Part shown: positions 1 through 64,000 of the stretch, one piece after another | Layout of the letters: the number at the start of each line of letters is the position of its first letter | How positions within the stretch are numbered: the stretch's first letter is position 1 | Origin: a virus | Virus record (IMG/VR): IMGVR_UViG_3300042880_000420 | Span: 32,001 to 96,000 of that record | DNA length: 64,000 nt | Direction: 5' to 3' (one strand) | Program-made: the position numbers and the translations under genes | The notes under the pieces: generated by a model | Databases searched by the model: none | What the model was told of the DNA's origin: nothing | What the model saw: only the letters and a program-made list of their open reading frames with translations

Positions 1-450
1 CAGATAAAACCCCGTCTTCTTTATTAACTTCATTTATTGCATTTCTTAAGTTTTCAGCATGTTTAGGATCTTTTAATATTCTTTCCTGTGTTGTTTTAAA
101 AAGATTTTCTAAAGCCATCACCCATTTTCTTTGTTCAGGGGTAAGTTTGCTTTTATCCATTTCAATTATATTAACCGTAAGATGGTGCATTAATTCATGC
201 ATTATAACATCTTGTAAAGCATTTATATTTTCAGGATCAGATTCAAATGCAAGTTTTGGATTTACTTTAATTATTTTTTCAAATTTATTGTAAGTTCCAG
301 GATTTGCTAATGTTTCATCAATAATAATTTGAAGATTACCAACACCGCCTGTTTTTGATACTAATGAAAGTATTTCTTTATAAAAAGGTTCAGCATCTTT
401 ATATAAATTATTAAGTGCTGTTTTTGTATTTGCTTTTTTATCTACTCCAA
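1..450 (-). other. Zincin-like metallopeptidase domain (partial) within the giant RNAP protein
   Basis: PGTYNKFEKIIKVNP...DVIMHELMHHLT: HExxH at 185-199, preceded by G-x-Y...I-x-V-N strands. Confidence 0.7.
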
Positions 451-3400
451 ATATATTTGTAGTTGCTTCTTCTATCTGATTTGCAACCAATCCTTTTAAA
501 AATATATCATCAAAATCTACTATTTCAATTTCTTGTTCTTCTTCAATTTCAACTATATCTGATTTTAATTCAGAACTTTTATTTAATGGTGCAGAATTAT
601 TTGTGTCTGTTATAGCACCTAAAAATACTTCCTGATTATTTACTATATTAGAACCAGCAGGTTTAATAATAATTAATCTACCACTTGTTCTTGTAAGGGC
701 AACATACATAGAACTAAATATATCGTCTTGATTTACATTAGCAGCAAGATTTCTTTTAATATTATAATCACCAACAATTACATTTTTAATACTATTACCT
801 TGAGCTGTATGAGAAGATCCTATGTATGAAGGTACATAAGGAGGTGTAAATCTTTCATTTAATTCATCTAATTCCGATTTTAATTTAATATAATCTCCAT
901 ATTTTAAATTAAACTTTGCAATGATTTCTCCTGTTTTGTTATTTTTAATTTCAATTCCTTCTTGTTGTTTTGTAATTGGATTATATTTACCATATGTAAA
1001 TTCTCCTGTTTTTGGATTTCTTTCTCCACTTATTTCAAAACCAAGTATTTTATGTATATGCCTAACTCTATTTTGTCTATTATAAACTATAGTGTGTTCA
1101 ACTTCTACTTTAGTTCCTTTGTTAAAATAACGCATTAAAGCTGGAGATACATAATTTTCAATATTTTCAAAATTAGAAAATACATCTAACACTTTGAATC
1201 TTGCACCTGGTTTTATTGCACCTTTTGTTATTTTATATTTACCATCTTGAACACGATATTTTTGTTGAGATAATATTTTTTCAATTTTATTATCACTTGG
1301 TGTATACTCATAATCACTTGTAGAAATTTCAACTTTACCATCAAAAATTATATAATCTTGATTAGTATATAATCTATGTGCTGGAGTTGATGAATCAATT
1401 TCCAATTTTCTAAAATATTCATTTCTTATTTTAGTTGCTATGTTTTTTGTATTTGCATGTTCAACATTATTGTAATGCACCCAAAACATTCCATATGGAT
1501 TATTATTATTAATTAAATAATCAGTGTAGTCATCTATCACTCCATTTTCATTTGTAACTACAAGCATGTTTTCTGTTGATTGATTTGTCAACTTATCATA
1601 ATTTTCAAATGATAATTTTTGAACAGCCGCACCAGATTGTAAATTATTAATATTTTTAATAATTTGATTTCCAATAGAATCATACATTTTGTGTAATTGT
1701 TCATTATCTGAACGCATCACTTGAGTTAATTCTTTAGTTTTATTTTTATCCAAAAGTAATGTAGAAGAAATAACACCTTTATTAACATCAGAAGATTGTT
1801 GTTCACCAATTGGTCCTAATTGTCTATAATCTCCCATAAATATAAATACAGGCAATCTACTTATTAATCCATTATTAAGATCTTGTTTTAATCTTAATAT
1901 CATATCTGAAATATCTTTTTTACCAATCATTGAACTTTCATCAACAATTATAATATCAGGTCTTCCCATTGAAGGTTTAAACTGAGTAGAATTTATATAC
2001 TCTTTTTCTGAAGCTAAAGATAAAATTCCATCCACCATTCTATTTCTTCTTGTGTGGGCGGCAATTGTATTAACAGTTCCATCATTAGCATATTCACTAT
2101 CAAGACCTAATGATTCTTGAAGCACCGTGCTTGCAGTATGTGTAGGAGCTAAATACATTATACTTGGTTGAGTATATTTACTTTTACCCTCTATAGCAGC
2201 CATTATAGCTTTAATAACAGTGGTTTTACCAACACCACCTCTACCAGCTAGTCCAATCATATTATTCCACATATCAACTGGAATCAATCCATTGAATTGC
2301 TTTGTAAGAGGAGATGTAAATATTACTGTTTCATCTAAATTCTCAGCTTTAATTTGTTTTTTATTAGCCAGTAATTCTTCAACTTTATTTTTAATAAAAT
2401 TAAATGCTTCTTGTTGTCCATCATTCATTAAATAAATAGTATCATCTGTTTCCATAATGACATTATTATTTGGATTAGAACCTTTAGGAACATTAATTCT
2501 TTTTTCTGGTTTAGCAAGTGTTTCCTCTATAACAGGTGTCGGTCTGGTTTCTTCTGTAAGTATTACAGGAACCTCTATTTCTGATTTATCATTATATAAT
2601 GACATCACTCTTTTAGTAATATCTTCAGATTGTATAACATCTCCAAAACTTGTTTTTTGTAATGATCTTATAGATCCTTCAAGATCAACAAAATATTTAG
2701 GTTGATTTTGAATATTAGTAAGAGTTACCACCCAATCAGGATGTAAATTAACTTCATGTGTTAATATAACTTTAGATAATAAATTAGCATCTGAAACAGG
2801 TTGACCTTTTTCACCTTGAGCTTGGAAATAAACATTATATCCATCCTCCATAGTTCCTTCAATAATATAGTTTTTACCACCATATTCTACTACACTTGAT
2901 TTAACTTCCGGTTGTTCTTCTATTACTTCTTCTTCAGTTTCTTGTGTAGGTTTAGTAGTTTTTATAGAAAGTAATTTACTAAATTCTTCTTCAAACACTA
3001 TATTATCAGGAATAGGAAATGCACTAAACATGTCAGCCATATCCTGATCTGTATAACCATTTAAGTTTTTCTTACCGTCTACTCTGTATGCTACTAAAAA
3101 CTCTTTATCAGGATTTTGTTTAGCAAAATCATATAATTCTTTGATATTACTTTGAATTTGTTCTGGAGTTAAACTCTTTTCCCCAGCTTTTTCATACTTA
3201 ATACCTGTTTGTTTTTCTACAAATCCTGCTGTAAGATTTTTTGTAACTAAAGCATATGATTGATTTTTCAATCCTCTTCCTACAAATTGTACTGCACCAA
3301 ATTTATTTTTAGCTTGTTGAGCAGCACCGGCACCATGTCTTCCTTGTGGATTAGAACCAAATACAAATATTTGATTAGGTTGTAATGATTCAATTTTACC

Positions 3401-6400
3401 TTGATATGTTTTTACAGGTTCTGTTGTTTCTACAGATGTTACATTTTCATATGCTTCATTTAAAGATTTAATAAACCAATTATTACCACCTGTTTCCCAA
3501 ACACTATTTTGTTTAGTAGGTTGATGAGTAGAATTTAATATCCATTCAGAACCACCTTGATTTGTTATTTCATCAACTAATCTTGGATGTTGTTGAAGTT
3601 TAGCTGTAATAATATTTACCATTAAATTGTAAGTACTATTAGGTCCTTCATCTTTTGTAGCTGTAGATTTTAATGCTTGATATGCAGCTTCAGCATCTTT
3701 ATAAGTTTTACCTTGAAATTCTACAGGATAAGATTGTGTAAGATTGCCTTTTGATTTAGCTAATTCTGTAGGATTTGTAAGAGCAGCAGCTAAACCTGTA
3801 GCATTAGAAGATATTTCTACACCTGGTTTTACTTCTGTAGTTGCAGTAGGTTGTGCAGATTTAAATGTATTTTCATATACATCTCTAATAGCTTGTAAAG
3901 ATTTATTTATAACTTCTTCTGTTGCTAATGTTCTACTTCCAATACCAGCAAAATTTTTAGTAAGTTTTGGTGTTTCTGTTGGTACAAAGTTTTTTACTTT
4001 ATAATCATAAGTATACCACCCTTCTTTAGTACCATCAAATACATATACAGGTTTACCTTCATTAATTGCCATTTGAACAGCATAACCTGTTCCACCTTTA
4101 ACAATAGGAACAGCAGCTATTCTTGTTTCACCTGCTTTATCAGATGCATTTTCACCAGGTTGTTTAATAGTACCTAATGCATAAATAGCGTCTGCATTTT
4201 TAACTTGCATCCAATTTCTTATAATATATGCACTTCTTACTGATTTATTTCCAGCATCAGTAAACATCATTCTAAAAGCTTGTGTAGCTTTTTGTGCACC
4301 TTCATTATAATCTTTTTGTTCTATATAAGTAGGTTTAATACCAGCAGTTTGTAATTTTTTAGAATCTAAAGTTTTACTTCCTTTTGCTGCTTGTCCTTTT
4401 GTATCAATATATTCTAAAGGTTCTCTGTAATGTTTATGTTCAATTACCCCAAATTCTCTACCAATTTGATCCCATTCAGTATCAGATAAAGCTGCACCAC
4501 CTGAATGGTTAGTATAATCAGCAGGATTAAGTATACCTTCTTGTGTTGTAATTGGAGCGGGTGCTATAGGTTTTTCAATTTCTGATTCAGTGGTTTCATT
4601 TCTATTTACATTATTCATAGGAATAGAAGAAACTAAATCTGGATTATTAAAATCAAATTCAGAAATGTTTTTATATCCTAATATTTCTACTCTTTCATAT
4701 GTTGCACTACCATCTTCTGTAGCAATATCACTTGTACGTTTATACAAATATGATGTAAATTGATTATATACACCGGGTATATCAGAAACAACTTCATCAG
4801 AAAGTAAAATATACGCAGGGTATTTAAAACCAATATTAATTAGTTTTTTATCTCTAATGTATGTAGAATCTGCATCACTCAACGGAACTTGTAATGACTG
4901 TCTTATTCCTTTTAATTTAACATCATTTTCAGGAAAGTCTGCAAGCTTTAATGTAAAATTAGAAACATCTTTTAATGATTCTTTTTTAATTATGTTTTTA
5001 AATACTTTCTTAAATGTAGAATCCGAAATTCCTCTTTCTGTATGACGTGTGGTAAAATTAAAAGATTTAGAAAATGTATCAGGATAGTTTTGAACCATCT
5101 GATCAATTAATATTAATTTAGATTTATCATTACTAATATGATCTGAATATATTTTTTCAAAGTTTTTCATTGCGTTATTAAACTCAGGATCGGAATTATA
5201 ATAACCAATTGGAATATATCTACCTATAAAACCAGCATCTCCAGTGACATAAGGATATAATGCAAAATCTTTAGCTAATTGTTTAATCTCATCACTATCA
5301 TCTAAAGCCAATTCATAAAAACCTGACATCACTTCTCTAACATCAATATCTTGTCCAAAAGGTGCTTTAAAAGAAATAGTGTATGTTTCAGATGAATAAT
5401 CTTTTTCAACATCAATATTCTTTAAAAATCCGTTTTTAGCATATTTAGGATTTTGTTTAAGCTCAATTGTTCTAAATCCAATTGATGTCTTTCCGTTTAT
5501 TAATTTTTCTCTTTCTAAAATAACGTTATCAAATAGTTCAAAAGAAGGACTGGTGTATATATATGATGTTATAGAATTAAATACCGTATTGTAATAAGTT
5601 TCATAACTATTTTTAGATAGCTTTGATTTATCAACACCCATAAAATTTAAAACAACATCTACAATTGATTCAAGATGTCTACCAGAACTTATTGGAAATA
5701 ATTGTTTATAAACATCATTTTGTGCAAAAATTAATGAGTTTGCAATAGCAGAACCAATTTCACCAACAGGGTCAATTTCCATGTCTCCTGTAAAATCATT
5801 TTTGGCAATCTCTCCTGCAATATTATTAATTCCAGAAAAATTAGTTGTAAAACTTAATTTGTTGAGTTGATAAAGTTTTTGTTTTGTTGCAAATACATTA
5901 GGTCCAATTCCTTTAGTATAAGGATACACCACACCCAATATTATCATTAATTCTCTTCCTAAATTCTCTAAACGTATAAATGTATCAATAGCATTGTATT
6001 GTGTATTATAATACGTAAGCATCATATCTTTAACAGAATCATATTTGAAATCCTTTGCCAGTTGTTCAAATATTTCAACACCTGCTTTTTGAGCAATTGC
6101 TTTACCAATTATCCACGTTTCTGCTAATGTTTCAGCATCAATAACTGAATTTCTTTCTTTATTATTAACATCAAAATAAGATTCTGCTGTTTTACCAGAT
6201 GGTAAATATTTTTCTTTATCAATTGTTTGAATAATTGTATTCTGAATTTCTGATGAAGAATTAATTAATGCATTAAAATCATATGCTCCAAAAGAATCTT
6301 GTTTTTGTTCTGTAAGTTCAAATAATTTTACTATTGCAGGTTGAGATGCAAGATCCATCATAAATTCAATAGGTGCTGCTTGACCTTTAGCATCTGACAA

Positions 6401-9400
6401 CATTGCAAAAAATCCTACAGCAGACATTGCTTTTTCCGTCCAGTTGAATTCTCTAAGGTATTGATTCTTAGCATTATCCACTGATTCAGTAAACATAATG
6501 TTTAAGTTATCAGAAATAGATCTTTTCTTATCAATAAATGAAGTGGATTCACCAAGTTTACCAATGTACAAAAGATCAATTATTTCACCATCTTTAGATA
6601 GTTTAATTTGAAGTGGATTGGGTGTATCTTCGGCATCTGCAAGAGACATCACTTTATCTTGAAAATCTGCTTGTGCAGAAATTAAATTAGCAAATACACC
6701 TACTCCCACCTTACCAGATCTATTATCAATATATCTGTTAATAGATGTCATAAAATCTAAAGGTAAATTAACAGTGATGTCTTCAACTAATTTATATTTT
6801 TCAAGTTGTTTTTTTCTCATTTCAACTTTATCTCCAACCTCAGGCATATCAATTGACTTAGTAATTTTGGAGAAAGTTGCAGAATTCATTAAAACTTCCC
6901 AGTGTATATCTCTATATAATTGATTAAGTTGATCTTCTGTAAAATTTGCAACATCCTTTATTGATTCTAAATTATATGTTACATCATTAAATTTATTATC
7001 TACATAATTAAATTTACTTATATAAGCATAAAGTTTATCTACGTCAAAGTCAGAACCCATTTGTCCTGTAATACCATCAGGTACAACAATTGAGTTTTCC
7101 ATATATGATGGAAGAAATCCTACCACTTCAATAGGAAGAGTGGAAGGATGAGATTGATTGGGAATACGTGTTCCAATAAGTTGAAACATTTTTTCACTAA
7201 AAGATGATGTGTTTAATATTTTACGACCATATTTATCTTCTGTAATATATTTAGATAAATCAATTAGATTACCATCTTCATCTCTTAAATATTGTGATAC
7301 AATAACTTGAGCTGCTTTTGTTTTGCCATTCTCTTGTCTTATATATTTTAATTTAGCATCTTCTTTAGCAAATTCATCAGAATATTTATCAATCCATATA
7401 ATACCTGATTTTACACCTTTGCTAATTTTACTAAAATTATACTTAGCACCAACACCACTCACTTGTATAAATGAAGTTCCTTCCACCTTTAACATTACAT
7501 TCTTATTAATAAGACTATTAATAAGACTTTGAAATTTAGGAAGTGCCCATTGTGCTTCTAATGGAATTTTAAATTTTTTAGTTGTAGGATCTAATTCAAT
7601 AGCTTGTAAATCTGCTTCAGAATAAGATCCTGTTGTATCATTAAGAATAACATTCTTCAGCAGTCTGTAAATGTTTTCATGTGTTTTATTTAAATTACCA
7701 AGCTCTTCCCTTAAACGATTTGCATGTATATCAAACAATTTAGATCTTACAGCTTCTTTAAGTTTTTTGCCAGTTTCACCAGATACATTAGACATATTAC
7801 CAAATGTAAAAGTTTTTACATTCAATAGTCCATCAAATAATGTACGATTCATTTGCGTAACCGTAGCAATTTCATCTTTTTGTTCTGGTACTTCCTGTTG
7901 ATTTCTGATACCACTTCTGCTTAACAGTTGTTTAGATGCTTCAAAATCTTCTTTACTTGGTTCAATAAAATTATTATTTTCATCAAATAATTTTAAAGAT
8001 TTACTTGGTCTTCCAAGTTTTTTAGCAGATGCAAAATTAACAGAACGAACACTGTTTTTTTCCATCCACGCTCTTAGTTTATCTCTTTCACTTCCCGCTT
8101 CATGTTGAGGAATTAAAGGATATCTGGATGATTTAACATAGTCTATTCTATTTAAACCACTAGCATCATCACCTATCTTAGAATAATATACATAAACAGG
8201 TTTAACGGGTGACATAACTATCTTTATTTCTTCTTCAGATAGTTCATAATATTCACCTGGTTTTATTTTATTATAAATTGATTCCCAACTATCTAAATCA
8301 ATTTTACCTTCACTCATTAAATAATCAATATGTTCTTGCAACGTGACAAATTCTTGAGCATCTGTAATCTCACTTTTATTTAAAACATCACCATTGATAT
8401 TTTTAACAGTTGTTTTTACATCTTCAGAAGTAATTGTAATATAATCTTGTCCAGCGTCATTATATGCTTTACCGTTTGATCTGTTCCAAAACCAATTACC
8501 TTGTGTGCCAGGAGCAATTAACGCAGCAGCACGTTTTGAAAATTCATCCCATGTTGAATTAGCAATACTCACTTTTTCTTCAGAAGATAAATCAGATATA
8601 TTTTTATCTTGTAATTTAATTTTAGTTTTAAAATTAAGTGCGGGATCAAATTTTAAAAACTGAATTGTTTTAATTTGAGAATTAAGATAATTAAGTTTCA
8701 TATCCAGAACCATCAGTCTTGCCATATCACGACCCTTGGCAGCTGTTTGTCTAAACCTATTTACATAATCGTTATTATTATATCCATTAATAAATAAGGG
8801 ATATGTATAATTATTTCTATCATCTTTTTTAATTATACCTAAAGAAATTAATTCATCTATTTGTTTTTCAACATCAGTTCTTAATTCATTTAAAACAGCT
8901 TCTCCAACCAGTTCTGAATATTTATTTGCCAACTGTTGCAAATCAAAATTTCCACTGTAAAGATCATTTCTAAACTCTTGAAGATTTTCATTTCTGTTTA
9001 AATTTGGGAGAAAATAAAAAAGCTTTGAAGCAATGTCATAATTTTCAACATTAATCTTAGATTTATTATTCATTGAAGAAATTATTCTAGAAACTTCTGG
9101 AGCAACAAGTTCATTATATATTTTTCTTTTTAATTTTGAAGTGTAAACAATTTTATCATCAACAATATTATAATCAGATTTATAACCAACTGGATTTGTT
9201 TCACTGTCTACAAAAAATTCTTTTGTCATTCTCGTTTCCATTCCTGTTGTTTTATCAGATAATGTAAACGCGATGTATGTACCAACATTTAAATTTTGTT
9301 GGTGTTGTAAAAACATTGTAACAATTTGATCTTTGGGGGTAAGACTTTTTCTTATCTTACCTTTTTGACTACCTTTTTGTTCTCTTATGCCATTAAAATA

Positions 9401-12193
9401 ATCTAATTCAAATGTAGATTGATTTCTAACCACTTTGTTCCAAAAATCAGATGCTGTTTTGGCTAAAGCAGAATTTGTAACAACAAGATTGCCATTACTA
9501 AATTCTCTTTTAATTTGTTCTAAATAACTGGGAAGAATATAAGAATATTTACTCTTACCATCTGCCGTTTTTGTAGATGTAATTTTATATTTTGCAGGAT
9601 TTGCTTCATAATATATTTTGGCAATTTTTTTCATAGATGTACTCTCATCCTGAAAACCATATTGACCAATAAAAGGAGTCTCAATATTTTTTGTAAAAGA
9701 CTCAAGAATATTCTCTAAAAGATTTTTCTTTTGAAATAAAACATTGAAACCTGCTTTCTTTAATGTTTTAGGAAGTTTTTTATAAATAAATTTTATTTCA
9801 TTATCTGTAAAGTTTATACCAAGAACATTAAAAAATTCTTGAAACTTTTTTTGTTGATCTACATCTGATTTATTTAAACCTTCCTCAATAATATTTTTTA
9901 ATTCATCTAATTTTTCTTGTTTTGGAAAAAGATTATTTAAAGCATCTTTTCTGTAAAAATCTGATTGTTTATGTTGTTCTAACCATTCTTTAGAAATTTG
10001 TAAATCAACACTATCTCTATTTGTAGAAATGATTTTAGAATCTTTTACTCCAAACACTTCAGATCCAACTTTAACAAGTTTATATAACAGCAATGTTTCA
10101 ACTGCATAAGATTTACTTGCAACAGTTAAAATATCATTTATTTTTGCAAAATCGTTTGTCTCAACATATTTATTAATTTTATCAATTAAATTATTAAGAT
10201 ATTTTCTTTGCTCCGCTCTAATTGCAAGACCACTTAAAAATTGCGTCAGTTTAGTATTATCAGCAGTAAAGTTTGTTAAATCTATTTCTGATCCAACCTC
10301 TAAAATATCAGCAAATACATCATTTGGATTTGCATAGATGGGAATGCCGAACTCTGTTTTTCCGGTGTATATTGTTTGTATTAATGCTTTAACTCTAATA
10401 CTTGCTGTATCTCTAGGATTAGTTTCAAAAACATTTTTATCATATCTTTCACCTATTTCTTTTTGAGATATTTCTGCACTATCTTCACTTTGATCTTCTT
10501 CATTATTTGTATTATCTGTTACAATAACATTTTCTATTTTATTTTTTACAATTCTAAGTCCATTGCGAGCCAAATCAAGTTTTACAAAATCAACATATCT
10601 ATCAAATTTTTCAACAATATTTGTATATATAGTTAACGCTTTTTTTAAATCTTCATAAGAATTTATATATTTAAGTAAATCAAATTTATTAACCATTTCA
10701 GAATATACATCTAAGCTCTTTATAGCTTGATAGTCTTCTTCAGAAGTAATAAAATCATTTAATATACCTGCTAATTTATTTTGTATTCCAACAAATGTTT
10801 TTTTAGATTCATTAAACGCCTGTTCTGGAGACATTTTTAATTTTTTTCCAGGACCAAGATCTCCTAAATTAAAAAGAACCATTGTTTTAATAAAACCTGA
10901 ATATTTAATTTCATCAGAAGATCTGAGCAATTCAGGATTAATACCTTTAGATAAATCTTCTAAAGACTTAGTTTTTATAGAATATAATACATCTTTCTTT
11001 TCTGTAGTATTAGTTTTACCACCAACAAAATTCTTAAATCCTTCTATATCTGCTTTAGATGAAAGTATGTGTATTTGTTCTGGTTCAAAAACAGCTATTT
11101 CTGTTATATAATCTTTTTTATGAGCTTTTAAATAGTCATCAGATTCCATATCAGTGTAAAAAGCATCATAATTATTACTTTTTAATTCTTTAAACTTTTC
11201 ATTATCTATTAAGGATATATCATCAATAGATCTAGTATATTTTGGGTTTTTTACATTTAATAAACTTGGTAAAACCGCTTTGTTAGTTTTATCTGTATAT
11301 GTATAAACTCCATTTGAGTAACTTTCTGCTGTTTCTTTATTCTGAGTAAAATAAACACCATTTAATTCTATATTACTCATCTCTTCATCAATAAACTTAA
11401 ACTTAAAATCTGTATTTTTTAATATGTTTTTTCCATTAGGACTACCATGATAAACAATATCTTTTACTTTACTATCAGGAAATATGGTATCAAGATATTG
11501 AGAGTATAGTTGTATAGCTTGTTGTTTCTGTTGGGGGGTTATTTCTTTTTTTGCTACAGGTTTCTTAATATTGATTAATAAGTCTATATACTCAGAAAAA
11601 GCGGTATTAGTTATAGCGCTAAGTACATCTTTTCCTTTAAATCTATTTCCTTGTTTATACTCCTCAATATCTTTTCTTATACCTCTGGTTTTTATATCTC
11701 CTAGCCATGAATAAAAATCTCGACTACTTAAGAATTTTGAATCATCCTTATACTTATCACTACTAGCAAGTTTAGATTTAATGAGTGTGTACAGTTCTTG
11801 GTCAGTTGATTCATCTAAAATCTCAACTATTTTATTTAATCTATCTATATCATAACCATTAAGTTTATTTTCTCTATATGGTATATATTCATAATAATTA
11901 TCTCCAAAAGGAGGTAAATCATCGGGTAATCCTAATTCATCAATTTGATTTTTTTGTTTAAACCCTAAAGCTTCATATACTTGATTAGCTAACTCAGGAT
12001 TCTCATTGAACAGTTCTTCTACTCCTGGTTTAACTTGTTCTTTGTTTTCTGTTTCAAATACAGGTTCAACAATATCATAATTATCAGCCGATGGTATATA
12101 TCCATACGAATAGAATTCTCTATAGGCATTAGTTTCGCCTATTTTATCTACTAATAATTTCCATTCAGCACTTTTAATGTTAGGACAAATCAT
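1..12193 (-). CDS. Giant polyvalent virion RNA polymerase, crAss-like two-barrel RNAP (>4,060 aa, runs off the left edge). Fused domains in order: ART-PolyVal, RNAP core, SLOG, NADAR, macro-like, SF1B helicase, zincin peptidase
   Basis: ATG at 12193 (MICPNIKSAEW...). Absent from the ORF track, consistent with no stop before the window edge. Manual translation: LIGTRIPNQSHPSTLPIEVVGFLP...GQMGSDFDVDKLY (DFDVDK at 7034-7051), Walker A GRGGVGKT (2222-2245) and HELMH (185-199), all in frame with the ATG. Its position after two large cargo genes matches crAss-like phages (phi14:2 gp66-type RNAP). Confidence 0.93.
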   Translation of the reverse strand, partial: MICPNIKSAEWKLLVDKIGETNAYREFYSYGYIPSADNYDIVEPVFETENKEQVKPGVEELFNENPELANQVYEALGFKQKNQIDELGLPDDLPPFGDNYYEYIPYRENKLNGYDIDRLNKIVEILDESTDQELYTLIKSKLASSDKYKDDSKFLSSRDFYSWLGDIKTRGIRKDIEEYKQGNRFKGKDVLSAITNTAFSEYIDLLINIKKPVAKKEITPQQKQQAIQLYSQYLDTIFPDSKVKDIVYHGSPNGKNILKNTDFKFKFIDEEMSNIELNGVYFTQNKETAESYSNGVYTYTDKTNKAVLPSLLNVKNPKYTRSIDDISLIDNEKFKELKSNNYDAFYTDMESDDYLKAHKKDYITEIAVFEPEQIHILSSKADIEGFKNFVGGKTNTTEKKDVLYSIKTKSLEDLSKGINPELLRSSDEIKYSGFIKTMVLFNLGDLGPGKKLKMSPEQAFNESKKTFVGIQNKLAGILNDFITSEEDYQAIKSLDVYSEMVNKFDLLKYINSYEDLKKALTIYTNIVEKFDRYVDFVKLDLARNGLRIVKNKIENVIVTDNTNNEEDQSEDSAEISQKEIGERYDKNVFETNPRDTASIRVKALIQTIYTGKTEFGIPIYANPNDVFADILEVGSEIDLTNFTADNTKLTQFLSGLAIRAEQRKYLNNLIDKINKYVETNDFAKINDILTVASKSYAVETLLLYKLVKVGSEVFGVKDSKIISTNRDSVDLQISKEWLEQHKQSDFYRKDALNNLFPKQEKLDELKNIIEEGLNKSDVDQQKKFQEFFNVLGINFTDNEIKFIYKKLPKTLKKAGFNVLFQKKNLLENILESFTKNIETPFIGQYGFQDESTSMKKIAKIYYEANPAKYKITSTKTADGKSKYSYILPSYLEQIKREFSNGNLVVTNSALAKTASDFWNKVVRNQSTFELDYFNGIREQKGSQKGKIRKSLTPKDQIVTMFLQHQQNLNVGTYIAFTLSDKTTGMETRMTKEFFVDSETNPVGYKSDYNIVDDKIVYTSKLKRKIYNELVAPEVSRIISSMNNKSKINVENYDIASKLFYFLPNLNRNENLQEFRNDLYSGNFDLQQLANKYSELVGEAVLNELRTDVEKQIDELISLGIIKKDDRNNYTYPLFINGYNNNDYVNRFRQTAAKGRDMARLMVLDMKLNYLNSQIKTIQFLKFDPALNFKTKIKLQDKNISDLSSEEKVSIANSTWDEFSKRAAALIAPGTQGNWFWNRSNGKAYNDAGQDYITITSEDVKTTVKNINGDVLNKSEITDAQEFVTLQEHIDYLMSEGKIDLDSWESIYNKIKPGEYYELSEEEIKIVMSPVKPVYVYYSKIGDDASGLNRIDYVKSSRYPLIPQHEAGSERDKLRAWMEKNSVRSVNFASAKKLGRPSKSLKLFDENNNFIEPSKEDFEASKQLLSRSGIRNQQEVPEQKDEIATVTQMNRTLFDGLLNVKTFTFGNMSNVSGETGKKLKEAVRSKLFDIHANRLREELGNLNKTHENIYRLLKNVILNDTTGSYSEADLQAIELDPTTKKFKIPLEAQWALPKFQSLINSLINKNVMLKVEGTSFIQVSGVGAKYNFSKISKGVKSGIIWIDKYSDEFAKEDAKLKYIRQENGKTKAAQVIVSQYLRDEDGNLIDLSKYITEDKYGRKILNTSSFSEKMFQLIGTRIPNQSHPSTLPIEVVGFLPSYMENSIVVPDGITGQMGSDFDVDKLYAYISKFNYVDNKFNDVTYNLESIKDVANFTEDQLNQLYRDIHWEVLMNSATFSKITKSIDMPEVGDKVEMRKKQLEKYKLVEDITVNLPLDFMTSINRYIDNRSGKVGVGVFANLISAQADFQDKVMSLADAEDTPNPLQIKLSKDGEIIDLLYIGKLGESTSFIDKKRSISDNLNIMFTESVDNAKNQYLREFNWTEKAMSAVGFFAMLSDAKGQAAPIEFMMDLASQPAIVKLFELTEQKQDSFGAYDFNALINSSSEIQNTIIQTIDKEKYLPSGKTAESYFDVNNKERNSVIDAETLAETWIIGKAIAQKAGVEIFEQLAKDFKYDSVKDMMLTYYNTQYNAIDTFIRLENLGRELMIILGVVYPYTKGIGPNVFATKQKLYQLNKLSFTTNFSGINNIAGEIAKNDFTGDMEIDPVGEIGSAIANSLIFAQNDVYKQLFPISSGRHLESIVDVVLNFMGVDKSKLSKNSYETYYNTVFNSITSYIYTSPSFELFDNVILEREKLINGKTSIGFRTIELKQNPKYAKNGFLKNIDVEKDYSSETYTISFKAPFGQDIDVREVMSGFYELALDDSDEIKQLAKDFALYPYVTGDAGFIGRYIPIGYYNSDPEFNNAMKNFEKIYSDHISNDKSKLILIDQMVQNYPDTFSKSFNFTTRHTERGISDSTFKKVFKNIIKKESLKDVSNFTLKLADFPENDVKLKGIRQSLQVPLSDADSTYIRDKKLINIGFKYPAYILLSDEVVSDIPGVYNQFTSYLYKRTSDIATEDGSATYERVEILGYKNISEFDFNNPDLVSSIPMNNVNRNETTESEIEKPIAPAPITTQEGILNPADYTNHSGGAALSDTEWDQIGREFGVIEHKHYREPLEYIDTKGQAAKGSKTLDSKKLQTAGIKPTYIEQKDYNEGAQKATQAFRMMFTDAGNKSVRSAYIIRNWMQVKNADAIYALGTIKQPGENASDKAGETRIAAVPIVKGGTGYAVQMAINEGKPVYVFDGTKEGWYTYDYKVKNFVPTETPKLTKNFAGIGSRTLATEEVINKSLQAIRDVYENTFKSAQPTATTEVKPGVEISSNATGLAAALTNPTELAKSKGNLTQSYPVEFQGKTYKDAEAAYQALKSTATKDEGPNSTYNLMVNIITAKLQQHPRLVDEITNQGGSEWILNSTHQPTKQNSVWETGGNNWFIKSLNEAYENVTSVETTEPVKTYQGKIESLQPNQIFVFGSNPQGRHGAGAAQQAKNKFGAVQFVGRGLKNQSYALVTKNLTAGFVEKQTGIKYEKAGEKSLTPEQIQSNIKELYDFAKQNPDKEFLVAYRVDGKKNLNGYTDQDMADMFSAFPIPDNIVFEEEFSKLLSIKTTKPTQETEEEVIEEQPEVKSSVVEYGGKNYIIEGTMEDGYNVYFQAQGEKGQPVSDANLLSKVILTHEVNLHPDWVVTLTNIQNQPKYFVDLEGSIRSLQKTSFGDVIQSEDITKRVMSLYNDKSEIEVPVILTEETRPTPVIEETLAKPEKRINVPKGSNPNNNVIMETDDTIYLMNDGQQEAFNFIKNKVEELLANKKQIKAENLDETVIFTSPLTKQFNGLIPVDMWNNMIGLAGRGGVGKTTVIKAIMAAIEGKSKYTQPSIMYLAPTHTASTVLQESLGLDSEYANDGTVNTIAAHTRRNRMVDGILSLASEKEYINSTQFKPSMGRPDIIIVDESSMIGKKDISDMILRLKQDLNNGLISRLPVFIFMGDYRQLGPIGEQQSSDVNKGVISSTLLLDKNKTKELTQVMRSDNEQLHKMYDSIGNQIIKNINNLQSGAAVQKLSFENYDKLTNQSTENMLVVTNENGVIDDYTDYLINNNNPYGMFWVHYNNVEHANTKNIATKIRNEYFRKLEIDSSTPAHRLYTNQDYIIFDGKVEISTSDYEYTPSDNKIEKILSQQKYRVQDGKYKITKGAIKPGARFKVLDVFSNFENIENYVSPALMRYFNKGTKVEVEHTIVYNRQNRVRHIHKILGFEISGERNPKTGEFTYGKYNPITKQQEGIEIKNNKTGEIIAKFNLKYGDYIKLKSELDELNERFTPPYVPSYIGSSHTAQGNSIKNVIVGDYNIKRNLAANVNQDDIFSSMYVALTRTSGRLIIIKPAGSNIVNNQEVFLGAITDTNNSAPLNKSSELKSDIVEIEEEQEIEIVDFDDIFLKGLVANQIEEATTNIFGVDKKANTKTALNNLYKDAEPFYKEILSLVSKTGGVGNLQIIIDETLANPGTYNKFEKIIKVNPKLAFESDPENINALQDVIMHELMHHLTVNIIEMDKSKLTPEQRKWVMALENLFKTTQERILKDPKHAENLRNAINEVNKEDGVLS
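670..2430 (-). other. SF1B (Dda/RecD2-like) helicase domain within the giant RNAP protein
   Basis: Complete motif set in order: Q (NDGQQEA), I (GRGGVGKTT), Ia (LAPTHTA), II (IIVDESSMI), III (FMGDYRQLGPI), IV (LTQVMRS), V (SSHTAQGNS), VI (YVALTRTS). Confidence 0.9.
2980..3410 (-). other. Macrodomain-like (A1S_2505-type phage) domain within the giant RNAP protein
   Basis: QIFVFGSNPQGRHGAGAAQQAKNKFGA...SYALVTK...IKELYDFAKQNPDKEFLV...NGY; the N-x-x-G-x-H-G-x-G-A-A loop resembles the macrodomain ADP-ribose-binding loop. Confidence 0.6.
3450..3832 (-). other. NADAR (YbiA-like) domain within the giant RNAP protein
   Basis: YPVEFQGKTYKDAEAAYQALK...LMVNIITAKLQQHPRLVDEI...VWETGGNNW resembles the NADAR pattern G..Y...E..YQA.K / M.....AK..QHP.L / W....N. 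Confidence 0.65.
3870..4530 (-). other. SLOG-superfamily (YspA/MoCo-carrier-like) nucleotide-binding domain within the giant RNAP protein
   Basis: NHSGGAALSDTEW...IRNWMQVKNADAIYALG...KGGTGYAVQMAINEGKPVYVFD...FAGIGSR: SGGA, RN...AD and GGT..A...A...KPV motifs typical of SLOG domains. Confidence 0.75.
11030..11520 (-). other. ADP-ribosyltransferase (ART-PolyVal-like) domain within the giant RNAP protein
   Basis: YSQYLDTIFPDSKVKDIVYHGS (HGS 11441-11449)...NGVYFTQNKETAESY (11345-11359)...LLNVKNPK...YDAF...EIAVFEPEQIHIL (11072-11101): the H-G-S / G-x-Y-F-T / E-x-x-V-F-x-x-x-Q-I pattern of ART-PolyVal. Confidence 0.75.
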
Positions 12194-12206
12194 ATTTAAT
12201 TAATTA

Positions 12207-15200
12207 TTATGTATATTTAGATATGTTACAATCGTCTTTTTGTTCTTCTATTGTTTCATTAGAAACACCATTTTTAGAAAGAAATGCTAACATCTTAGCA
12301 GCCTTATCTAAATCAACAGGTGTATTCAATTGTTCTTTTGTTACTTCTGGTTTTTTTTCAATTATTTCTTCTACAGGATCAGATACAGGATTACCATAAG
12401 TATATTTTATTACTGGATTTGCAAAATAAACCCAGTCATCATTGTTGTTATTTGATTCGATTCCCTTTTCTAAATTGGTTTTCGCCCCATTCATAATATA
12501 CTGATTATATGTGATATTATTGGAAATAAGCTTACCATTTTCTACACCTAGTATATTTATTTTTTTTGTAGAATTAATACCTTTTAAACTATCATTTTTA
12601 GTGTCAGTATATCTAATAGATGTAAGTAAACCATCCATGTGTTCTAATATATTAGAAGGTGCATCTTTATCACTTCGTATTACAACATTAACATACTGAT
12701 CATTTAATTTACTTTGAAGTTTAATATTTCCATCATCAAAAATGTCTATTCTTGCAACATTTTCAGATAAGTCAGACCCACTTCCAGTTTTAGATAGAGC
12801 TTTACTATCTAAATTTGTTATATAATGGTTAATATATTTTTTAAGAATAACCATATCAGGTTTTTGACCAGGAATATATTCTGAACCAACTGCCTTATAA
12901 ACTTTATCAACTAAATCATTATTTTCTTCATTACCTCTAAATACACTCACTGCTTTTAAAATAAACTCCGATTGTTGTCTTGCAACATTAGGAAGTTTAA
13001 TAAATGTTGGAAAATAAACACCCGTTGGTGTAGGAACCATCAATAATGTGTATCCTTCATATTGCGAAAAATCATAATTAATTTCTGCTAATTTATTAGG
13101 GCTAATTTGCTGACCTTTATCAACTTCAATAAAACCATTACGTACTATTCCAAATACACCATGTCTGTTTTCCACTCCACCTTCTGAAACTTTAGGATTA
13201 ATTCTATCTTTTAATAATCCTGCTGAATTTACTGTAACAATTATTCCCATTGATTTATCTTCTATATTACCAGATAAAACAAAGGTAGGATTTTTAGCAT
13301 GATTATCCAACATAAGTTTTCTAAAAGCACGGTTAATCTTTAGCTGATTAACAAGAGTTGGAGGATTATCCATATCTCTTTCATTCTCAGGAATTACAAT
13401 ATTAACATATGTTTTTCCAATCTTTTTAGAAATCCAGTCTGGAGTGTGAACATTCCCTATTAATGTTTCTTTACCGTTTATTAAAGTGTATATTCCAATA
13501 TTTGCTTGATCATAATTTACATCAGGTTCAATCACTTTAAAATAAACTGATTTGCCCGGTAGAAATTCTGGAGTTGCAATATAAAATACATATGAATTAT
13601 TTACATCGCTTCTCTCATATCTTAATACGTTAGGAGAAACTTCCACCACATTATAATTATGTGTTCTTTGAGCTAAAGATAAAGCGGGTGCAACTTGTTT
13701 AAATCCTTCTTGAAATTTAACGTCAGAATTTTTACTTATATCATCAAGTGTTTTCTTTGTTCCAGTAAATACTTGATTAATATCTTCAACAACAAACTCT
13801 TCTTCTGTAGTTGTAATTTCTTTACCACCTTCTAAAGCAGCTAGTTCTGCATCATAATTGTCTAGTAAGTTTTTAGAAGCGATATTATACAAAGTAGTAA
13901 ACTCAGGAAAACTTATTGTTTTTCTATTAATAACAATACCTGTTCCATTAGAACTAGGGGTTTCCCATTGTCCAATATAAAAAGTTTCTGATTCAGAAAT
14001 AAGACGTGTATTTGCAACTACATCGTTTAAAGTTTTTACTCTACTTTCTAAAGATGGAATATCTGCTTTGTTAGCTCTAGGATTAGATTTGATTTCTTCT
14101 AATCTTTTTTCAGTATCAGCTAAGTCTTTTTCAGCTTGTCTAAGCTTTTCACTTGCCTTATTTTTTACATCAGCTCTAGCATCTGTAGAAACAGGAGCTG
14201 GTTTTTCTTTTTGAACAACCCTTGTGACTGTTATTTGTTCATTAGTTTCTGCATCATAAAATTTACCGTCTTCTTTTTTAAGAAATGAATATATTTCACC
14301 GTCAATGTCATCATTAAATTTATAATAAATAATATTATTTTCGGCTGTTATTATTGTAATAGGCCTGCCATTTATTTTTAAATCACCTTCTTTTTTAGTT
14401 TCCTCTTTCTTTTTTTCTTTCTTAATTTCTTCTTTTTTGGTTTCTTCTTGTATTACAATTTCTTCTTCTCCTTTATAAATAAGCTTATCTGATTCTTCTT
14501 TTATTTCTCTTGCTTTATCTAAATCATCAACAATAAAAACCACATTACCCGTCGGAGTGAAAACACCATACATACCATTTGCTTCTACAATAAAATGCTC
14601 ATCAGATTTAACAAGACCGGCTTTAATCTGTTCTTGTGCTGAATCATAAAGCATTTGATAATATGCAAGTTGAGAACCAACAATCATTCTTTCATACACC
14701 TGATTAAAATATTCAGGATTAGAAAGCATATTTACAGCATCAACGTGTTGTTGAAATTTGTTATTTAATTTTATATAATCATTAAAGTCAACAAAAAGAT
14801 CTTCAACTTCATTTATATTAATTACAGATTCTTTTCCAAATTCTTTATTTTTTAATTCAAGATAGGATTTAAATGCTTCATAAGATTTAGAAACTTTAAT
14901 TTCATCTATAAGTTCATCTTTGTTATTTAACCAATCGGTAATTGCTTGTTTTTGTTTTTCTTTTAATTCAATTTCATTTCTTAAATCTTTTTTACTTTCA
15001 TCAGAAATACCTTCAGATTTAAGTTGTTCTTTTTTAGTAGATATTTCAATTTCTAATGTCTTTATTTCTTTTTCTATATTAGCATCAGAACCTAAAATAT
15101 TATATGCAGATGCTAGAGAAGACCCAAGAGTTTTATGAGAACTTGCTTTACTAAAAAGTTCTCTTGATCTATCAATTGCATTTGTTGCTTTAAATTCATT

Positions 15201-17516
15201 TCCAGCAAGAACATCAATCATACTATTAAGAGCTTGTTTTTTATAAAGCTCTTTATTGTATTCTTTTGTTCCAAATTTATATCTATTGGGATTAGAAATA
15301 GCTCCGTATTTTTCCTGTAATTTATTATAAGTTTTTGCATATGACTCCACTGCATTTGCAACTTTATCAGTGTAATCCTGTGCAGATTTTTTATTTTCAG
15401 AAGTATAATCAAGACCGACAAATGCTTGTTCAAATTCTTCTTTAGACATGTTTTTACCATACTCCCTAAGAGTATCTATCAATGCCTCATGTGTATCATT
15501 TCTTACAGCTTGTGACACCATGCTGTGTAACATATCTGTACGAATGTTTTCATAAGCAAATTTATCTCCAAGTTTAGCTGCTTCATCTAATGCACTTGCT
15601 CCTTCTTTTTGTACATTAAAATTTTTAATAGATTCTGAAAAAAACTTAGAAGGATCTTTTGCTATTATATTAAATTCATTATAATAATTTTTTAATTTAT
15701 CTTCAGATTCTTTTTTATTCTTAAAATATTCTGCTTTTTGTTCTTCTGTAAGTCCGGCTGTTTTATATTTATCAGATACTGTTTCACCAATTTTTTTTAA
15801 TCCTTTTTGTGTAAGTACAGTGGGACCATGTATAATCATACCTGTTAAAGCACCAGATGCAAAAGTTTTTAAACCTTGCATATTCATTTGTGATTTAATA
15901 GCCCTATCTAAACTTTCTTCTTCACTTACAGTAGTATTGGGATCAAAACTTGCTTTATATGAATTTAAATAATAATCTTTATAATATTCATTAGACCCCT
16001 CTTGTAATAATTCTTGTATACCTTCTGTAACTTCAAATTTTAAAGCTGGTTTCATTATAGATTTAGCAAGAACTGTCCTTGCTTTTCTTGTACCAAAATC
16101 AGCTGCAATAGTTTTGTAATTAGAAAGTATACCACCAGTATAATACTGTGAAGTTGTTCTACCGTTTATTTTACCTAACACTTTAAAGCCTTTTTCACCA
16201 AGATCTTCTCCAAACTGAGAAAGTATTCTTGATGTTGCTTTAGAATTCTTAAATACATTATCAAACATTATACGATTTGATACAGCTAATACAGCAGAAT
16301 TAAAATTAAAATTTTTATCAGCGGCCTGCATTGCCACATTCTGCATTTTTTGAAGTTGTTCATCTGTTGCATATACACCCTTATTATTAAAATAATCATC
16401 TTGCATTTGATTATATAAATCACCAAATGTACCAGCAGCTTCCATTCTTGCTTCTGTAAATGCAAAATTTGCTTCAGATAATGTACGCTTTAATCCACTA
16501 ACTCCCACTTTAGCAATGTCACCAGCAAGCTTAGTTCCTGACAATCCCGCTAATTTACCTGCTTCATATGTTTTGCCAATATCCATTGCAATATCTACAC
16601 CTGGAATTTTTTGACCAACAGATGAAAAAAAGTTTTTTAATACAGCTTCATTTTTCCAAATGTCACCTAACTTTTTAAGAGCTTTAAAGTTTTTTGCAGC
16701 ATCATAAAATTCTTTACTTTTTTGAAACATTCTTGCAACTCTTCCAATATTTGCTGCAAGTTTAACATCAGCAGTAGTTTCAATTGCTGCTGCACCAGGC
16801 GCACCAACTCCACTAATAACCAAAGCAGCTTCAATGGCTTTTGTTAATAATTGTTCACTTAACATTTGAGCACCAGCACCAACCGTAAAACCAGCTTGTT
16901 GTAAAAAGTTTCCAAAAGTTTGTCTATTCCAAAACGTATCAGTTCCTTCTTTTGTAGCATAGATTGGATTGGAATTCATAATATCTTTTAATGAATCATC
17001 CAGCTCTAACATAGATTGTGCATCACCATGTAACCTATCCCAATCCCAATGAATTAAAGCATCTGTCATTCTACCCCAACCTTTCCATCCATCTGTAAAT
17101 CCATTATAAGCAAGTTTACCCATTCCTGAAAAACCGTTAGAAAGTACTTCAGACCAAGATTGATTCTGACCATATCTTTCTTCATTATCACCCGTCAATG
17201 ATATACCAAGTTTATAATAATCAGGAGATGAAACATATCGTGCAGTATTAATTTCATCTGCATTATAAGTTATAGGACTACCCATAAATCTTTCAGTGCC
17301 AGCAGAATTAAACAATCTACTGATTTCGCTGGCTACAGGACTTGTAGTTTGTTTAACACCACTATAAGAATATGGAAAATCAATATTACCATATCCTACT
17401 TGTGGAACTTGAAATTTTAATCCATCATTAGATATGTTAGGTTTAACAATATCTCCTGTAGGTGCAAGTAATTTTTCAATTGCAAATGGATCAAATGTTG
17501 ATTGAGGTGCAGCCAT
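12207..17516 (-). CDS. Large virion cargo/ejection protein of the RNAP gene cluster (1769 aa)
   Basis: Gly/Ala-rich hydrophobic N-terminal segments (AGFTVGAGAQML, AALVISGVGAPGAAA), EARMEA and EGIQELLQEG helices typical of podophage internal virion proteins; lies directly upstream of the RNAP. Confidence 0.65.
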   Translation of the reverse strand: MAAPQSTFDPFAIEKLLAPTGDIVKPNISNDGLKFQVPQVGYGNIDFPYSYSGVKQTTSPVASEISRLFNSAGTERFMGSPITYNADEINTARYVSSPDYYKLGISLTGDNEERYGQNQSWSEVLSNGFSGMGKLAYNGFTDGWKGWGRMTDALIHWDWDRLHGDAQSMLELDDSLKDIMNSNPIYATKEGTDTFWNRQTFGNFLQQAGFTVGAGAQMLSEQLLTKAIEAALVISGVGAPGAAAIETTADVKLAANIGRVARMFQKSKEFYDAAKNFKALKKLGDIWKNEAVLKNFFSSVGQKIPGVDIAMDIGKTYEAGKLAGLSGTKLAGDIAKVGVSGLKRTLSEANFAFTEARMEAAGTFGDLYNQMQDDYFNNKGVYATDEQLQKMQNVAMQAADKNFNFNSAVLAVSNRIMFDNVFKNSKATSRILSQFGEDLGEKGFKVLGKINGRTTSQYYTGGILSNYKTIAADFGTRKARTVLAKSIMKPALKFEVTEGIQELLQEGSNEYYKDYYLNSYKASFDPNTTVSEEESLDRAIKSQMNMQGLKTFASGALTGMIIHGPTVLTQKGLKKIGETVSDKYKTAGLTEEQKAEYFKNKKESEDKLKNYYNEFNIIAKDPSKFFSESIKNFNVQKEGASALDEAAKLGDKFAYENIRTDMLHSMVSQAVRNDTHEALIDTLREYGKNMSKEEFEQAFVGLDYTSENKKSAQDYTDKVANAVESYAKTYNKLQEKYGAISNPNRYKFGTKEYNKELYKKQALNSMIDVLAGNEFKATNAIDRSRELFSKASSHKTLGSSLASAYNILGSDANIEKEIKTLEIEISTKKEQLKSEGISDESKKDLRNEIELKEKQKQAITDWLNNKDELIDEIKVSKSYEAFKSYLELKNKEFGKESVININEVEDLFVDFNDYIKLNNKFQQHVDAVNMLSNPEYFNQVYERMIVGSQLAYYQMLYDSAQEQIKAGLVKSDEHFIVEANGMYGVFTPTGNVVFIVDDLDKAREIKEESDKLIYKGEEEIVIQEETKKEEIKKEKKKEETKKEGDLKINGRPITIITAENNIIYYKFNDDIDGEIYSFLKKEDGKFYDAETNEQITVTRVVQKEKPAPVSTDARADVKNKASEKLRQAEKDLADTEKRLEEIKSNPRANKADIPSLESRVKTLNDVVANTRLISESETFYIGQWETPSSNGTGIVINRKTISFPEFTTLYNIASKNLLDNYDAELAALEGGKEITTTEEEFVVEDINQVFTGTKKTLDDISKNSDVKFQEGFKQVAPALSLAQRTHNYNVVEVSPNVLRYERSDVNNSYVFYIATPEFLPGKSVYFKVIEPDVNYDQANIGIYTLINGKETLIGNVHTPDWISKKIGKTYVNIVIPENERDMDNPPTLVNQLKINRAFRKLMLDNHAKNPTFVLSGNIEDKSMGIIVTVNSAGLLKDRINPKVSEGGVENRHGVFGIVRNGFIEVDKGQQISPNKLAEINYDFSQYEGYTLLMVPTPTGVYFPTFIKLPNVARQQSEFILKAVSVFRGNEENNDLVDKVYKAVGSEYIPGQKPDMVILKKYINHYITNLDSKALSKTGSGSDLSENVARIDIFDDGNIKLQSKLNDQYVNVVIRSDKDAPSNILEHMDGLLTSIRYTDTKNDSLKGINSTKKINILGVENGKLISNNITYNQYIMNGAKTNLEKGIESNNNNDDWVYFANPVIKYTYGNPVSDPVEEIIEKKPEVTKEQLNTPVDLDKAAKMLAFLSKNGVSNETIEEQKDDCNISKYT

Positions 17517-17522
17517 TATTTT

Positions 17523-20500
17523 TTATTTAGTAGTATTAAATACACTATTATACTCTTTATCTAATTTATCTCTTAATTGTTTCTGAGCATAATTTAAATC
17601 TTGAACAGGTGTATATGTTCTTTTTAAAATAGTTGAATTTTCATAAGATTGTGTATTAACGCCTTTTCTTAATGCATCAATAAAATCTTCTACAGTGACT
17701 GTATTAGGCATATCAACAAATGATGTTTCATCATAATTTGTATTTCCAGTATAATCTTTCCAATTATATGTTAAAACATTATTTGTTGGATCTTGCTGTA
17801 CAATTTTATATCCTGCTTTAAATTTAATATTACCAGTTGTAATATCTTTATATATTTCATATTTTAATCCAAAGTCTTCATCTGTCTTTGAAGATTTGAC
17901 TGTTCCATTACTTAATAATAATGAATAAAAATGATCTTGATATGGATTAGGCATTCCAGGAACCATTGCCTCATTTCTAAGTTGAAAAGTTATTTCTCCA
18001 TTAAAAAAATCATACTTTGATCTATCTTTTTTATCAATATTTTTTAATAATTCGTCTTTATTATATGTAAAAGTAATATTTCTTTTTGTAGGATCAGGAC
18101 TTCCCATATTGTGATATTTAAGAGATGTCAATCCAGCAGCAGGATCAGAAACTATTTTTGTGATAAGTTTTTGAAGTTTATCTTGCTGGTCTTCATCATA
18201 TCCAACAATAACATATTTATCATCTTCTATATCTACAATATTATTAATATTTGTAAAAACTTGTTGTGCTATTCTATCTGCGTAATCTGTTCTATCAGTG
18301 GGACTAGACATGTATGTAATTGTCTTGCCCATTTTACCCGTTTCTTCACTGATTGTTTTTTGTAAATTTTCAGGAATAGCACTTTTAAGTAAACCATATC
18401 CTTTATCTAATTTTTTTCTAACTTCCTCAGGCTTTCCATAATCTCTTACAATACCCGTAATGTCATATGTTTGTCCATTTTTATCTGTTGCAGTATAACC
18501 TATAATAACTTTACTTTTTACTGAAATATTTGTTGTTGGTGATGTATATGTAATTTCTTCTTCATATATAGGTTCTGGCTTTAAGGTTCCATTTACATAT
18601 GCTTGTGCAATTTCTAAAGGAAGTTTAACGCGCTTATTATTTACAGTGAATTCACGAATATTACTTAAATTTTCAGCAGTGAATAAAAGACTCTTACCAT
18701 TTTTATCTTTAATGGTAATGTCTTTATATTTTTCAGGATTTTTTTCAACCTGTGCTGCAATTCGTTCATCATATTGCTTTCTTAAAGCATATGCATTATT
18801 TAGTTTATTTCTTGCAGATTGTAATTTAGTGTACGTCTGATAATTTGAATTAATTCTATTTTGTAAACTTGCATCATATTCATTTTTTGCAAGCATATCG
18901 TTTAAATTGTTTATATCCTTTTCAACCGTTTGAGAATAATAATCACTAACTGCTGACAAAGCAACTATTGGACCAGTGAGTTTAACAGGTTTAAGACCTG
19001 CTCCTTCTAATTTAGTATTTAATTTGCTTTCAACATCTTTTAATGTAGTCTGATAATCCTTACTCATTGTACTTGGGTCATTTGCAATTGCAGAAAAAAT
19101 GAACCCAACTTCTTGAGGTGAAATAACATCCTGTAACATATTAATAGGAACACTTTCTAATACAGATTTCATTTCCTGTAATCCAGTGGAATGCATACTA
19201 GTTATTGCAGAATTAAAAGTTTCAACATCTGACTCAATTTTATTTGCATTTGTTGTAGCAGTTACTGTAGGAATTATATTTTTTAAAGCAATTGGTTTTC
19301 CACTTGCATCATATTCTACATTTTCACCACCGCTTTCAATTGATTTTTTTGTTTCTTCCCAATTTTGTTTTCTAACATTAAGAGAATGTGTTTGTGCAAA
19401 TTCTGTTGCTTGACGTTGCTCAGATATATTATTCCAGTATGACTGATCTGTAGTAATTTCTAAAGATTGTTTACTTGCTGCACTCTTAGCAGCAACTTCC
19501 ATATCTTTATCCATTTTAAGATTTGCAAAAAATGCAGTGGGGCTAGTGCTAATTCTTTTTATTATTTCATCATATTTAATTTTATCTTCTTCATTTCCTA
19601 CACCTTTTGTTTTTAACAATGAAGTTTCTTTTTCTAATTCTTTTATTCTTTTATTTATTTCACCACCTTGTGTAATATATTGTGAATATAAATCTTCATT
19701 GCTATTTCTTGCGTTATCTGCATTAGTTTGTGCAATAATACGACTATCTTTTAAATACTTAATTTTATCATCATAACTTTTTATTTGTTGATCAATATGA
19801 TATTTTGGAAGCATAGATATTGCTTCTTCATCAGATATTTCAACACCTTTAAATTTTCTTTCATCATCTTTTATATCTTGAATACCTTGAATTTTAAAAT
19901 ATTCACCGTACATACTATATTGATCATTTGCAGATTCGCCTAAATATGTTTTAAACAAATCAGCAAAAGATTTATATAATCCGTCTCCATTTACTTGTTT
20001 ATAAATACGACCATTTTGCGACCAACTTAATTCTTGTTTCCATTCATTTTTTTTAATCCAATCCTGAAATTCTTTTGGATGATTTTGTAACGGTGTTGCT
20101 TTTATTAAAGGCACTTGATTAATAATATCAGGATCATCTGCTGTTTTAATTTTATTCATATAATAATTCATCACCGTAATAGGTGTATTATTATCATAGT
20201 CAGGATGTTCTTTTTTAATTTTTTCTTGTTCTGCTAATTGAGCATATCTACTTTTTGTATCTGCTATATGAGCTAACATTGTTTTATCCTCCCAAAAAGG
20301 AGAATATAAATTTTCAGCAGAATCTACATTTGATTGGATGGAAAGATCTGTAGTGCTGATTGTTTTTAATTGATCTTTAATTTGATTCAAATAATCATCT
20401 CTTCTTTTGCTATATTTATCATTTAATATTGGTGTATTTAATATACTTTTAAATCCTTGTGAAATTTGTTCATAATTAGTTTCATACCTAGCTGTTGCCT

Positions 20501-20591
20501 TTTGTAAAGCATTTGCTAAGTATGGAAAATTAGGAGTGTATTGTACAGGATTAAAACCGTTATCTGTAACACCAGGCAAATATGTACTCAT
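17523..20591 (-). CDS. Large virion cargo protein of the RNAP gene cluster (1022 aa)
   Basis: Long coiled-coil-rich ORF; first of three large consecutive genes ending in the RNAP, as in crAss-like phages. Function inferred from synteny. Confidence 0.55.
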   Translation of the reverse strand: MSTYLPGVTDNGFNPVQYTPNFPYLANALQKATARYETNYEQISQGFKSILNTPILNDKYSKRRDDYLNQIKDQLKTISTTDLSIQSNVDSAENLYSPFWEDKTMLAHIADTKSRYAQLAEQEKIKKEHPDYDNNTPITVMNYYMNKIKTADDPDIINQVPLIKATPLQNHPKEFQDWIKKNEWKQELSWSQNGRIYKQVNGDGLYKSFADLFKTYLGESANDQYSMYGEYFKIQGIQDIKDDERKFKGVEISDEEAISMLPKYHIDQQIKSYDDKIKYLKDSRIIAQTNADNARNSNEDLYSQYITQGGEINKRIKELEKETSLLKTKGVGNEEDKIKYDEIIKRISTSPTAFFANLKMDKDMEVAAKSAASKQSLEITTDQSYWNNISEQRQATEFAQTHSLNVRKQNWEETKKSIESGGENVEYDASGKPIALKNIIPTVTATTNANKIESDVETFNSAITSMHSTGLQEMKSVLESVPINMLQDVISPQEVGFIFSAIANDPSTMSKDYQTTLKDVESKLNTKLEGAGLKPVKLTGPIVALSAVSDYYSQTVEKDINNLNDMLAKNEYDASLQNRINSNYQTYTKLQSARNKLNNAYALRKQYDERIAAQVEKNPEKYKDITIKDKNGKSLLFTAENLSNIREFTVNNKRVKLPLEIAQAYVNGTLKPEPIYEEEITYTSPTTNISVKSKVIIGYTATDKNGQTYDITGIVRDYGKPEEVRKKLDKGYGLLKSAIPENLQKTISEETGKMGKTITYMSSPTDRTDYADRIAQQVFTNINNIVDIEDDKYVIVGYDEDQQDKLQKLITKIVSDPAAGLTSLKYHNMGSPDPTKRNITFTYNKDELLKNIDKKDRSKYDFFNGEITFQLRNEAMVPGMPNPYQDHFYSLLLSNGTVKSSKTDEDFGLKYEIYKDITTGNIKFKAGYKIVQQDPTNNVLTYNWKDYTGNTNYDETSFVDMPNTVTVEDFIDALRKGVNTQSYENSTILKRTYTPVQDLNYAQKQLRDKLDKEYNSVFNTTK

Positions 20592-20601
20592 TTCTATGTA
20601 T

Positions 20602-20617
20602 TATATTATAAATATAC
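20602..20617 (-). promoter_or_regulatory. Putative late promoter motif GTAWATT-W4-5-TRTA
   Basis: Minus strand GTATATTTATAATATA about 10 nt before the ATG at 20591. Confidence 0.4.
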
Positions 20618-20658
20618 TTTATAAAGTTAAGACTAAAAAACCAAACTTATTAAGTTTG

Positions 20659-22713
20659 TTATACTTGATTTCTAGACTTTCTCCTTCTTGTTTGGTCATT
20701 CGTCATTCCTTGTTGCATTTTCATATAATCTAGATAATCACTTACACTCATATCAGCATCTTTTGCTGCTTGTGCAATATCTTTTGCACTCATTTTTTCT
20801 GTATCAGATTGACTATTAAAAAATGCCTGCATAGATTTAGGACTATGAAAATATATAGTTCCAGTTCCAGGTCTAACACCATAATAAGGACTTTCAGTCA
20901 AACTCGTATTATAAAGATTAGCTGCATTTCTTTGACCTTGTGTATAAGCTTGCAAAACACCTGTACGTGCTTGTCTCATTGCATTTTGATATTGTTGTTC
21001 ATTAATTACACCAGCATCATATAAACGTTTAGTACGTTGTGCATCATATGCTATTTGTTTATTAGTAATATCAGCTGCTTGACTAGCTGCTGCATTTCCT
21101 AATTGAACATTTAAATTAGATGTTTTTCCAATGGCATTTGCTACACTAGCAAGTTCTTGACCAACAGGAACTGTTCCTAAATTTTGTTTTCCTGCAAACA
21201 TGTTACGTGCTTGTCTATTTGAATTTGCTATTTCATTAATAGCAGCTAATTCTCTAGCTGAATCATAATATCTTGTTTCAGGTCTTTGAAATTTAACAGT
21301 AGGTTCAAAAGGTGTAAATCTTCTTACACCAGTTAAATTTTTAAGTGAATTTAAAAGAATTGCATTATCAGGATTTGTCCAACCATATTTAATTGGAGAT
21401 CTATTATATGTCGTTATATCATTATTTTTAATTTTACTTTCATTATCAAAATTAAAAGTATAAGGATTATTTTTTAAATAATTATGTAATAATACATTAG
21501 AACCAATAAGATTACCATCTTTATCAGTAAATTTACTTTTTTGTTTTTCTTCATCTGAAAACAAACTAGCATTTTGAAGTCTATTTATTCCTTGTTGATT
21601 TTGTTCTAAAGCCGTTTGATAATCAAAAGATTTTGTAAAATCAGGAACATCAGATTGTGGAATTGTTAATTCGTATGGATTTTTCTTACTATTAATTTTT
21701 GAAGATAGATTAATTCCATTAGTTATGTTATCACTTTCCACCTCACTTCCTTCTTCATCACCAATATATCTTTTTAAATTCATACCACCATATTTCATTC
21801 TACCACCATACATCATATCACCACCATACATTGCTTCCTGTGGGTTTTCTTCCATTTGTTCTTGAGATTCAACATCAGAAGCTTGCATCATCTTTGCATA
21901 ATATTCTTGTGCAATATTGGGAATACCTTGCGGATATCCTTTCTTACCTTCTTGTACAAGAGCAAGTTGTGCTAATTTCTTATTATAATTTTGAATCATC
22001 AGCTCTGCTGTACGTTTCTTAATAGAATCAGCTCTAGGATCTTCAAGTATAGCTTTATATTTATTAAGATCATATTGTTTAGCTATTTGTGCCGGAGTAA
22101 ATTTTTTAGATGATTTTTCAGACTTACCAAATACGCTAAGAACAGAACCACCAAGTTTCATCTTCTTTGTATCAGAAAAAATAAATGTACCTTCAGGAAC
22201 ATTTAATGGTACACCACCTTGCGTATGTCTTTTACCTTTTATATTGTAATGACTTTTAGTTCCATCTTCTTTTGGAATTACAGCAGTTTCACCACCTTCT
22301 GCTTCAATATTTGCATGCTCTCTTGGAACAGCAGACAACGTATTATTAACATCTAACTCTTCATCAGTATCTTGATTCATCCAAAGTCTTCTAGAACCAA
22401 GATCTAATCCATATCCCATTTGACCACCATAAGCAGCAGTTTGCATATCATATCCCATATTAGAATTTTGGTCTTGTGATTCAACACCTTGCAATTCTTG
22501 ATACATTTGCATAATGGTTTGTTTTTGTTCTTCTTCTCCCATTTGTTGAAGTTGTTGAACAATTTGTTGTGCATCAACACCATTAGCTTCAGCAAATGCT
22601 TGTATAACTTGCATAATTTGCTCTTGAGGATTACCACTTTGTTGTTGCATTGTCATATCTCCACCATCTTGATATTTAGCAGGATACTTTTTTATTTTGA
22701 CTTTGTATTTCAT
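20659..22713 (-). CDS. Putative cargo protein with xxxGG-delimited segments (684 aa)
   Basis: Core ANIEAEGGET...KGKRHTQGGVPLNVPEGTFIFSD; motifs YQDGG, AAYGG, AMYGG, MMYGG, MKYGG; lies between the muzzle and RNAP genes. Confidence 0.55.
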   Translation of the reverse strand: MKYKVKIKKYPAKYQDGGDMTMQQQSGNPQEQIMQVIQAFAEANGVDAQQIVQQLQQMGEEEQKQTIMQMYQELQGVESQDQNSNMGYDMQTAAYGGQMGYGLDLGSRRLWMNQDTDEELDVNNTLSAVPREHANIEAEGGETAVIPKEDGTKSHYNIKGKRHTQGGVPLNVPEGTFIFSDTKKMKLGGSVLSVFGKSEKSSKKFTPAQIAKQYDLNKYKAILEDPRADSIKKRTAELMIQNYNKKLAQLALVQEGKKGYPQGIPNIAQEYYAKMMQASDVESQEQMEENPQEAMYGGDMMYGGRMKYGGMNLKRYIGDEEGSEVESDNITNGINLSSKINSKKNPYELTIPQSDVPDFTKSFDYQTALEQNQQGINRLQNASLFSDEEKQKSKFTDKDGNLIGSNVLLHNYLKNNPYTFNFDNESKIKNNDITTYNRSPIKYGWTNPDNAILLNSLKNLTGVRRFTPFEPTVKFQRPETRYYDSARELAAINEIANSNRQARNMFAGKQNLGTVPVGQELASVANAIGKTSNLNVQLGNAAASQAADITNKQIAYDAQRTKRLYDAGVINEQQYQNAMRQARTGVLQAYTQGQRNAANLYNTSLTESPYYGVRPGTGTIYFHSPKSMQAFFNSQSDTEKMSAKDIAQAAKDADMSVSDYLDYMKMQQGMTNDQTRRRKSRNQV

Positions 22714-22723
22714 TATTGTAAAT

Positions 22724-25207
22724 TTAATCTAAAAATTCTAACTGACCACCAGCTTTTAAAAATTGTTGAATTTGATCTTCATCCATTTCTACCACCTGTC
22801 CACCAAGTTGTTCTCCACCGTTTTTAAAAACACCAGCTTGCTGTAGTTTTTTATACATTTTAGCAGATTCACTTTTTACTTGTCTTTTAAGAAGTTCTCT
22901 TCTTTGTGCTAAAGTTATTTGTTTTAAAGTTTTATTTCTTAATTCTGGATATATTTCTACACCATAACCTTTACTATTAATTGTACCATCTTTATTAACA
23001 CCACCACTCCATTTCTTTAAAGCATAATTTATATCTGTGTTAGGTTCATAATATTTACTATCAAATATTCCATCCACTTCACCAAACATTAAAGTTTCTC
23101 TAGCATTAAGTCCTGCTTCCAATGTAGGAAAAGCTGCAAAATATCCGGGACCATCTGTTTGTTTAATCGGAGATTTTACTGCTCCAAATTTTGAAAACAC
23201 AGGATTATAAATAATATTACCTGGATTATTAAGTTTTGTTGCAACATCTTTTTCATTAGGATTGGGAATACTAGGCCCAGCAGAATAATTTCTAGTTGGT
23301 CTAACAACTGCTCTTGTATTATCTATAGTTTTTGTATCATTTACAATTGGTTTAGAAATTTTAACATAATCTTTTAGAGAAACAACAATGGGCATGTTTT
23401 TCATAAGTTCAAGTGGACTACTAATTGGAGCAGCTAATTGTGGACTTGCAAATAAATTGCTAAATCCACCACCAACTTGATAACTAGGAACTTCCATACC
23501 ATACTTACCGTACATACCTTTATAAGAAAATGTACCTGTATTATAAGGTTTAAATGCACCATATGTAGAACCTGTTACACCATAATCACCTTTACTAGAA
23601 CCTTGAGGATTTGTAAACATAGCTGCTGTACTACCCATATTCATAGCAGCAGCATCCATATTTCTTTTTCTATTTCTTTCGTTTAATACATTACCAATAG
23701 TACCAGCAAGTTCTACACCAGTTTGCATTGTATTTGCAATTTTACCAGCAGTTCTACCAAACTTCTGTATATCTGTTTGACCTGTTCTAAATCTAGCACC
23801 TTTTCCTTCTTCTTTAAGTTGTTCCCAAAGTTCAGGATCTTGTTTCTTTATGTTAGTTAATTGTTTATTATCTTTAGACCATGTAGTAAAACCTGTATTT
23901 GGATCTACCGCATTACTGTATTGACTTGAATCAAAAGGTTCAATATTTTGTTGTTCTTCATCATACTGCTCTTCATCCATATTTAATCCACCAAGGTCAG
24001 GACTTTCATATAATTCATTTCTTCTATTTCTCCTACTACCGTTTACTCCGTCACCATATATTCCAGATTCTTGATTTTCATCTTCAATATCATATTGGAA
24101 ATTTGTATCAATGTTGTACGAACCATCGCCAGAAGCAGACCAAGATTGTCCAGCAGAAACATCTACAGGACTACCTGATGTGGGAGGTGTAGATGATGTT
24201 ACTGTAGAACCTTCTTGAAAATAATATCCACTACCTGGTACATATGTACCAGAGTCTGTATTTCTATGAAACTTACCATCCATTCCATAATACCCACCTT
24301 TTTTAAACATAGTTCTCATTGCGGGAAATATAGCAGTACCACCTTTTTCATACATGCCTCCACATTCATAACAAGGTTGACCACCTTGTTTCATTTTAGA
24401 AACATAATTAATAAGCTCGTTATTTTGTGTAGCACTACCCGTATAATTTTTTAAACCATATGATTCAGCAAGTTTTTTTCTTTCTGCAAATGAACTGTCT
24501 TTACCTTTTGATTTTAATAAATCAACAATGCTTGAATACTTATTTAATGGTGTAGAATAAGATGCACCAATAGCCCCCACTTCACGCATTGTTTGTGCGG
24601 GAGACATTGTAGATTGCAATGTTTTAGCAGCACCAAAATCTTTTAAAGGTACAGTTTGTAAATTATTCTTAATTAATTCTTTAGGAAGATTATAATTATT
24701 TACAATAGGTGCTAAAACTTTAAGAGGTTGCAATGTTTTACTTCTATCTATATAAGGAGTATTAGCTGCCATTCCAGGTCTTGACCACATACCAGTAGAT
24801 GTTTGCCATCCTGTGGTAGGTTGATTGCTTGCATATCCTTCAAAATCAGGATTGATATATCCGCCAGGTTCATTTACAGTAGGTATTTTATCAAAAGTTT
24901 CAACCATTGGACCAATAGCTCTACCCATTCTGTCAAATGATCTAGGTCTTTTAAAAGTACCAGATTCATCACGTACCATTGGTTGTAGTTGTGGAGTATA
25001 ATTAATCATACCTACATTTCCTTGTGTATTAACTCCAACTCTATTACGTAAATTTTCAGGAATTTCTACATTTATTCCATTTTGTGCTTCCATTAATTCA
25101 CCACACATATCGGGGTAGTCTGAACAAAAAGATGCTTGATCAGGATATTGATTATAAAAATCATCTTCTGATAATCCTGTTAATTCTAAAATACTTTGTT
25201 TATTCAT
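22724..25207 (-). CDS. Modular cargo protein with DUF3597-like cell-wall-binding module and lysozyme-like NNPGNI domain (827 aa)
   Basis: SIVDLLKSKGKDSSFAERKKLAESYGLKNYTGSATQN (DUF3597-like); KLNNPGNI...GYFAAFPTLEAGLNA...INYALKKW (phage virion lysozyme-like); repeated xxxGG motifs. Confidence 0.55.
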   Translation of the reverse strand: MNKQSILELTGLSEDDFYNQYPDQASFCSDYPDMCGELMEAQNGINVEIPENLRNRVGVNTQGNVGMINYTPQLQPMVRDESGTFKRPRSFDRMGRAIGPMVETFDKIPTVNEPGGYINPDFEGYASNQPTTGWQTSTGMWSRPGMAANTPYIDRSKTLQPLKVLAPIVNNYNLPKELIKNNLQTVPLKDFGAAKTLQSTMSPAQTMREVGAIGASYSTPLNKYSSIVDLLKSKGKDSSFAERKKLAESYGLKNYTGSATQNNELINYVSKMKQGGQPCYECGGMYEKGGTAIFPAMRTMFKKGGYYGMDGKFHRNTDSGTYVPGSGYYFQEGSTVTSSTPPTSGSPVDVSAGQSWSASGDGSYNIDTNFQYDIEDENQESGIYGDGVNGSRRNRRNELYESPDLGGLNMDEEQYDEEQQNIEPFDSSQYSNAVDPNTGFTTWSKDNKQLTNIKKQDPELWEQLKEEGKGARFRTGQTDIQKFGRTAGKIANTMQTGVELAGTIGNVLNERNRKRNMDAAAMNMGSTAAMFTNPQGSSKGDYGVTGSTYGAFKPYNTGTFSYKGMYGKYGMEVPSYQVGGGFSNLFASPQLAAPISSPLELMKNMPIVVSLKDYVKISKPIVNDTKTIDNTRAVVRPTRNYSAGPSIPNPNEKDVATKLNNPGNIIYNPVFSKFGAVKSPIKQTDGPGYFAAFPTLEAGLNARETLMFGEVDGIFDSKYYEPNTDINYALKKWSGGVNKDGTINSKGYGVEIYPELRNKTLKQITLAQRRELLKRQVKSESAKMYKKLQQAGVFKNGGEQLGGQVVEMDEDQIQQFLKAGGQLEFLD

Positions 25208-25247
25208 ATTATAAACTTTTAAAGTTTAATTATTTTATATTAAACTA

Positions 25248-25285
25248 TATATTATTAATTTACTTAATTTTATTGAGATGTCCTA
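25248..25285 (-). promoter_or_regulatory. Putative late promoter
   Basis: TAG-N20-TAAATTAATAATATA upstream of 25207. Confidence 0.4.
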
Positions 25286-28200
25286 ATTTTTAAGATATTC
25301 TAACCAATTTTTATTATCTTTCTTAACAATAGGATTTAATGTAGATTGACCACCTATTGCAAACGTTTGTCCACCTTCTTCCCAAGTACCAAATCTTTTA
25401 TGCCAGTATAAAGGACTAAATGGATCTGTTGCTTTAGAACTGTTTTTACCACCCATTCTATTCCAGAAGTTTTCTCTTCTTTGTTCAGAATGGTGTTGTT
25501 TAAAATCTTGCATTCCTTTATATCCACCATGTACTACTTTATAATCATCACCTTTTTTAGCTAACACCATCCATTTTTTACCTGGTCTTGTACTTTGTTT
25601 TTTTGCACCTACACTAGTAAAGCCCATGTTTCTATATCTTTCTGGAATACCACCACCTTCAGCATAATTTGTATCTATAAAACTATTACCTCCTCTTGGT
25701 GCATAATGATGCTCACCTATATAATTTTGATCAACAACCCCTTCACTATCACCCATAAATTCTTGTCTTATAAAATTACCTTTTCTATCATATATATCTA
25801 CAGGATAAGTTCTTGGCTGTATTAAATTTGTTAAATTTACAGTTTGTTTTGGAGAAATTGGAAGTAATTCAGCACGTGTTACAATTTTAGGGTTAATTAA
25901 AGTAGGTGCTACCATTTCTAATCTTTTTAAATTAGTTTTTGGATGCACAAAAGTATTTATATTTGCAAATATAGGTAAATGATTATTATATTTATCTACA
26001 TGATTAGGATCAATACCTATCATAGTAGGATATTTTTTTTTCATATTATTCCAATAATTTATATCCACATCATTTTGTAACCACATTTTAGGTTTAGTTT
26101 GTCCTCCTGGTCCATACATAGAAATACCACCATATTCCATTTCTTCTATTGGAAGTTCCATCATTCCTTTAGTTTCAGGATTATACATCATATAATCAGA
26201 TACTGAATTTGCATAATCATCTACCATAGTAAGTTTAGAACTAACCCATGGTTCTAAATCAGAATTTGGTTGAATAAACTTACGAAGATTAGTTAGTTTA
26301 TTAATAGCAGCATCAATTTGACCAATAGCCATTTCACCATCAGGTTCCCCTCCACTACCATACATAGGAACATTCCCACCATTTTTATAATTCATACCAT
26401 ACATATCATTAGCTGCACGTTTATATCCTTTAGCCGCAAAATAATCAGCTATATCTTCTGTTGGAGTTTTAATATATTCTTGTCTTTGATCAGGTTGATA
26501 TATTAGTTGTCCAGGTGCTGTTCTTAACATAGTTGAATTATTTCTTAATGGATTAGAAAATGTTTCTATAATAGTAGGAGATACATAATTATCTCCAAAC
26601 CCCATTAATAAAGTAGACATATCATTACTATTAGGATTTTCTCCATCAATATATTTTGTAGGAATACCATTTTGATTACCAAATCCAGCAGCACGTTGCA
26701 TAAAATTTTTATCTTGATTTCTTTGTAATAAAACTTTAGAAATAGCATCCATGCTTGGATCATTTACCATAGGTTTTTTTGTTCTCCAATAAACTTCTTC
26801 TTCACCTCCATCTTGATAATGACTTTTAATTTTTCTTTCTTGATCCAACATTTGTTTTGTTGGTACTTTACCAGATCCTCTGTTATCCCTGATATTATCC
26901 CATAATCCACGTTTAGAATATGAACCATCTGCACGTTTAATCATTTCTCCACCTTGTTCTTTTTTAGGATAATATATTCTATTATATATTGAATACGGCA
27001 TACCTTTTGTTCTTTTTTGAGCAAAATCTTTTAAATCATATCTATCATAATATGATAAGTAATCCCCTTGTTTATCACGACCTCTACTAACACCAAATCT
27101 ACCTAATAAACCAGCTCCATCTTTTCCACTTATAGGGGTTTCAATTTCTGATTCATCCGTTTGTAAAATTTCTTTAAGTTTTACTTTATCTTTATACGAA
27201 TTAAATATATCTTGTTCAAGCTGAGGATCTACAGTATAATAATTTTTATCTACAGCATTAATTGTTGGTATATATTTAGATTTTTTTAAATACTTTAATT
27301 CATCTGGTGTACTTAAACCTAAATAAAATTTAAATGCTTCTTCACTTCTGGGGTCATAAGATTCCTCCCTTTGTTCATCCGAAACCCATCTTCCATAATT
27401 GCGTAAATCAAGATAACTAGAAGGATTAATTGTACGATAGGCTTTTTGTCTTTGAGGTAATGTTTCAGCAGGAAATGTTCTACTATTATAATTATTATAA
27501 GCATCTACATATGCTTTTTTTAAATTAGAAATAAACCCTCCTCCTCCTTGCATCATAGGATACTCTGTAACTGGAGCTTGGTTAAATGTATAATCACCTT
27601 CAGGTTGCATCATAATTTCTTGACCATCTGCACCAACTCCTAACACTGGATAGTTTACATCACGCATTGTAATATTAGGACTATCAATTTGTGTCACTTT
27701 ACCTGGATGAGCCCATTGTCCTCTGTTGTCTTTTATTACCCCACCTTCTCTCATCTTAATATCACCACCACATTTATGACATGTCATAGGTTCCATTCCA
27801 CCATCAGATAATTTCCATGACCAACCACAATTAGAACATGTTACTTTTCTATTTAGTGAATTTTTTGATACTAATCCACCATTTTTTCTTGAATCAATTA
27901 TTGTTTCAGCACCTAATGTTCCTAACAATCCTCTATTAAAATTAACTCCTCTCATTATTACAGGATTTGTAGCTTGATTAACATAAGGAGTTAAATGAAT
28001 ATATTCTCCACTTCTATTTCCTAAATTTGCTATTTTATTAGCATATGAACCTGGAGTTGTATTCCACATATCTCTTTTATATCCATAATTTTCAATAACT
28101 TTTGGTAAAAAAGCAGATGCAAAATTAATACCAGCACTTCCATAATTACCTTCTGCTACATCCATACCACCTTGAAATGCATCAATACCAGTACCTAAAA

Positions 28201-28525
28201 CATTTCCCCATTTTCCTACAAGTTGAGCTTGCGGGATAGGTATAAAATTACCTACCTGCATTATATCAGTTAATATATCAGCTCCTTTTACTGCTGATTT
28301 TACATTTTTTTTTAATGCATATGCTTTTCTATCTGCTTCACTAAGTGCTCTTCTTCCTGGAGTATCAGCATATCTATCTTCATTAAAAGAATAATACTTT
28401 GGTTGAGGAAGTCTGTTGCGAAACATTTCCTCTTCTGAAATAACTAAAGGCTTCCTATATGATGTATTATCTGATATAGGTACTACTTGTCTTCCATCTT
28501 GATATTTATCTAACCACTTTTTCAT
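25283..28525 (-). CDS. Modular polyprotein-like virion protein (1080 aa)
   Basis: About 12 xxxGG motifs separate unrelated small modules: CxxC/CxxC zinc ribbon, GLWDNIR basic module, EMA..Q/LEPWVSSKLT helical module, DUF5754-like module. Confidence 0.55.
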   Translation of the reverse strand: MKKWLDKYQDGRQVVPISDNTSYRKPLVISEEEMFRNRLPQPKYYSFNEDRYADTPGRRALSEADRKAYALKKNVKSAVKGADILTDIMQVGNFIPIPQAQLVGKWGNVLGTGIDAFQGGMDVAEGNYGSAGINFASAFLPKVIENYGYKRDMWNTTPGSYANKIANLGNRSGEYIHLTPYVNQATNPVIMRGVNFNRGLLGTLGAETIIDSRKNGGLVSKNSLNRKVTCSNCGWSWKLSDGGMEPMTCHKCGGDIKMREGGVIKDNRGQWAHPGKVTQIDSPNITMRDVNYPVLGVGADGQEIMMQPEGDYTFNQAPVTEYPMMQGGGGFISNLKKAYVDAYNNYNSRTFPAETLPQRQKAYRTINPSSYLDLRNYGRWVSDEQREESYDPRSEEAFKFYLGLSTPDELKYLKKSKYIPTINAVDKNYYTVDPQLEQDIFNSYKDKVKLKEILQTDESEIETPISGKDGAGLLGRFGVSRGRDKQGDYLSYYDRYDLKDFAQKRTKGMPYSIYNRIYYPKKEQGGEMIKRADGSYSKRGLWDNIRDNRGSGKVPTKQMLDQERKIKSHYQDGGEEEVYWRTKKPMVNDPSMDAISKVLLQRNQDKNFMQRAAGFGNQNGIPTKYIDGENPNSNDMSTLLMGFGDNYVSPTIIETFSNPLRNNSTMLRTAPGQLIYQPDQRQEYIKTPTEDIADYFAAKGYKRAANDMYGMNYKNGGNVPMYGSGGEPDGEMAIGQIDAAINKLTNLRKFIQPNSDLEPWVSSKLTMVDDYANSVSDYMMYNPETKGMMELPIEEMEYGGISMYGPGGQTKPKMWLQNDVDINYWNNMKKKYPTMIGIDPNHVDKYNNHLPIFANINTFVHPKTNLKRLEMVAPTLINPKIVTRAELLPISPKQTVNLTNLIQPRTYPVDIYDRKGNFIRQEFMGDSEGVVDQNYIGEHHYAPRGGNSFIDTNYAEGGGIPERYRNMGFTSVGAKKQSTRPGKKWMVLAKKGDDYKVVHGGYKGMQDFKQHHSEQRRENFWNRMGGKNSSKATDPFSPLYWHKRFGTWEEGGQTFAIGGQSTLNPIVKKDNKNWLEYLKN

Positions 28526-28531
28526 TTACTA

Positions 28532-31500
28532 TTATTTTTGAGATATTTGAAGTTTTGTATTAATAAATTTGAATATCATTTTAATATCCCCTCTTCCATC
28601 TACACCTTCTTTTCTTATTTCTGGAGGATTCTTTCTAAGAAGCACCTTGCTTACATTGTGTCTAAATTTCTTTTTCTGTGTAGACGACTTATAATAATCT
28701 ACACTAAAAGGATTTACAAACCAGTTATATCCATTAGGAAATGTTGTTGTAAGAATATTTTCGACACCACTAAATTCTCCTCTGTCTTTTGTAATATCAT
28801 TAAACTGATTAAATCTATATTTTTGTTCTTCTTTAGAGAATAATATTTCTGTAGATCCTGTAGGATTAATTATTGGATAATTAAGATATTGGAAAGGATT
28901 AGACTTAGATTTTAAATTAAGATTAAGCAATCCAGATATTTGTTCTGAGTTATAAACAATAGCTGAATCAAAGTTATAATCTAATAAATGAAACTTATCT
29001 TGTCCATTAGCACTATACTTATATGCTTCTAAATAATATTCTACATTACGCATTGTAGTAACAGTAGTTCCTGTTGGAAATGCATATTCTATTTCAAATG
29101 GATGATAGGTACCATAAAAATTACAAAAATCATCCCATCTGTCGTTATGTCTCCACAATCCAGTTTGTGTTTGAAAACAAGTTTTATATGCTGTATAAAA
29201 ATGTCTCTTAGAAGGAAGCATAAATGTAGGATGCCAATCATGAAAACTAATCCATTGTTTATTCTTTACATCATAAGAAATAGTCCAAGATGCATCTTCA
29301 AAATATGCAGGGTCACATAATGAAATAGGAATTTTAGAAAAAACACTAACAGGAGGAAGTATTTCTGTGTTATATTCTAAAGATTCTGTTAATGTATATA
29401 CACACACAGGTTCTTCCACACCATATGTATATTCTAAAACACCAGCACCTGAACAAGTATATTCATAATCTATAAATTCAGATTTATCATTTGTTGTAAA
29501 TATTACATTAAGATCAGAAAATGAAGTTGCATTTAATATTTCAAATTGTGTATTATCTATTAATGCAGCACCAAATCCTTCATAGGAGCCCTCAAGCTTT
29601 AATGTGTTGTTAACTTCAGTTATCTGTATAGGATAGATATGAAGATATGTATTAGATACATCATCACCAGATGAACCCGGAAGTCTACTATCAGCATTCA
29701 TTGCAGCAAGATCTGGATCTAATATTACCTGACCATTTAATGTAATTCTAAAATTAGTATATGCTGTAGTAGGGTCTACACTATAAGAACATATTGCAAC
29801 ATAATAAATCTTTTCATTAGGTACATTATTCAAATAAATATTATATGTAATTGTATCATTAGGAATACCAGATGTAGCTGTTGTCTTAATCATTAGATAG
29901 TTTACAGGTCCATCTGAAGATGTTCCTGTATCATTAATCCAAAAATTATTAAGTTGTCCAATATTAGTGTATGTACCAACAGCTGAACCATTATATCCAA
30001 GATCATACAATGCAGTTCCTAATGTGCCATATGTTACACTTCCTAAAGGTTCTGTAGAATAATTAGTTGTAGATATTACAGGTGGCTCTGTTGTAACTTG
30101 TTGACATTGACCATTTATATACTGATATCCAGGAGGACAGTCATATGTATATAATGGCTCTACATTAACATTTATATTTCCATTATTTAAATAAAATCCA
30201 AATGCAGGATCGTATTGTATATCATTACGTTTTGGTATATAGTCTCTTTTAGAAAAATATACCACCTCATTAATATTGTCATATACAGTTGTTATACCAG
30301 CACCAATAACAGGATTATCACTTAAATTAAAATTAGGAAAATAATTAATAAGTTGTAAAGGAAGATATCTGCTAAACCACCATTTCATATTTGATTTAGA
30401 AATTTCTTCAAGTTGTCCCGTGTATGCAAAAATCTTACCTTGGTCTTGACTTACATAGAATACACCATAAGGTGTAGATGTAATACCCCATCTGCTTTGA
30501 CATGAACCATATTCATATATTTGGTCTGAATTAACAAGACTCTGTAAAGGTTGATTAAATAATCCTCCATCTCCAATTGTTACTTTAATTCCTGTATCTG
30601 TTTGTAAACTATCAACACCCATAATTTGCATTGGGGATTGTCTATCTAACATTATTAAAGCACCTGTTTTATTTATTTGTTTTACAGAAGTAACTTTAGT
30701 AGGCATGTCTTTATAGTTATTAACTAAAAAACTTTGCCAATTATCACGTTTAAGTTCTTCTTGTTGCGGTAAAGAATATTGAATTCTTCTTGGATAATAA
30801 GTGTAACATGTAGCCGCTACAAGTGGATTAAATGAACGTGGTAAAACTTGACCCCATGTAACAAATTGATTATACATTCTAGATACAGAAAGAGAATAAT
30901 CATACTTATAAAATGCTGAAAATTTTACATAATCGCTTCTAAATAATGTAACAAGGTCTGTGTATCCATAAGGATCATAAAATCTTTTGCTTGCTTCATC
31001 TTCCCAATCTCTATATCCAACATTCACTTCAGATTCTACAAAAAAATCTCTTACACCATTGCAAAATAAATAAAAGTTAGCAGCATCTACTTTCCAACCA
31101 GGATCGCCATTATAATCTTTACCAACAATAGTACCTCCTTTGTTAAGTCTATAATATTTTTTAGGGCTTATTAAAATAGAATTGTCCACATATTGTTTTC
31201 TATTATCTACAAAATAATATGTACCGACAATATTTTGATATTGTAAATAGTTATATGTAACATCTTCCGGTTGTTCAATAAGCCAATCATTAAAATATAA
31301 ATAATTATTTTTCTCTGTGTACCGGTTTAAATATATGTCACCACCGAATAATATTGGTACTTCATTTATTGTATATACACAACTAGAAATGGGAATTTGT
31401 CTAATAGAATCAATCTGCCCATACTGCGATGCAAAATCTACTTTAATTGCACCATAATTAGATGATATTGTTCTTGTAAAACAATCCCCATTTACACCTA

Positions 31501-33922
31501 ATATATTTTTAGAATCATCTACAATACCAGGATTAGGCATTGCTGAATTTAATTTCATAATTATATATGGATTTCTATATAAATTATTTACAGAAAGTCC
31601 GTCAAATGATTGCACACTATCTTTTATATATCCATAATCAGATGTTGAAATTGTACTTGTTGTTGGGTTAAATGAGTTGTAAAATCCATGTGAATTAAAC
31701 TGTGCGGCTAATTGCTCAGGTCCAATTAATGATGTAACAAGTTCTGCTAATTTTTGTCCATTTGCTTTTAATCCTACAGCAATTTGCCATGCGGCTGTTA
31801 TCACTGTATTTGCAAAAATTCTAGCAATATATGATGCATTTCCAAATGTGTCTGGAGCTGAACCTATATTTACACCTAGTGTTAAATTATAAGGCATATC
31901 TGAATTACCTTGAACAGTAATTGGTTCAGCACCTAAAGCAGCACTAAGAGTTTGAAATGCAGCTACTGTAATTGCAAAAATATTAACTAAATCAGCACTA
32001 CGTTGACCAAGCAATTTAAATTCCGGATGTTTATATGGAGCAGAATAACATCCAGACATTTGCCCATATGTATATCCATATATTCTTAAATTAAATGCAC
32101 CTATGTATGGATTTTGAAATGTTGTGTCTGGTGAATGAAATGTTGCATAATTTGTTAATGCAGTCATTCCAACAGCACTTTCATAAAATGGATCTATTGT
32201 ACTAATATCATTATAAGGATAGTTTTGCATTAAAACTTGTTGTCCTGTAGGATTGCTTGTTTTAGCATCTATAATATTGTATATCTCCATGTTGTTAACC
32301 ATACCTTTGGCAATAACAGACTTATATCCTTCTCTTGAACCCCTTAATATTTCATATCCAACTATTGAATCTATTATATTTCCATTAATATCTTTAGGAG
32401 CTGTAATACCTTCAAATGATACACCAAGCACTCTAATCTTACCACCACCATTTGTAAAATGATTATCCAATGCATTATCAGGAAACTTATGATGTCTTAT
32501 ATTTTTTCCACATAAATCAAATGAACCATTACCTGTACTGTTAGGTTGATTCCATACAACAGGATTATCATCAGGATATTTTTCTGTAGATTGCCAATAT
32601 CCCATATATCCTGTTTTAACTAAAATACCACCATCGAGTTGTAACAAATTGGGAGATGCAGTAATTGTTGCAGTGTTTTTAGTTTGCCAGTTGGTATCGT
32701 TTATACCACTGTAATTAATAGGTCTACCGGGAATATGATAAGATGCAGATCTATCCCCAGTATTATATATCCATCTTATAAAAAATGAATACACCTCATC
32801 TCTCATGTATCCAACATTAGAACCAGCTTTATGATAATAATCTTCAGGATATTCTACGGAATTCCACTTTGAAATAATTTTATTAGCTTGTGGTTGATAG
32901 TTAAAATCAGGTTTTGTATATATACCTGTTCTTAATAAATAATTTTGTAAAGGATAAATTCCATCTGATTTTTCTATAGCAGGTGTTATAAGTGGTAAAT
33001 TAGCTATTGGTACAGTTACTAAACTAGGATCTAAACTATCAATATAAATAACAGATTGTCTTGTTGAATATACACCTAATTGTTTTGCTACTGTTTGTGA
33101 ATTGACAATAGAAATTACAACCACCTCCATTTCAGTAAAGTCCGGATCTGTATTAGATACACTCAGCTTAATAGCTCCACCTACACCACTATGACTCCAT
33201 ATAGATACAGGATTAGAAACCATAAGATAGTCCGTCACTTTGATTTGATTAATCATATAAGCAATAGCCACTTGATATGTACCATTTTGTAATGTTCCAG
33301 ACCCACTTCCTTTTTCAACTCGTAAACATGGTGTGTTTAATAATGGAGCAAGTCTTAATTGTTCACAATTTAATTGTGTAGTGTCTGTACATGTAACACA
33401 ACCTGTAGGAGAACCTGCTGGCCAAATTCCTGGAGGATTTGATATGCTGACATTGTTATCATCAACGCAAACTTGTTTCCAAGGAATATTATTAATATCC
33501 ATCACTCTATCTGGATTATTTCCATCAGACCAATATATTTTTTCTGAACAGTCAAATGTTCTTCTTGAAGCCCCTGTTATTAAATGCTTGGTATTAAAAC
33601 TTAAACAATCATCATTAACCAATGTTGTATAGGTGCAAGTTAATTCATTAAAAATACCTATCTCAGAATTAACATCATTTGTAGTAAATATTGCCCATCT
33701 ATTTTCGTCTAAAGAAATACAACCAATTAATGTATATGGAAGATTAACACAAAAAAGATTGGAAGGTTCATTACCTACTACGCCAACCTGACCATCATGA
33801 GAATTATTAACTAAATTCCTAGCATGTGTCCATTGCCCTTCGCCAATAAAAGTATCATTAGGATCTTTAAGCATCCCTTTGGTAAACGAATTCAGTTGAT
33901 TTGGTGTTTCTTTATTTGCCAT
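28532..33922 (-). CDS. Tail stabilisation / muzzle protein (crAss-like, P22 gp10-related)
   Basis: N-terminal SFTKGMLKD...ARNL...VGNEPSN, GYMRDEVYSFFIRW, RHHKFPD and SWTISYD...WISFHDWHP beta-propeller-type segments; position after the ring proteins. Confidence 0.75.
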   Translation of the reverse strand: MANKETPNQLNSFTKGMLKDPNDTFIGEGQWTHARNLVNNSHDGQVGVVGNEPSNLFCVNLPYTLIGCISLDENRWAIFTTNDVNSEIGIFNELTCTYTTLVNDDCLSFNTKHLITGASRRTFDCSEKIYWSDGNNPDRVMDINNIPWKQVCVDDNNVSISNPPGIWPAGSPTGCVTCTDTTQLNCEQLRLAPLLNTPCLRVEKGSGSGTLQNGTYQVAIAYMINQIKVTDYLMVSNPVSIWSHSGVGGAIKLSVSNTDPDFTEMEVVVISIVNSQTVAKQLGVYSTRQSVIYIDSLDPSLVTVPIANLPLITPAIEKSDGIYPLQNYLLRTGIYTKPDFNYQPQANKIISKWNSVEYPEDYYHKAGSNVGYMRDEVYSFFIRWIYNTGDRSASYHIPGRPINYSGINDTNWQTKNTATITASPNLLQLDGGILVKTGYMGYWQSTEKYPDDNPVVWNQPNSTGNGSFDLCGKNIRHHKFPDNALDNHFTNGGGKIRVLGVSFEGITAPKDINGNIIDSIVGYEILRGSREGYKSVIAKGMVNNMEIYNIIDAKTSNPTGQQVLMQNYPYNDISTIDPFYESAVGMTALTNYATFHSPDTTFQNPYIGAFNLRIYGYTYGQMSGCYSAPYKHPEFKLLGQRSADLVNIFAITVAAFQTLSAALGAEPITVQGNSDMPYNLTLGVNIGSAPDTFGNASYIARIFANTVITAAWQIAVGLKANGQKLAELVTSLIGPEQLAAQFNSHGFYNSFNPTTSTISTSDYGYIKDSVQSFDGLSVNNLYRNPYIIMKLNSAMPNPGIVDDSKNILGVNGDCFTRTISSNYGAIKVDFASQYGQIDSIRQIPISSCVYTINEVPILFGGDIYLNRYTEKNNYLYFNDWLIEQPEDVTYNYLQYQNIVGTYYFVDNRKQYVDNSILISPKKYYRLNKGGTIVGKDYNGDPGWKVDAANFYLFCNGVRDFFVESEVNVGYRDWEDEASKRFYDPYGYTDLVTLFRSDYVKFSAFYKYDYSLSVSRMYNQFVTWGQVLPRSFNPLVAATCYTYYPRRIQYSLPQQEELKRDNWQSFLVNNYKDMPTKVTSVKQINKTGALIMLDRQSPMQIMGVDSLQTDTGIKVTIGDGGLFNQPLQSLVNSDQIYEYGSCQSRWGITSTPYGVFYVSQDQGKIFAYTGQLEEISKSNMKWWFSRYLPLQLINYFPNFNLSDNPVIGAGITTVYDNINEVVYFSKRDYIPKRNDIQYDPAFGFYLNNGNINVNVEPLYTYDCPPGYQYINGQCQQVTTEPPVISTTNYSTEPLGSVTYGTLGTALYDLGYNGSAVGTYTNIGQLNNFWINDTGTSSDGPVNYLMIKTTATSGIPNDTITYNIYLNNVPNEKIYYVAICSYSVDPTTAYTNFRITLNGQVILDPDLAAMNADSRLPGSSGDDVSNTYLHIYPIQITEVNNTLKLEGSYEGFGAALIDNTQFEILNATSFSDLNVIFTTNDKSEFIDYEYTCSGAGVLEYTYGVEEPVCVYTLTESLEYNTEILPPVSVFSKIPISLCDPAYFEDASWTISYDVKNKQWISFHDWHPTFMLPSKRHFYTAYKTCFQTQTGLWRHNDRWDDFCNFYGTYHPFEIEYAFPTGTTVTTMRNVEYYLEAYKYSANGQDKFHLLDYNFDSAIVYNSEQISGLLNLNLKSKSNPFQYLNYPIINPTGSTEILFSKEEQKYRFNQFNDITKDRGEFSGVENILTTTFPNGYNWFVNPFSVDYYKSSTQKKKFRHNVSKVLLRKNPPEIRKEGVDGRGDIKMIFKFINTKLQISQK

Positions 33923-33923
33923 C

Positions 33924-34277
33924 TTACTTAATTTCTAATTTCTTTTTTTTAATAAAAGAATATGCTTGTTCAGTAAGAAAATCACATAGCCAAGCTTGTG
34001 TTTCTTCATCTACAACATCTCTGTCTTCTGTTATTCTAACTGCAGCATGATAAATTTCGTGTGCAATTGTGTTATGTGAAAGATATTTCTGTTCTATAAT
34101 TAAATAATAAGACTCCATTTCAGCACTAATCAATATTCCTTCTAATTCATAATCATTATTTGAAGTAACATTATATTTTTTGTAAACCTTATCTACTTCT
34201 TTTTTTATATTATCAGAAATAATAAATTGTAATTTACAATTAAATGTTTCAATATTTATTATCTTTTTAACTATCAT
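33924..34277 (-). CDS. Small zincin-like metallopeptidase (HExxH)
   Basis: TIAHEIYHAA...DEETQAWL: HExxH plus a downstream Glu. Confidence 0.6.
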   Translation of the reverse strand: MIVKKIINIETFNCKLQFIISDNIKKEVDKVYKKYNVTSNNDYELEGILISAEMESYYLIIEQKYLSHNTIAHEIYHAAVRITEDRDVVDEETQAWLCDFLTEQAYSFIKKKKLEIK

Positions 34278-35161
34278 TACAAATTTATATAATATGATTT
34301 AAACATATTGTAATACTTACCGTACATTGCTTCTCTGTTCATTTTCCAAACATTATACATTTCTTTAAAGTCAGGAGTATTTACAATAGTGAGAGCATTG
34401 TTTCTTGCAGGTCTCATTCTTTGTTCAACCAATTGCATTCTTTGTGTAACATCTTCACCATTCATGTATAGATTTTCAAGAATACGTTGTTTAATCGCAT
34501 ATTCATAATATTCATTAATCATAGGATGATCTAATACAAGAAGATTACCATTCTCATCTTCTAAGTTACCCAAATAGTTTACATACACGGTACCTGTTTC
34601 AATTCCTATAACGTATAAATATCCATCTCTGAGTTCTGCTTCCATCCAATTGTCATATTCTGGTTTCTTAGAACATATAGGATCTACTGCTCTAGCAGGT
34701 CTTACCCAAAGTCTCTTAAACTCTCTAAATTCTCTTGTTAAATAATTTCTTTTTTCTATAACTTTTACATAAGTGTCTTCACACACTACATAAGTACTTT
34801 CACAAGCACATGTAGATTCAGGTTCTTTGCAAGTATTACAACATGTTGCTGTTGGTTCTACTATAACATTTTCTGTATGTCTTCCTTGCATCACTTCTTC
34901 TTTTACATGATAGTCAGCACAAAGAACAGCCATAGTAAGTACATAAAAATCATCTGGAAGTTTAACTCTACCGTTTATGATTTCTAAAACTTTTTGTTTT
35001 TCAGTGTTAATTCTAAGTCCAAGATCATAATTAATTCTTTGTGCAACTTTAATAAGTTGACCAGGCTCAATCATACCTTCAATTTCATAAGTGAAAAAGT
35101 CAGTGCGTACCTCATCCATTAACTCATCAAATGTTCTATATTTTACAAATGTGTTTGCCAT
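34277..35161 (-). CDS. Tail ring / tail tubular protein (P22 gp4-like)
   Basis: LEIINGRVKLPDDF...VYVNYLGNLEDENGNLLVLDHP...YEYAIKQR; position just upstream of the muzzle as in crAss-like phages. Confidence 0.6.
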   Translation of the reverse strand: MANTFVKYRTFDELMDEVRTDFFTYEIEGMIEPGQLIKVAQRINYDLGLRINTEKQKVLEIINGRVKLPDDFYVLTMAVLCADYHVKEEVMQGRHTENVIVEPTATCCNTCKEPESTCACESTYVVCEDTYVKVIEKRNYLTREFREFKRLWVRPARAVDPICSKKPEYDNWMEAELRDGYLYVIGIETGTVYVNYLGNLEDENGNLLVLDHPMINEYYEYAIKQRILENLYMNGEDVTQRMQLVEQRMRPARNNALTIVNTPDFKEMYNVWKMNREAMYGKYYNMFKSYYINL

Positions 35162-35163
35162 TT

Positions 35164-35856
35164 TTATCTTGATATATTTTTATTATCTTGGGTGTTATCT
35201 GTAGGTATCTGTAGCATAATACCAAGATCTTTCATAACATTAGACTCTATTTCACCATACAAATAATCAGGAACATTAAATGCAGAATCTTGTCTAGATG
35301 CACAATTGTATTCTTGGTTTTCATTACATGTAATACATTTATACTTAGATATATCATCTTCAAACACTCCTTCTATTCTTACACTAGGCCATATAATATC
35401 TGGAAAATATAAATGATCATTTAAATACCAATAATAATTTGTTTTGTTATATTTAAAATTTTTAGAATTAGACATTTGTACATACTGTGTAGGACTAATT
35501 GGTTGTAAATCAATTTGACCATCTAAAGAAGTCACTTGTCTAATAAGTGGTCCCCAGTACCCTTGCATAAAAATTGGAATATTTTCTTTTGTTCTCATAA
35601 CTGTTATATTAGTTTTTAAACCAGTACAACCTGCTTCTATCCTATCTACCTCAATTAATTCAACATTATCAAGTGTTTGTATAATTGAATTAAATTTCAT
35701 AAGATTACTTTTAGAATCTTCTCTTTTCATTAACCACTTTGCGTGTTTAGAAACAATGCTATAAAGAAATCTGTCCGTAAGAAATGCATCCTGACGAACT
35801 GCTTTTATTTGGTTTCTAACCCTTGATAATACTTCTCCAATTGTTGTCTTGCTCAT
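35164..35856 (-). CDS. Tail ring protein
   Basis: YYWYLNDHLYFP...VRIEGVFED pattern and synteny with crAss-like ring genes. Confidence 0.55.
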   Translation of the reverse strand: MSKTTIGEVLSRVRNQIKAVRQDAFLTDRFLYSIVSKHAKWLMKREDSKSNLMKFNSIIQTLDNVELIEVDRIEAGCTGLKTNITVMRTKENIPIFMQGYWGPLIRQVTSLDGQIDLQPISPTQYVQMSNSKNFKYNKTNYYWYLNDHLYFPDIIWPSVRIEGVFEDDISKYKCITCNENQEYNCASRQDSAFNVPDYLYGEIESNVMKDLGIMLQIPTDNTQDNKNISR

Positions 35857-35866
35857 TTTATTATTA

Positions 35867-36451
35867 TTATGTCATATCAAATTCATCATAGCTTTCCATT
35901 AATAATTCAGTTTCTTTATCTTTTTTGTCTGTAAAGACTTGTTTTCTGAATAATCTTGAAACTCTAGCCATATTGTCAACAACAACATATTTCTTCCATT
36001 CGGTAGGATATGTTTTGCTGACAGTTCTTTTAAAATCTCTTAATGCAGTAAAACCCCACACTTCGTGAAATTTAAATCTGTATTTAGTTTCAAAATTTGT
36101 GTAAAATATTTTAGCTAAAAGCTGGTCAGATTCCCAATTTTGATGCTGCACTTTTACACCGTATTTTAAAGAGCTTTTTACATCGGTGTTTTGTCTTTTT
36201 TTCTTTTGACATGTACCAATGAATACATACCCAAGTTGTTCTAGTAGCTCCAGCCCATCTCTTTTTTCTATCACAGTTTTCCACAAATTTTCATTAAAAG
36301 TTTTAACAACTTCTTTAATTTGCTTATCTGTTAGATTTTTATATTCTTCTTTTTTTTCTCTGATTTTATTACAAAATTCAGCGTTTAGAATATTATATCT
36401 TTTAGCCCTATATCTAGGTGCATTAAGATCTGGCTTATTATAACTAGTCAT
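35867..36451 (-). CDS. IHF/HU-like DNA-binding protein
   Basis: Basic protein; LTDKQIKEVVKTFNENLWKTVIEKRDGLELLEQLGYVFI resembles the HU/IHF helix-helix-strand start; crAss-like phages carry IHF-like genes in the tail module. Confidence 0.55.
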   Translation of the reverse strand: MTSYNKPDLNAPRYRAKRYNILNAEFCNKIREKKEEYKNLTDKQIKEVVKTFNENLWKTVIEKRDGLELLEQLGYVFIGTCQKKKRQNTDVKSSLKYGVKVQHQNWESDQLLAKIFYTNFETKYRFKFHEVWGFTALRDFKRTVSKTYPTEWKKYVVVDNMARVSRLFRKQVFTDKKDKETELLMESYDEFDMT

Positions 36452-36458
36452 TACTGGG

Positions 36459-36495
36459 TATATTATAATTTACGTAATTTTTAATTATTTTCCTA
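36459..36495 (-). promoter_or_regulatory. Putative late promoter
   Basis: TAG-N20-TAAATTATAATATA upstream of 36451. Confidence 0.45.
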
Positions 36496-36511
36496 TTTAA
36501 ACTTTTAATAT

Positions 36512-37804
36512 TTAAAATAATATTTTATGTTCAAATATTCTATCAGTATTTTTTTCTACAATATCAAATGAACATCCAGCTTTTGTAGGTCCAAAGTTTG
36601 TTCCAATCCATTTAGAACCTCCAAACAAAGACAATGCATTTCTATATCTGAAGTTATATGATTGTTCTGAAGTGTTTTTATGAAGATCACCTTTTATAAA
36701 ACTTACATAAGAAACATCTGGATCTATTCTATTATACATTAAGTATTTATTAATGTAATTCTCTGTCTTATCATTAAGATGAAGAGGAAGTCCGTGTTTC
36801 ATATCTTCTGTATCTTTTCCATGAGATAACAAGAACACGTGTTTACCATAATAAATATGATCTATAAACTTCTCTTGTACAGATGTTTTAACATAGGGAT
36901 ATTTTGCATTAACATAAATCTCAAGTGCTCTACTTACCATGTAGTCAAATATGCCACCATGATTAGAACATGCGTTTGATATAATGTGATAGCTTTCTGC
37001 ATAATCACTTGTAAATACAACATCATAAAAGTTTTTTTCTACAGTAAGAACATTTTCAAATGCTTCTTTATCTGTCATATTTTGTGGCAGTTTATGCCCA
37101 CCTCTAGTAGTTTGAGCATTCATACCATCCATTCTATCTCCAAGATCTATAATGTATATATCACTAAATCTTTTATAAAGGTTGTGCAGATATTGTATTT
37201 CATACAACACATTATACATCCTAGATTTAAATGTTAAAAAATTGTAATTGTTCTTGTACATTGCTTCTACATCATCTACATAAGCTGAAATGTGTTTATC
37301 TGAAGTGTATACAAATAATGCTTTTTCATTAGTTATTTTAACAGAATCTGTTCTTTTGTGCACTTGCACATTACTAAAAACTTTATTTAATATTTCATTA
37401 AAATCTTCTACATTAAGTTCATTTTCTTGCTTTTTAGTAATCATTGCAGAAATAACCCAATAGTCATTACCATTGTTTTTATGTTGTTTATTCCAATAGG
37501 AAGAAAGCTTCCATTTGGTAATGTCAATCTTTAAAATTTTTTCTATTTCTTCTGCTGTTTTTGGCTCTTCTAAAGCAATTGCTTTAATTTTTGCTGTACC
37601 TTCAGATACATTTTCAGAAAACTCAATAATCTTTTCTTCTAATACACCTATATAGGAATTTTTTTCTACATCTTCAATTGTTTTATTAATAAAAAACTGT
37701 TTTCTACTAAGGTATTCTGCAATATTAATACCTAATCTTTTAGCGCATTCTTTATTAGATTTTTTAGATTTAATAGCTTTTAAAATGTCATTATCTGAAA
37801 TCAT
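36512..37804 (-). CDS. Calcineurin-like metallophosphoesterase with N-terminal HTH-like segment
   Basis: Metal-binding motifs SDKH, DLGDRMDG, SNH, SHGKD and GDLH in canonical order; N-terminal SNKECAKRLGI. Confidence 0.8.
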   Translation of the reverse strand: MISDNDILKAIKSKKSNKECAKRLGINIAEYLSRKQFFINKTIEDVEKNSYIGVLEEKIIEFSENVSEGTAKIKAIALEEPKTAEEIEKILKIDITKWKLSSYWNKQHKNNGNDYWVISAMITKKQENELNVEDFNEILNKVFSNVQVHKRTDSVKITNEKALFVYTSDKHISAYVDDVEAMYKNNYNFLTFKSRMYNVLYEIQYLHNLYKRFSDIYIIDLGDRMDGMNAQTTRGGHKLPQNMTDKEAFENVLTVEKNFYDVVFTSDYAESYHIISNACSNHGGIFDYMVSRALEIYVNAKYPYVKTSVQEKFIDHIYYGKHVFLLSHGKDTEDMKHGLPLHLNDKTENYINKYLMYNRIDPDVSYVSFIKGDLHKNTSEQSYNFRYRNALSLFGGSKWIGTNFGPTKAGCSFDIVEKNTDRIFEHKILF

Positions 37805-37820
37805 ATATTTATATTTTATA

Positions 37821-37850
37821 TAAAGGTAAATAATATTTTTAAAATATCAA
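37821..37850 (-). promoter_or_regulatory. Bacteroidota-type promoter for the phosphoesterase gene
   Basis: Minus strand TTG-N19-TACCTTTA, one mismatch from the Bacteroidota primary-sigma consensus TTG-N(~19-21)-TAnnTTTG. Confidence 0.5.
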
Positions 37851-37880
37851 TACTTCAATGTTTGAAATGTGTTTATAATT

Positions 37881-37912
37881 AAAGACCCCAGTTAAGAATA
37901 ACTAGGGTCTTT
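37881..37912 (-). terminator. Intrinsic terminator-like hairpin
   Basis: Minus strand AAAGACCCTAGTTA-ttct-TAACTGGGGTCTTT followed by AATTAT; one U-G wobble that works only in the minus-strand RNA. Confidence 0.6.
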
Positions 37913-37936
37913 GCCAGAAAACCAACAAACTGACAA
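37911..37936 (-). ncRNA. Candidate regulatory RNA hairpin with UUUGUUGGUUUU loop
   Basis: Minus strand TTGTCAG-TTTGTTGGTTTT-CTGGCAA: 7-bp stem with one G-U pair, directly followed by the terminator hairpin, inside a ~290-bp non-coding gap. Confidence 0.35.
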
Positions 37937-38096
37937 TTTTTTAAAAATGATTAAGTTATTTCAATACATGGTTAAGGTGGGTTTTATACTTTCACCATTG
38001 TAAATAATGTATAAGCACTTGTTCTCATAGAGGGTTTTGCTTTAATATTGTTTTAAAATTTATTTTTATAAAATGACGTAATATATTTTTTATAAA

Positions 38097-38360
38097 TTAG
38101 GGATATATTACTGTTTGCCAAGACCCGCCAACAAACGTATATAATACATTAGTAGAAGTATCAAGTCCAAGTCTTCCTTCAACTATATTAGTTATGGGAA
38201 AAATAGATACAGATGCTCCTGTAATCAAAGAAATACTATCCAGTGTATTTGATGTGTTTTCTATATCAGCAATAAGTTTATTAACAACAGCAATTCTGTT
38301 ATTGATATCTTTTGCAGTTGCAAAATATGAATTTTTACTTAAATTTTTTATTCCAGACAT
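38097..38360 (-). CDS. Small fibre-associated structural protein
   Basis: Coiled coil followed by EGRLGLDTSTNVLYTFVGGSW, a fibre 'G-x-x-x-x-D-T...Y...W' repeat unit. Confidence 0.45.
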   Translation of the reverse strand: MSGIKNLSKNSYFATAKDINNRIAVVNKLIADIENTSNTLDSISLITGASVSIFPITNIVEGRLGLDTSTNVLYTFVGGSWQTVIYP

Positions 38361-38372
38361 TTCTTTATATTT

Positions 38373-39890
38373 TTATGTTATTGGAGCACATGGATCGCAA
38401 GGGCATGCTGTAACACAAAACTGTGCATTTAAATATTGTGTATTTTTAATTGTATTGAGCATGTCTAAAATGTATTGTTTAGAAAAAACACTACATAAAG
38501 ATGAATTAATATTTTCTAATATTTCTATACTATTAGGATTTTCAATTTCTAATTGATTATTATTTGTAACAAATAAATTATTATTTTCACATGTTGCATT
38601 TAAATTTCCTACATATACTGCGCATTCAGCAGGAATATAATAAGCACATCCTTCAGTATCACATTGTACAACAGGATCTTGTGGATTACAATCTTCTGTA
38701 TAAGGATTACATGGTAAAGTGCTAAATATCTCTACATCTCCGTATAATGTACTTACGCTATTTGTAGCAAAAGCTCGTATATAATATGTTTTGTCGTTTG
38801 TAAGACCAGACAATTTTGTAATAAATGGATTTGTTTGTGCATAATTAAAATCATTTATTACATTAGAATTACTTGTAGTAGGTAGTATTTGTGTACTACT
38901 CCAACATATTCCACGTGCTGTAATTGCTACACCACCATTAAAAACAACATCACAACCTGTAATAGCTGTATTACTTGTTATAGAATACGGAGGAACAGTA
39001 ATTACAGTGGGGCCTCCCAATGTTGCTACACTAAAAATTTCTCCATAAGTTGTACCATTTGTATTAGTAGCAAATGCTCTAATATAATAAGTTGTACCAG
39101 CTGTAAGACCACTAACTGTACCAGTAAATGCACCTGTACCAGTTCCCATTGTAGTGTTAGTAGCAGAAGACATATCTATACTAAGACTTCTTTGTATTCC
39201 TCTAGAAGTAACAGTAGAGCCACCACTTGCTGTAACATTACCACCAGCAACAAAAGATGTAGATGTTAAACTTGTTATTGTAGGGCTTGTAGTAACAGAA
39301 GGAGTAATAGAACTTGTAGTAAATGTTTTTACATCACCATATGATACTCCAGATATTGTCTCTACATAACATCTTATTTTATATATTGTATTAGGCAATA
39401 AACCTAATAAAATACTTGTAAACACTCCACCAACAGAAACATCAGTAGTTTTACTATCATTAATATCTGGATCTGGATTTGTTGATATATCCCAACATAC
39501 ACCTACGTTACTAATGGTTCCTACAATTCCTGTAAAAGAACCTCCGGAAATAGCAGTGCTAGATGTTATAGAACTAGCGGCAGTTGTTACTAAACTAGGT
39601 GTAGTGAATGACCACTGATTTCCATAATATACATTAGACAAAGCATCAATAATATATGCTCTAACATAGTATGTAGAACCTGCACTAAGAGATGTTAAAT
39701 TTAATGAGTAATTAGCTGTACTATTTCCTGCAATACTGTTTGTAGAATTAGCAGTGGTAGGATTACCAGTTGTATTCCAACACAAACCTCTAAATGCAAC
39801 AGTACCACTACCTATAATAGAGTTACCTCCACTAGTTGCACTAGTAGAAGTAATTGCTGTAATATTATTAGTGTTAAGACTGTATGCCAT
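38373..39890 (-). CDS. Fibre/adhesin with four FnIII-like repeats and a C-terminal Cys-rich module
   Basis: Four repeats of ITS.SA.SGG...RG(L/I)CW...L..L...T.Y.(V/I)RA(Y/F)...YG...F.T; Cys-rich tail. Confidence 0.7.
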   Translation of the reverse strand: MAYSLNTNNITAITSTSATSGGNSIIGSGTVAFRGLCWNTTGNPTTANSTNSIAGNSTANYSLNLTSLSAGSTYYVRAYIIDALSNVYYGNQWSFTTPSLVTTAASSITSSTAISGGSFTGIVGTISNVGVCWDISTNPDPDINDSKTTDVSVGGVFTSILLGLLPNTIYKIRCYVETISGVSYGDVKTFTTSSITPSVTTSPTITSLTSTSFVAGGNVTASGGSTVTSRGIQRSLSIDMSSATNTTMGTGTGAFTGTVSGLTAGTTYYIRAFATNTNGTTYGEIFSVATLGGPTVITVPPYSITSNTAITGCDVVFNGGVAITARGICWSSTQILPTTSNSNVINDFNYAQTNPFITKLSGLTNDKTYYIRAFATNSVSTLYGDVEIFSTLPCNPYTEDCNPQDPVVQCDTEGCAYYIPAECAVYVGNLNATCENNNLFVTNNNQLEIENPNSIEILENINSSLCSVFSKQYILDMLNTIKNTQYLNAQFCVTACPCDPCAPIT

Positions 39891-39892
39891 TA

Positions 39893-41368
39893 TTAAAGAT
39901 TAGTAAATGGTGGAATTAATTCTGGTGTATAAATAAATTTATTACAATCTAAATTTTTAATTTCTCGTTCTGTATACGGTGTTCCAAATGTACCATCATC
40001 ATTTAATGGAAGTCTTGGAGAAAGACCACTATAACAGTCAACATGTCCTGTTTCTGCCAGAATTAAAATTAAATAATTAAAATTATAATCAGTTCCTGTT
40101 AATGTAGTTGTTAATATAGTTGGTGTTGAACCATATGTACCAGTGTGTACATATTCCCATCCATATTGTGCAGTGTATACACCAGCTGGATCTTCTTTAT
40201 ACCAATGTACTGTATATGATGTAATAGGATAAAACCCAACAGGAATGTTTTCTGTAGTAAATGCAAAGTTAAGAGTTCCATCACCATTTACTGTAAATGT
40301 TGGAGTATTACTTTCGTTAATGCATGCTTGTCTACATGATTCTTCAGTAGGAGCTGTATAAAGTCCTACACCACAGTTTTCACTTACAACATCATAATCA
40401 ATTGGTTCTAAAGCATTATTAACTAAAAACCCAGAAGAACATTCTGAATTTAATGCATCTTGTGCTAATACACTAACCATCCAATTTTTATTACCTGTAT
40501 TGTCATATGGTGAGGTTACACTAACAACAGCTTCTCCTGTAGTGTCTGATGGAAAAATAATATCAGAACCCCATACAGCAGATGATACATTTCCTACATA
40601 ATAATAGTTGCCCGTATCTAATCTGTATATAGCAGCAGTGTATGTAGTTTTTGTTGCTGTAAATACAATAGGACCAACAACACTTTGTGATACGCTGACA
40701 GTCCATGAAACTCCTGCACCAGCAGTAATAAAAGTATTAGGAGCTACACCACTACCTGTAATCTTCATACCTACAGAAATAGAACCTACACCTGGAGGCG
40801 TTGTCACTGTAAGAGTTGTACCAACTATACCACCGCTAAATGTAATGCTAGAACCACCTATAACTTGATTAAAGTCAATAGTGATAGTATCTACACTAGG
40901 ATCAGAAATAGAATTGTATGTTGCATCTATTACAGATGGACATGTTAATGCACATTCACAATTACAATCAGAAATAATATTACAAAACAAAAGACTTAAT
41001 TCTTCATCATTTTGAATATTAGTTAATAATTGTGTAATAAAATCTTTAGAAAATATATAACAAAGTTGCTCATTAATATTTTCTAAAATATTAACAAAGT
41101 TTCTTTCTGTTGTAGATGACTCTTCAAGAACTAAAAAATGAATAACATTAGGATAGAGCATCAATGCTTCTGAACTACATTTAATATCCTCACCAGTATA
41201 AATTACACACTGTAATGGATAAAGCTCACTGCATGGATTTGGGTCTTCACATGTTACTGTAGGCATAACAATAGGATCTGGAGGACATACACAACTTGTA
41301 CAGTTGTATCCACAGCTTCCGCAATTTGTAGTTGTGCTAGTTGTTACTTTATTACAAGGACATCCCAT
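39893..41368 (-). CDS. Putative fibre/decoration protein with N-terminal Cys-rich module
   Basis: N-terminus paralogous to the C-terminus of 38373-39890; beta-rich remainder. Confidence 0.5.
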   Translation of the reverse strand: MGCPCNKVTTSTTTNCGSCGYNCTSCVCPPDPIVMPTVTCEDPNPCSELYPLQCVIYTGEDIKCSSEALMLYPNVIHFLVLEESSTTERNFVNILENINEQLCYIFSKDFITQLLTNIQNDEELSLLFCNIISDCNCECALTCPSVIDATYNSISDPSVDTITIDFNQVIGGSSITFSGGIVGTTLTVTTPPGVGSISVGMKITGSGVAPNTFITAGAGVSWTVSVSQSVVGPIVFTATKTTYTAAIYRLDTGNYYYVGNVSSAVWGSDIIFPSDTTGEAVVSVTSPYDNTGNKNWMVSVLAQDALNSECSSGFLVNNALEPIDYDVVSENCGVGLYTAPTEESCRQACINESNTPTFTVNGDGTLNFAFTTENIPVGFYPITSYTVHWYKEDPAGVYTAQYGWEYVHTGTYGSTPTILTTTLTGTDYNFNYLILILAETGHVDCYSGLSPRLPLNDDGTFGTPYTEREIKNLDCNKFIYTPELIPPFTNL

Positions 41369-41378
41369 TTCTTATATT

Positions 41379-42593
41379 TTATAATGTTTTAATAGATTGT
41401 GCAGTACAATCAACGTATGAAAGACTACCCACACTTGTAGACATTTTTACATAATATGTTGTAGCTGTAGTTAAACCAGAAATTGTATACGTAATTAAAT
41501 TAGTTGTTGGATTAATAAATGTCTGCGTACTACCTGCTACTAATGTTGTGCATGCAGGATCAGTAAATGTTTGTAATCTATACGTTACTACATATCCGTT
41601 TGGTTGAATAAAATAAGTTCCTGTAAATGATGTAGTAGAAAGTGCATTTAATGAACCCACTGTACATGCTGTAGCAATAGGAGATACACTAACAGTTCGA
41701 ACAGTATTACATACTAAATCATCATTTGTCAAACTATATGTTAATTGTAATGATAAAGGTGTATATAAATTAATATTTGTAGAAGATAAATCTATAATTA
41801 CACCGTTGGTATTTAAATTTGCTTCTGTAACGTTTACATTAACAGTAAATGTTTTAGGAACGGCAGAACCATCTGTTATTAATAAGGAACCGCCAACAGA
41901 ATTAACATCTCTAAATCCACTAGGAATTGTACAATTACCTACAAAAAATAATGTTAATCTTTTGTTTAAAACATCCGGTACCACAGTAAATGAAACAGAT
42001 ACAGAACTACAAGATGTTACACCTCTTACAGTGAGATAATTACTCATTGCAAGTCTCATATCATTTACTGTAATCCATAAATTTTTAATAGTATCAGCTG
42101 CGCTTGCAGGACTTACCACCCAATTAGGTACATCTGCCATTGTAGCATAAGGTGCAAACAACGGAGGTTGTGATGCTAATGTAGAAGGAGAATAGAGCTC
42201 ATCTTGAAATGTAGTTGCGGATACTAAACTTGTTGAATCACCCGTACCATTTTCTAATGTAAGTAATTGATTACCAATAGCTAATGTAATATCTTCTATG
42301 GAATGAACAAGACTATCACCCATAATACCTGGAAATGCAAAATCAGGAACTGGATCAACAGCTGTATACAGGTTATTTACACTTGTATTAATTGCTGTCA
42401 CTGTACTATAAAGACTATTTAAACTACTAATTAATTGTGTAATATAATTATCATGTTGTATAACCTTATTACCAATTAATCTTGAATAATCCAATGCTTG
42501 ATCTGCATCATTCAAAGGAAGTGTAGTAATAGCTGGATCAGGTTGTAACTGAGCTAATAAATTTACTAATATGTCTACTTTAGGTGTTGGCAT
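41379..42593 (-). CDS. Putative fibre protein (coiled coil plus FnIII-like C-terminus)
   Basis: Coiled-coil N-terminus; C-terminal TYTISGLTTATTYYVKM FnIII motif. Confidence 0.5.
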   Translation of the reverse strand: MPTPKVDILVNLLAQLQPDPAITTLPLNDADQALDYSRLIGNKVIQHDNYITQLISSLNSLYSTVTAINTSVNNLYTAVDPVPDFAFPGIMGDSLVHSIEDITLAIGNQLLTLENGTGDSTSLVSATTFQDELYSPSTLASQPPLFAPYATMADVPNWVVSPASAADTIKNLWITVNDMRLAMSNYLTVRGVTSCSSVSVSFTVVPDVLNKRLTLFFVGNCTIPSGFRDVNSVGGSLLITDGSAVPKTFTVNVNVTEANLNTNGVIIDLSSTNINLYTPLSLQLTYSLTNDDLVCNTVRTVSVSPIATACTVGSLNALSTTSFTGTYFIQPNGYVVTYRLQTFTDPACTTLVAGSTQTFINPTTNLITYTISGLTTATTYYVKMSTSVGSLSYVDCTAQSIKTL

Positions 42594-42871
42594 TAGGTAT
42601 TTTGTATTCTATTAATAATAGCTTGCAATACATTTGCAAGTGTTCTAGTACCATCTCCAGGTAAAGGAGATAAATCTCCTAAGTTTAATACAGATAAATC
42701 AAGTAATGCTTTATGATGACATACTTCTTGAGAAGTTTTAAACATAACATTACTCATTGTATCACCTGCACATTCTGAAATACAACATAAATCTGGACCA
42801 TCCCAGATAACACAGTTTGATGCAACTGGTGCACAACTGACGTCTCCTAAATTTGATTTAACTGGTTTCAT
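42593..42871 (-). CDS. Small Cys-rich structural protein
   Basis: CAPVASNCVIWDGPDLCCISEC shares the C-(V/A)-(I/V)-(Y/W)-x-G motif of its neighbours; TAATG overlap with the downstream gene. Confidence 0.5.
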   Translation of the reverse strand: MKPVKSNLGDVSCAPVASNCVIWDGPDLCCISECAGDTMSNVMFKTSQEVCHHKALLDLSVLNLGDLSPLPGDGTRTLANVLQAIINRIQNT

Positions 42872-42906
42872 ATAATATAATATACACTTTTTTTAAATAT
42901 TTTCAA
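42871..42906 (-). promoter_or_regulatory. Putative late promoter
   Basis: TTG-N19-TATATTATATTATA abutting the ATG at 42871. Confidence 0.45.
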
Positions 42907-42922
42907 AAAAAGTATTATTATA

Positions 42923-43198
42923 TTACTCTGCTCCCTTATTTAATGTTTCTAATATTGCACCTTTAACAAATAAGAATACAGTATCGTTAGTTTCTATAAA
43001 GTTATATAATAATCTTTTATCAGAATCATCTAAAATCAATTCATCTGAATTTTCTAAAGTAACGTACCACCCATAAGCTTTTATAGGATTTTCTATTTTA
43101 CTAGCTATTGCTAATATATTTCTTAAAGCTGTTGATAATTTCATACTTTCAGAATTATCAAATGTTTTAATTAGTCTACTAAAATTATATTTTTTCAT
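42923..43198 (-). CDS. Hypothetical protein (possible fibre assembly chaperone)
   Basis: 91-aa ORF directly downstream of the tail fibre; function inferred only from position. Confidence 0.4.
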   Translation of the reverse strand: MKKYNFSRLIKTFDNSESMKLSTALRNILAIASKIENPIKAYGWYVTLENSDELILDDSDKRLLYNFIETNDTVFLFVKGAILETLNKGAE

Positions 43199-43215
43199 TT
43201 TGTAAAAATAAAATA

Positions 43216-43509
43216 TTAAATAAATTCATAAATCAAATGTGGATAAGTTTCTAATAATTTACTTATTACATAATTTTGTAATGCGTTAATTAAATTTGTA
43301 TAAGGATTAACTTCTGATTCTTCATAGATTAAATCAGTAATATCAGTATAAGGAATACATCCTTTTACATCACCATTTAAATTTGTAATATTAACATCCA
43401 TATTTATTTTACCATAAGGTTCTAAATGTGGTACCAATACTAAAATAGGATTTTTAAATATTTGTTCATTAGTTGGATTTTCAAACAATCCTGTAATTTT
43501 TATTGCCAT
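43216..43509 (-). CDS. Hypothetical protein (possible fibre assembly chaperone)
   Basis: 97-aa ORF immediately after the tail fibre gene. Confidence 0.4.
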   Translation of the reverse strand: MAIKITGLFENPTNEQIFKNPILVLVPHLEPYGKINMDVNITNLNGDVKGCIPYTDITDLIYEESEVNPYTNLINALQNYVISKLLETYPHLIYEFI

Positions 43510-43530
43510 TTTATTTTATTTTTATGTTAT

Positions 43531-46500
43531 TTAAGATAAGATTCCCATATTGCGAAGTTGTGTTATTGCTTGCCCTATTGTATAGCCGTCGAAAGTATCT
43601 AAGTCAATTGAGCCATTATTTGTATAAGTTGCAGCAGCCATAGCAGTAGTTCCTTGTATAGTTGGTACAGCATTGTACAAACCAATTTTGTTATCGCCTT
43701 TTACACAAAGTACATCTCTAGAATTATTTGAAAGTTTTAAAAGCGTGTCATTTGCGTTGTTTCGACTTATAGCTTCAATAGCTCTGTAGTCAGCTGCCGA
43801 TGTCAAAGTTGGAAGTATATACATACCACGTGTGATCCCATCAGCGGTTCCTGTTTGATTAATGGTTGTTGTAATTTGTATAGAATTTCTTTGCCAAGAC
43901 CCTGATGTAGGAGAGTATGACCCTGCGACTGAAAGTGCTGCTAAATTACTTGCATGCCCAAGCCAATTAGCCCCTCTTATCGTTACTGTTGGATTAACAC
44001 CATCTTGTACCCAAACTGTATAACCTCTATCAAATCTAGTTTCGCCGGTAGACCAAGTATATGAAAAGCCACCACCCGTAATATTCCCAAAAGATAGATT
44101 TCCATTATTAGCAACTGTAAATAAACTAGTTGGTGTAGCGTTTTGTAACAAAAATACATTCCCAGTAGATGCTGAATTTCCTTTACCATGAATAGTAGCT
44201 GTAGGAACCGAATATTCAAAGTCACCAACTGCAAACATATCACCATGAAATTTACCTGCAAAAGTTGGATTTACAGCACCTCTGTTTGTAGAAAATTCTA
44301 AAGTAGCATTTGTGGTATCGTAGTAACGACTTCTTACTCTCACAGTTAAAGCAGCTCCAAGAGTACTGTGAGTTACCAAAAATCCCATACCTGCGTAGTT
44401 AGTAGTAGCATAAGTACCACTATTTGAGGTAAGCATTAAATTATTTAGATTTCCGTTGGACACTATATAAAAAGCTCCATTATTACTATTAGCTGCGCCT
44501 GCATAAGTCGTAGCAAATGAATAAGGACTTATACTTGTATCTGTAGCAATTATTCTACCACTAGTACTTTCCCACGCATTATGAGTTCCTAATACTGATG
44601 TTAAAGTTGGATTATAGTAAATTCCACGTACAGTACCATTTGCTGTACCTGTTTGGTTGATGATACCTGAAACGCGCAAGCTTGTAAAATTTGCATTGCC
44701 ACTTGTAGGCTGCCATATAGCATTCCCAGTACTTACATGTAGTCCATTAATTGTTCCTGAAGTTGGATTCGAATTAGTCCAAATTGTAGCAGCAGTAACA
44801 TTATCTCCTGAAACCATTACTCGACCAATTAAACTTAAACCTTGTTCTCCTATTCCTGTTTCAATTCTCCAAGTCCTAAATCTTCCATCTGATGTAATAA
44901 TAGCGACCCCCAGGGAAGAGTGATAAATATTTTGGTCATTATCTATTTTAAATATATTAGTAGGTGTACTATTTTGTACTAAAAATGCAGTGCCTGTACT
45001 AGCGCTATCACCTCTAACGTGTAAACGAGCAGATGGAGTAGTTGAAAATCCTATACCCCAACCATTATCTCTAGAAAAAGTACCTATTGCTTGATTATTT
45101 GTAAGAACGACTATCTTATCGTAAGTTGCAAATGAAGCTTGAAACCCTGTAGTTCTACTGCTACCTTGGTCTCCGGCTAAGTTTAAATAATTAGCTGCTT
45201 TTAGTCCTATATCACCATCCGCATATAATTTTTGAGTTGGGTTAGTAGTTCCTATACTTACATTCCCATTTTCAATAATTCGCATAGCTTCTACAGAATT
45301 TGTAGTATTATTTGAGCTAGTATGAAAACGTATATTGGTATAACCTAAAGAGCCAATACCACCTAAGTATAAAATATTTTGCGATAGATTAATCACAGAA
45401 GTTAAGGTGTTTATAAAACCAACTGAATTAGTATACGATTGAGTAGTAAGGTAAAATTCTTTAACCGTATTATCAGATAGTGTAGTTTGGGCTAACATGT
45501 TTCCAACTAAATGCAAAGCTTGTGAAGGTGTAGTAGTACCTATACCTACTTTTGTAGCCAAAAGGGTATCTAAAGCAAGGTTTCCTAAAGTAGTACTAAT
45601 CTGGCCTTGATATATTCCCCAAGTATTTGCTGCGTGTCTGCCGAAAGCAACATCAGAACTTGCACTGTTATAAAAACCACTGCCAGAGTTACCTGCAAAT
45701 ATTCTACCATTACCGTTCATCCAGATATTAGCACCAAATCCAGGACCACTACCTGATGTGCTTGAATCAGATATAAGAAGTCCAATACTTGTAGCTCCTG
45801 TATTACCAATTTTAAGTCCTTTAAATATGCTAACACTACCACCACCTCTAAATTCAGCTTCTCCATTATTGAACTGCTCAAATAAAGTTGTAGGTGTAGA
45901 GTTTCTAAATACTACAGCAGAACCAGTACTAGCAGATGCACCTTGTACAGCTAACCTAGCCAAATCAGATGTAGTACCTATAGAAACATTACCACCACTA
46001 CCAAACATTCTCATTCTCTCTACACCACCAGCCATAAGTAAGTAATTCATACCACCCATGTCGCCTGAATATGTATTAGGTGTCGAACCGCTAGTTATTC
46101 CAAATTCACCGTATGTATTCCCATTAGCTCCAATATACCGTATCATAGTTCCAAAAGAAACATCGTTTTGTCGTATAGCTACAGGAACAGTACTTGCTCC
46201 TGTTTTTACAATATGTAATTGGTATAACGGATTAGATGTGCCTATACCTATTCTATTAGCAAATAAATTATTAGCTCCTAAATCTACATTAGCAGTTGCA
46301 CCTGTATACGGTACATATCCAGTTAAATTAGATGTTAATGCTATAGTTCCAGCAGTATCAGGTAATGTATATATTCTATCTGCTGTATTAGTATTAGTAA
46401 AAGATGCGTTAAACGTATTCGCTACGTTTCTTAATAAAAATGTTGTATCTAAAAATGTTTTAGCTCCTAAATTAGTTTGTACAAAGGCTAACTTCATATC

Positions 46501-46617
46501 TCCTTTTGTATCAGCATATGCTTTAACTGCTTTTTGTGAAGGTACAAGTAAATCACTATCAGCAGATAATAGTGGATCAGTATCTATAGGTACCCCTCTT
46601 GTAGTTCCTTGTGCCAA
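43531..46617 (-). CDS. Tail fibre / receptor-binding protein (TTG start)
   Basis: G/S/T/N-rich; repeated GNVSIGTT / VGIGTTTP units, YVPYTGATANVDLG motif, N-terminal SDLLVPSQKAVKAYAD. Confidence 0.8.
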   Translation of the reverse strand: MAQGTTRGVPIDTDPLLSADSDLLVPSQKAVKAYADTKGDMKLAFVQTNLGAKTFLDTTFLLRNVANTFNASFTNTNTADRIYTLPDTAGTIALTSNLTGYVPYTGATANVDLGANNLFANRIGIGTSNPLYQLHIVKTGASTVPVAIRQNDVSFGTMIRYIGANGNTYGEFGITSGSTPNTYSGDMGGMNYLLMAGGVERMRMFGSGGNVSIGTTSDLARLAVQGASASTGSAVVFRNSTPTTLFEQFNNGEAEFRGGGSVSIFKGLKIGNTGATSIGLLISDSSTSGSGPGFGANIWMNGNGRIFAGNSGSGFYNSASSDVAFGRHAANTWGIYQGQISTTLGNLALDTLLATKVGIGTTTPSQALHLVGNMLAQTTLSDNTVKEFYLTTQSYTNSVGFINTLTSVINLSQNILYLGGIGSLGYTNIRFHTSSNNTTNSVEAMRIIENGNVSIGTTNPTQKLYADGDIGLKAANYLNLAGDQGSSRTTGFQASFATYDKIVVLTNNQAIGTFSRDNGWGIGFSTTPSARLHVRGDSASTGTAFLVQNSTPTNIFKIDNDQNIYHSSLGVAIITSDGRFRTWRIETGIGEQGLSLIGRVMVSGDNVTAATIWTNSNPTSGTINGLHVSTGNAIWQPTSGNANFTSLRVSGIINQTGTANGTVRGIYYNPTLTSVLGTHNAWESTSGRIIATDTSISPYSFATTYAGAANSNNGAFYIVSNGNLNNLMLTSNSGTYATTNYAGMGFLVTHSTLGAALTVRVRSRYYDTTNATLEFSTNRGAVNPTFAGKFHGDMFAVGDFEYSVPTATIHGKGNSASTGNVFLLQNATPTSLFTVANNGNLSFGNITGGGFSYTWSTGETRFDRGYTVWVQDGVNPTVTIRGANWLGHASNLAALSVAGSYSPTSGSWQRNSIQITTTINQTGTADGITRGMYILPTLTSAADYRAIEAISRNNANDTLLKLSNNSRDVLCVKGDNKIGLYNAVPTIQGTTAMAAATYTNNGSIDLDTFDGYTIGQAITQLRNMGILS

Positions 46618-47249
46618 AATATTTTAATTTAAGTTGTTAATAATCTGCTGAAATGTTGATATTAAATTTATTTCTTCGTTTCTTTTTTTTGGATGATGTT
46701 TTTTGCACAAACATATTCCATTATTTATATCATATCTTAATTCAGGGTAATCTTTCCATGATAATATATGATGAGATTCTAATCTTCCTTCACAATCTAA
46801 ATTATTAATCTTACATTTCCAATCATCTCTTTTCTTTACTGAAATACTCCATTCTCCATGTAATTGACCTCCACGTTCTTTAATATCATCTTTTAATTTT
46901 GTTCTATCTTCTATCCATTGATATGCTTTTTCTTTTGTGTATTTACCTGTTAATGTTTTAGATATTTTTTCTTTAACATGATTAGGAACAGAAAATCCTT
47001 TTCTAACTTTTCTTGATTTTGCAGTACAACTTCTAGAACAATATTTAGGATTTTTATTTGATGAAGTGTAATTATTTCCACAACAAATACAAATATATTC
47101 TTTAGTAAAATAAGCTCCTTTATTTTTTACATTTTTGTTAGAATTACTTATTTTTTGTTTATGCTCTTCAGTTAATTTATGTCCTTTGGTATGAGTGTTT
47201 CCATTCAACCAATAATATTTTTTAATAAATTCTGCTGTTCCTTGTGCCA
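46604..47249. repeat. 13-bp direct repeat flanking the HNH insertion
   Basis: GTTCCTTGTGCCA at 46604-46616 and 47237-47249 (minus strand TGGCACAAGGAAC), covering the first codons of both the HNH and the tail-fibre genes. Confidence 0.85.
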
Positions 47250-47250
47250 T
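46624..47250 (-). mobile_element. Free-standing HNH homing endonuclease with NUMOD3-like motifs
   Basis: KGHKLTEEHKQKISNS and HVKEKISKTLTGK (NUMOD3); zinc finger CICCG...YCSRSC; RDDWKC...LESHHILSW...NNGICLCKKHH HNH core. Confidence 0.85.
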
Positions 47251-47261
47251 GTTTTTTTTTA

Positions 47262-48503
47262 TTATCTACTTACTTCTTCCCAATCCATTGATGCAACAAG
47301 AGTATCATTAGCACCATCAGATGCTACTATTAATGTTAACTCATAAGGTGTTGATGATAAACTATTTCTTTCTAATTGAAATTTAAAAAGTGCATCTTTT
47401 AAAATGTCTACTTGATTTTTTGATTGGTTACTTTCACTAAAAAATCCACTTCCAAGTATTCTTCCTCCTGAAAAACTAGTTCCTGTTATATTATATTCTA
47501 CAGAAGAATTTGTTCCTGCACTTACCCAAGAACCACCTGTAGTAGCTCCTGTTCCTACAAGTTGCCAATTATAATTACCTGTAGTAATTGGTAATATAGA
47601 TAATGCAGAAGGAATTACTACAGCGTCTAATCTTGTAGATTTAAGACGTAAACTTATTATAGGATAAAATGTTCCTGATGTTCCTAATGTTCTTGGTGTA
47701 TTAACAGGAATTCCAATAGCTTGTTGTGATCCATTAAGTTCATACCCCCCTTCAGATAATACAGTAGAACATATTTGTTTTAATGTACTTGCCCCACTTG
47801 TAATTCCTGTATTTGTTATTTCATATCTTAATGGTAAAGAAGCTGTAGTAATATATGTAGATGCAATTATGTTAGCATGATGAAAGTTATGACAAACATA
47901 AAAATTACCATTTATAACAAAACCTATTCTAACTGTTCCCACTCCTAACCACTCAAGATCCATAAATAAAATCTGAGATTTTGTTAAATCAAGTGTTATT
48001 CCACTAGGACCTGTTCCATTCATAGGATCAACATTCCAACTTGATTGAGCAACAGGTGTATTTACTAATGCACCTGAAACTGAAGTTCTTTCAACAAAAC
48101 TAACTGTACTATCATTTTGTTCTAAATAATAACCATTAGCTGCTCCATAATATCCAATTCTTTGTCTAAGGTTAGTTTTAGCAGGGCTCATTACAAAAGT
48201 ACTAAGTACTAACAAACTTTTACCAGGTTGGTATGAAAATACTTTAAAAGTCTCTCTAACAACTTCAGAACCTGATGCTGTTGTTACAGCAAGGTCAACT
48301 AATCCTTGAGCAGAATTAAATGTTGCTGTTCCACTTGTAGCAGTGGCTGTAGCCCACAACCCATTATCTGCATATCTATGACTAGAGTCAAACAATGTAA
48401 ATGGTTCACTAACTCTTAATCTACCAAATGCATCTATGTTAGGAGAGTTTGCATATGAGATAGCTGGACTTATTATACTATATCCTGAATAATTCTGTGC
48501 CAT
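47262..48503 (-). CDS. Virion structural / fibre-tip protein
   Basis: DAFGRLRVSEPFTLFDSSHRY...FSYQPGKSLL...DLEWLGVGTVRIGFVI: family common in aquatic phages. Confidence 0.6.
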   Translation of the reverse strand: MAQNYSGYSIISPAISYANSPNIDAFGRLRVSEPFTLFDSSHRYADNGLWATATATSGTATFNSAQGLVDLAVTTASGSEVVRETFKVFSYQPGKSLLVLSTFVMSPAKTNLRQRIGYYGAANGYYLEQNDSTVSFVERTSVSGALVNTPVAQSSWNVDPMNGTGPSGITLDLTKSQILFMDLEWLGVGTVRIGFVINGNFYVCHNFHHANIIASTYITTASLPLRYEITNTGITSGASTLKQICSTVLSEGGYELNGSQQAIGIPVNTPRTLGTSGTFYPIISLRLKSTRLDAVVIPSALSILPITTGNYNWQLVGTGATTGGSWVSAGTNSSVEYNITGTSFSGGRILGSGFFSESNQSKNQVDILKDALFKFQLERNSLSSTPYELTLIVASDGANDTLVASMDWEEVSR

Positions 48504-48505
48504 AA

Positions 48506-48835
48506 TTAACTAATTTCTGTACCCCAAACTTGAAATGATAGGCTACTGTTTCCTGAATAAATTCTTATTTTATCTGTAGTTGCAAGTGTTACACCTATTG
48601 TAGCAATGAATGTATCATTACCAGCTAACGTTACATCATAGTAAAGATAGTCTTTATTAGATGTTGCTGCGCCTGCTTCTGATATAGAAATTCTAAATGT
48701 TGTTTGTGAACTTCCTCTATTACATACGGATAAAGAACTACATACAGTTGATGTAGCAGAAGGAACAGTATACAAATCTGTTTCCGTTGTTGCTGATGGA
48801 CTACTTTGTCCTAATATTTTATATACGTTACCCAT
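48506..48835 (-). CDS. Small beta-sandwich fibre accessory protein
   Basis: YKILGQSSPSATTETDLYTVP...SFQVWGTEI; family seen next to fibres ending in FLLMGA. Confidence 0.5.
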   Translation of the reverse strand: MGNVYKILGQSSPSATTETDLYTVPSATSTVCSSLSVCNRGSSQTTFRISISEAGAATSNKDYLYYDVTLAGNDTFIATIGVTLATTDKIRIYSGNSSLSFQVWGTEIS

Positions 48836-48839
48836 AATT

Positions 48840-49085
48840 TTATGCTCCCATTAATAAAAAGTTTTGTTCAAAACCTGCTGCATTGCTTCCTGCTGAAATC
48901 CAAGCTGTACCATTCCATATAAATAATGCTAATAATGTTGTATCAAAAACTATATATCCTTTATCAGATGTAGTTAAACTTAATGCATTTCTTTGTGTAG
49001 TAGTTAAATTATATATTCTACCTGCTTTGATTTCATTTGAATCAAGGTCAAGATTATGATAATATTTTTTGTCTATATTTGGCAT
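48840..49085 (-). CDS. Short fibre-type protein
   Basis: LTTTQRNALSL...GYIVFDTTL..LFIWNGTAW fibre repeat; ends in FLLMGA. Confidence 0.5.
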   Translation of the reverse strand: MPNIDKKYYHNLDLDSNEIKAGRIYNLTTTQRNALSLTTSDKGYIVFDTTLLALFIWNGTAWISAGSNAAGFEQNFLLMGA

Positions 49086-49693
49086 TATGATAAATAAGCA
49101 TAACCTGAAACAGGTTCTGAAAAAGTTATTTGTAAAATAGATGTAGTTGCATCTGTAACCACTCCAGAAATTTCATTACCAGATACATCAGTAATAAGAA
49201 CATTAGGTACAAACCCAAGATTATGAGAAATATTCCACACAGCAGAAGCAGTAGGAATATAGTACTGATACGAACCATTATTTATTGTTATATTAGGATT
49301 TATGTTAATTCTTGTACAGCATCCACCAACATTAACATCTACAATATTTACATTTCCATCTCCTGTTGGATAAGAAAAACCTAAATCACAACATGGTATA
49401 ATTGGACCACCAGAACATGTTTGACCAGCTGTTGTAAATCCACCAATATATGCTGCGGGATTTCCATTAAATGTAACAGGCAACCAAGACATATATGCTA
49501 CACTAACTTGTGTAAGTGCACCTGCATCTTCGTTTTCAGCCCATTTTAAAATTTCATACCTAAGATTAGCCAAATCACAATCAATAGGAGATTTTGCACA
49601 TTGAATTCCATACTGGTCATATTTATATTTTTCAACCATGCATTCTGCAAAATTTTCTTTGTAGACATCTTTATATAAAAGTACATTGCTCAT
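49085..49693 (-). CDS. Structural protein (possible tail hub/fibre adaptor)
   Basis: C-terminal WNISHNLGFVPNV...ITFSEPVSGYAYLS module; position after the auxiliary capsid gene. Confidence 0.45.
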   Translation of the reverse strand: MSNVLLYKDVYKENFAECMVEKYKYDQYGIQCAKSPIDCDLANLRYEILKWAENEDAGALTQVSVAYMSWLPVTFNGNPAAYIGGFTTAGQTCSGGPIIPCCDLGFSYPTGDGNVNIVDVNVGGCCTRININPNITINNGSYQYYIPTASAVWNISHNLGFVPNVLITDVSGNEISGVVTDATTSILQITFSEPVSGYAYLS

Positions 49694-49695
49694 TA

Positions 49696-49836
49696 TTAGT
49701 TTGAATTATTTGTTTGTACAGCCAAGTTTTGTTCGTAAGAAGTAACACATGTGCTGCACACTTGTTTTCCATCTGATGCTGTTCTAACTTGACAAGAACA
49801 ATTAATTGATGTACCGCAGTTTTGACATGTTCTCAT
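49696..49836 (-). CDS. 46-aa Cys-rich (zinc-finger-like) protein, not in the ORF track
   Basis: Manual translation MRTCQNCGTSINCSCQVRTASDGKQVCSTCVTSYEQNLAVQTNNSN; fills the gap exactly between two genes. Confidence 0.7.
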   Translation of the reverse strand: MRTCQNCGTSINCSCQVRTASDGKQVCSTCVTSYEQNLAVQTNNSN

Positions 49837-49837
49837 A

Positions 49838-50425
49838 TTAATATTGGTTTTTGTGACAATCTTTACATCCTCCTATATATTTATCAAGTCGTTTTTTAGC
49901 ATATGTTAATAATTCCATAGCTAAATTAGGATCGTGACAATCTTCTGCTTTTACTTTTGCCGCATCAAAATAAGATTTAATTAACCTTAATTCGTTTAAT
50001 CTTGCTCTTATTTCTACAGGGGGTTCACACGTTGCTAATTCAAGTTTACATAATTGTTGATTATAAACATTATAAGTTTGTGTCAATCTTAAATGATAAT
50101 ATTCAACATAAACTTGATCGTTAGGACTTACAGAATATTTAATTTTATAAATACCATCAGGTAATGCAGGTGCTTGTGGAGTACAATTACCAGAAATAAT
50201 TCCTAAAGTACAAGCATTTAACACCAAATTAAATGATGCCATACCGCTACTAGCATATGTTGTAACATCTATTTCAGCTGGTTCTGTAAATCCAGGAGAA
50301 GTAATTTGTAATGTAGCACATTTAACATCAAGTCCTTGTTGGTAAATACTTGCATCAACAACTCTAAAAATGCTTACATTATTAGTTTCGGGAATATCTA
50401 AATACAATTGATGTTGTGCTGGCAT
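49838..50425 (-). CDS. Structural protein (possible tail hub subunit)
   Basis: LPDGIYKIKYSVSPN Ig-like strand followed by a helical C-terminus; synteny with crAss-like tail hub genes. Confidence 0.45.
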   Translation of the reverse strand: MPAQHQLYLDIPETNNVSIFRVVDASIYQQGLDVKCATLQITSPGFTEPAEIDVTTYASSGMASFNLVLNACTLGIISGNCTPQAPALPDGIYKIKYSVSPNDQVYVEYYHLRLTQTYNVYNQQLCKLELATCEPPVEIRARLNELRLIKSYFDAAKVKAEDCHDPNLAMELLTYAKKRLDKYIGGCKDCHKNQY

Positions 50426-50438
50426 ATATTACTAAGTT

Positions 50439-50476
50439 TACATTTAAAATATACTGATTTTTTTTGTATTCTGCAA
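50439..50476 (-). promoter_or_regulatory. Putative late promoter
   Basis: TTG-N20-TATATTTTAAATGTA directly after the terminator at 50479-50512. Confidence 0.5.
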
Positions 50477-50478
50477 AT

Positions 50479-50512
50479 AAAAAAAAAGAGAGGAATAAAT
50501 CCTCTCTTTTTT
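50479..50512 (-). terminator. Rho-independent terminator after the auxiliary capsid gene
   Basis: GAGAGGA-5 nt-TCCTCTC stem flanked by A/T runs; U-tract on the minus strand. Confidence 0.8.
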
Positions 50513-50528
50513 ATTTTTTAAGATATTA

Positions 50529-52439
50529 TTAATAAACCTCAACAGGAACTACAGCAGCAGCAGCTGATATTGTAGCACCAGAAGCACCATTTGCAATATT
50601 TGCAGCAGAAGCGATATAGTCACCAATAAGAGATGAACCACTATTAGTAATTGTTGAAAGCTTACCAGCACTAGTCGTTGTACTTGCAAAGAAAGAACTT
50701 AATCCAACTGCTTGTGGAACAGCAATTTCAATTAAGTATTGATCATTATCAAATACACCAGTAGGATTATTCCAACGAGGTACATTGTGAAGTATGCAAA
50801 GCTTGTTGTACAAACCATTTCTGTTTGCAACGCTTAACATATTAAGTACACCAGGATTTGCTTCAATTTCTCTCATACGGAAAGTATCAATGTTGATACC
50901 ATCACCAAATGCTTCTTGACGATATCTACCAGTAAGAATCAAATCACGAAGTACAGTTTCACCAACACCTTGAGCTTGTTGAGCAGCTTGTACTTCAGTA
51001 GCAATACCTGCAACACCAATGTTCGGAGAAGAACCAATACAAGTAGTTAAACAAGGATCACCAGCATCATCCATAACAGAAGCAATAATCTTAAGAGGCT
51101 CAAGATCATAGTTATCAGTTACAGTGAAAGTGCTGTTACCAAACTTAGTTTCTACATAAGCAGCAGTTAATTCCAAGAAACAATCAGTAGTAAATGTAGC
51201 AGCATCAGCATCTGCAACATAAACATGAGCAGCACTAGTAGAAGCTAAAGTAGTAGCAAGAGCACCTATAGTAGCACCAGTAGCAGTACCTGTAGGAAGA
51301 GCTTGAGTATTAGTAGCAGGAATATAAGTAGCTTGACCTACATAAGTAGGTTGTACACCAGTGCCTACAACTGTATTAAAGAAAGTGGTAGTACCACCGT
51401 TAGCACCATACAAATCATTATATGATTTAAATGTACCAGTAACTAATGATGGAGCAGTAGATTGAGTAGGCCATGAAATTGTACAAGTAGCAGAAACAGT
51501 AAGAACACCAGATAATGCAGGAGCTACAATTTGTGTAGGATATGTAATTGTATAAGATGTTGTAGAACTATAAGCAGATATATAAGAACCTACTGGAAAA
51601 CCAGCACCAGTAACAGCAGAACCCAATGTAACAGCACCTGATAATGTATTACCAGAAGTTACAGTATATGTAGATGTTGTTGCAGTACCGCCCGCACCTA
51701 CTGTAGCAGTAGCAGTAGCAGTAACAGCAGTAACAAAACTATTTATAGGCATGTTTGTACCAGTAATTCTTTGACCTACAGCAACACCAGAGGTATTGGT
51801 AGTATTAAAGGTAAATGTAGTACCTGTTGTAGTAGGAGAGCCTATACCAGAAATAATAACATTTCCTTTAAATTTGTAAGCTCTAGCTTGCACCATTTGA
51901 TTAAAATAAGCAGAAGTATTAATTTGCTCTTTCCAATCAACAATAGTAGCAACAGGATCTTTTACAAAAGTAGGATTTGTAGTGTTGCAACAACCAGTGT
52001 AGCTATCAAGCACACGATAGATGTTGTGAGACAAGAAACGTAAAGCAGGACTACCTTTAACATCTACACGAAGACGATAAGTAGTATCGCAAGTTAAACC
52101 ACAACTTACAGGAATCTGAACAACCTGTTGTACAGGAGCTTTAGCACCAACCCAAAAAATACGGCTAATATATTTTGGATTAATAAGCTTTGATTTTACA
52201 GATTCTTGATAACCACCATGGCTTCCAATAGTATCAGAATATCCACTAGATTTGTAATAAGAACCTTGTACAATGTAGAAAGGTTGTGTAGTTGCAGCAG
52301 CAGCATAAGTAACTGCGGCATAACTACTATTATACAATCCAATTTGACCAGCTGTTAATCCAGATGTTGCTGTAGCAGTGCTTGGTGAAAAAGGACTAGT
52401 CCCTAAAAGAGACATTTTAAAGGCGTGACTAAAATACAT
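50529..52439 (-). CDS. Auxiliary capsid-type structural protein with T/A/G-rich insertion
   Basis: Codon usage like the MCP, own promoter and terminator; TYRLRVDVKGSPALRF and LHNVPRWNNPTGVFDNDQYLIEI segments; position matches the crAss-like auxiliary capsid gene. Confidence 0.55.
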   Translation of the reverse strand: MYFSHAFKMSLLGTSPFSPSTATATSGLTAGQIGLYNSSYAAVTYAAAATTQPFYIVQGSYYKSSGYSDTIGSHGGYQESVKSKLINPKYISRIFWVGAKAPVQQVVQIPVSCGLTCDTTYRLRVDVKGSPALRFLSHNIYRVLDSYTGCCNTTNPTFVKDPVATIVDWKEQINTSAYFNQMVQARAYKFKGNVIISGIGSPTTTGTTFTFNTTNTSGVAVGQRITGTNMPINSFVTAVTATATATVGAGGTATTSTYTVTSGNTLSGAVTLGSAVTGAGFPVGSYISAYSSTTSYTITYPTQIVAPALSGVLTVSATCTISWPTQSTAPSLVTGTFKSYNDLYGANGGTTTFFNTVVGTGVQPTYVGQATYIPATNTQALPTGTATGATIGALATTLASTSAAHVYVADADAATFTTDCFLELTAAYVETKFGNSTFTVTDNYDLEPLKIIASVMDDAGDPCLTTCIGSSPNIGVAGIATEVQAAQQAQGVGETVLRDLILTGRYRQEAFGDGINIDTFRMREIEANPGVLNMLSVANRNGLYNKLCILHNVPRWNNPTGVFDNDQYLIEIAVPQAVGLSSFFASTTTSAGKLSTITNSGSSLIGDYIASAANIANGASGATISAAAAVVPVEVY

Positions 52440-52477
52440 AGTTTTAAATTTTAATTGTTAATAAATAAATAAATGTT

Positions 52478-52515
52478 TATAAGAATAATATATGAAATTG
52501 ATTTAAATTTTCCAA
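52478..52515 (-). promoter_or_regulatory. Putative late promoter
   Basis: TTG-N20-TATATTATTCTTATA upstream of 52439. Confidence 0.45.
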
Positions 52516-52517
52516 AT

Positions 52518-52979
52518 TTATTTTAGGAAAATAAGTTTATATTTAATTGAGTTAATTGTACTCTTAATATTATCAAGGTCATTGATAATTTCAGAATATG
52601 GCATTTTAGATTGAAGACCGTTTACCATACTGTAGATTTCTCTAAGATAATTAATACCATCATTTACAGATTCAAGCATTCTAGGCGCAGAATCTGTACA
52701 TTCTAATAGTTTTTCAGCTGCACCTTGAAATCCTTCAGCAATAGTATCAGCATGGTCAGGAAGCGCATCATATAGTTCATTAAGAGCTGTATGAGAAGCA
52801 TGAGAACCAATACCTGTCACTTTAAGATGAAGTTTATGAAAACTAACAGCAGCGTTCATAAGTTCAGATACACATGCAGCTGCCATCTTTTCTAAAGAAG
52901 AACCGGTAGGTGCTCCAGAATATTCAGCAGTTTTACTAGGACTACTACTAAAAATGTTTGTTCTAGATATTTTTTGCAT
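52518..52979 (-). CDS. Ferritin/Dps-like protein (DUF5856-like)
   Basis: FHKLHLKVTG...SHTALNELYDAL.DHADTIAEGFQG...KYKL: Dps-type ferroxidase helices. Confidence 0.75.
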   Translation of the reverse strand: MQKISRTNIFSSSPSKTAEYSGAPTGSSLEKMAAACVSELMNAAVSFHKLHLKVTGIGSHASHTALNELYDALPDHADTIAEGFQGAAEKLLECTDSAPRMLESVNDGINYLREIYSMVNGLQSKMPYSEIINDLDNIKSTINSIKYKLIFLK

Positions 52980-52999
52980 TTTATTATGTTTTATATATA

Positions 53000-53707
53000 T
53001 TAATTATTTCGTTCAGCCGATTTTTCATTTCTTTGATATTGCGTCATTGCTTCTATATCACCAGCTAATATAGATGCAGCTTCATCACAAATAAGTTCTA
53101 CAATATCATCTTTAAGTTCACTGGTAACATCTGTTGTAACAGTGGAACCTGTGTTTAAATCTATACATCCGACAAACTCTACATCTACCGGTTTTCTATA
53201 ATAGTTTAATTTAGGATTTACTACGCTAAATTCACCATTAGTATAAATTCTAATTTTATTATTTACTAATGTACAAAAAGTTTCGGCCCAACTAAATGAT
53301 GGTTTTGAAAACATATCTACTAATAAAAGATCTACATCAGCCTCTTCTGCAAGGTAGACAACAAAAGGTCTTGGATCTTTACAGCTATCTGTTACACCTT
53401 GAATAGAAACTCTTTTAAATTCTAAATAATTAGTAGGTAGGGAATCCACTTGAAAGTATGTAGGATCTACCAAGTTTCCAGAAAGATTAATGGTTGTCAA
53501 TAATTTCTGAAGATCATCAATCCTTCTTTTTGAAGCTTCATCCCCTTCCTTGTAATTATTTGTACCATGGAGTTGTCTTCTAACCCATTCAATTTGTGCT
53601 TTATTAAAAGCTTCAGCAATTTGCCAACATTCTAAATTGTCATAATCAAAAGAAGAAAGTTTATTCAACCTCTCCTTAATTTTTATTTGTAATAGATTGT
53701 TGTTCAT
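53000..53707 (-). CDS. Head-tail connector ring protein
   Basis: AFNKAQIEWV...LPTNYLEFKR...YYRKPVDV...ELICDEAASILAG, a ring/gp4-like pattern in crAss-like synteny. Confidence 0.6.
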   Translation of the reverse strand: MNNNLLQIKIKERLNKLSSFDYDNLECWQIAEAFNKAQIEWVRRQLHGTNNYKEGDEASKRRIDDLQKLLTTINLSGNLVDPTYFQVDSLPTNYLEFKRVSIQGVTDSCKDPRPFVVYLAEEADVDLLLVDMFSKPSFSWAETFCTLVNNKIRIYTNGEFSVVNPKLNYYRKPVDVEFVGCIDLNTGSTVTTDVTSELKDDIVELICDEAASILAGDIEAMTQYQRNEKSAERNN

Positions 53708-53763
53708 TTTTTTATTATTTTGTCAGCTTATAGCCTTACTATTGAATAGAAAATGTCAGTTTA

Positions 53764-53928
53764 TTACTTGACTTTTTTTAATTTTGGATTAGCTTTTTTA
53801 GCAGCAGGAGATGCGTTTCTAGTTGCAGAAGCTAAAATAGCTCCAGCGGCTTCTTTACTTACTCCTTGTTTTTTTGCAATTTGAGATTGCACTGCTTTAA
53901 ATCCAGGATGTGCTTTAGACTTTGCCAT
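53764..53928 (-). CDS. 54-aa basic protein, not in the ORF track
   Basis: Manual translation MAKSKAHPGFKAVQSQIAKKQGVSKEAAGAILASATRNASPAAKKANPKLKKVK with double TAA stop. Confidence 0.75.
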   Translation of the reverse strand: MAKSKAHPGFKAVQSQIAKKQGVSKEAAGAILASATRNASPAAKKANPKLKKVK

Positions 53929-53950
53929 TTTGTATTTAATTTATTAGTTA

Positions 53951-54964
53951 TTAATTCCAGAATTTTTCTACTTCAGTTTGTACTTGAATTAAGATTTGTT
54001 CATTTAAAGGGTTTTTCAAGAATTCCACTGCATCGGTTGAATTTCTACCCATCATAACTGAACTAGGAAGATGGTATACAAACCCATCAGCTTTCGTTGC
54101 TATAATTTTATAATAAATAGCATCCTTCACTATAGCTTTGAGTTTTAATGTTTCCATATCTAATCTAGAAACATCTAAAAACATTTGTGCTGTTTTTCTT
54201 TTATCCTTATCTACAAGTTCTCCAGAAATGTATTTATCCATATTATCATAGACAACATCATTAGGAGTTGACTTCTTATATTGTGCACTGTTAATATCTA
54301 ACACTTTAGCAACATAAAGAAGCTTGTTTTGATTTTTATCAAAGAGTTTTTGTAATTCAGCTGCTGCTTTATTACGCAACTTTTTAAGTTCTGTATTAGT
54401 AGATGCTGTTTCTTCCAGTCTATCTAAATAAAACTTAGGTGGTTTATTCATTGTTTTTGCACCATCAAGAGATTTTGCAATCATACTAAATCCACCATTT
54501 TCAATAGCATAAAGTTTAATAAGATCATAAGGATCTCTTTCTGGATCAAGAAATACAGGTTCATTACCACATCTTAATTTAATTTTGTCCCAAAAATCAG
54601 AATTATCAGGACGCAACAATTTGATTTTGTTCCAAAATTCAGAATCATTAGGATCTACTACATTAGAATTCAATTGTCTTTCTAATTGACTAACAATCAT
54701 TCTAATTTGTTTAATTTTAGCCTCTTTTTCTTCTGTAGAATAATCAAGAAGTTCTGGAGCAAACTCATTAAGACCTGTTACATATCTTTTAATTCCATTA
54801 ATTTCAAGACAAGCTATTTGTTCTTCATGAAAAACATTGTCAAAAAGAGCTAGTCCGTAATTTTGCAATCCCATGTTGTCAACCTTAGAATCAAAATAAG
54901 GTTTAATTGCAATTTTAGATTTTTTGTTTTGTGGATACTTTTCCACAATAGTCATTGTACTCAT
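53951..54964 (-). CDS. Conserved crAss-like protein downstream of the MCP
   Basis: 337-aa ORF in the conserved position after the capsid gene; no catalytic motif recognised. Confidence 0.55.
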   Translation of the reverse strand: MSTMTIVEKYPQNKKSKIAIKPYFDSKVDNMGLQNYGLALFDNVFHEEQIACLEINGIKRYVTGLNEFAPELLDYSTEEKEAKIKQIRMIVSQLERQLNSNVVDPNDSEFWNKIKLLRPDNSDFWDKIKLRCGNEPVFLDPERDPYDLIKLYAIENGGFSMIAKSLDGAKTMNKPPKFYLDRLEETASTNTELKKLRNKAAAELQKLFDKNQNKLLYVAKVLDINSAQYKKSTPNDVVYDNMDKYISGELVDKDKRKTAQMFLDVSRLDMETLKLKAIVKDAIYYKIIATKADGFVYHLPSSVMMGRNSTDAVEFLKNPLNEQILIQVQTEVEKFWN

Positions 54965-54988
54965 GTTTGGTTTTGGTTTGGTGAGTTG

Positions 54989-55035
54989 TTCCCAACGAAG
55001 GCTGCCAGACTTCTAAAATAGGCGTATGTTGGGAA
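54989..55035 (-). promoter_or_regulatory. Structured 5' leader element (stem with nested hairpin)
   Basis: TTCCCAAC (54989-54996) pairs with GTTGGGAA (55028-55035), enclosing a GAAG-9 nt-CTTC hairpin; GC-rich island in an AT-rich gap. Confidence 0.4.
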
Positions 55036-55124
55036 GTTCGAAGATAAATCTTTAAACTGTTAAATTATTGCAAATTAAATTGTAAATGTTTCATTGTAAA
55101 ATTTTATTTGCAGTTAATAGAAAA

Positions 55125-55661
55125 TTAAGAAACTCTAGTTACTGTAAAACTAGCATTAGCTAATACCACAGAAGCAGTTGCGTTTGATACTTGTTGTGCA
55201 AACATAACTGTTAAAGTACCAGGATTTGCTACAACTACAGTTCCTTCAATAACAATTAAAGTATGTGCAGCAGCAGCTCCACCAATTGTAGTACCTGGTG
55301 TAGCAGTTGTAGAAGATGAAACAGCAACAGCAGATGCGATATAATATAAAGCTGTAGCATTAATACTTGTCCAAGTACTTGTTCCTCCAATAGCAACCTT
55401 TGAACCAGGAGTTGCATTAACTGTTACAGGTAATACAGCTCTAAAACTATACACACCACCTGCTTCTACATTTTTAGAAAGCTCAGTTACATTTGCAAAT
55501 ACAGTGTTACTAGTTACACTAAATGCAGATGTTGTAGACATTGTATCTGGTATATACTTAAGAAGATAATTTAAATGACCAAATTTAGCCAATGCCATGT
55601 CTTCTTCTTTTTTCAAAAACGGATCGTCTGATTTAGGAAAAAATTTATTTAAAAGTATCAT
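55125..55661 (-). CDS. Putative head decoration/fibre protein
   Basis: Short N-terminal LAKFGHLN segment plus A/T/V-rich beta-sandwich, directly after the MCP. Confidence 0.45.
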   Translation of the reverse strand: MILLNKFFPKSDDPFLKKEEDMALAKFGHLNYLLKYIPDTMSTTSAFSVTSNTVFANVTELSKNVEAGGVYSFRAVLPVTVNATPGSKVAIGGTSTWTSINATALYYIASAVAVSSSTTATPGTTIGGAAAAHTLIVIEGTVVVANPGTLTVMFAQQVSNATASVVLANASFTVTRVS

Positions 55662-55706
55662 TTTATTTTTTATTTATTATGTTATTAAAAATTGTTTATG
55701 GTTATT

Positions 55707-55738
55707 AGAAAGATGTTAGCTAAAACTAACATCTTTCT
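55707..55738. terminator. 13-bp perfect hairpin after the MCP (terminator or mRNA-stabilising stem)
   Basis: AGAAAGATGTTAG-ctaaaa-CTAACATCTTTCT; no long U-tract on the minus strand. Confidence 0.55.
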
Positions 55739-55792
55739 GTTTAAACCTATCATTTAATTTAGATTTTTATTAAAATCCAAATATATTTATAA

Positions 55793-57436
55793 TTAGAACG
55801 ATGATCCAGTAATTGGATTACGCATCACAATTTTCAACACTTTTGTAGGATCTTTCACCCAAATTGCTGGCATTGTCTGAGACATCATTACACGGTATCC
55901 ATTAAAGTTACCAGAACTTTGGAATCCTTGTGTACGACCCATATAATCCATGGTACCATTTTGATAGAACCATTTCAATTGATTATCCCAGCTTAATTTC
56001 AACAAGAAGATGTTGTCATTAGTGTTATCTGTAATATCAAAGATGATAAAGTTATAAGATGATAATGGGAAACCGTCAATTAATGGATTCTCAATATCAT
56101 TTGTGTGTACATTATCAAAAGCAGGATTCAACACAAACTTAACATTTGCTAAGAAAGGAATTACATACTGAGTGTAAGCAAATCCAAAGTTAAGATCCAT
56201 ACCTTGACCGGTAATAGCACCAACCTCACGTGCATTAATAACCATACCAGATGCAACAGCTTCTTTCTTAATAGCTTCATTAATCATCTTCATACCACCC
56301 ATACCAGTTTGTACTACAAGACTGCGTTGAGGATCAGGTCCTTTAAATTCAACCTTACCATTAAAGAAGTTAAATATTTCAGCACGGAACAAATCAAGTG
56401 TAAAGCTAGATTTATTGTAAATGCGTTTATAAGAATTATCAAGTTGTTTCCAAAGACCTACAGACAAACGAATATCATCTGGACCATCTTGTTTCAAACG
56501 ACCACCTTGACCCCACATAAGGTAAGTTTCAATGTCATTAGCAATCTTAGAAAGATGTGCAGCTTCCAAAGTTGTTAAGAATGTACGAGAAAGTTGACCA
56601 TTTTGGTATGCTTTTTTAACATAATCAGGTCCCATTTTCTCAGCCATTTTTTCAAGAGAAGTGATTGATGGATCCATTGACTTGTCAAAGTTGCGCCACA
56701 ATTCAATTACTGGAACTGTACCATCAGCTTTCATACCACCTTTCATCATCATGTCAGCTTTAGAGCTAATAGAATAATGAACGTGAGCTTCAGCACCTCC
56801 TACAAAGTTGTAGAATTCACGGAAACCACTGCGAACTTCTCCAATATCAGAGAATCTTTCTCCATATTCTCCACGTGCAGAACCTTTACGAAACACTTTA
56901 GATCCAATTTTAAAAGGATTAGCAGTGTTGCAAATAATAGCTTTAGTGCTATCATTGTTTACAATTTGTACAGTGTAAACAAAAGAATCACCAGCTGGAA
57001 CAATATCATCAGCAGTGATATAAAGTTCTACACCATTATATTTGTCATAAGTGATAATATCACCGTGACCAAATACACGTCTGTTAAGACGAATTTTAAA
57101 TGTAGTACCATCAACACCATAAGCAGTGCTTGCGCTACCACCATTGGTAATGTTTACTTCTTCAGTAAGGTAAGGCAAATCTTGAGCTACAGGAACTTGC
57201 CACTTATACTCACCGCGAGCATTATCTACCATAATTACATTTTTACCACCAAATGAAGACATTTGATAGAGGGGCATTTCTACTTTTTGTGTCATTGCCC
57301 AAAGGTCTACTGGACCAAGGTCCATAGGTTCTGCTGATTTCAGCATGTTAGTCATATGGTATGAATCTACATGAGAACTAGTTTTGTAGTTATTATCACG
57401 CAGGAATATACCATTGTTTAAAACTGGTGTTGCCAT
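55793..57436 (-). CDS. Major capsid protein (crAss-like HK97 fold)
   Basis: 547 aa with high-expression codon bias; portal-scaffold-MCP order; YLMWGQGG...GLWKQL, GFAYTQY and IWVKDPTK segments typical of crAss-like MCPs. Confidence 0.85.
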   Translation of the reverse strand: MATPVLNNGIFLRDNNYKTSSHVDSYHMTNMLKSAEPMDLGPVDLWAMTQKVEMPLYQMSSFGGKNVIMVDNARGEYKWQVPVAQDLPYLTEEVNITNGGSASTAYGVDGTTFKIRLNRRVFGHGDIITYDKYNGVELYITADDIVPAGDSFVYTVQIVNNDSTKAIICNTANPFKIGSKVFRKGSARGEYGERFSDIGEVRSGFREFYNFVGGAEAHVHYSISSKADMMMKGGMKADGTVPVIELWRNFDKSMDPSITSLEKMAEKMGPDYVKKAYQNGQLSRTFLTTLEAAHLSKIANDIETYLMWGQGGRLKQDGPDDIRLSVGLWKQLDNSYKRIYNKSSFTLDLFRAEIFNFFNGKVEFKGPDPQRSLVVQTGMGGMKMINEAIKKEAVASGMVINAREVGAITGQGMDLNFGFAYTQYVIPFLANVKFVLNPAFDNVHTNDIENPLIDGFPLSSYNFIIFDITDNTNDNIFLLKLSWDNQLKWFYQNGTMDYMGRTQGFQSSGNFNGYRVMMSQTMPAIWVKDPTKVLKIVMRNPITGSSF

Positions 57437-57481
57437 TGTTTTTTAAATTTAGAGTTAATAATTATTGATTAAAAATTTTTA

Positions 57482-58714
57482 TTATCGTTTAAAAATATTT
57501 GTTTGTCTAGGAATTTTTCTAACCTGTTCACTTTGCGATGTATTCACAGAAGATGTAGCTTTGTTTCTTGATTGTTCAGTTTTAAGTTGTCGTACAGTTT
57601 GTTCTACCGCTTGGTTCTTACCTTGCTTCATCAATGAAGATCTATAATCATCAGGATTAGAAAGTAACCACAAAGCTTCTGCTATAAGATCGTATCTTGG
57701 TTCCACATATTGGTATTTTTCCAATAAGTGTCCTAAAAGATTTGTAGGATTACCATTTATAGAAGGATATTGAGGTTGTGTTAATCCGTTATATAAGAAT
57801 GACTGCACCTTTTTATCAAGTTTTACGCCCCCCAATTCACCTTGTCTTAATGTTTCAAAAACATTTTGTACATAAGCATCAGCGGCTTGTTCTTGCTGTT
57901 TTCTCATTATTTCTTGCTCTGCAAGTTTAGACTGAATCATCTCTTCTTGCATAGCATCCAACTTAGGTTTAAATTGCTTTGCTTTCTTTTCCAGTTGACC
58001 AAGATCTTTCCAGTTGTTTACTTCTTCTTCAATTTCATCATTGTCACCAAAGTTGGTTGCTTGAAGATAAGAGCGTACAATTGATTCTTGATCACCGTCT
58101 GATTCAGGATTTAATTCTCTCACCTGCTCTACTTTAGCTAATGCTTGAAATAATCCTTTAAGATCTTGTCCTCCATCTGCTACATATTTAGCAGCATACT
58201 GAAGTTCTTCCGGAAGACTTTCAAAAAACTCAGCAGGTGTGTGAGAAGCTATTTCATTTTTTATATTAGAAATATTAGCTTGCCAAAGCTCATCCAAATC
58301 TTTTTCATTCAAAGAACTAATATAGTCGTCTAAAGTTTGTTTCTCTTCATCATAGTCGTCAAAAGCAAACATTTCCTTAGACTCAATTCTTTTTTTAAGA
58401 AAGCCTACAAGAGATGATTTTTCTGTTTTAGGTCTTCCTCTCTGTACTGTTTCTTCTTCTGAAGAACTATCATTTACAATTTCTTCATCTACAATACTTT
58501 CAATTACATCTGTTTGGCTAGGTTGTTCTGGTTCGTCCAAAAAAGAAACATCTGTTTGTGAACTAGCAAAAATATTAGGTTTTTCCTCTGTTTCTTTTGT
58601 AGAAGAAGCTGAGGTCATGACACTATCCGCTCCAGGTGCACCAATCCAGCTGTCTATATCAAGATCTACTTGGTTAACAGATGTTATATCTGTTGGGTTG
58701 TTGTTGGTTTCCAT
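57482..58714 (-). CDS. Acidic scaffold-like protein
   Basis: Very acidic N-terminus, coiled coil; located between portal and MCP. Confidence 0.6.
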   Translation of the reverse strand: METNNNPTDITSVNQVDLDIDSWIGAPGADSVMTSASSTKETEEKPNIFASSQTDVSFLDEPEQPSQTDVIESIVDEEIVNDSSSEEETVQRGRPKTEKSSLVGFLKKRIESKEMFAFDDYDEEKQTLDDYISSLNEKDLDELWQANISNIKNEIASHTPAEFFESLPEELQYAAKYVADGGQDLKGLFQALAKVEQVRELNPESDGDQESIVRSYLQATNFGDNDEIEEEVNNWKDLGQLEKKAKQFKPKLDAMQEEMIQSKLAEQEIMRKQQEQAADAYVQNVFETLRQGELGGVKLDKKVQSFLYNGLTQPQYPSINGNPTNLLGHLLEKYQYVEPRYDLIAEALWLLSNPDDYRSSLMKQGKNQAVEQTVRQLKTEQSRNKATSSVNTSQSEQVRKIPRQTNIFKR

Positions 58715-58733
58715 GTTAATTATTGGTTTTAAT

Positions 58734-58750
58734 TACATTATTAATATACG
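58734..58750 (-). promoter_or_regulatory. Putative late promoter for the scaffold-MCP operon
   Basis: Minus strand CGTATATTAATAATGTA upstream of 58714. Confidence 0.45.
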
Positions 58751-58894
58751 AATTAAACTCTAAAGATTTATAACAAAATGTTTTTGTCATATTTTGTTTC
58801 GGATAATAAGGCTATAATTTTTAAATGTTGTTTAATACTTTTAATATATCTTTTAAAACAAGAACGTAATTTACTTTACAAATAATTAAAAGCA

Positions 58895-61639
58895 TTATTT
58901 TTTATTTTTATCTGCTTTAATTTCAAATTGTGTTCTATTTGTTCGAGCTATTTCTAATTGTTTATTAGCAATATCCTGTTGAGTTTGAATTTTTTCTCTC
59001 TCAATATCTAGCTTTTGTTCATTAAATCTTGTTTTATTTACTTCTTGTTCACGTTTAAGATTGCTAGTATCTGTATAATTTTGTTGTTGTTGAATTTTAG
59101 CAAGAGCATCTTGATAATCAGACATAGCATTTTGGTTAATGTCTTGTGTTGCACCATATCCAGCAGCTCTAATTTCAGCTTCAACAATTCTTGCTTGTCT
59201 ATCCTTGTCTTTTTCTTCAGCAATAAATTGTTGTTTCATCATCTCTTGTTGTTGAAGAGCTTCTTGTTGTTTTTGCTGCATTTCTTGCTCATGTTGCTGC
59301 TGTTGTTGTCTGATGCTATTAGCTTTCTCTTCAGTTTTTTTCAAAACATTTGTAAGTTCTGCAATAGATTCAGATTTAATAACGTTTCCAAGATCATAAA
59401 TACTAGCACCTGTAGTGTTATTATTTAATGCTAAAGATTTAAGCTGTTCCATTACAGCTCTAGAATTAGTTTTAGTAGTGCAAAATATGTTAAGATCACG
59501 CATCAAAAGATCTGTACCATTAATTTGAAAATTAACCTTTTCATCCGCAGATGTAACATATTGAAGACGCACCGAGGGTTTTGTAGAATTATAATATTGA
59601 GCTAGTTCTGTTCTCATCTGATGTACTCTAGGCATCAAATTGTCACTATGCTGTACAAAATACACTTCTGTTTGATTGTAAGAAGCATTTAAAGCTTGTT
59701 CTACACCTGTTGCAGTTTGTTGTGCAATTTGTTGTCCCATTCGCTGAGGATTAACACCAATTACCTCAAATGCTTGAGTTTTAAAATAGTTAGCTAAATT
59801 AATCCTAGACATTAAACGCTGTGTTTGTTCTAAATTTAACACCTGATAGTGTTGAAAATTAAGAGCATTTTCAGTGTTAGTTATAGATGTATCTAAAGGT
59901 AACATCTGGAAGTTTTTCATAGCAACATATGCATTTGCTAAATTGTTCTTTCCCCAATCTTCTCCCATTGAATGTCTGGGTAGGGCGTTCTGATCAAACA
60001 TAATAACTGTACCTAACTCATCTATTAATATATCAGCTATTTGATTGTTAACTATATTATAACCTATTTGAAAAGGTTTCATAAGATCCACCATAGATAC
60101 AGAACGTGTATTTCTATCTGAAAATACAGCTCCCTCTACAGGAGGTTTGCAACCATAAAGAGTTGTATCTCCTTTAAATTGGAATGGAATTTTACCCGGT
60201 TTACCACCATTTAGTCCAAGATATATTGGATTAAAACCACCTGGATTATTCATACCCCAAAAAGAAGGTCTATTTGGTCCTATTTTTATACCACCCCAAA
60301 CTTCATTAATCCAAATCCAATCTATATGTTCTCCAAATACTAAATTGTCTTTTGTTTTTTCTTTATATAAGCTAGTATCATACAGAGGTTTGTCAGTAAT
60401 TTTGTAGTTTTCAGCTACAATATCTTGTATCATTTCACCTAATTCTGTAATCTTTGTAAGGTGTCCCACTCTACGTTGTGACTTCCAATATACAGTAGTG
60501 CAACGCAACAAATGTGCATTACCCCAATCAAAAAGATCTTCTGACTCATTTAATATAGATTGAATAACATCACCACTCCATTTTGTATTGTCATATGTAC
60601 TCATAAACTGTCTATATGCAAGACCTGGCATCTGAGTATTCCAATCATGAGATCTTGTTGGATCATAATAAGATCCATCATTTTGCATACCTGGAAGTGC
60701 ATATCCAGCAGATCTTACAGGATAAATAACCTCTAAAGCTTTAAGTTGCTCTTCATTCATCATCCACCCAAACTTATCTATAACATCTGCTACAGTAAGT
60801 AAATCAAGCATTCCTATCCAATGAGCTTCAGATATGTAACGAGCAGAAGCAGACTTATGATAGAAAACTTGTACAGGATTCCAAAGCTCAATTTCATAAT
60901 CATCATCCATCATTCTAAAATGCCAAAATTCTCTATCTGTAATTAACATGTCACGAAATGCTCTTTCTTCCAATTCATCCATGTGAAATCTTTCTACATC
61001 TACTTGATGTTGGTGCGTAGCCCAACTTTCATATAGATTTCTGTAGTCTTTTTTAAAAAAGCTTTCAATTTCTGGTAATGATTTTAATTTATCAGGAGAC
61101 ATTTCTTGTTGAAATTCTTCAGATTGAGGGTCCATTCCCATATTAATAAGCTTGTTCATCATTTTAGCTTGTGCTTTTTGCATAAGCACTTCTTCAATCA
61201 TGTTCTTTTTTTCTTCTAACATTTCATTATATGAAAGCTCATCCACCGTTCTAAACATAATTTTAGAAGCTCTCTTACTAAATTCAGAACATAAGACATT
61301 AATTACATTAGGTATAATAGGGTAGAATTTAAGTTCTAATGCTGTCTTATCTTCTTTAGTTAGCATATCAATAAGCTCACCATTAGGGTTATCTTCTTCA
61401 ACTATATAATCTGTTTTATCGATAATACCCTTTGCTAATTTATAATTTTTAAGTAAACGTACAGCATTACGTCTAAGTTGACGCATACCCTGCCACTCTA
61501 ACCAGTCTAAATTCCATGCTCTCCACTCATCATCCTTTTCAGCTTCTGGTAGAAATTGTACAGGTTGCATAAGGCTCCCCATTTTATTGTACTCAACTTT
61601 CTTGCCTGCCTTGAGGTCAAGTGCATTATATATTTGCAT
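58895..61639 (-). CDS. Portal protein
   Basis: KFYPIIPNVINVL, WIWINEVWGGIKIG, SMVDLMKPFQIGYNIVNNQ, GVNPQRMGQ...TATGVEQ and Q-rich C-terminal barrel, typical of crAss-like portals. Confidence 0.9.
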   Translation of the reverse strand: MQIYNALDLKAGKKVEYNKMGSLMQPVQFLPEAEKDDEWRAWNLDWLEWQGMRQLRRNAVRLLKNYKLAKGIIDKTDYIVEEDNPNGELIDMLTKEDKTALELKFYPIIPNVINVLCSEFSKRASKIMFRTVDELSYNEMLEEKKNMIEEVLMQKAQAKMMNKLINMGMDPQSEEFQQEMSPDKLKSLPEIESFFKKDYRNLYESWATHQHQVDVERFHMDELEERAFRDMLITDREFWHFRMMDDDYEIELWNPVQVFYHKSASARYISEAHWIGMLDLLTVADVIDKFGWMMNEEQLKALEVIYPVRSAGYALPGMQNDGSYYDPTRSHDWNTQMPGLAYRQFMSTYDNTKWSGDVIQSILNESEDLFDWGNAHLLRCTTVYWKSQRRVGHLTKITELGEMIQDIVAENYKITDKPLYDTSLYKEKTKDNLVFGEHIDWIWINEVWGGIKIGPNRPSFWGMNNPGGFNPIYLGLNGGKPGKIPFQFKGDTTLYGCKPPVEGAVFSDRNTRSVSMVDLMKPFQIGYNIVNNQIADILIDELGTVIMFDQNALPRHSMGEDWGKNNLANAYVAMKNFQMLPLDTSITNTENALNFQHYQVLNLEQTQRLMSRINLANYFKTQAFEVIGVNPQRMGQQIAQQTATGVEQALNASYNQTEVYFVQHSDNLMPRVHQMRTELAQYYNSTKPSVRLQYVTSADEKVNFQINGTDLLMRDLNIFCTTKTNSRAVMEQLKSLALNNNTTGASIYDLGNVIKSESIAELTNVLKKTEEKANSIRQQQQQHEQEMQQKQQEALQQQEMMKQQFIAEEKDKDRQARIVEAEIRAAGYGATQDINQNAMSDYQDALAKIQQQQNYTDTSNLKREQEVNKTRFNEQKLDIEREKIQTQQDIANKQLEIARTNRTQFEIKADKNKK

Positions 61640-61650
61640 TTTTTATATAT

Positions 61651-61914
61651 TTAAATTATATTACTAACAGTTGTTCCTTTTGGATAAAAAGCTGTTGTTG
61701 TTCCTGTTGTTGTAAATGAATCTCTTCCACAATAAATTTCATATGGTTTTCTCCAATGAGGATCTACCCGTGGATTTGTATACGGAAGTTGAGAAGGAAT
61801 GCGTTGTATTACAATCTTTTCTTCATTTTCTCCAATTAAAACCAAAGCTTCTTTTAAAGAAATTTTATTTTTTTTAATTAATTTCTCTAATAATTCTATT
61901 TTCTTATCTTCCAT
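61651..61914 (-). CDS. Hypothetical protein
   Basis: 87-aa ORF tightly packed between terminase and portal. Confidence 0.55.
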   Translation of the reverse strand: MEDKKIELLEKLIKKNKISLKEALVLIGENEEKIVIQRIPSQLPYTNPRVDPHWRKPYEIYCGRDSFTTTGTTTAFYPKGTTVSNII

Positions 61915-61919
61915 TTTAT

Positions 61920-64000
61920 CTATCTTATGTTTTTAAAAGCATTTCTAGGGGGAGTATTTAAAGCATTTTTATTTAAACTTCCTGAGTTTATACCCATATG
62001 TCTAAATGGAGTCCTTACTGATAATTTACTTAATTTTTGTGTATTTTCCAATTTATCATTTGCTATTTCTACTCTTGTAGCTTTACCCCTATTGTTTTGC
62101 TGTATTTGAGCAAATGCTACAAGGGAACAAAATGAAACCAAACGGTCTACGTTTAAACCCGGTTGGTATTGTTTCATTTCTTCTAATAACATTATGTCGG
62201 GTATTCTTTCTACACCATAATGTATTTTTGTTATTTCACCATCTTTATTTGTGTGAACATCTAATTCTTCTTGTAAGAATTGTATGCCATAACTTATAAG
62301 ATGGGTTTTAAAAAGTGTTCCTGTATTTTTCCAGCCGTATGTAGCAAATACATTAGCATTACTGGACAATTCTTTAAGAAAAGGTATTTGATCTTTAGGA
62401 ACCAAATATTTTTGTTTCCTTTTACTAATCATATACTGTATAAAAAGACTAACATTATTTTCAACTAATGTCCACGCATTATACCATTCGATGAGCATTT
62501 CTAGACGTTCATGTGTTTTTTGCAAATCATCAAATCTTCCACACCATGAAGCAACAATACCATCTCGCTCAAAATGTGAATTTACTTTACCATTTCCCTC
62601 ATCCTTAATTACTTCAGTTGGATTTTTATAGATAAATATGCTACATAATGAATCTGATGTGGTGGTCCTACCTTCCCCGACTGGATCTATAGAAGCATAA
62701 TATGTTCCCCAAGGAACATTAGGAATTGGTCTTTCGTACACGCATATAACTCCAGATTTGTCTTCCATAGTTTTATCTATAGGAAATTTTTTAATAGGTT
62801 GTCTATTAGATTTTTTGGCTACAATTTTATTTTCCTCATTTATACTTAATTCGACATATTCTATAGGATAGTCTCCATCTTCTATACGTTTTATTTGATG
62901 TGAAATAAGATGGGGTGGAAATACAGATTCTTTTCTTGTAGCAAATGCCTCTTCAATATTAGTGGGTTTTTGAGAAATACGTAACTGGTATTGTTCAGGA
63001 GATAAGTCTTTTTTCCATTGTTTACGTTCTTCATAAATAGCTTCAAGTGCATCATTAACTAAAGAGTTACCAGCTTTATCTATATAAGGAGGCATTGACC
63101 ATTGTTCAGGAATAAATAATCCAGTTTCCCCTATTGTACCATTGTTATCTATTAAATTGGATGTTATAGCAAACATACCATATTTATGAGGATAGAGTAT
63201 CATTTCTTTAAGAGGTTGACATTGATCTAAATCACCCACTGAACCAGCAGCTATAAATGTACCTGTTGTCACCATACCAGATTGCATTGCAGGACGCATA
63301 AACTCATAAGTGTCCATCATCTTGGGAGCAATTCCAGCTTCTTCATGAAAGAAGTACGATACGGGTCCTCCCACGCCATTAGTTGGGTCTTTTTCAAATG
63401 ATGTACCTGTAATAATAGACTTGTTACCCTTGTAAGTGTCTCTACCACCTGTTCTCACTTTAATACGTTGTTGCCAAGAAAACACCTTATCAGGTTCAGA
63501 AGGTCTATACCAAGCAGTGTGTTCATTAAGAAAGTTACGATATTCATTAAGCATCCTCCAAGAACCTTTCTCTGATATATAGTCTTTAAGACTAGCTCCT
63601 ATTTTATTTACAGAACCTTCTTCAAACCAATATTGATTAATCAATTTTCCCATATGAAAATATGAAGATGCTATCTGACGTTTCTTTAATATTGGGACAT
63701 GTTTATAACTTAATTCTGCTAAAATCTCATACAATGCCATATGATATTGAGCATCTCTCACTTTAGCAAAATCAAATCTTTTTTCTTCCTTATCATAAAT
63801 AGGAAGAAAGTTAAGCCACATATAATAATCACGTGTTAAATACCATGTTAATCCATCCTCTTTATAAATAACACCATTGCGACATTTTGCTTTTTCTTCA
63901 TCCCAATAATTCATAAAGTCTTTTGACTTTATTGGAGCATTACAGTAATATCCATCTTTTTGAAACTTTCTAGCTTGAGAATTAAATTCTATAGAAATAT
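61920..64000 (-). CDS. terL: Terminase large subunit (5' end beyond the window)
   Basis: ILKKRQIASSY (Walker A region), FFHEEAG (Walker B), YYASIDPV...SDS and NVDRLVS RNase H nuclease motifs. The frame stays open from the track's start at 63914 to the edge (ISIEFNSQARKFQKDGYYCNAP...). Confidence 0.93.
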   Translation of the reverse strand, partial: ISIEFNSQARKFQKDGYYCNAPIKSKDFMNYWDEEKAKCRNGVIYKEDGLTWYLTRDYYMWLNFLPIYDKEEKRFDFAKVRDAQYHMALYEILAELSYKHVPILKKRQIASSYFHMGKLINQYWFEEGSVNKIGASLKDYISEKGSWRMLNEYRNFLNEHTAWYRPSEPDKVFSWQQRIKVRTGGRDTYKGNKSIITGTSFEKDPTNGVGGPVSYFFHEEAGIAPKMMDTYEFMRPAMQSGMVTTGTFIAAGSVGDLDQCQPLKEMILYPHKYGMFAITSNLIDNNGTIGETGLFIPEQWSMPPYIDKAGNSLVNDALEAIYEERKQWKKDLSPEQYQLRISQKPTNIEEAFATRKESVFPPHLISHQIKRIEDGDYPIEYVELSINEENKIVAKKSNRQPIKKFPIDKTMEDKSGVICVYERPIPNVPWGTYYASIDPVGEGRTTTSDSLCSIFIYKNPTEVIKDEGNGKVNSHFERDGIVASWCGRFDDLQKTHERLEMLIEWYNAWTLVENNVSLFIQYMISKRKQKYLVPKDQIPFLKELSSNANVFATYGWKNTGTLFKTHLISYGIQFLQEELDVHTNKDGEITKIHYGVERIPDIMLLEEMKQYQPGLNVDRLVSFCSLVAFAQIQQNNRGKATRVEIANDKLENTQKLSKLSVRTPFRHMGINSGSLNKNALNTPPRNAFKNIR

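What the first reader, a model, noticed from the sequence alone, without database searches (positions are those of the whole stretch)
2980..11520. Virion RNA polymerase carrying an ADP-ribose writer/reader/eraser set (ART + SLOG + NADAR + macro-like)
Seen: one reading frame holds an ART-PolyVal-like domain before the RNAP core and tandem SLOG, NADAR and macro-like domains right after it. Established: NADAR and macrodomain are the antitoxin folds that remove ADP-ribose from DNA in DarTG1 (guanine) and DarTG2 (thymidine). SLOG and macro domains are the signal-sensing modules of ThsA in Thoeris. crAss-like vRNAPs are packaged and ejected. Inference: this protein may arrive with the DNA to reverse host ADP-ribosylation defences or absorb ADPR signals, while its own ART modifies host targets (cf. 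T4 Alt). This would be a pre-loaded counter-defence system tethered to the transcribing enzyme. Polyvalent proteins with these domains are known, but this full combination on a vRNAP deserves testing.
Basis: partly seen in the sequence, partly recalled or inferred. Interest (0 to 1): 0.88.

Follow-up and report, generated by a model that had tools for sequence, protein, structure and literature searches.

The report
ADP-ribose enzyme cassettes on crAss-type polymerase
The giant RNA polymerase that this crAss-like phage most likely packs into its particle also carries an ADP-ribosyltransferase and three small domains with folds known to bind or remove ADP-ribose. Close relatives swap these domains like cassettes, so they are probably ready-made host-takeover and counter-defence tools, which is a new variant of a published strategy.

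Summary
One uninterrupted minus-strand ORF of 4187 codons runs from window 12193 to 372 nt past the left edge.

It contains, in order:
- an ART-PolyVal domain, above Pfam's cut-off, with its H-Y-D residues present;
- a crAss-type virion RNAP core (E 3e-21 to phi14:2 gp66, DFDVD aligned to DFDID);
- a cpYpsA/DprA-like SLOG fold (Z 11.9);
- a shortened His-type NADAR-like domain, supported only by several weak lines;
- an A1S_2505-family domain with a clear macrodomain fold (pLDDT 94; Z up to 10.3; TARG1 and DarG among the best matches);
- an SF1B helicase and an HExxH zincin.

Orthologues with the same backbone carry other inserts at the same two slots: no ART; AlkB-like instead of SLOG; a canonical NADAR; macro only. 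Among 75 giant relatives the three domains are shuffled around DFDxD polymerase cores.

The counter-defence reading is plausible but untested. The concept is already published: polyvalent proteins including ART fused to N4-type vRNAP (Iyer 2017), virion-packaged SLOG/NADAR/Macro sets (Iyer 2022), and phage NADAR and macro counter-defence factors (AdfN, DarG2-like). I found no paper describing it on crAss-type polymerases. This scan has already noted the same theme in at least 8 other genomes. Verdict: new variant of a known kind.

The parts
1..12193 (-). Giant polyvalent vRNAP gene, 4187 aa. The last 123 codons plus the stop lie 372 nt beyond the window's left edge (G000:C1:31630-32000).
   Evidence: ORF list. 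Open frame of 4189 codons without stops. The start is confirmed because residues 1-49 match the first 49 residues of orthologues P0149 and P0042.
10982..12046 (-). Cassette slot 1, aa 50-404: the ART cassette. The ART-PolyVal core is aa 246-375 (window 11069-11458), with H249, Y281 and D343.
   Evidence: Pfam PF18760, 37.9 bits against a cut-off of 31.2. 233 homologues, most of them carrying PF18760. Conserved columns in alignment A6. aa 50-404 are absent from orthologues P0149 and P0042, which join residue 49 to residue ~405.
6995..8371 (-). crAss-type two-barrel RNA polymerase core, aa 1275-1733. The metal-binding motif DFDVD is at aa 1715-1719 (window 7037-7051).
   Evidence: phmmer against PDB 6vr4_A (phi14:2 gp66), E 3.3e-21, with the motif aligned to DFDID. 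PHROG 16227 virion structural protein, E 9e-40. tblastn matches crAss-like Flavobacterium, Bacteroides and Cellulophaga phages.
3860..4558 (-). Cassette slot 2, first unit: SLOG-fold domain (cpYpsA/DprA-like), aa ~2546-2778. Motifs HSGGA (aa 2563) and GGTGYAV (aa 2700).
   Evidence: Model pLDDT about 90. VIA: 3imk Z 11.9, then DprA 6.8/6.5/6.2, YpsA 5.9, ShosA 5.6. One relative gives a weak cpYpsA Pfam hit, E 0.085. A homologous stretch in crAssphage cr113_1 gp38 is annotated 'DprA-like'.
3449..3859 (-). Cassette slot 2, second unit: shortened NADAR-like domain of the phage His type, aa 2779-2915. Residues E2835, K2842, H2890, and W-E-x-G-G at 2899-2903.
   Evidence: Pfam NADAR E 0.055 and NCBIfam NADAR E 0.06. 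hhalign of A9 against A10, E 1.4e-4 over 115 columns. YbiA Z 5.7 and PnNADAR Z 5.2. ESM neighbours are NADAR and Phage_30_3 clusters.
2945..3448 (-). Cassette slot 2, third unit: macrodomain-fold domain of the A1S_2505 family, aa 2916-3083. Residues N2948, G-R-H-G-A-G at 2951-2956, T2984-K2985, N-G-Y at 3045-3047.
   Evidence: NCBIfam NF049995, 97.3 bits. phrog_2072. Model pLDDT 93.9. Foldseek finds TARG1, TTHA0132, DarG and CHIKV macro at probability ~1.0. VIA Z 10.3 to 8 for more than 20 macrodomains, including Mtb DarG at 9.7.
494..2266 (-). SF1B (RecD/Dda/PIF1-like) helicase, aa ~3310-3900. Walker A GxGKT at aa 3317-3324 (window 2222-2245).
   Evidence: Pfam AAA_30 E 1.5e-15, AAA_19 E 8.5e-12, PIF1 E 2.4e-4.
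1..496 (-). C-terminal zincin-like region with HELMHH at aa 3999-4004 (window 182-199). It continues beyond the window.
   Evidence: The motif is seen in the translation. Only weak SprT and Peptidase_M1 hits, E 0.04-0.19. The region is conserved in orthologues P0002, P0149 and P0042.
28532..33922 (-). Context: crassvirus muzzle protein gene lying before (5' of) the polymerase gene on the same strand, separated from it by five large ORFs (684-1769 aa).
   Evidence: Pfam crAss_MUZ E 1.1e-21. PHROG virion structural protein.

Best explanation
This is the virion RNA polymerase of an environmental crAss-like phage, built as a 'polyvalent' ejected protein.

The conserved backbone has four parts: a 49-aa N-terminus, a two-barrel RNAP with DFDVD, an SF1B helicase and an HExxH zincin. 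It has two slots where effector cassettes are gained, lost and exchanged.
- Slot 1 holds an H-Y-D ADP-ribosyltransferase (ART-PolyVal).
- Slot 2 holds a cpYpsA/DprA-like SLOG domain, a shortened His-type NADAR-like N-glycosidase domain, and a TARG1/DarG-like macrodomain-fold domain of the A1S_2505 family.

The most likely mechanism is inferred, not shown. The protein is packaged and enters the cell with the DNA, as its homologue phi14:2 gp66 does.
- The ART uses host NAD+ to modify host targets, by analogy with T4 Alt.
- The NADAR-like and macro-fold domains reverse ribosyl or ADP-ribosyl adducts on the incoming phage nucleic acid. Such adducts could be DarT-type guanine or thymine lesions, and the reversal would happen next to the helicase and polymerase.
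- The SLOG domain binds or cleaves a nucleotide-derived ligand.
- The zincin may cut the chain into its modules.
For: Shown here:
- The ORF is intact and the folds are as named.
- Putative catalytic or ligand-binding residues are invariant or nearly so across the family alignments.
- Cassette behaviour: orthologues P0149 and P0042 lack aa 50-404. In slot 2, P0002 has an AlkB-like 2OG-Fe(II) oxygenase in place of the SLOG, P0149 has the SLOG plus a canonical Pfam NADAR (45.7 bits), and P0042 has only the macro-fold unit.
- Among 75 relatives of at least 2000 aa, the three domains occur in many orders and combinations, mostly together with a DFDxD motif.
- In short relatives the domains are fused to NADAR, ART-PolyVal, DUF2493 (a SLOG family), DUF4326 and AlkB-like domains.

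Established elsewhere:
- crAss-like vRNAP is a virion component translocated with the DNA (bioRxiv 10.1101/2020.03.07.982082; PMC7886860).
- NADARs from several clades, including the His-type T4 AdfN, remove ADP-ribose from DNA guanine (PMC11543638, PMC11825919).
- A phage DarG2-like macro protein protects against host defence (PMC13309987).
- An AlkB-like unit in the same slot of a sister protein fits a theme of reversing nucleic-acid base adducts. This last point is inference.
Against: - There are no expression, proteomic or activity data for this protein.
- The NADAR-like domain lacks the central ~45 residues. In PnNADAR, pyrophosphate-contacting residues are numbered within that span (PMC11543638). 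It is far below Pfam's cut-off (14.2 against 35.1 bits) and does not BLAST-align to the canonical NADAR of P0149.
- The macro-fold family gives no hit to Pfam Macro models in any of 53 members. The equivalence of K2985 to the catalytic Lys of DarG or TARG1 rests on my recollection of those sequences, not on a superposition.
- Iyer et al. 2022 argue from context that phage Macro/NADAR/SLOG sets mainly target soluble ADP-ribose derivatives rather than macromolecular adducts (PMC9503650).
Confidence: 0.45

Rival explanations
1. The architecture and delivery are the same, but the SLOG, NADAR-like and macro-fold units act on small molecules. They would bind or degrade NAD+-derived immune signals or toxic metabolites (cyclic ADP-ribose isomers of Thoeris-type systems, ADPr-1''P and the like). 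Each domain would cut a different bond.
For: - Iyer et al. 2022 propose exactly this for phage SLOG+Macro+NADAR combinations, and note co-occurrence with DUF4326 (PMC9503650). Relatives of the macro-fold unit are fused to DUF4326 and to DUF2493 SLOG domains.
- The SLOG fold is a known ligand sensor.
- A macro-domain ThsA (8v6q) is among the structural matches, Z 7.5.
- The shortened NADAR-like domain may fit a small ribosyl substrate better than ADPr-DNA.
Against: - The phage NADARs and the DarG2-like macro protein that have been characterised experimentally act against the DNA-ADP-ribosylating DarTG systems (PMC11825919, PMC13309987).
- The best macro matches include DNA-ADPr hydrolases (DarG, TARG1).
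- An AlkB-like nucleic-acid repair unit occupies the same slot in a sister protein.
- A few packaged molecules would be a poor sink for a diffusible signal unless they are catalytic.
Confidence: 0.3
2. The eraser-type domains serve the phage's own ART. They would remove auto-modification, or protect the polymerase, helicase and phage DNA from the co-delivered transferase. This would make them a built-in immunity or timing module rather than a counter-defence.
For: - Writer and erasers sit on one chain.
- In the set searched here, ART-PolyVal co-occurs with the SLOG or macro-fold units in several giants (P0008, P0028, P0134, P0011). It is also fused to the SLOG unit in a short protein.
- UniProt names a cr116_1 giant 'ART-PolyVal-like', and that phage also encodes the macro-fold unit.
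Against: - Most giants that carry the three units lack a detectable ART.
- The close orthologues P0149 and P0042 keep slot 2 units without the ART, and P0002 retains at most a C-terminal remnant of the cassette. The erasers therefore do not depend on the writer.
Confidence: 0.1
3. The extra domains are non-catalytic. They would be nucleic-acid- or ligand-binding modules that help package, eject or load the polymerase. One example would be DprA-like ssDNA binding that places the RNAP on the entering genome.
For: - DprA proteins are the second-best structural matches of the SLOG unit.
- In N4-like Klebsiella phage Pylas, a homologous SLOG unit sits inside an unrelated type of vRNAP. This suggests a polymerase-linked role.
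- The fused helicase fits DNA handling.
Against: - Residues at catalytic positions are conserved in the NADAR-like and macro-fold families.
- The domains are dispensable and interchangeable among orthologues, which would be unusual for a core mechanical role.
- Both families are common as free-standing ~130-160-aa phage proteins.
Confidence: 0.08

Closest known systems
Polyvalent proteins of phages and conjugative elements (Iyer et al. 2017, PMC5512222), e.g. the Roseovarius Plymouth podovirus 1 vRNAP, which has ART + N4-like RNAP + zincin MPTase
   Same: A giant virion-associated polypeptide that strings together unrelated effector domains. It has the same H-Y-D ART family (ART-PolyVal) fused to a virion RNAP and a zincin. 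The proposed Alt-like role at the start of infection is also the same.
   Different: The polymerase here is the two-barrel crAss type, not the N4 single-subunit type. The protein also carries a SLOG/NADAR-like/macro-fold train and an SF1B helicase. The zincin gives only weak hits to curated models.
Cellulophaga phage phi14:2 gp66, the crAss-like virion RNA polymerase (PDB 6VR4)
   Same: Homologous catalytic core (E 3.3e-21) with the DFDxD motif. The gene lies in a crAss-type late/structural block that includes a muzzle protein.
   Different: gp66 is about 2190 aa. This protein is 4187 aa, with two cassette slots, a helicase and a zincin. I did not examine gp66 for such inserts.
Phage NAD+/ADP-ribose-processing sets combining SLOG, Macro and NADAR (Iyer et al. 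2022, PMC9503650)
   Same: The same three superfamilies occur together, with partners such as DUF4326. That paper predicts they are packaged and deployed early in infection.
   Different: That paper describes the viral versions as typically stand-alone proteins or gene neighbours. It does not mention crAss-like phages. Here the three are fused in tandem inside the vRNAP.
AdfN (T4 gp30.3) and other phage NADAR anti-DarTG1 factors (PMC11825919); DarG1 NADAR (PMC11543638)
   Same: NADAR-type fold. The E-x6-K motif is present, and a His sits where most NADARs have Glu, as in the T4 group.
   Different: About 45 central residues are missing. The domain is not detectable above any curated threshold, and it is embedded in a virion protein. 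Its activity is unknown.
TARG1/DarG-class macrodomains and the chimallivirus DarG2-like counter-defence protein (PMC13309987)
   Same: Macrodomain fold (Z 8.6-9.7 to TARG1 and DarG) with a glycine-rich loop after the first core strand. A conserved Thr-Lys follows a central strand.
   Different: There is no sequence-level membership in Pfam Macro. The domain belongs to the uncharacterised A1S_2505 family. ADP-ribose binding has not been shown.
T4 Alt
   Same: An ART delivered from the capsid with the DNA.
   Different: Alt belongs to the unrelated R-S-E ART clade and is a free internal protein, not part of a polymerase.

Membership tests
crAss-like virion RNA polymerase (phi14:2 gp66 family) | Sequence homology to the solved gp66 core, including the DFDxD metal-binding motif | tested here: met
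   phmmer against 6vr4_A, E 3.3e-21. DFDVD aligned to DFDID.
crAss-like virion RNA polymerase (phi14:2 gp66 family) | Gene sits in a crassvirus late/structural block | tested here: met
   crAss_MUZ muzzle gene at 28532-33922 on the same strand, followed by large cargo-like ORFs. tblastn matches crAss-like phages.
crAss-like virion RNA polymerase (phi14:2 gp66 family) | Packaged in the virion and ejected; transcribes early genes | not testable with these tools
   Known for phi14:2 only (10.1101/2020.03.07.982082; PMC7886860).
ART-PolyVal (PF18760, Tox-ART-HYD2-like) | Score above Pfam's gathering threshold | tested here: met
   37.9-38.5 bits against 31.2.
ART-PolyVal (PF18760, Tox-ART-HYD2-like) | H (strand 1), Y (strand 2), D (strand 5) active-site residues (PMC5512222) | tested here: met
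   H249, Y281 and D343 fall in conserved columns of A6. The strand assignment was not checked by a model.
ART-PolyVal (PF18760, Tox-ART-HYD2-like) | NAD+-dependent ADP-ribosyl transfer | not testable with these tools
   -
SLOG superfamily (cpYpsA/DprA branch) | Rossmann-like SLOG fold | tested here: met
   3imk Z 11.9, rmsd 3.6, 148 of 158 residues. DprA, YpsA, LOG, MCP and ShosA follow.
SLOG superfamily (cpYpsA/DprA branch) | Match to a curated SLOG-family HMM | tested here: not met
   No Pfam or NCBIfam hit for the segment. One relative hits cpYpsA at E 0.085.
NADAR superfamily | Score above the curated threshold (PF08719) | tested here: not met
   14.2 bits against 35.1. NCBIfam 12.5 bits against 240.
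NADAR superfamily | Profile-level and fold-level similarity | tested here: inconclusive
   hhalign E 1.4e-4, probability 53%. YbiA Z 5.7 and PnNADAR Z 5.2, which are middling values for a helical domain. ESM neighbours are NADAR and Phage_30_3 clusters at 0.88.
NADAR superfamily | Conserved Glu and Lys seven residues apart, plus the Glu/Asp/His position (PMC11543638) | tested here: met
   E2835, K2842 and H2890 are invariant or nearly so in A9 and align to the T4 gp30.3 motif.
NADAR superfamily | Central segment (about 45 residues), the span in which PnNADAR's pyrophosphate-contacting residues K75-R93 are numbered | tested here: not met
   About 45 columns of the canonical sequences have no counterpart in the domain.
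Macrodomain superfamily | Three-layer alpha/beta/alpha macro fold | tested here: met
   pLDDT 93.9. 22 chains at Z >= 8, of which at least 20 are macrodomain structures. Foldseek probability 1.0 to TARG1.
Macrodomain superfamily | Match to Pfam Macro models | tested here: not met
   None of the 53 family members hits a Macro model at E <= 1.
Macrodomain superfamily | ADP-ribose binding or hydrolysis | not testable with these tools
   -
A1S_2505 family phage non-structural protein (NF049995) | Score above the curated threshold | tested here: met
   97.3 bits against 45, full profile length.
Polyvalent proteins (Iyer 2017) | Several unrelated effector domains in one large phage polypeptide encoded with virion genes | tested here: met
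   ART + RNAP + SLOG + NADAR-like + macro fold + helicase + HExxH in one ORF, encoded on the same strand as the muzzle gene 16 kb away.
Polyvalent proteins (Iyer 2017) | Zincin-like MPTase domain | tested here: inconclusive
   HELMHH is present. Only weak SprT and M1 hits, E 0.04-0.19.

The most novel reading that the evidence does not exclude
The vRNAP backbone would act as a docking platform with two defined slots, where phages exchange ready-made effector cassettes. The cassettes appear to open with stereotyped junction peptides such as VKPGVE. In this phage the set would form a complete ADP-ribose system acting in cis on the entering genome. The uncharacterised A1S_2505 macro-fold family and the shortened NADAR family would be new classes of base-ADP-ribose erasers (anti-DarT2 and anti-DarT1). 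They would be carried to the DNA by the helicase and polymerase before any phage gene is expressed.
Probability: 0.2. Interest if true: 0.75.

Novelty: new variant of a known kind. Interest (0 to 1): 0.5.

Why it matters
If the cassettes are active, crAss-like phages, including abundant gut and environmental ones, enter cells already carrying enzymes against NAD+/ADP-ribose-based immunity. That would help explain how they survive the period before their own genes are expressed.

Two very common phage protein families would also gain a testable function. One is A1S_2505, for which I found 284 stand-alone homologues within the length band searched. The other is a ~130-aa 'mini-NADAR'.

The slot-wise exchange among close orthologues gives a natural experiment for matching cassettes to host defences.

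The concept itself is published, and this scan has already noted it in other genomes. The value here is a well-resolved example with residue-level targets, not a new principle.

Tried and rejected
- phmmer of the 2131-aa middle part against the PDB found nothing. A 601-aa query around the motif found gp66, so the first negative result was an artefact of query length.
- Single-sequence and small-profile searches of the three domains against PDB sequences found nothing relevant.
- Merged multi-domain alignments A4 and A7 were misaligned and were not used. A5 was checked motif by motif before folding.
- Foldseek on the 546-residue three-domain model gave only weak rows. Domain-wise reading needed VIA and a separate model of the macro-fold unit.
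- hhalign of the small alignment A1 against single NADAR sequences was not significant.
- BLASTP of the NADAR-like unit against the canonical NADAR of orthologue P0149 found nothing. The two are positional replacements, not detectable homologues at that level.
- PADLOC models gave no DarG or Thoeris-type hit for any segment.
- The Pfam NADAR model finds nothing elsewhere in the phage genome.
- Literature searches for crAss-like or Crassvirales together with ADP-ribosyltransferase, macrodomain or ART-PolyVal found no description of this architecture. One search was wasted on word-start matches.
- I considered that the ORF might be an assembly chimera. I rejected this because three independent orthologues share the full backbone.
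- The second fold job went to the macro-fold unit, so the ART and the NADAR-like unit were not folded on their own.
Full report
**What is there.** The window is bases 32001-96000 of a 109-kb IMG/VR virus record estimated to be 91% complete. On the minus strand, one ORF starts at window 12193, runs off the left edge, and ends 372 nt further on. It is 4187 aa. A family search of the whole record reports the surrounding stop-to-stop frame as 4189 codons with no internal stop. The start codon is supported by two orthologues whose first 49 residues align to residues 1-49. On the same strand, about 16 kb before this gene, lies a crassvirus muzzle protein gene (Pfam crAss_MUZ, E 1e-21). Between them are five large ORFs of 684-1769 aa with few or no known domains. 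This is the layout of crAss-like phages.

**The carrier is a crAss-type virion RNA polymerase.** A 601-aa query around the motif matches the solved phi14:2 gp66 polymerase (PDB 6vr4) at E 3.3e-21. GSDFDVDKLY aligns to GSDFDIDKMY. PHROG 16227 ('virion structural protein') matches at E 9e-40. tblastn finds the same region in crAss-like Flavobacterium, Bacteroides and Cellulophaga phages. Packaging and ejection are established for phi14:2 (bioRxiv 10.1101/2020.03.07.982082; PMC7886860). For this protein they are only inferred.

**The four claimed domains.**

1. ART. Pfam ART-PolyVal covers aa 246-375 at 37.9 bits, against a cut-off of 31.2 (38.5 bits). I found 233 homologues, most of them pre-annotated with PF18760. 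Iyer et al. define this clade by H, Y and D residues (PMC5512222). H249, Y281 and D343 sit in conserved columns.

2. SLOG. No HMM recognises aa 2546-2778. A three-domain model (pLDDT about 90 over this part) matches the cpYpsA-type 'molybdenum carrier' 3imk at Z 11.9 (148 of 158 residues). This stands well above the matches that follow, which are all SLOG proteins: DprA, TM1055, YpsA, MCP, ShosA and LOG. The domain lacks a LOG-like catalytic Glu motif.

3. NADAR. The evidence is weak at each single step but consistent.
   - Pfam NADAR E 0.055 and NCBIfam NADAR E 0.06, on different parts of the segment.
   - The only natural folds matched over model residues 247-390 are YbiA (Z 5.7) and Phytophthora NADAR (Z 5.2).
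   - The nearest named language-model clusters are NADAR and Phage_30_3.
   - A 25-sequence family profile aligns to a small T4 gp30.3/NADAR alignment at E 1.4e-4 over 115 columns.
   - That alignment places E2835 and K2842 (seven residues apart, as E88/K95 in E. coli C7 NADAR) and H2890 on the known functional positions. The His is the substitution that characterises the T4 AdfN group (PMC11543638, PMC11825919).
   - It also shows that about 45 central residues are missing. In PnNADAR, pyrophosphate-contacting residues are numbered within that span (K75-R93). I therefore call the domain NADAR-like and do not file it as a member.

4. Macro-like. aa 2916-3083 is a full-length match to NCBIfam A1S_2505_Nterm (97.3 bits). 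Folded alone with 53 sequences it gives pLDDT 93.9. Foldseek's best rows are TARG1, TTHA0132, DarG, YmdB and alphavirus macrodomains at probability about 1.0. VIA gives 22 chains at Z >= 8, at least 20 of them macrodomain structures, including alphavirus nsP3 (10.3) and M. tuberculosis DarG (9.7, rmsd 3.1, 126 of 152 residues). No family member hits a Pfam Macro model. This is therefore a structural relationship, not a sequence-level one. Invariant residues cluster in three places: a glycine-rich loop after the first core strand (N2948, G-R-H-G-A-G), a Thr-Lys after a central strand, and an N-G-Y loop. As I recall it, these are the positions where macrodomains hold ADP-ribose and where DarG and TARG1 carry their catalytic Lys. 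I could not superpose structures to check this.

**The rest of the chain.** An SF1B helicase follows (AAA_30 E 1.5e-15). After it comes a C-terminal region with HELMHH that gives only weak zincin hits. The protein therefore fits the published definition of a polyvalent protein.

**The most informative result: cassette behaviour.**
- Three proteins share the whole backbone at 42-66% identity.
- P0149 and P0042 join residue 49 directly to residue ~405, so the ART is a discrete insert.
- Between the polymerase part and the helicase, the contents differ: this phage has SLOG + NADAR-like + macro fold; P0002 has an AlkB-like 2OG-Fe(II) oxygenase (31.0 bits, just under the cut-off) + NADAR-like + macro fold; P0149 has the SLOG followed by a canonical Pfam NADAR (45.7 bits); P0042 has the macro-fold unit alone.
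- A search of 1.8 billion representatives found 4074 proteins with one or more of the three units.
- Among the 75 listed hits of at least 2000 aa, the units occur in many orders, before or after the polymerase core. Most of these proteins contain a DFDxD motif.
- The SLOG unit also sits inside the unrelated N4-type vRNAP of Klebsiella phage Pylas. It is also in the 4329-aa gp38 of gut crAssphage cr113_1, annotated 'DprA-like'.
- The macro-fold unit is in the 'putative RNA polymerase' of the cultured Kolpuevirus 'frurule'.
- Short relatives fuse the units to NADAR, ART-PolyVal, DUF2493, DUF4326 and AlkB-like domains.

**Interpretation.** The folds, the conserved residues, the rapid exchange and the fusion partners all point to NAD+/ADP-ribose or ribosyl-adduct chemistry used in phage-host conflict. 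Which substrate is involved remains open.

I slightly favour reversal of adducts on the incoming nucleic acid (0.45). My reasons:
- The characterised phage NADARs and the DarG2-like macro protein act against the DNA-ADP-ribosylating DarTG systems.
- DarG and TARG1 are among the best matches of the macro-fold unit.
- An AlkB-like repair unit shares the slot in a sister protein.
- A helicase and a polymerase are on the same chain.

The rivals:
- The small-molecule reading of Iyer et al. 2022 is nearly as likely (0.3). The truncated NADAR and the sensor-type SLOG favour it.
- Self-regulation of the ART (0.1) is weakened because close orthologues keep the erasers without the ART.
- A purely structural role (0.08) is weakened by the conserved residues at catalytic positions and by the exchangeability of the units.

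**Novelty.** ART-PolyVal fused to a virion RNAP and a zincin is published for N4-type polymerases (PMC5512222). Virion-packaged ART, Macro and NADAR proteins, and combined SLOG-Macro-NADAR architectures, are published for phages (PMC9503650). That paper calls the viral versions typically stand-alone and never mentions crAss-like phages. Phage NADAR (AdfN) and DarG2-like macro counter-defence factors are experimentally known (PMC11825919, PMC13309987). My searches found no paper describing these cassettes on crAss-type polymerases, although database annotations already label pieces of them. Earlier notes of this scan describe the same theme in at least 8 other genomes. The verdict is a new variant of a known kind, of moderate interest.

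Noticed in passing
window 12017-12034 and 3815-3832 (minus strand): The hexapeptide VKPGVE occurs twice. One copy is at the start of the ART cassette (aa 54-59) and one at the start of the NADAR-like unit (aa 2788-2793). Similar K-P-G-V-E junctions precede the same domains in unrelated proteins (alignments A1, A6). It could be a shared junction for cassette exchange or for processing, or it could be chance.
   Followed up: partly
P0002 residues ~2391-2746 (sister protein): The closest full-length relative is also 4187 aa and shares 62-66% identity over the backbone. It has an AlkB-like 2OG-Fe(II) oxygenase (PF13532, 31.0 bits against a cut-off of 31.2) where this phage has the SLOG unit. It lacks most of the ART cassette.
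   Followed up: partly
L005:6001-6582 (Klebsiella phage Pylas, MH899585.1): A homologue of the SLOG unit (36% identity, E 8e-28) lies inside the N4-type virion RNA polymerase of a Schitoviridae phage. The same accessory domain has therefore been recruited by two unrelated kinds of packaged polymerase.
   Followed up: partly
L003:2492-2860 (Rhodobacter phage RcPescado gene 55): A 122-aa stand-alone homologue of the macro-fold (A1S_2505-like) unit is annotated 'ADP-ribosyltransferase'. On the fold evidence here that name is probably wrong: the fold is that of an eraser or reader, not a transferase.
   Followed up: no
window 22724-25207 and 25283-28525 (minus strand): Two of the large ORFs between the muzzle gene and the polymerase gene each carry one small recognisable module. 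One is a DUF3597-like/peptidase-associated stretch at aa 210-275 of the 827-aa ORF. The other is DUF5754 at aa 977-1024 of the 1080-aa ORF. Otherwise these ORFs have no known family.
   Followed up: no
window 4601-10993 versus 6794-8596: phmmer against the PDB found nothing with the 2131-aa query, but found gp66 at E 3e-21 with a 601-aa sub-query. This is a caution for long-query negative results.
   Followed up: yes
P0400, P0411: Stand-alone ~130-147-aa homologues of the shortened NADAR-like unit also occur in bacterial genomes (Microcoleus, Variovorax), with no Pfam annotation. The family is not restricted to phage polymerases.
   Followed up: no

Follow-up and report, generated by a model that had tools for sequence, protein, structure and literature searches.

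The most abundant phages of the human gut, the Crassvirales, are also common in water. One question left open for them (PMC10172136) is how ∼5 MDa of protein cargo is loaded and pushed down the tail. Among the closest described counterparts of the genes considered here is gp45 (C1) of crAss001 (PMC10172136; PDB 7QOG), whose gene lies between those of the muzzle and C2, as do the three genes here. Like the proteins described below, gp45 carries a basic N-terminal leader, ending F-D-T-G-G, and the two segments visible in the virion have aromatic-GG peptides at their flanks: the ordered segment 425-552 starts AFGGW, segment 214-245 follows SAYGG (206-210), and MFAYGG (558-563) lies just past the modelled domain. 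When gp45 is compared with other gut crassviruses, homology breaks at 264, 329, 369-372 and 425-427, adjoining GG sites. It is, however, one gene where the cargo here is three, and its motif is weaker than here (3 strict copies against 1.4 expected).

The adenovirus protease and ASFV pS273R are Gly-Gly-directed, with a hydrophobic residue a few positions before the glycines and specificity on the upstream side only; the hydrophobic residue here stands one position further from Gly-Gly than in their sites, and no clan CE protease was found in this genome. The prohead proteolysis of T4, SPN3US and phiKZ likewise involves a short recurring motif in ejected proteins, and the T4 capsid targeting sequence is, like the leaders here, a short conserved N-terminal stretch common to several packaged proteins (PMC7411985). 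In those phages a known S77-type protease cuts at motifs with a terminal Glu (LxE, AxE) (PMC7411985), whereas the motif here ends in Gly-Gly and has up to 11 internal copies, and a prohead protease was not found. Polyvalent proteins (Iyer et al. 2017; PMC5512222) are large, packaged and injected, as the present proteins most likely are, and like them hold many small exchangeable domains, including peptidoglycan-degrading ones; the feature by which they are recognised, unrelated small domains in architectures shuffled among relatives, is found in the cargo proteins. No common junction peptide is described for them in that work, however, and their processing is predicted to proceed through embedded zincin domains (a zincin-like MPTase or processing peptidase is common in them but not obligatory; PMC5512222), of which the three proteins here have none.

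The window analysed is a stretch of 64,000 nucleotides (positions 32,001 to 96,000 of IMG/VR record IMGVR_UViG_3300042880_000420). Three open reading frames fill the C1 slot, which follows directly on the muzzle gene and precedes C2 and the RNA-polymerase-associated genes:

28532..33922 (-): muzzle protein gene (Pfam crAss_MUZ, E 1e-21), not enriched in the motif
25283..28525 (-): cargo gene 1 (P0001, 1080 aa), with a leader, ∼10 cassettes and a C-terminal tail
22724..25207 (-): cargo gene 2 (P0002, 827 aa), with six strict motifs
20659..22713 (-): cargo gene 3 (P0003, 684 aa), C1 (gp45)-like, with four strict motifs and 1373 homologues
17523..20591 (-): 1022-aa protein with 0 motifs, possibly C2 (gp46)-like, as judged from its position and, by eye, from its N-terminus

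The three cargo proteins are most likely packaged in, and injected from, the particle of this uncultured crAss-like phage.

A preliminary description of this DNA had listed (Y/F/M/W)-x-x-G-G strings in the three reading frames and held the pattern to be missing from the flanking proteins. Every listed string was found again in the translations, and the motif count is 1 for the muzzle protein and 0 for the 1022-aa protein. Strict [YFMW]xxGG motifs number 11 in P0001 against 1.45 expected (at least 11 in 0/20000 shuffles), 6 in P0002 against 1.21 (at least 6 in 15/20000) and 4 in P0003 against 0.46 (at least 4 in 22/20000), while the other 97 open reading frames of the 109-kb genome are at background, so that the proposed enrichment over the rest of the proteome is confirmed. 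Y, F, M or W occupies position -3 in 21 of the 41 GG dipeptides of the three cargo proteins and in 12 of 91 elsewhere (background frequency 0.126). The same genes are motif-enriched in 17 related loci, and 53 DUF5754-holding reading frames from 80 further loci have 504 motifs where 73 are expected. Conservation at these sites, hereafter seams, is confined to the upstream side of GG (-5 to -1), tandem seams 6-9 residues apart are common, and clades differ in dialect, with [YF][QK]xGG here, [HY]AMGG in L008 and [FY]MPGG in L005 and L007. The [YFMW]xxGG pattern in crAss-like cargo is genuine and widespread. It is apparently new to the literature: no description of the motif in crassviruses was found in the literature searched, and the part of the text of Bayfield et al. 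(2023; PMC10172136) covered by the search makes no mention of it.

The cargo proteins share one plan, namely a short basic N-terminal leader ending aromatic-x-x-Gly-Gly, a variable number of cassettes, each a module that folds independently, that bring their own trailing [Y/F/M/W]-x-x-G-G seam, and a conserved C-terminal tail without a seam. Leaders with a terminal motif, among them MKYKVKIxKQPKYQxGG and MKKWLDKYQxGG, open most P0001 and P0003 homologues, and DAC15 gp59 and crAss001 gp45 also open with a leader that ends in the motif; the junction or leader peptide is seen from freshwater phages to crAss001, DAC15 and p-crAssphage (represented by BK010471). The motif is not used by this phage's RNA-polymerase-associated cargo proteins, modular though they are. 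The comparisons establish the plan, its conservation and its restriction to these cargo genes. It is most fully displayed in P0001, whose gene is the first after the muzzle gene:

28490..28525 (-): N-terminal leader MKKWLDKYQDGR, a degenerate seam with GR in place of GG
27875..27889 (-): seam RKNGG (213-217), closing the 200-aa first cassette; missing in L001
27767..27844 (-): Zn-ribbon mini-module CxxC...CxxC (residues 228-253), with weak IBR/zinc-ribbon-type matches only
27740..27754 (-): seam MREGG (258-262), left limit of the block common to L002
27539..27556 (-): seam MMQGGG (324-329)
26948..26962 (-): relaxed seam KEQGG (522-526), preceding the EMIKRADGSYSKRGLWDNIR module
26804..26818 (-): seam YQDGG (570-574), right limit of the L002 block and also the end of an L005 HSP
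26348..26389 (-): tandem seams YKNGG (713-717) and YGSGG (722-726)
26102..26140 (-): tandem seams MEYGG (796-800) and YGPGG (804-808)
25652..25666 (-): seam YAEGG (954-958), preceding the DUF5754 cassette
25385..25651 (-): DUF5754 cassette (residues 959-1047), Pfam PF19058
25349..25384 (-): seams WEEGG (1048-1052) and FAIGG (1055-1059)
25286..25348 (-): C-terminal tail QSTLNPIVKKDNKNWLEYLKN, conserved and without a seam

In homologues the leader reads MKKWLDKY[QA]xGG, and in L001 its GG is joined directly to the Zn-ribbon cassette. L001 also has a 365-aa insert at the MREGG seam, from which point the block shared with L002 runs at 83% identity (P0001 258-574 against L002 551-876); the EMIKRADGSYSKRGLWDNIR module also opens some stand-alone or short proteins. 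Glucosaminidase, Amidase_2, SLT, YkuD and LysM domains occur among P0001 homologues, and tblastn searches of GenBank phages with P0001 and P0003 gave no match.

P0002 follows the same arrangement:

24398..24580 (-): DUF3597-like module (residues 210-270)
24293..24394 (-): seam cluster MKQGG, YECGG, YEKGG, FKKGG (272-305), directly past that module
23468..23482 (-): seam YQVGG (576-580)
22814..22828 (-): seam FKNGG (794-798), past a swapped domain and exactly where L001 homology resumes
22727..22813 (-): C-terminal tail of the ..VEMDEDQIQQFLKAGGQLEFLD type

Residues 210-270 match DUF3597 and the PHROG endolysin/peptidase families, which suggests a peptidoglycan-binding-like module.

That seams are the borders at which cassettes are exchanged is seen when cargo proteins of unlike architecture are aligned by BLAST: in HSPs with 60% identity or more, 54-55% of internal break points fall within 10 residues of a motif as against 15-16% of random positions, and HSP ends peak 0-2 residues past the second Gly at ∼10 times the null (a first version of the test on all HSPs was too noisy, giving only about twofold enrichment). 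The preliminary description had placed the motifs at boundaries of unrelated modules and near termini, and the break points and the DUF5754 contexts bear this out; module gain and loss in homologues, which it had proposed to look for at the motif, occurs exactly at seams. DUF5754 varies in position among cargo proteins and is also found as a stand-alone protein. Among the 45 cases listed of 101 (modules 85-100% identical), all 45 have x-x-GG ahead of it irrespective of the upstream sequence; a strict test for a preceding seam gave 63/101, the misses among the cases listed being a one-residue offset. In 64 further cases the chain past its terminal W continues with xxGG 58 times and stops 6 times, and where a gene ends at this W the next gene opens with MKNKKSISSIFQQGG. 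Since DUF5754 is also a small stand-alone phage protein and modules are exchanged at the motif, the cargo system is expandable, as had been supposed. The correspondence has exceptions: near residue 659 of the 827-aa protein, the boundary to the left of its swapped C-terminal domain is free of the motif, and HTQGG (163) and MKLGG (185) of the 684-aa protein lie inside a folded domain and not at a boundary. Taken over the homologues, the comparisons show that cassettes have been added, removed and reordered by evolution exactly at the seams.

P0003 is the member most readily set against gp45:

22660..22713 (-): N-terminal leader MKYKVKIKKYPAKYQDGG, conserved in most homologues and divergent past GG
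22423..22437 (-): seam AAYGG (93-97), preceding the portal-binding-like domain
21874..22347 (-): folded beta-plus-helix domain (residues 123-280) with HTQGG and MKLGG inside
21784..21834 (-): seam cluster AMYGG, MMYGG, MKYGG (294-310), behind the folded domain

Homology of P0003 to longer relatives begins at the Y of their second YQxGG, and in some homologues the leader is joined directly to MAYGG. The folded domain is probably portal-binding, as judged from its predicted structure: residues 116-263 match the portal-bound gp45 chain 7qog_M weakly (VIA-align Z 5.6, rmsd 4.1, 93 of 126 residues, 18% identity), while Foldseek gave no match between the whole P0003 model and the gp45 fold. Sequence searches for a link to gp45 (hhalign, hmmsearch with the domain HMM, and PDB sequence and profile searches) were all empty, and the Pfam C1 family had no match in the cargo proteins at E up to 10; the link is drawn from the weak fold match (Z 5.6) and gene position. 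In the AlphaFold monomer the seams have pLDDT <50, yet Y95, G96 and G97 are nearly invariant, and F/MKYGG is conserved across the family in a stretch that is likewise disordered. Near-invariance of Y95, G96 and G97 where no intramolecular structure is predicted suggests a binding interface.

The reading we favour, tentatively and with slightly less than even confidence, is that virion cargo is built on one plan in which uncut seams serve as flexible joints and as docking or address peptides. Seams would stay uncut in the virion; as joints they would allow storage and extrusion of a beads-on-a-string chain, and as short linear docking or address peptides they would take on order only on binding inside the particle, the portal, the tail barrel or, during assembly, the scaffold being candidate sites. 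A module bringing its own seam would then be loaded and ejected, and the three proteins together would correspond to crAss001 C1 (gp45), spread here over three genes. KYQDGG with its flanks and MKYKVKILKQPKYQDGG are example seam and leader peptides. A conserved junction and leader peptide of the first-ejected cargo offers a concrete handle on the question of loading and ejection. It yields predictions of the points at which chains are bent, docked or cut, and it explains the gain of new modules, peptidoglycan hydrolases included; if it is an address tag, it could be used in the laboratory to load foreign proteins into phage particles. A putative multivalent docking tag fits the data better than does cutting at GG, so that from the preliminary description the modular strings and their exchange at the motif are retained and the cutting is not.

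Cutting is nevertheless the strongest of the alternatives, unlikely as we hold it to be. Cargo polyproteins would be cleaved after Gly-Gly, either in the prohead, in the manner of T4 CTS removal or SPN3US/phiKZ processing, or once injected. The protease would be one of phage or host origin that has so far escaped recognition, and the leader would be a targeting propeptide that is removed. The informative positions are all on the non-prime side of GG, and upstream-only conservation together with a leader followed by GG has the look of a protease site and a propeptide; every cassette has a trailing seam, the leader ends in one too, and tandem seams 6-9 residues apart are common. Elsewhere DUF5754-type modules function as proteins by themselves, and a copy at the terminus does without xxGG. 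Precedents exist in the motif-directed cutting of ejected head proteins (PMC7411985) and the predicted self-processing of polyvalent proteins (PMC5512222), and published crAss001 data do not state the size of gp45 in the virion (no gel size is given in the text or supplements of Shkoporov 2018 and Bayfield 2023). However, no C5, C48, C39, S77 or S78 protease was found in the 91%-complete genome: the clan CE cysteine protease families PF00770 and PF02902 had no match at E up to 10, the C39 peptidase PF03412, the partner of double-glycine leader peptides, none where control genomes did match, and the S77/S78 prohead protease families PF03420 and PF04586 none. Pfam scans likewise found no peptidase in 20 further virion-module reading frames or in three large polymerase-associated or C2-like proteins, and no embedded zincin-like MPTase or other peptidase domain is present in the three cargo proteins. 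Not one of 276 cargo proteins has its C-terminus 5 residues or fewer from a motif, HTQGG and MKLGG lie inside a folded domain, and the AFGG joint of gp45 is intact ahead of W, the modelled virion chain being continuous across G428-W429 (one joint in one distant relative, with the aromatic at -1, not -3). With none of these protease families found, no ends at GG and the gp45 joint intact, the cutting first proposed for these proteins is not borne out.

A 117-aa protein with an invariant HExxH and a nearly invariant E92 is encoded next door (33924-34277) and would favour cutting; it was the candidate protease of the preliminary description. Foldseek and VIA-align gave it no clear match to a zincin fold. 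As a general seam protease it was rejected: three complete relatives retain the motif but lack this protein, and the same search did recover it in the positive controls.

A wider form of the cleavage reading, to which we give less credence again, is a universal crassvirus cargo code with a putative reader, in which any seam-bearing module would be loaded and the string cut at its seams after injection, releasing small effectors and cell-wall enzymes. If it held, with the cutting, this would amount to a plug-in effector delivery system, and the view of crAss001 in which a single chain of gp45 threads its portal would need to be re-read.

It might instead be expected that a seam is a passive linker without a reader, the aromatic being the last core residue of a module and x-x-G-G a flexible stop or hinge, so that only recombinants broken in such linkers survive. 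Terminal DUF5754 copies that stop exactly at W without xxGG, the disorder of the seams in the model and the variable x-x positions all agree with this, but unrelated modules would have no common need of an aromatic placed exactly three residues ahead of GG, leaders bear the full motif with no module in front, tandem seams have almost nothing between them, and this phage's RNA-polymerase-associated cargo proteins are as modular and yet lack the motif; we regard the passive linker as improbable. Very improbable is a role of seams as aromatic 'stickers' with flexible spacers, through which cargo would self-associate into a condensate captured in the procapsid: the motifs are multivalent, often tandem and set in disordered Q/N/G-rich stretches, but a condensate would require neither the fixed spacing from aromatic to GG nor the strict placement at cassette borders. 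That a DNA-level recombination signal drives cassette exchange and has left the motif as its footprint is scarcely credible and was rejected, for although exchange break points coincide with the motif, seam glycine codons are used much as other glycine codons are (GGT 0.63/0.45 vs 0.53) with all GGN pairs present, which largely refutes such a signal and points to selection on the peptide, and with variable codons for x-x and the aromatic, too little of the DNA is fixed.

The tails, which lack seams, are conserved. The QSTLNPIVKKDNKNWLEYLKN tail of P0001 ends dozens of homologues, and for the tail type of P0002 many homologues end E[ML]EVTPEQxExLRxQGYxFEII. The NWLEYL of the P0001 tail resembles the KWLDKY of the leader, the aromatic half being kept without the GG.

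Every large ORF in the window is encoded on the minus strand; the source virus record spans 109 kb, with an estimated completeness of 91 per cent. Past the muzzle gene come three cargo genes (P0001, P0002 and P0003), a 1022-aa ORF and then giant proteins, the largest of which, downstream of the 1022-aa ORF, carries ART and helicase domains.

55793-57436 (-), Crassvirus major capsid protein (Pfam)
35164-35856 (-), tail ring protein 2 (Pfam)
34277-35161 (-), tail ring protein 1 (Pfam)
33924-34277 (-), HExxH protein, 117 aa, between the ring-1 and muzzle genes
28532-33922 (-), muzzle protein (Pfam)
25283-28525 (-), P0001, 1080 aa
22724-25207 (-), P0002, 827 aa
20659-22713 (-), P0003, 684 aa
17523-20591 (-), 1022-aa protein, probably cargo protein C2

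The same slot in Bacteroides phage crAss001 holds cargo proteins C1 (gp45) and C2 (gp46) followed by polymerase-associated proteins, all of which have been detected in virions (PMC10172136). The N-terminus of the 1022-aa protein (MSTYLPGVTDNGFNPVQYTPNFPYL...) is similar to those of crAss001 gp46, DAC15 gp60 and p-crAssphage gp46, a likeness that makes it the probable C2, and it is free of the [YFMW]xxGG peptides ('seams') that join the modules of the three cargo proteins.

The motif strings quoted in the preliminary description are all present in the translations, and the motif is enriched in these proteins against the rest of the proteome. Strict [YFMW]xxGG occurs 11 times in P0001, 6 in P0002 and 4 in P0003, against 1.45, 1.21 and 0.46 in residue shuffles, the observed count being reached in at most 22 of 20000 shuffles for each protein. 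Half of the GG dipeptides in these proteins (21/41) have Y, F, M or W at -3, compared with the background frequency of 12/91 in the genome's other 97 ORFs; because shuffles so rarely reach the counts and the other ORFs sit at background, the enrichment is real and, within this genome, limited to these genes. Among 17 related IMG/VR loci the same enrichment appears in one to three ORFs past the muzzle gene (16 vs 2.5 in L005, for example) and is absent from the ring, muzzle and later genes. ORFs holding a DUF5754 module (53 distinct ORFs from 80 further loci, themselves located via that module) contain 504 motifs vs 73 expected, and P0003 homologues 461 vs 75. Enrichment is weaker in the C1 homologues of cultured gut crassviruses (crAss001 gp45, 3 vs 1.4; DAC15 gp59, 5 vs 1.1; p-crAssphage gp47, 3 vs 0.7), and C2 homologues have next to none (crAss001 gp46 and p-crAssphage gp46, 0; DAC15 gp60, 1 vs 0.3 expected). 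In the crassvirus cargo proteins that are ejected first, this motif is a real junction and leader peptide, defined at the protein level, and a site of cassette exchange; a literature search found no description of it in crassviruses.

Module gain and loss in homologues does track the motif, homology beginning or ending on it in pairwise comparisons. In P0003 the first residue of YQDGG, Y14, lines up with residue 302 of the homologue P0005 and residue 289 of P0013, both of them the Y of a second YQxGG that follows an additional 275-290-aa module. P0001 258-574 (MREGG to YQDGG) is 83% identical to L002 551-876 (FKKGG to YQEGG) with nothing alignable outside, and the DUF5754 block of P0001 matches L005, L007 and L008 from one seam to the next, its place in those proteins differing widely. 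The closest relative, L001, opens with MKKWLDKYAEGG and proceeds directly to the Zn-ribbon module, where in P0001 KYQDGR and RKNGG enclose a 200-aa cassette; conversely, L001 has 365 aa inserted between MREGG and NKYGG. Among HSPs with 60% identity or more, 54-55% of the internal breaks fall within 10 residues of a motif vs 15-16% of random points, an effect size that is approximate because pairs are non-independent and the motif itself helps an HSP extend to it; HSP ends concentrate 0-2 residues past the second Gly. The plan of these proteins is a leader ending in GG, then repeated modules each ending in GG, then a tail. In addition, a mini-module of 8-10 residues, [ST][TF]WSGN[TA]W, recurs directly ahead of [YF]-x-x-GG in several relatives (among P0124-P0243; e.g. 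GGSTWSGNTWYKSGG). One domain swap has no seam motif at its left edge: residues about 640-790 of P0002 (22724-23300 (-)) form a C-terminal domain with an NNPGNI motif, in place of which the 90%-identical L001 orthologue has an unrelated domain of ~270 aa.

The DUF5754 module (copies 85-100% identical) is preceded by x-x-GG, whatever sits upstream, in all 45 listed of 101 proteins; a strict scripted test gave 63/101, the misses among those listed being one-residue offsets. W-E/Q-x-G-G follows the module in 101/101 proteins, and among 64 independent copies the terminal W is followed by xxGG (58/64) or a stop (6/64) and nothing else. Stand-alone DUF5754 proteins with neither leader nor seam, on phage contigs that are not crAss-like in appearance (L059 3022-3297, 91 aa; L098 7995-8321, 108 aa), terminate exactly at ...HKRF[GK]TW. 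The P0001 module has further matches in the last 53 residues of capsid protease GP125 of Vibrio phage ICP1 (L022 2386-3222; 43% identity, ...FSPLYW...) and in an internal stretch of a portal fusion of 1393 aa, annotated 'portal protein', in Aphanizomenon phage CL131 (L023 1402-5583). Prohead proteases are considered to be directed into the prohead by their C-termini (PMC7411985), so DUF5754 may be a head-interior targeting module.

Besides DUF5754, P0001 comprises a Zn-ribbon, a EMIKRADGSYSKRGLWDNIR... module and several unnamed modules; its homologues add Glucosaminidase, Amidase_2, SLT, YkuD, LysM, Phage_lysozyme2, DUF3597 and PF19197. In P0002 a segment resembling DUF3597 has additional matches among PHROG endolysin and peptidase families. 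Such content fits cargo that is first out of the particle and acts on the cell envelope, a role suggested for gp45 (PMC10172136). Polymerase-associated cargo proteins of this phage are modular too but lack the motif, so the seam does not simply come with modularity.

Most P0003 homologues begin MKYKV[KR]Ix K-Q-P-[KR]-Y-Q-x-G-G, past which come different modules or a direct run into MAYGGQMG, and many P0001 homologues begin MKKWLDKYQxGG or MGWLKKYQxGG; crAss001 gp45 opens with MAKKKIKRRGKMPPNIFDTGG and DAC15 gp59 with MAKRKHNKRVVPIVIEDSNQYLLGG. At L054 one cargo gene ends at the DUF5754 W and the following gene opens MKNKKSISSIFQQGG. Many cargo proteins close with one of two conserved, seam-less tails, Q..NP[IV]VKKDNRNWLEYLKN as in P0001 (25286-25348 (-)) or ..E[ML]EVTPEQ.E.LR.QGY.FEII, which includes the P0002 tail (22727-22813 (-)); the former echoes the N-terminal leader (KWLDKY). 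KP06_gp45 of p-crAssphage (L104 13246-18375), whose annotation is an RNA-polymerase-associated protein with a fused zincin protease, begins with the same type of leader as MKKWLDKYQxGG (MDVLKFLQGG) and is otherwise seam-free.

An AlphaFold2 model of P0003 (120 homologues, mean pLDDT 66.7) has a helical module (28-76), a beta-plus-helix domain (123-280) and a C-terminal part that is helical. The pLDDT drops below 50 at residues 1-27, 77-122 and 281-363, stretches that contain the leader, AAYGG and the AMYGG/MMYGG/MKYGG cluster; HTQGG and MKLGG lie within a folded domain and are not seams. Y95, G96, G97, Q98, G100, L103, D104 and G106 are nearly invariant in the family despite low pLDDT, and conservation without predicted order is what peptides that fold upon binding a partner typically show. 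Residues 116-263 weakly match the portal-bound part of gp45 (7QOG chain M; Z 5.6, rmsd 4.1, 93/126 residues, 18% identity). Sequence methods, including profile searches, do not link P0003 to gp45, so the C1 assignment rests on gene position and this weak fold match.

The preliminary description read the motifs as polyprotein cleavage sites or a capsid/portal docking tag. The likeliest role, put forward tentatively, is that of a flexible joint that stays uncut and also acts as a docking or address peptide. Protease sites, used especially after injection, are a serious rival, if an unlikely one. Information content is confined to positions upstream of GG (M/Y/F/H at -3, Q/K/A at -2, Y at -1, K/R/P at -4 and -5) with little conserved downstream, as a protease site would look, and the leader-then-GG layout, the tandem seams and the free-standing DUF5754 proteins of L059 and L098 point the same way. 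T4 offers a precedent in the removal of its CTS, and SPN3US in the AxE-directed processing of its ejected proteins (PMC7411985); polyvalent proteins are predicted to self-process (PMC5512222). However, no C5, C48, C39, S77 or S78 protease is detectable in this 91%-complete genome, and none of 276 cargo proteins ends at GG or within 5 residues of the motif. Moreover, the portal-bound gp45 segment modelled in the virion is residues 425-552 (PMC10172136), a chain that spans A425-F-G427-G428-W429, and the joint ahead of the portal-binding domain is therefore intact in the mature virion. AAYGG of the P0003 family occupies the same position and by comparative criteria is a true seam. A second ordered gp45 segment (214-245) starts four residues past SAYGG, and MFAYGG (558-563) lies behind the modelled domain; published mass-spectrometry data for crAss001 report no fragment sizes and no peptides across seams, so cutting may still occur at other seams or after injection. 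Cutting at GG is not supported, no known GG or prohead protease having been detected. Less likely than either the uncut joint or the protease site are a passive linker, which is improbable, and aromatic stickers, which are distinctly more so. A DNA signal is hardly credible: glycine codon use in seams (GGT 0.63/0.45, GGA 0.33/0.40) is like that at the 2196 remaining glycine positions of these genes (0.53, 0.36), with every codon pair represented, which places the constraint on the peptide.

The HExxH protein, put forward earlier as a candidate protease, cannot be a general reader of the seams. Its family profile finds members in L001, L002 and L004 and no match in five further relatives with seams, among them three complete genomes bearing terminal repeats. 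The family has at least 195 representative clusters of about 115-125 aa; in an alignment of 86 homologues H73, E74 and H77 are invariant and E92 is nearly invariant. Foldseek and VIA-align gave no convincing match to its model (best Z 5.4, RsfS-like proteins), and the ESM Atlas returned a weak Peptidase_M78 lead at 0.89. The model itself is confident (pLDDT 96.5) and runs from a beta-hairpin through a helix and a second beta-hairpin to the HExxH helix and a Glu helix, and the protein may be a small, minimal metallopeptidase.

Follow-up and report, generated by a model that had tools for sequence, protein, structure and literature searches.

Base-pairing sRNAs derived from 3' UTRs, such as CpxQ, SroC, DapZ and MicL, share the terminator of the mRNA from which they originate. 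In S. aureus, the C-rich loop seeds of RNAIII and RsaE pair with G-rich or Shine-Dalgarno (SD) sequences, and sX13 of Xanthomonas is reportedly an sRNA with a loop seed directed against ribosome-binding signals. The boxB hairpin of the lambda nut site has a 5-nt loop, is located near the promoter and needs an N-type protein. It has been documented that, in enterobacteria, the G/U-rich seed of GcvB silences C/A-rich ACA translation enhancers (Yang, Figueroa-Bossi and Bossi 2014, PMC3879156), and that SD sequences are not read by the ribosomes of Bacteroidia (PMC7797042, PMC6847099). The regulatory RNAs of Bacteroidota phages are essentially unexplored, and the pair of sequences described here bears on the question of how translation is tuned in organisms without Shine-Dalgarno pairing.

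The pair is a simple one, a 12-nt loop and a 7-12-nt leader tag, both conserved in hundreds of contigs of uncultured phages and both pointing at capsid-flanking genes, and the hairpin that presents the loop is, judging from its sequence, a strong candidate for a phage RNA tuning the translation of head-assembly genes. Its likeness to GcvB lies in a G/U-rich single-stranded seed (UUUGUUGGUUUU) that faces C/A-rich motifs at, or slightly 5' of, the ribosome-binding region in several mRNAs, with a peak of the motif at -20 to -11; it differs in that a hairpin loop presents the phage seed, the RNA belongs to a 3' UTR and is encoded by a phage, and the probable phage host lacks Hfq and SD-based initiation, and between the two there is no homology in sequence or structure and no Rfam match. 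Like CpxQ, SroC, DapZ and MicL, the phage element lies directly after a stop codon, ends at the putative intrinsic terminator of the operon and combines a conserved seed with candidate trans targets; the 3'-UTR location with an own terminator, typical of such sRNAs, was found in the relatives, and complementarity between seed and target starts at two orthologous genes. In contrast to them, it is very short, virus-encoded and apparently aimed at the late genes of the virus itself. As in RNAIII, RsaE and sX13, the seed is in a loop and the same short motif is targeted at several start regions, but here a U/G-rich loop faces an A/C-rich motif and no SD sites are involved. What it has in common with boxB is the small size of the hairpin, a loop that is conserved while the stem varies, and a place in a phage operon ahead of an intrinsic terminator, here a putative one; unlike boxB, it has a 12-nt loop at the very 3' end of a long operon, and, in place of the promoter-proximal position of nut sites, it follows the final stop codon, some 12 kb downstream of the nearest preceding strong terminator.

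The phage and the locus of the hairpin

The window, that is the whole stretch of 64,000 nucleotides analysed, comprises bases 32001-96000 of a single 109,032-bp contig (about 29% G+C; IMG/VR record IMGVR_UViG_3300042880_000420). The phage is a freshwater crAss-like phage: no RNA run is among the sequencing runs listed as containing it, the DNA runs are mostly lake-water metagenomes, and the window, in which every gene is on the minus strand, contains giant cargo and polymerase ORFs together with the following crAss-type genes:

34277-35856, minus strand: tail ring proteins 1 and 2
55793-57436, minus strand: major capsid protein (PF23898)
58895-61639, minus strand: portal

Among cultured phages, Leptolyngbya phage Lbo-JY46 has the closest capsid protein, with 28.6% identity; a blastn search of the hairpin region against cultured phages gave no match, and the loop motif was not above chance in Lbo-JY46 or in a gut phage record with a homologue of the phosphoesterase described below. 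As regards the host, SD-like motifs occur in only 2-8% of leaders, and TATCTTTG and TATATTTG rank with the most over-represented 8-mers in the 30 nt ahead of start codons in eight genomes (G000-G007). Both match the Bacteroidota -7 promoter box TAnnTTTG, and the enrichment of this box close to starts implies very short 5' UTRs and a Bacteroidota host. The SD-poor leaders and the enriched -7 box would thus be compatible with such a host, and they fit the premise, made in the preliminary description of the locus, of a host that does not use Shine-Dalgarno pairing.

The hairpin is located in the gap 37805-38096, between two minus-strand ORFs, an 87-aa ORF and a 430-aa gene, and this is, as first described, the largest inter-ORF gap of the window. 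The features of the locus, in the direction of transcription, are:

38373-39890, minus strand: gene of a 505-aa protein with FN3-like repeats (fibre-like; weak FN3 matches)
38097-38360, minus strand: 87-aa ORF, specific to the window phage and a near-identical copy (L001)
37943-38096, minus strand: spacer between the 87-aa ORF and the hairpin, not conserved and specific to the window phage
37911-37936, minus strand: stem-loop with 5' arm UUGUCAG, a 12-nt loop and 3' arm CUGGCAA, one U-G pair
37918-37929, minus strand: loop UUUGUUGGUUUU, candidate seed, whose complement is AAAACCAACAAA
37881-37912, minus strand: terminator-like hairpin of 13 bp, with one U-G pair and a short U tail
36512-37804, minus strand: downstream gene of an HTH-like and calcineurin-like phosphoesterase (phrog_22398)

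The stem around UUUGUUGGUUUU has 7 bp as it was originally drawn, and 6 bp when the minus strand of 37870-37950 is folded alone. The fold of the minus strand with both hairpins, an element of about 65 nt, reached -25.3 kcal/mol (z -4.8) and that of the plus strand -17.0 kcal/mol; the greater stability of the gene strand upholds the orientation which had been argued from the G-U pairs. Where a terminator had been described directly after the hairpin, a 13-bp hairpin does adjoin, but in the window phage the U-tail is weak (UUU followed by AAUUAU) and a simple consensus terminator scan made no call, whereas at the homologous place in relatives a GC-rich hairpin is followed by 5-10 U. Of the range 37881-38050 which had been assigned to the element, the part with the hairpin and the terminator is conserved, and the upstream part (37943-38050) is not conserved in relatives.

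In most relatives, 2-15 nt separate the stem from the upstream stop codon and the distance from stop to loop is 8-26 nt, compared with 167 nt in the window phage. The long distance in the window is due to an inserted ORF: the 505-aa protein is a full-length homologue of a 502-aa protein of genome G001, in which the hairpin follows the 502-aa gene directly and the spacer is absent, hence the 87-aa ORF and the spacer represent an insertion. The gene preceding the hairpin varies between phages and the downstream gene is constant, and in many relatives a host-type promoter box is found closely 3' of the terminator. Since the relatives have no space for a promoter, an independent sRNA gene is unlikely, and of the two forms first proposed, a separate small RNA or one derived from a 3' UTR, it is the second that agrees with the location. 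Judged by this arrangement, the element belongs to the 3' UTR of the last gene in the late operon and is not a separate gene.

The product of the downstream gene, which lies in a block of structural genes, has conserved metallophosphoesterase motifs, and the protein is named calcineurin-like phosphoesterase in Cellulophaga phage records. Its N-terminus is HTH-like (CANRLGIS...) and fused to the metallophosphoesterase; in distant relatives of the protein, recognisable conservation is limited to the N-terminal ~130 residues.

Conservation and covariation of the hairpin

To follow the element in other phages, relatives of the downstream gene were collected from IMG/VR, giving 77 contig loci with 24-100% protein identity. 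The hairpin and the terminator were found upstream of the same gene in 76 of the 77 loci (including one with an extra gene between the hairpin and the downstream gene), and in those 76 a GC-rich hairpin with a U-run comes 0-25 nt after the hairpin. The loop is nearly unchanged among the relatives, (U)UUUGUUGGUUU(U), its columns being invariant or more than 90% conserved in two alignments (A3 and A5, with 45 and 34 distinct sequences), and it is unpaired in per-sequence folds. By contrast, the stems are diverse yet complementary, as in gtcagtgg/ccacctgac, aggagg/cctcc, cactgg/ccagtg, gtttag/ctaaac and gtagtgg/ctactgc.

RNAalifold found no structure in a plain MAFFT alignment, since the register of pairing differs from clade to clade; it was replaced by folds of the single sequences and by a sub-alignment without gaps. 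Each of the 42 distinct sequences forms the hairpin, and for 37 of them the fold is more stable on the gene strand. In the ungapped alignment of 34 distinct sequences, two-sided changes were observed at 5 of the 7 stem pairs, G-U was the commonest pair at two stem positions, and the covariation score was 0.683, which 0 of 500 shuffles reached, against 0.224. In the same alignment 93.7% of the cells were paired, compared with 71% in shuffles, a percentage that is inflated since the sequences had been selected for at least 5 contiguous pairs, which does not inflate the diversity of pair types.

A covariance model (R1) scored 41.2 bits at the window hairpin and identified one strong or recognisable copy per genome in 7 of 8 complete genomes, the window phage included; the variant hairpin of G001, with loop UUUUAUUUUGGUUUU, was missed by the model. 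In an exact-match scan of IMG/VR with one loop variant, 34 further examples of hairpin plus terminator, with new stems, were present among the first 80 matches listed, the remaining ones being chance matches. No Rfam family reached its gathering score over the whole window, and none was supported by E-values on the gap. Weak Rfam matches to SSRC34_2, rli38 and Spot 42 were rejected as driven by the terminator. On the whole, the conservation of hairpin and loop, on which the initial proposal had been made to depend, was observed with covarying stems, and the element is very probably a real, conserved, structured RNA at the 3' end. The covariance model can be used to annotate it in viromes. In some clades only, the loop may form a pseudoknot with the A-rich spacer before the terminator.

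The leader motif and the genes that carry it

The leaders, 971 of thirty nt each, come from eight complete or near-complete genomes in which ORFs were called by one uniform procedure. AAACCAA, the complement of the loop core, is the top over-represented 7-mer among the 16,384 possible ones, with 49 occurrences against 12.1 expected from a second-order Markov model (z 10.6), and it is present in leaders of all eight genomes; the longer form AAAACCAA was counted 33 times, with 5.7 expected. In windows from -30 to +15 around the starts, AAACCAA occurs 61 times, where its letters in the 20 other orders average 18.5, and AACCAACAA 12 times, compared with a mean of 1.7. Its 5' end is most frequent at -20 to -11, the motif itself lying about 5-20 nt ahead of start codons, and its strand bias is pronounced, with AAACCAA in 45 leaders and the reverse complement in 1. 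Inside operons the motif occurs also within the upstream coding sequence, which argues that it acts at the RNA level. Moreover, the continuations CAA and ACA after AAACCAA, which extend the pairing to the UUUG of the loop, are each about 5 times above the prediction from composition. Over the whole window AAAACCAA is unremarkable (13 found, 7.6 expected), but its placement at starts and its conservation are far beyond chance, even if counts at orthologous leaders are non-independent events. Thus, the enrichment at starts that had been predicted was found by the count, and the loop is indeed antisense to a start-codon motif, its complement being the top leader 7-mer and position-specific.

The three start-codon sites first quoted, at ATGs 58714, 54964 and 49836, are real and on the gene strand. 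The genes concerned and a terminator of the same region are:

58701-58730, minus strand: leader and start of the 410-aa gene, with AAAACCAA at -16 and AAACCAACAA at +4
57482-58714, minus strand: candidate target 1, gene of a 410-aa scaffold-like protein, between the portal and major capsid genes
54965-54983, minus strand: leader of the 337-aa gene, with CACCAAACCAAAACCAAAC directly before the ATG and tandem AAACCAA
53951-54964, minus strand: candidate target 2, gene of a 337-aa protein, two genes after the capsid gene
50482-50512, no strand assigned: strong, perfect bidirectional terminator, with a 13-bp stem and A6 and T9 flanking runs
49837-49851, minus strand: leader of the 46-aa ORF, with AAAACCAA at 49844-49851 before ATG 49836
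49696-49836, minus strand: 46-aa zinc-ribbon-like ORF with two CxxC pairs

Around ATG 58714, AAAACCAA occupies 58723-58730 and AAACCAACAA 58701-58710; the latter comprises 10 nt complementary to the loop, with a computed duplex energy of -12.8 kcal/mol. Ahead of the 410-aa orthologues, all eight genomes have the motif at -12 to -19, with 7-12 nt matching, and wider sampling found it in 62 of 62 distinct leaders for this gene. The 410-aa protein is charged and helical with a conserved C-terminus, and from gene order we infer that it is scaffold-like. In most relatives a promoter-like block, GTATATT followed about 6 nt later by TGTAGAGATACA, is located 5' of this gene (window 58731-58800, minus strand; loci L353-L432), and it would imply a 5' UTR of about 28 nt, nearly all of it the AAACCAA region.

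In the 337-aa gene, AAAACCAA is found at 54967-54974 before ATG 54964, on the gene strand, and the motif recurs in the leaders of 8 of 8 genomes, the matches at the two orthologous genes together spanning 7-12 nt, and in about 49 of 52 distinct orthologous leaders, usually in two or three tandem copies. The protein shows 73-85% identity between genomes, and the phosphoesterase 29-60%, its conservation being far above that of neighbouring proteins. It gave no sequence match in Pfam, PHROG or PDB, and no meaningful match in Foldseek, with an AlphaFold model that is only partly confident; in this model the C-terminal half alone is confident, and mostly helical. Within the 5' UTR of the same gene (window 55010-55030, minus strand), UUCGUUGGG resembles the loop core and could pair with the ACCAA repeats of its own leader; it is conserved among the closest relatives only.

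The 46-aa ORF starts 2 nt past the stop of the previous gene, so that its leader lies inside the end of that gene, and G002 conserves the ORF with the same AAAACCAA leader; an ORF of this size is easily missed by length cut-offs. Perfect complements of the loop at starts measure 10-13 nt in the genome of the window phage, among them 11-13 nt at three small genes that lie beyond the window or at its edge, and 11-12 nt in G004 and G006.

The terminator at 50482-50512, between a 636-aa and a 195-aa gene, probably marks the end of the capsid-gene transcription unit. With the two main target genes in one operon and the hairpin at the end of another, on the far side of this terminator, any pairing would take place in trans.

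Possible roles of the loop and the leader motif

The pairing in trans of a 3'-UTR RNA with C/A-rich leaders appears to be the best explanation, to which we give about an even chance, because the loop is the exact complement of the top leader motif and both are found clade-wide. Genome-wide duplex energies support pairing weakly in the window genome, where 10 leaders reached -9 kcal/mol or lower against 3.2 expected, a result equalled by 2 of 150 permuted loops; in G001 and G002 the same test with permuted loops gave no significant result. AAACCAAACAAA and AAAACCAAAAAACCAAA, the forms most common in leaders, complement the loop imperfectly and could pair only with a bulge or a mismatch. Compensatory changes between loop and leader cannot be demonstrated since both partners are nearly invariant, and few variant loops have leaders on the same contig; for the one clear loop variant, that of G001, the leader match is only suggestive.

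A different possibility is that the hairpin is the site of a phage or host protein that controls read-through of the terminator, in this case into the phosphoesterase, tail and virion-polymerase operon, or the stability or processing of the mRNA, the complementarity to the leaders being incidental. A conserved loop on a variable stem is the pattern of hairpins recognised by proteins, such as boxB and RAT, and favours this possibility, as do the constant placement of the hairpin, always followed by a terminator within 0-25 nt and, further on, by the same gene, with a variable gene before it, and the well-conserved HTH-like N-terminus of the downstream protein. We consider it rather unlikely all the same, since a fully conserved loop of 12-14 nt is unusually large for a protein operator, its complement is exactly the top leader 7-mer and extends to 10-13 nt at several starts, the element is at the far 3' end of the transcript and not near the promoter, and no candidate RNA-binding protein can be named. 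For a decoy built around an RNA-binding protein, which had also been suggested, nothing was found in favour. The exact complementarity of a 12-nt loop, invariant across 24-100% protein identity, and the CAA/ACA continuations that match the rest of the loop are left unexplained if AAACCAA is a C/A-rich, unstructured translation enhancer, standing in for a ribosome-binding site in a host that does not heed SD sequences, and the hairpin is unrelated to it, a structural feature of the 3' end, or a competitor for the factor concerned. This seems quite improbable to us, even considering that the positional preference of the motif is sharp, like that of a ribosome-binding site, that the motif is often in tandem repeats, that only 2-8% of leaders have SD-like motifs and Bacteroidia ribosomes ignore SD sequences (PMC7797042, PMC6847099), and that in Lbo-JY46, which has no exact copy of the loop motif, the orthologous leader is AAACAAUAAACAA, without CC. 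By analogy with GcvB, an enhancer role of the motif and its silencing by the hairpin can be compatible, and the target motif itself would plausibly promote translation, as in GcvB targets.

A reading at the level of duplex DNA, in which one DNA-binding protein recognises AAAACCAA/TTGGTTTT both near starts and in the intergenic region, or in which the sequence is the leader of an 18-aa ORF on the plus strand (37948-38004), is hardly credible. It is true that the plus strand reads AAAACCAACAAA 19 nt before the ATG of this ORF, and that the downstream gene has an HTH-like domain. However, the covarying stems often contain G-U pairs, which on the opposite strand would become A-C mismatches, and only on the gene strand are the hairpins followed by U-runs. 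The leader motif keeps to one strand (45 to 1) and is found inside operons in upstream coding sequence, and relatives lack the spacer with the 18-aa ORF. Covariation and strand bias largely exclude a DNA-level reading, and both the plus-strand ORF and a DNA-level operator were rejected on these grounds and for lack of conservation.

Returning to pairing in trans, we suggest that the stem-loop with its fixed G/U-rich 12-nt loop, followed by the intrinsic terminator, would form the 3' end of the late operon, and that a 3'-UTR fragment shielded by the terminator hairpin would accumulate late in infection. Its loop would pair with the C/A-rich, Shine-Dalgarno-less leaders inside the 30S footprint, and the pairing would most likely lower the translation of head-assembly proteins in the manner of GcvB, activation or stabilisation being the alternative; repression of the synthesis of the scaffold-like and 337-aa proteins as late transcripts accumulate would be the simplest direction. 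If the pairing is functional, no conserved riboregulator would have been described in crAss-like phages before this one, which would also be a case in which a virus controls the stoichiometry of its own assembly with a 3'-UTR RNA. It is possible, rather than probable, that AAACCAA is a clade-specific substitute for a ribosome-binding site in hosts with SD-blind ribosomes and the hairpin, arising as a by-product of late transcription, a master anti-leader riboregulator that times or limits the synthesis of the scaffold-like and other head-assembly proteins across hundreds of phages, which, if true, would represent a virus-encoded, chaperone-independent translational control of its own morphogenesis.

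In G001, the genome with the loop variant, an intergenic sequence (L019, about 36105-36125, plus strand) reads AAACCAACAACTGAC. It is found without a stem partner and resembles the antisense of the window loop plus its 5' stem (AAAACCAACAAACTGAC).
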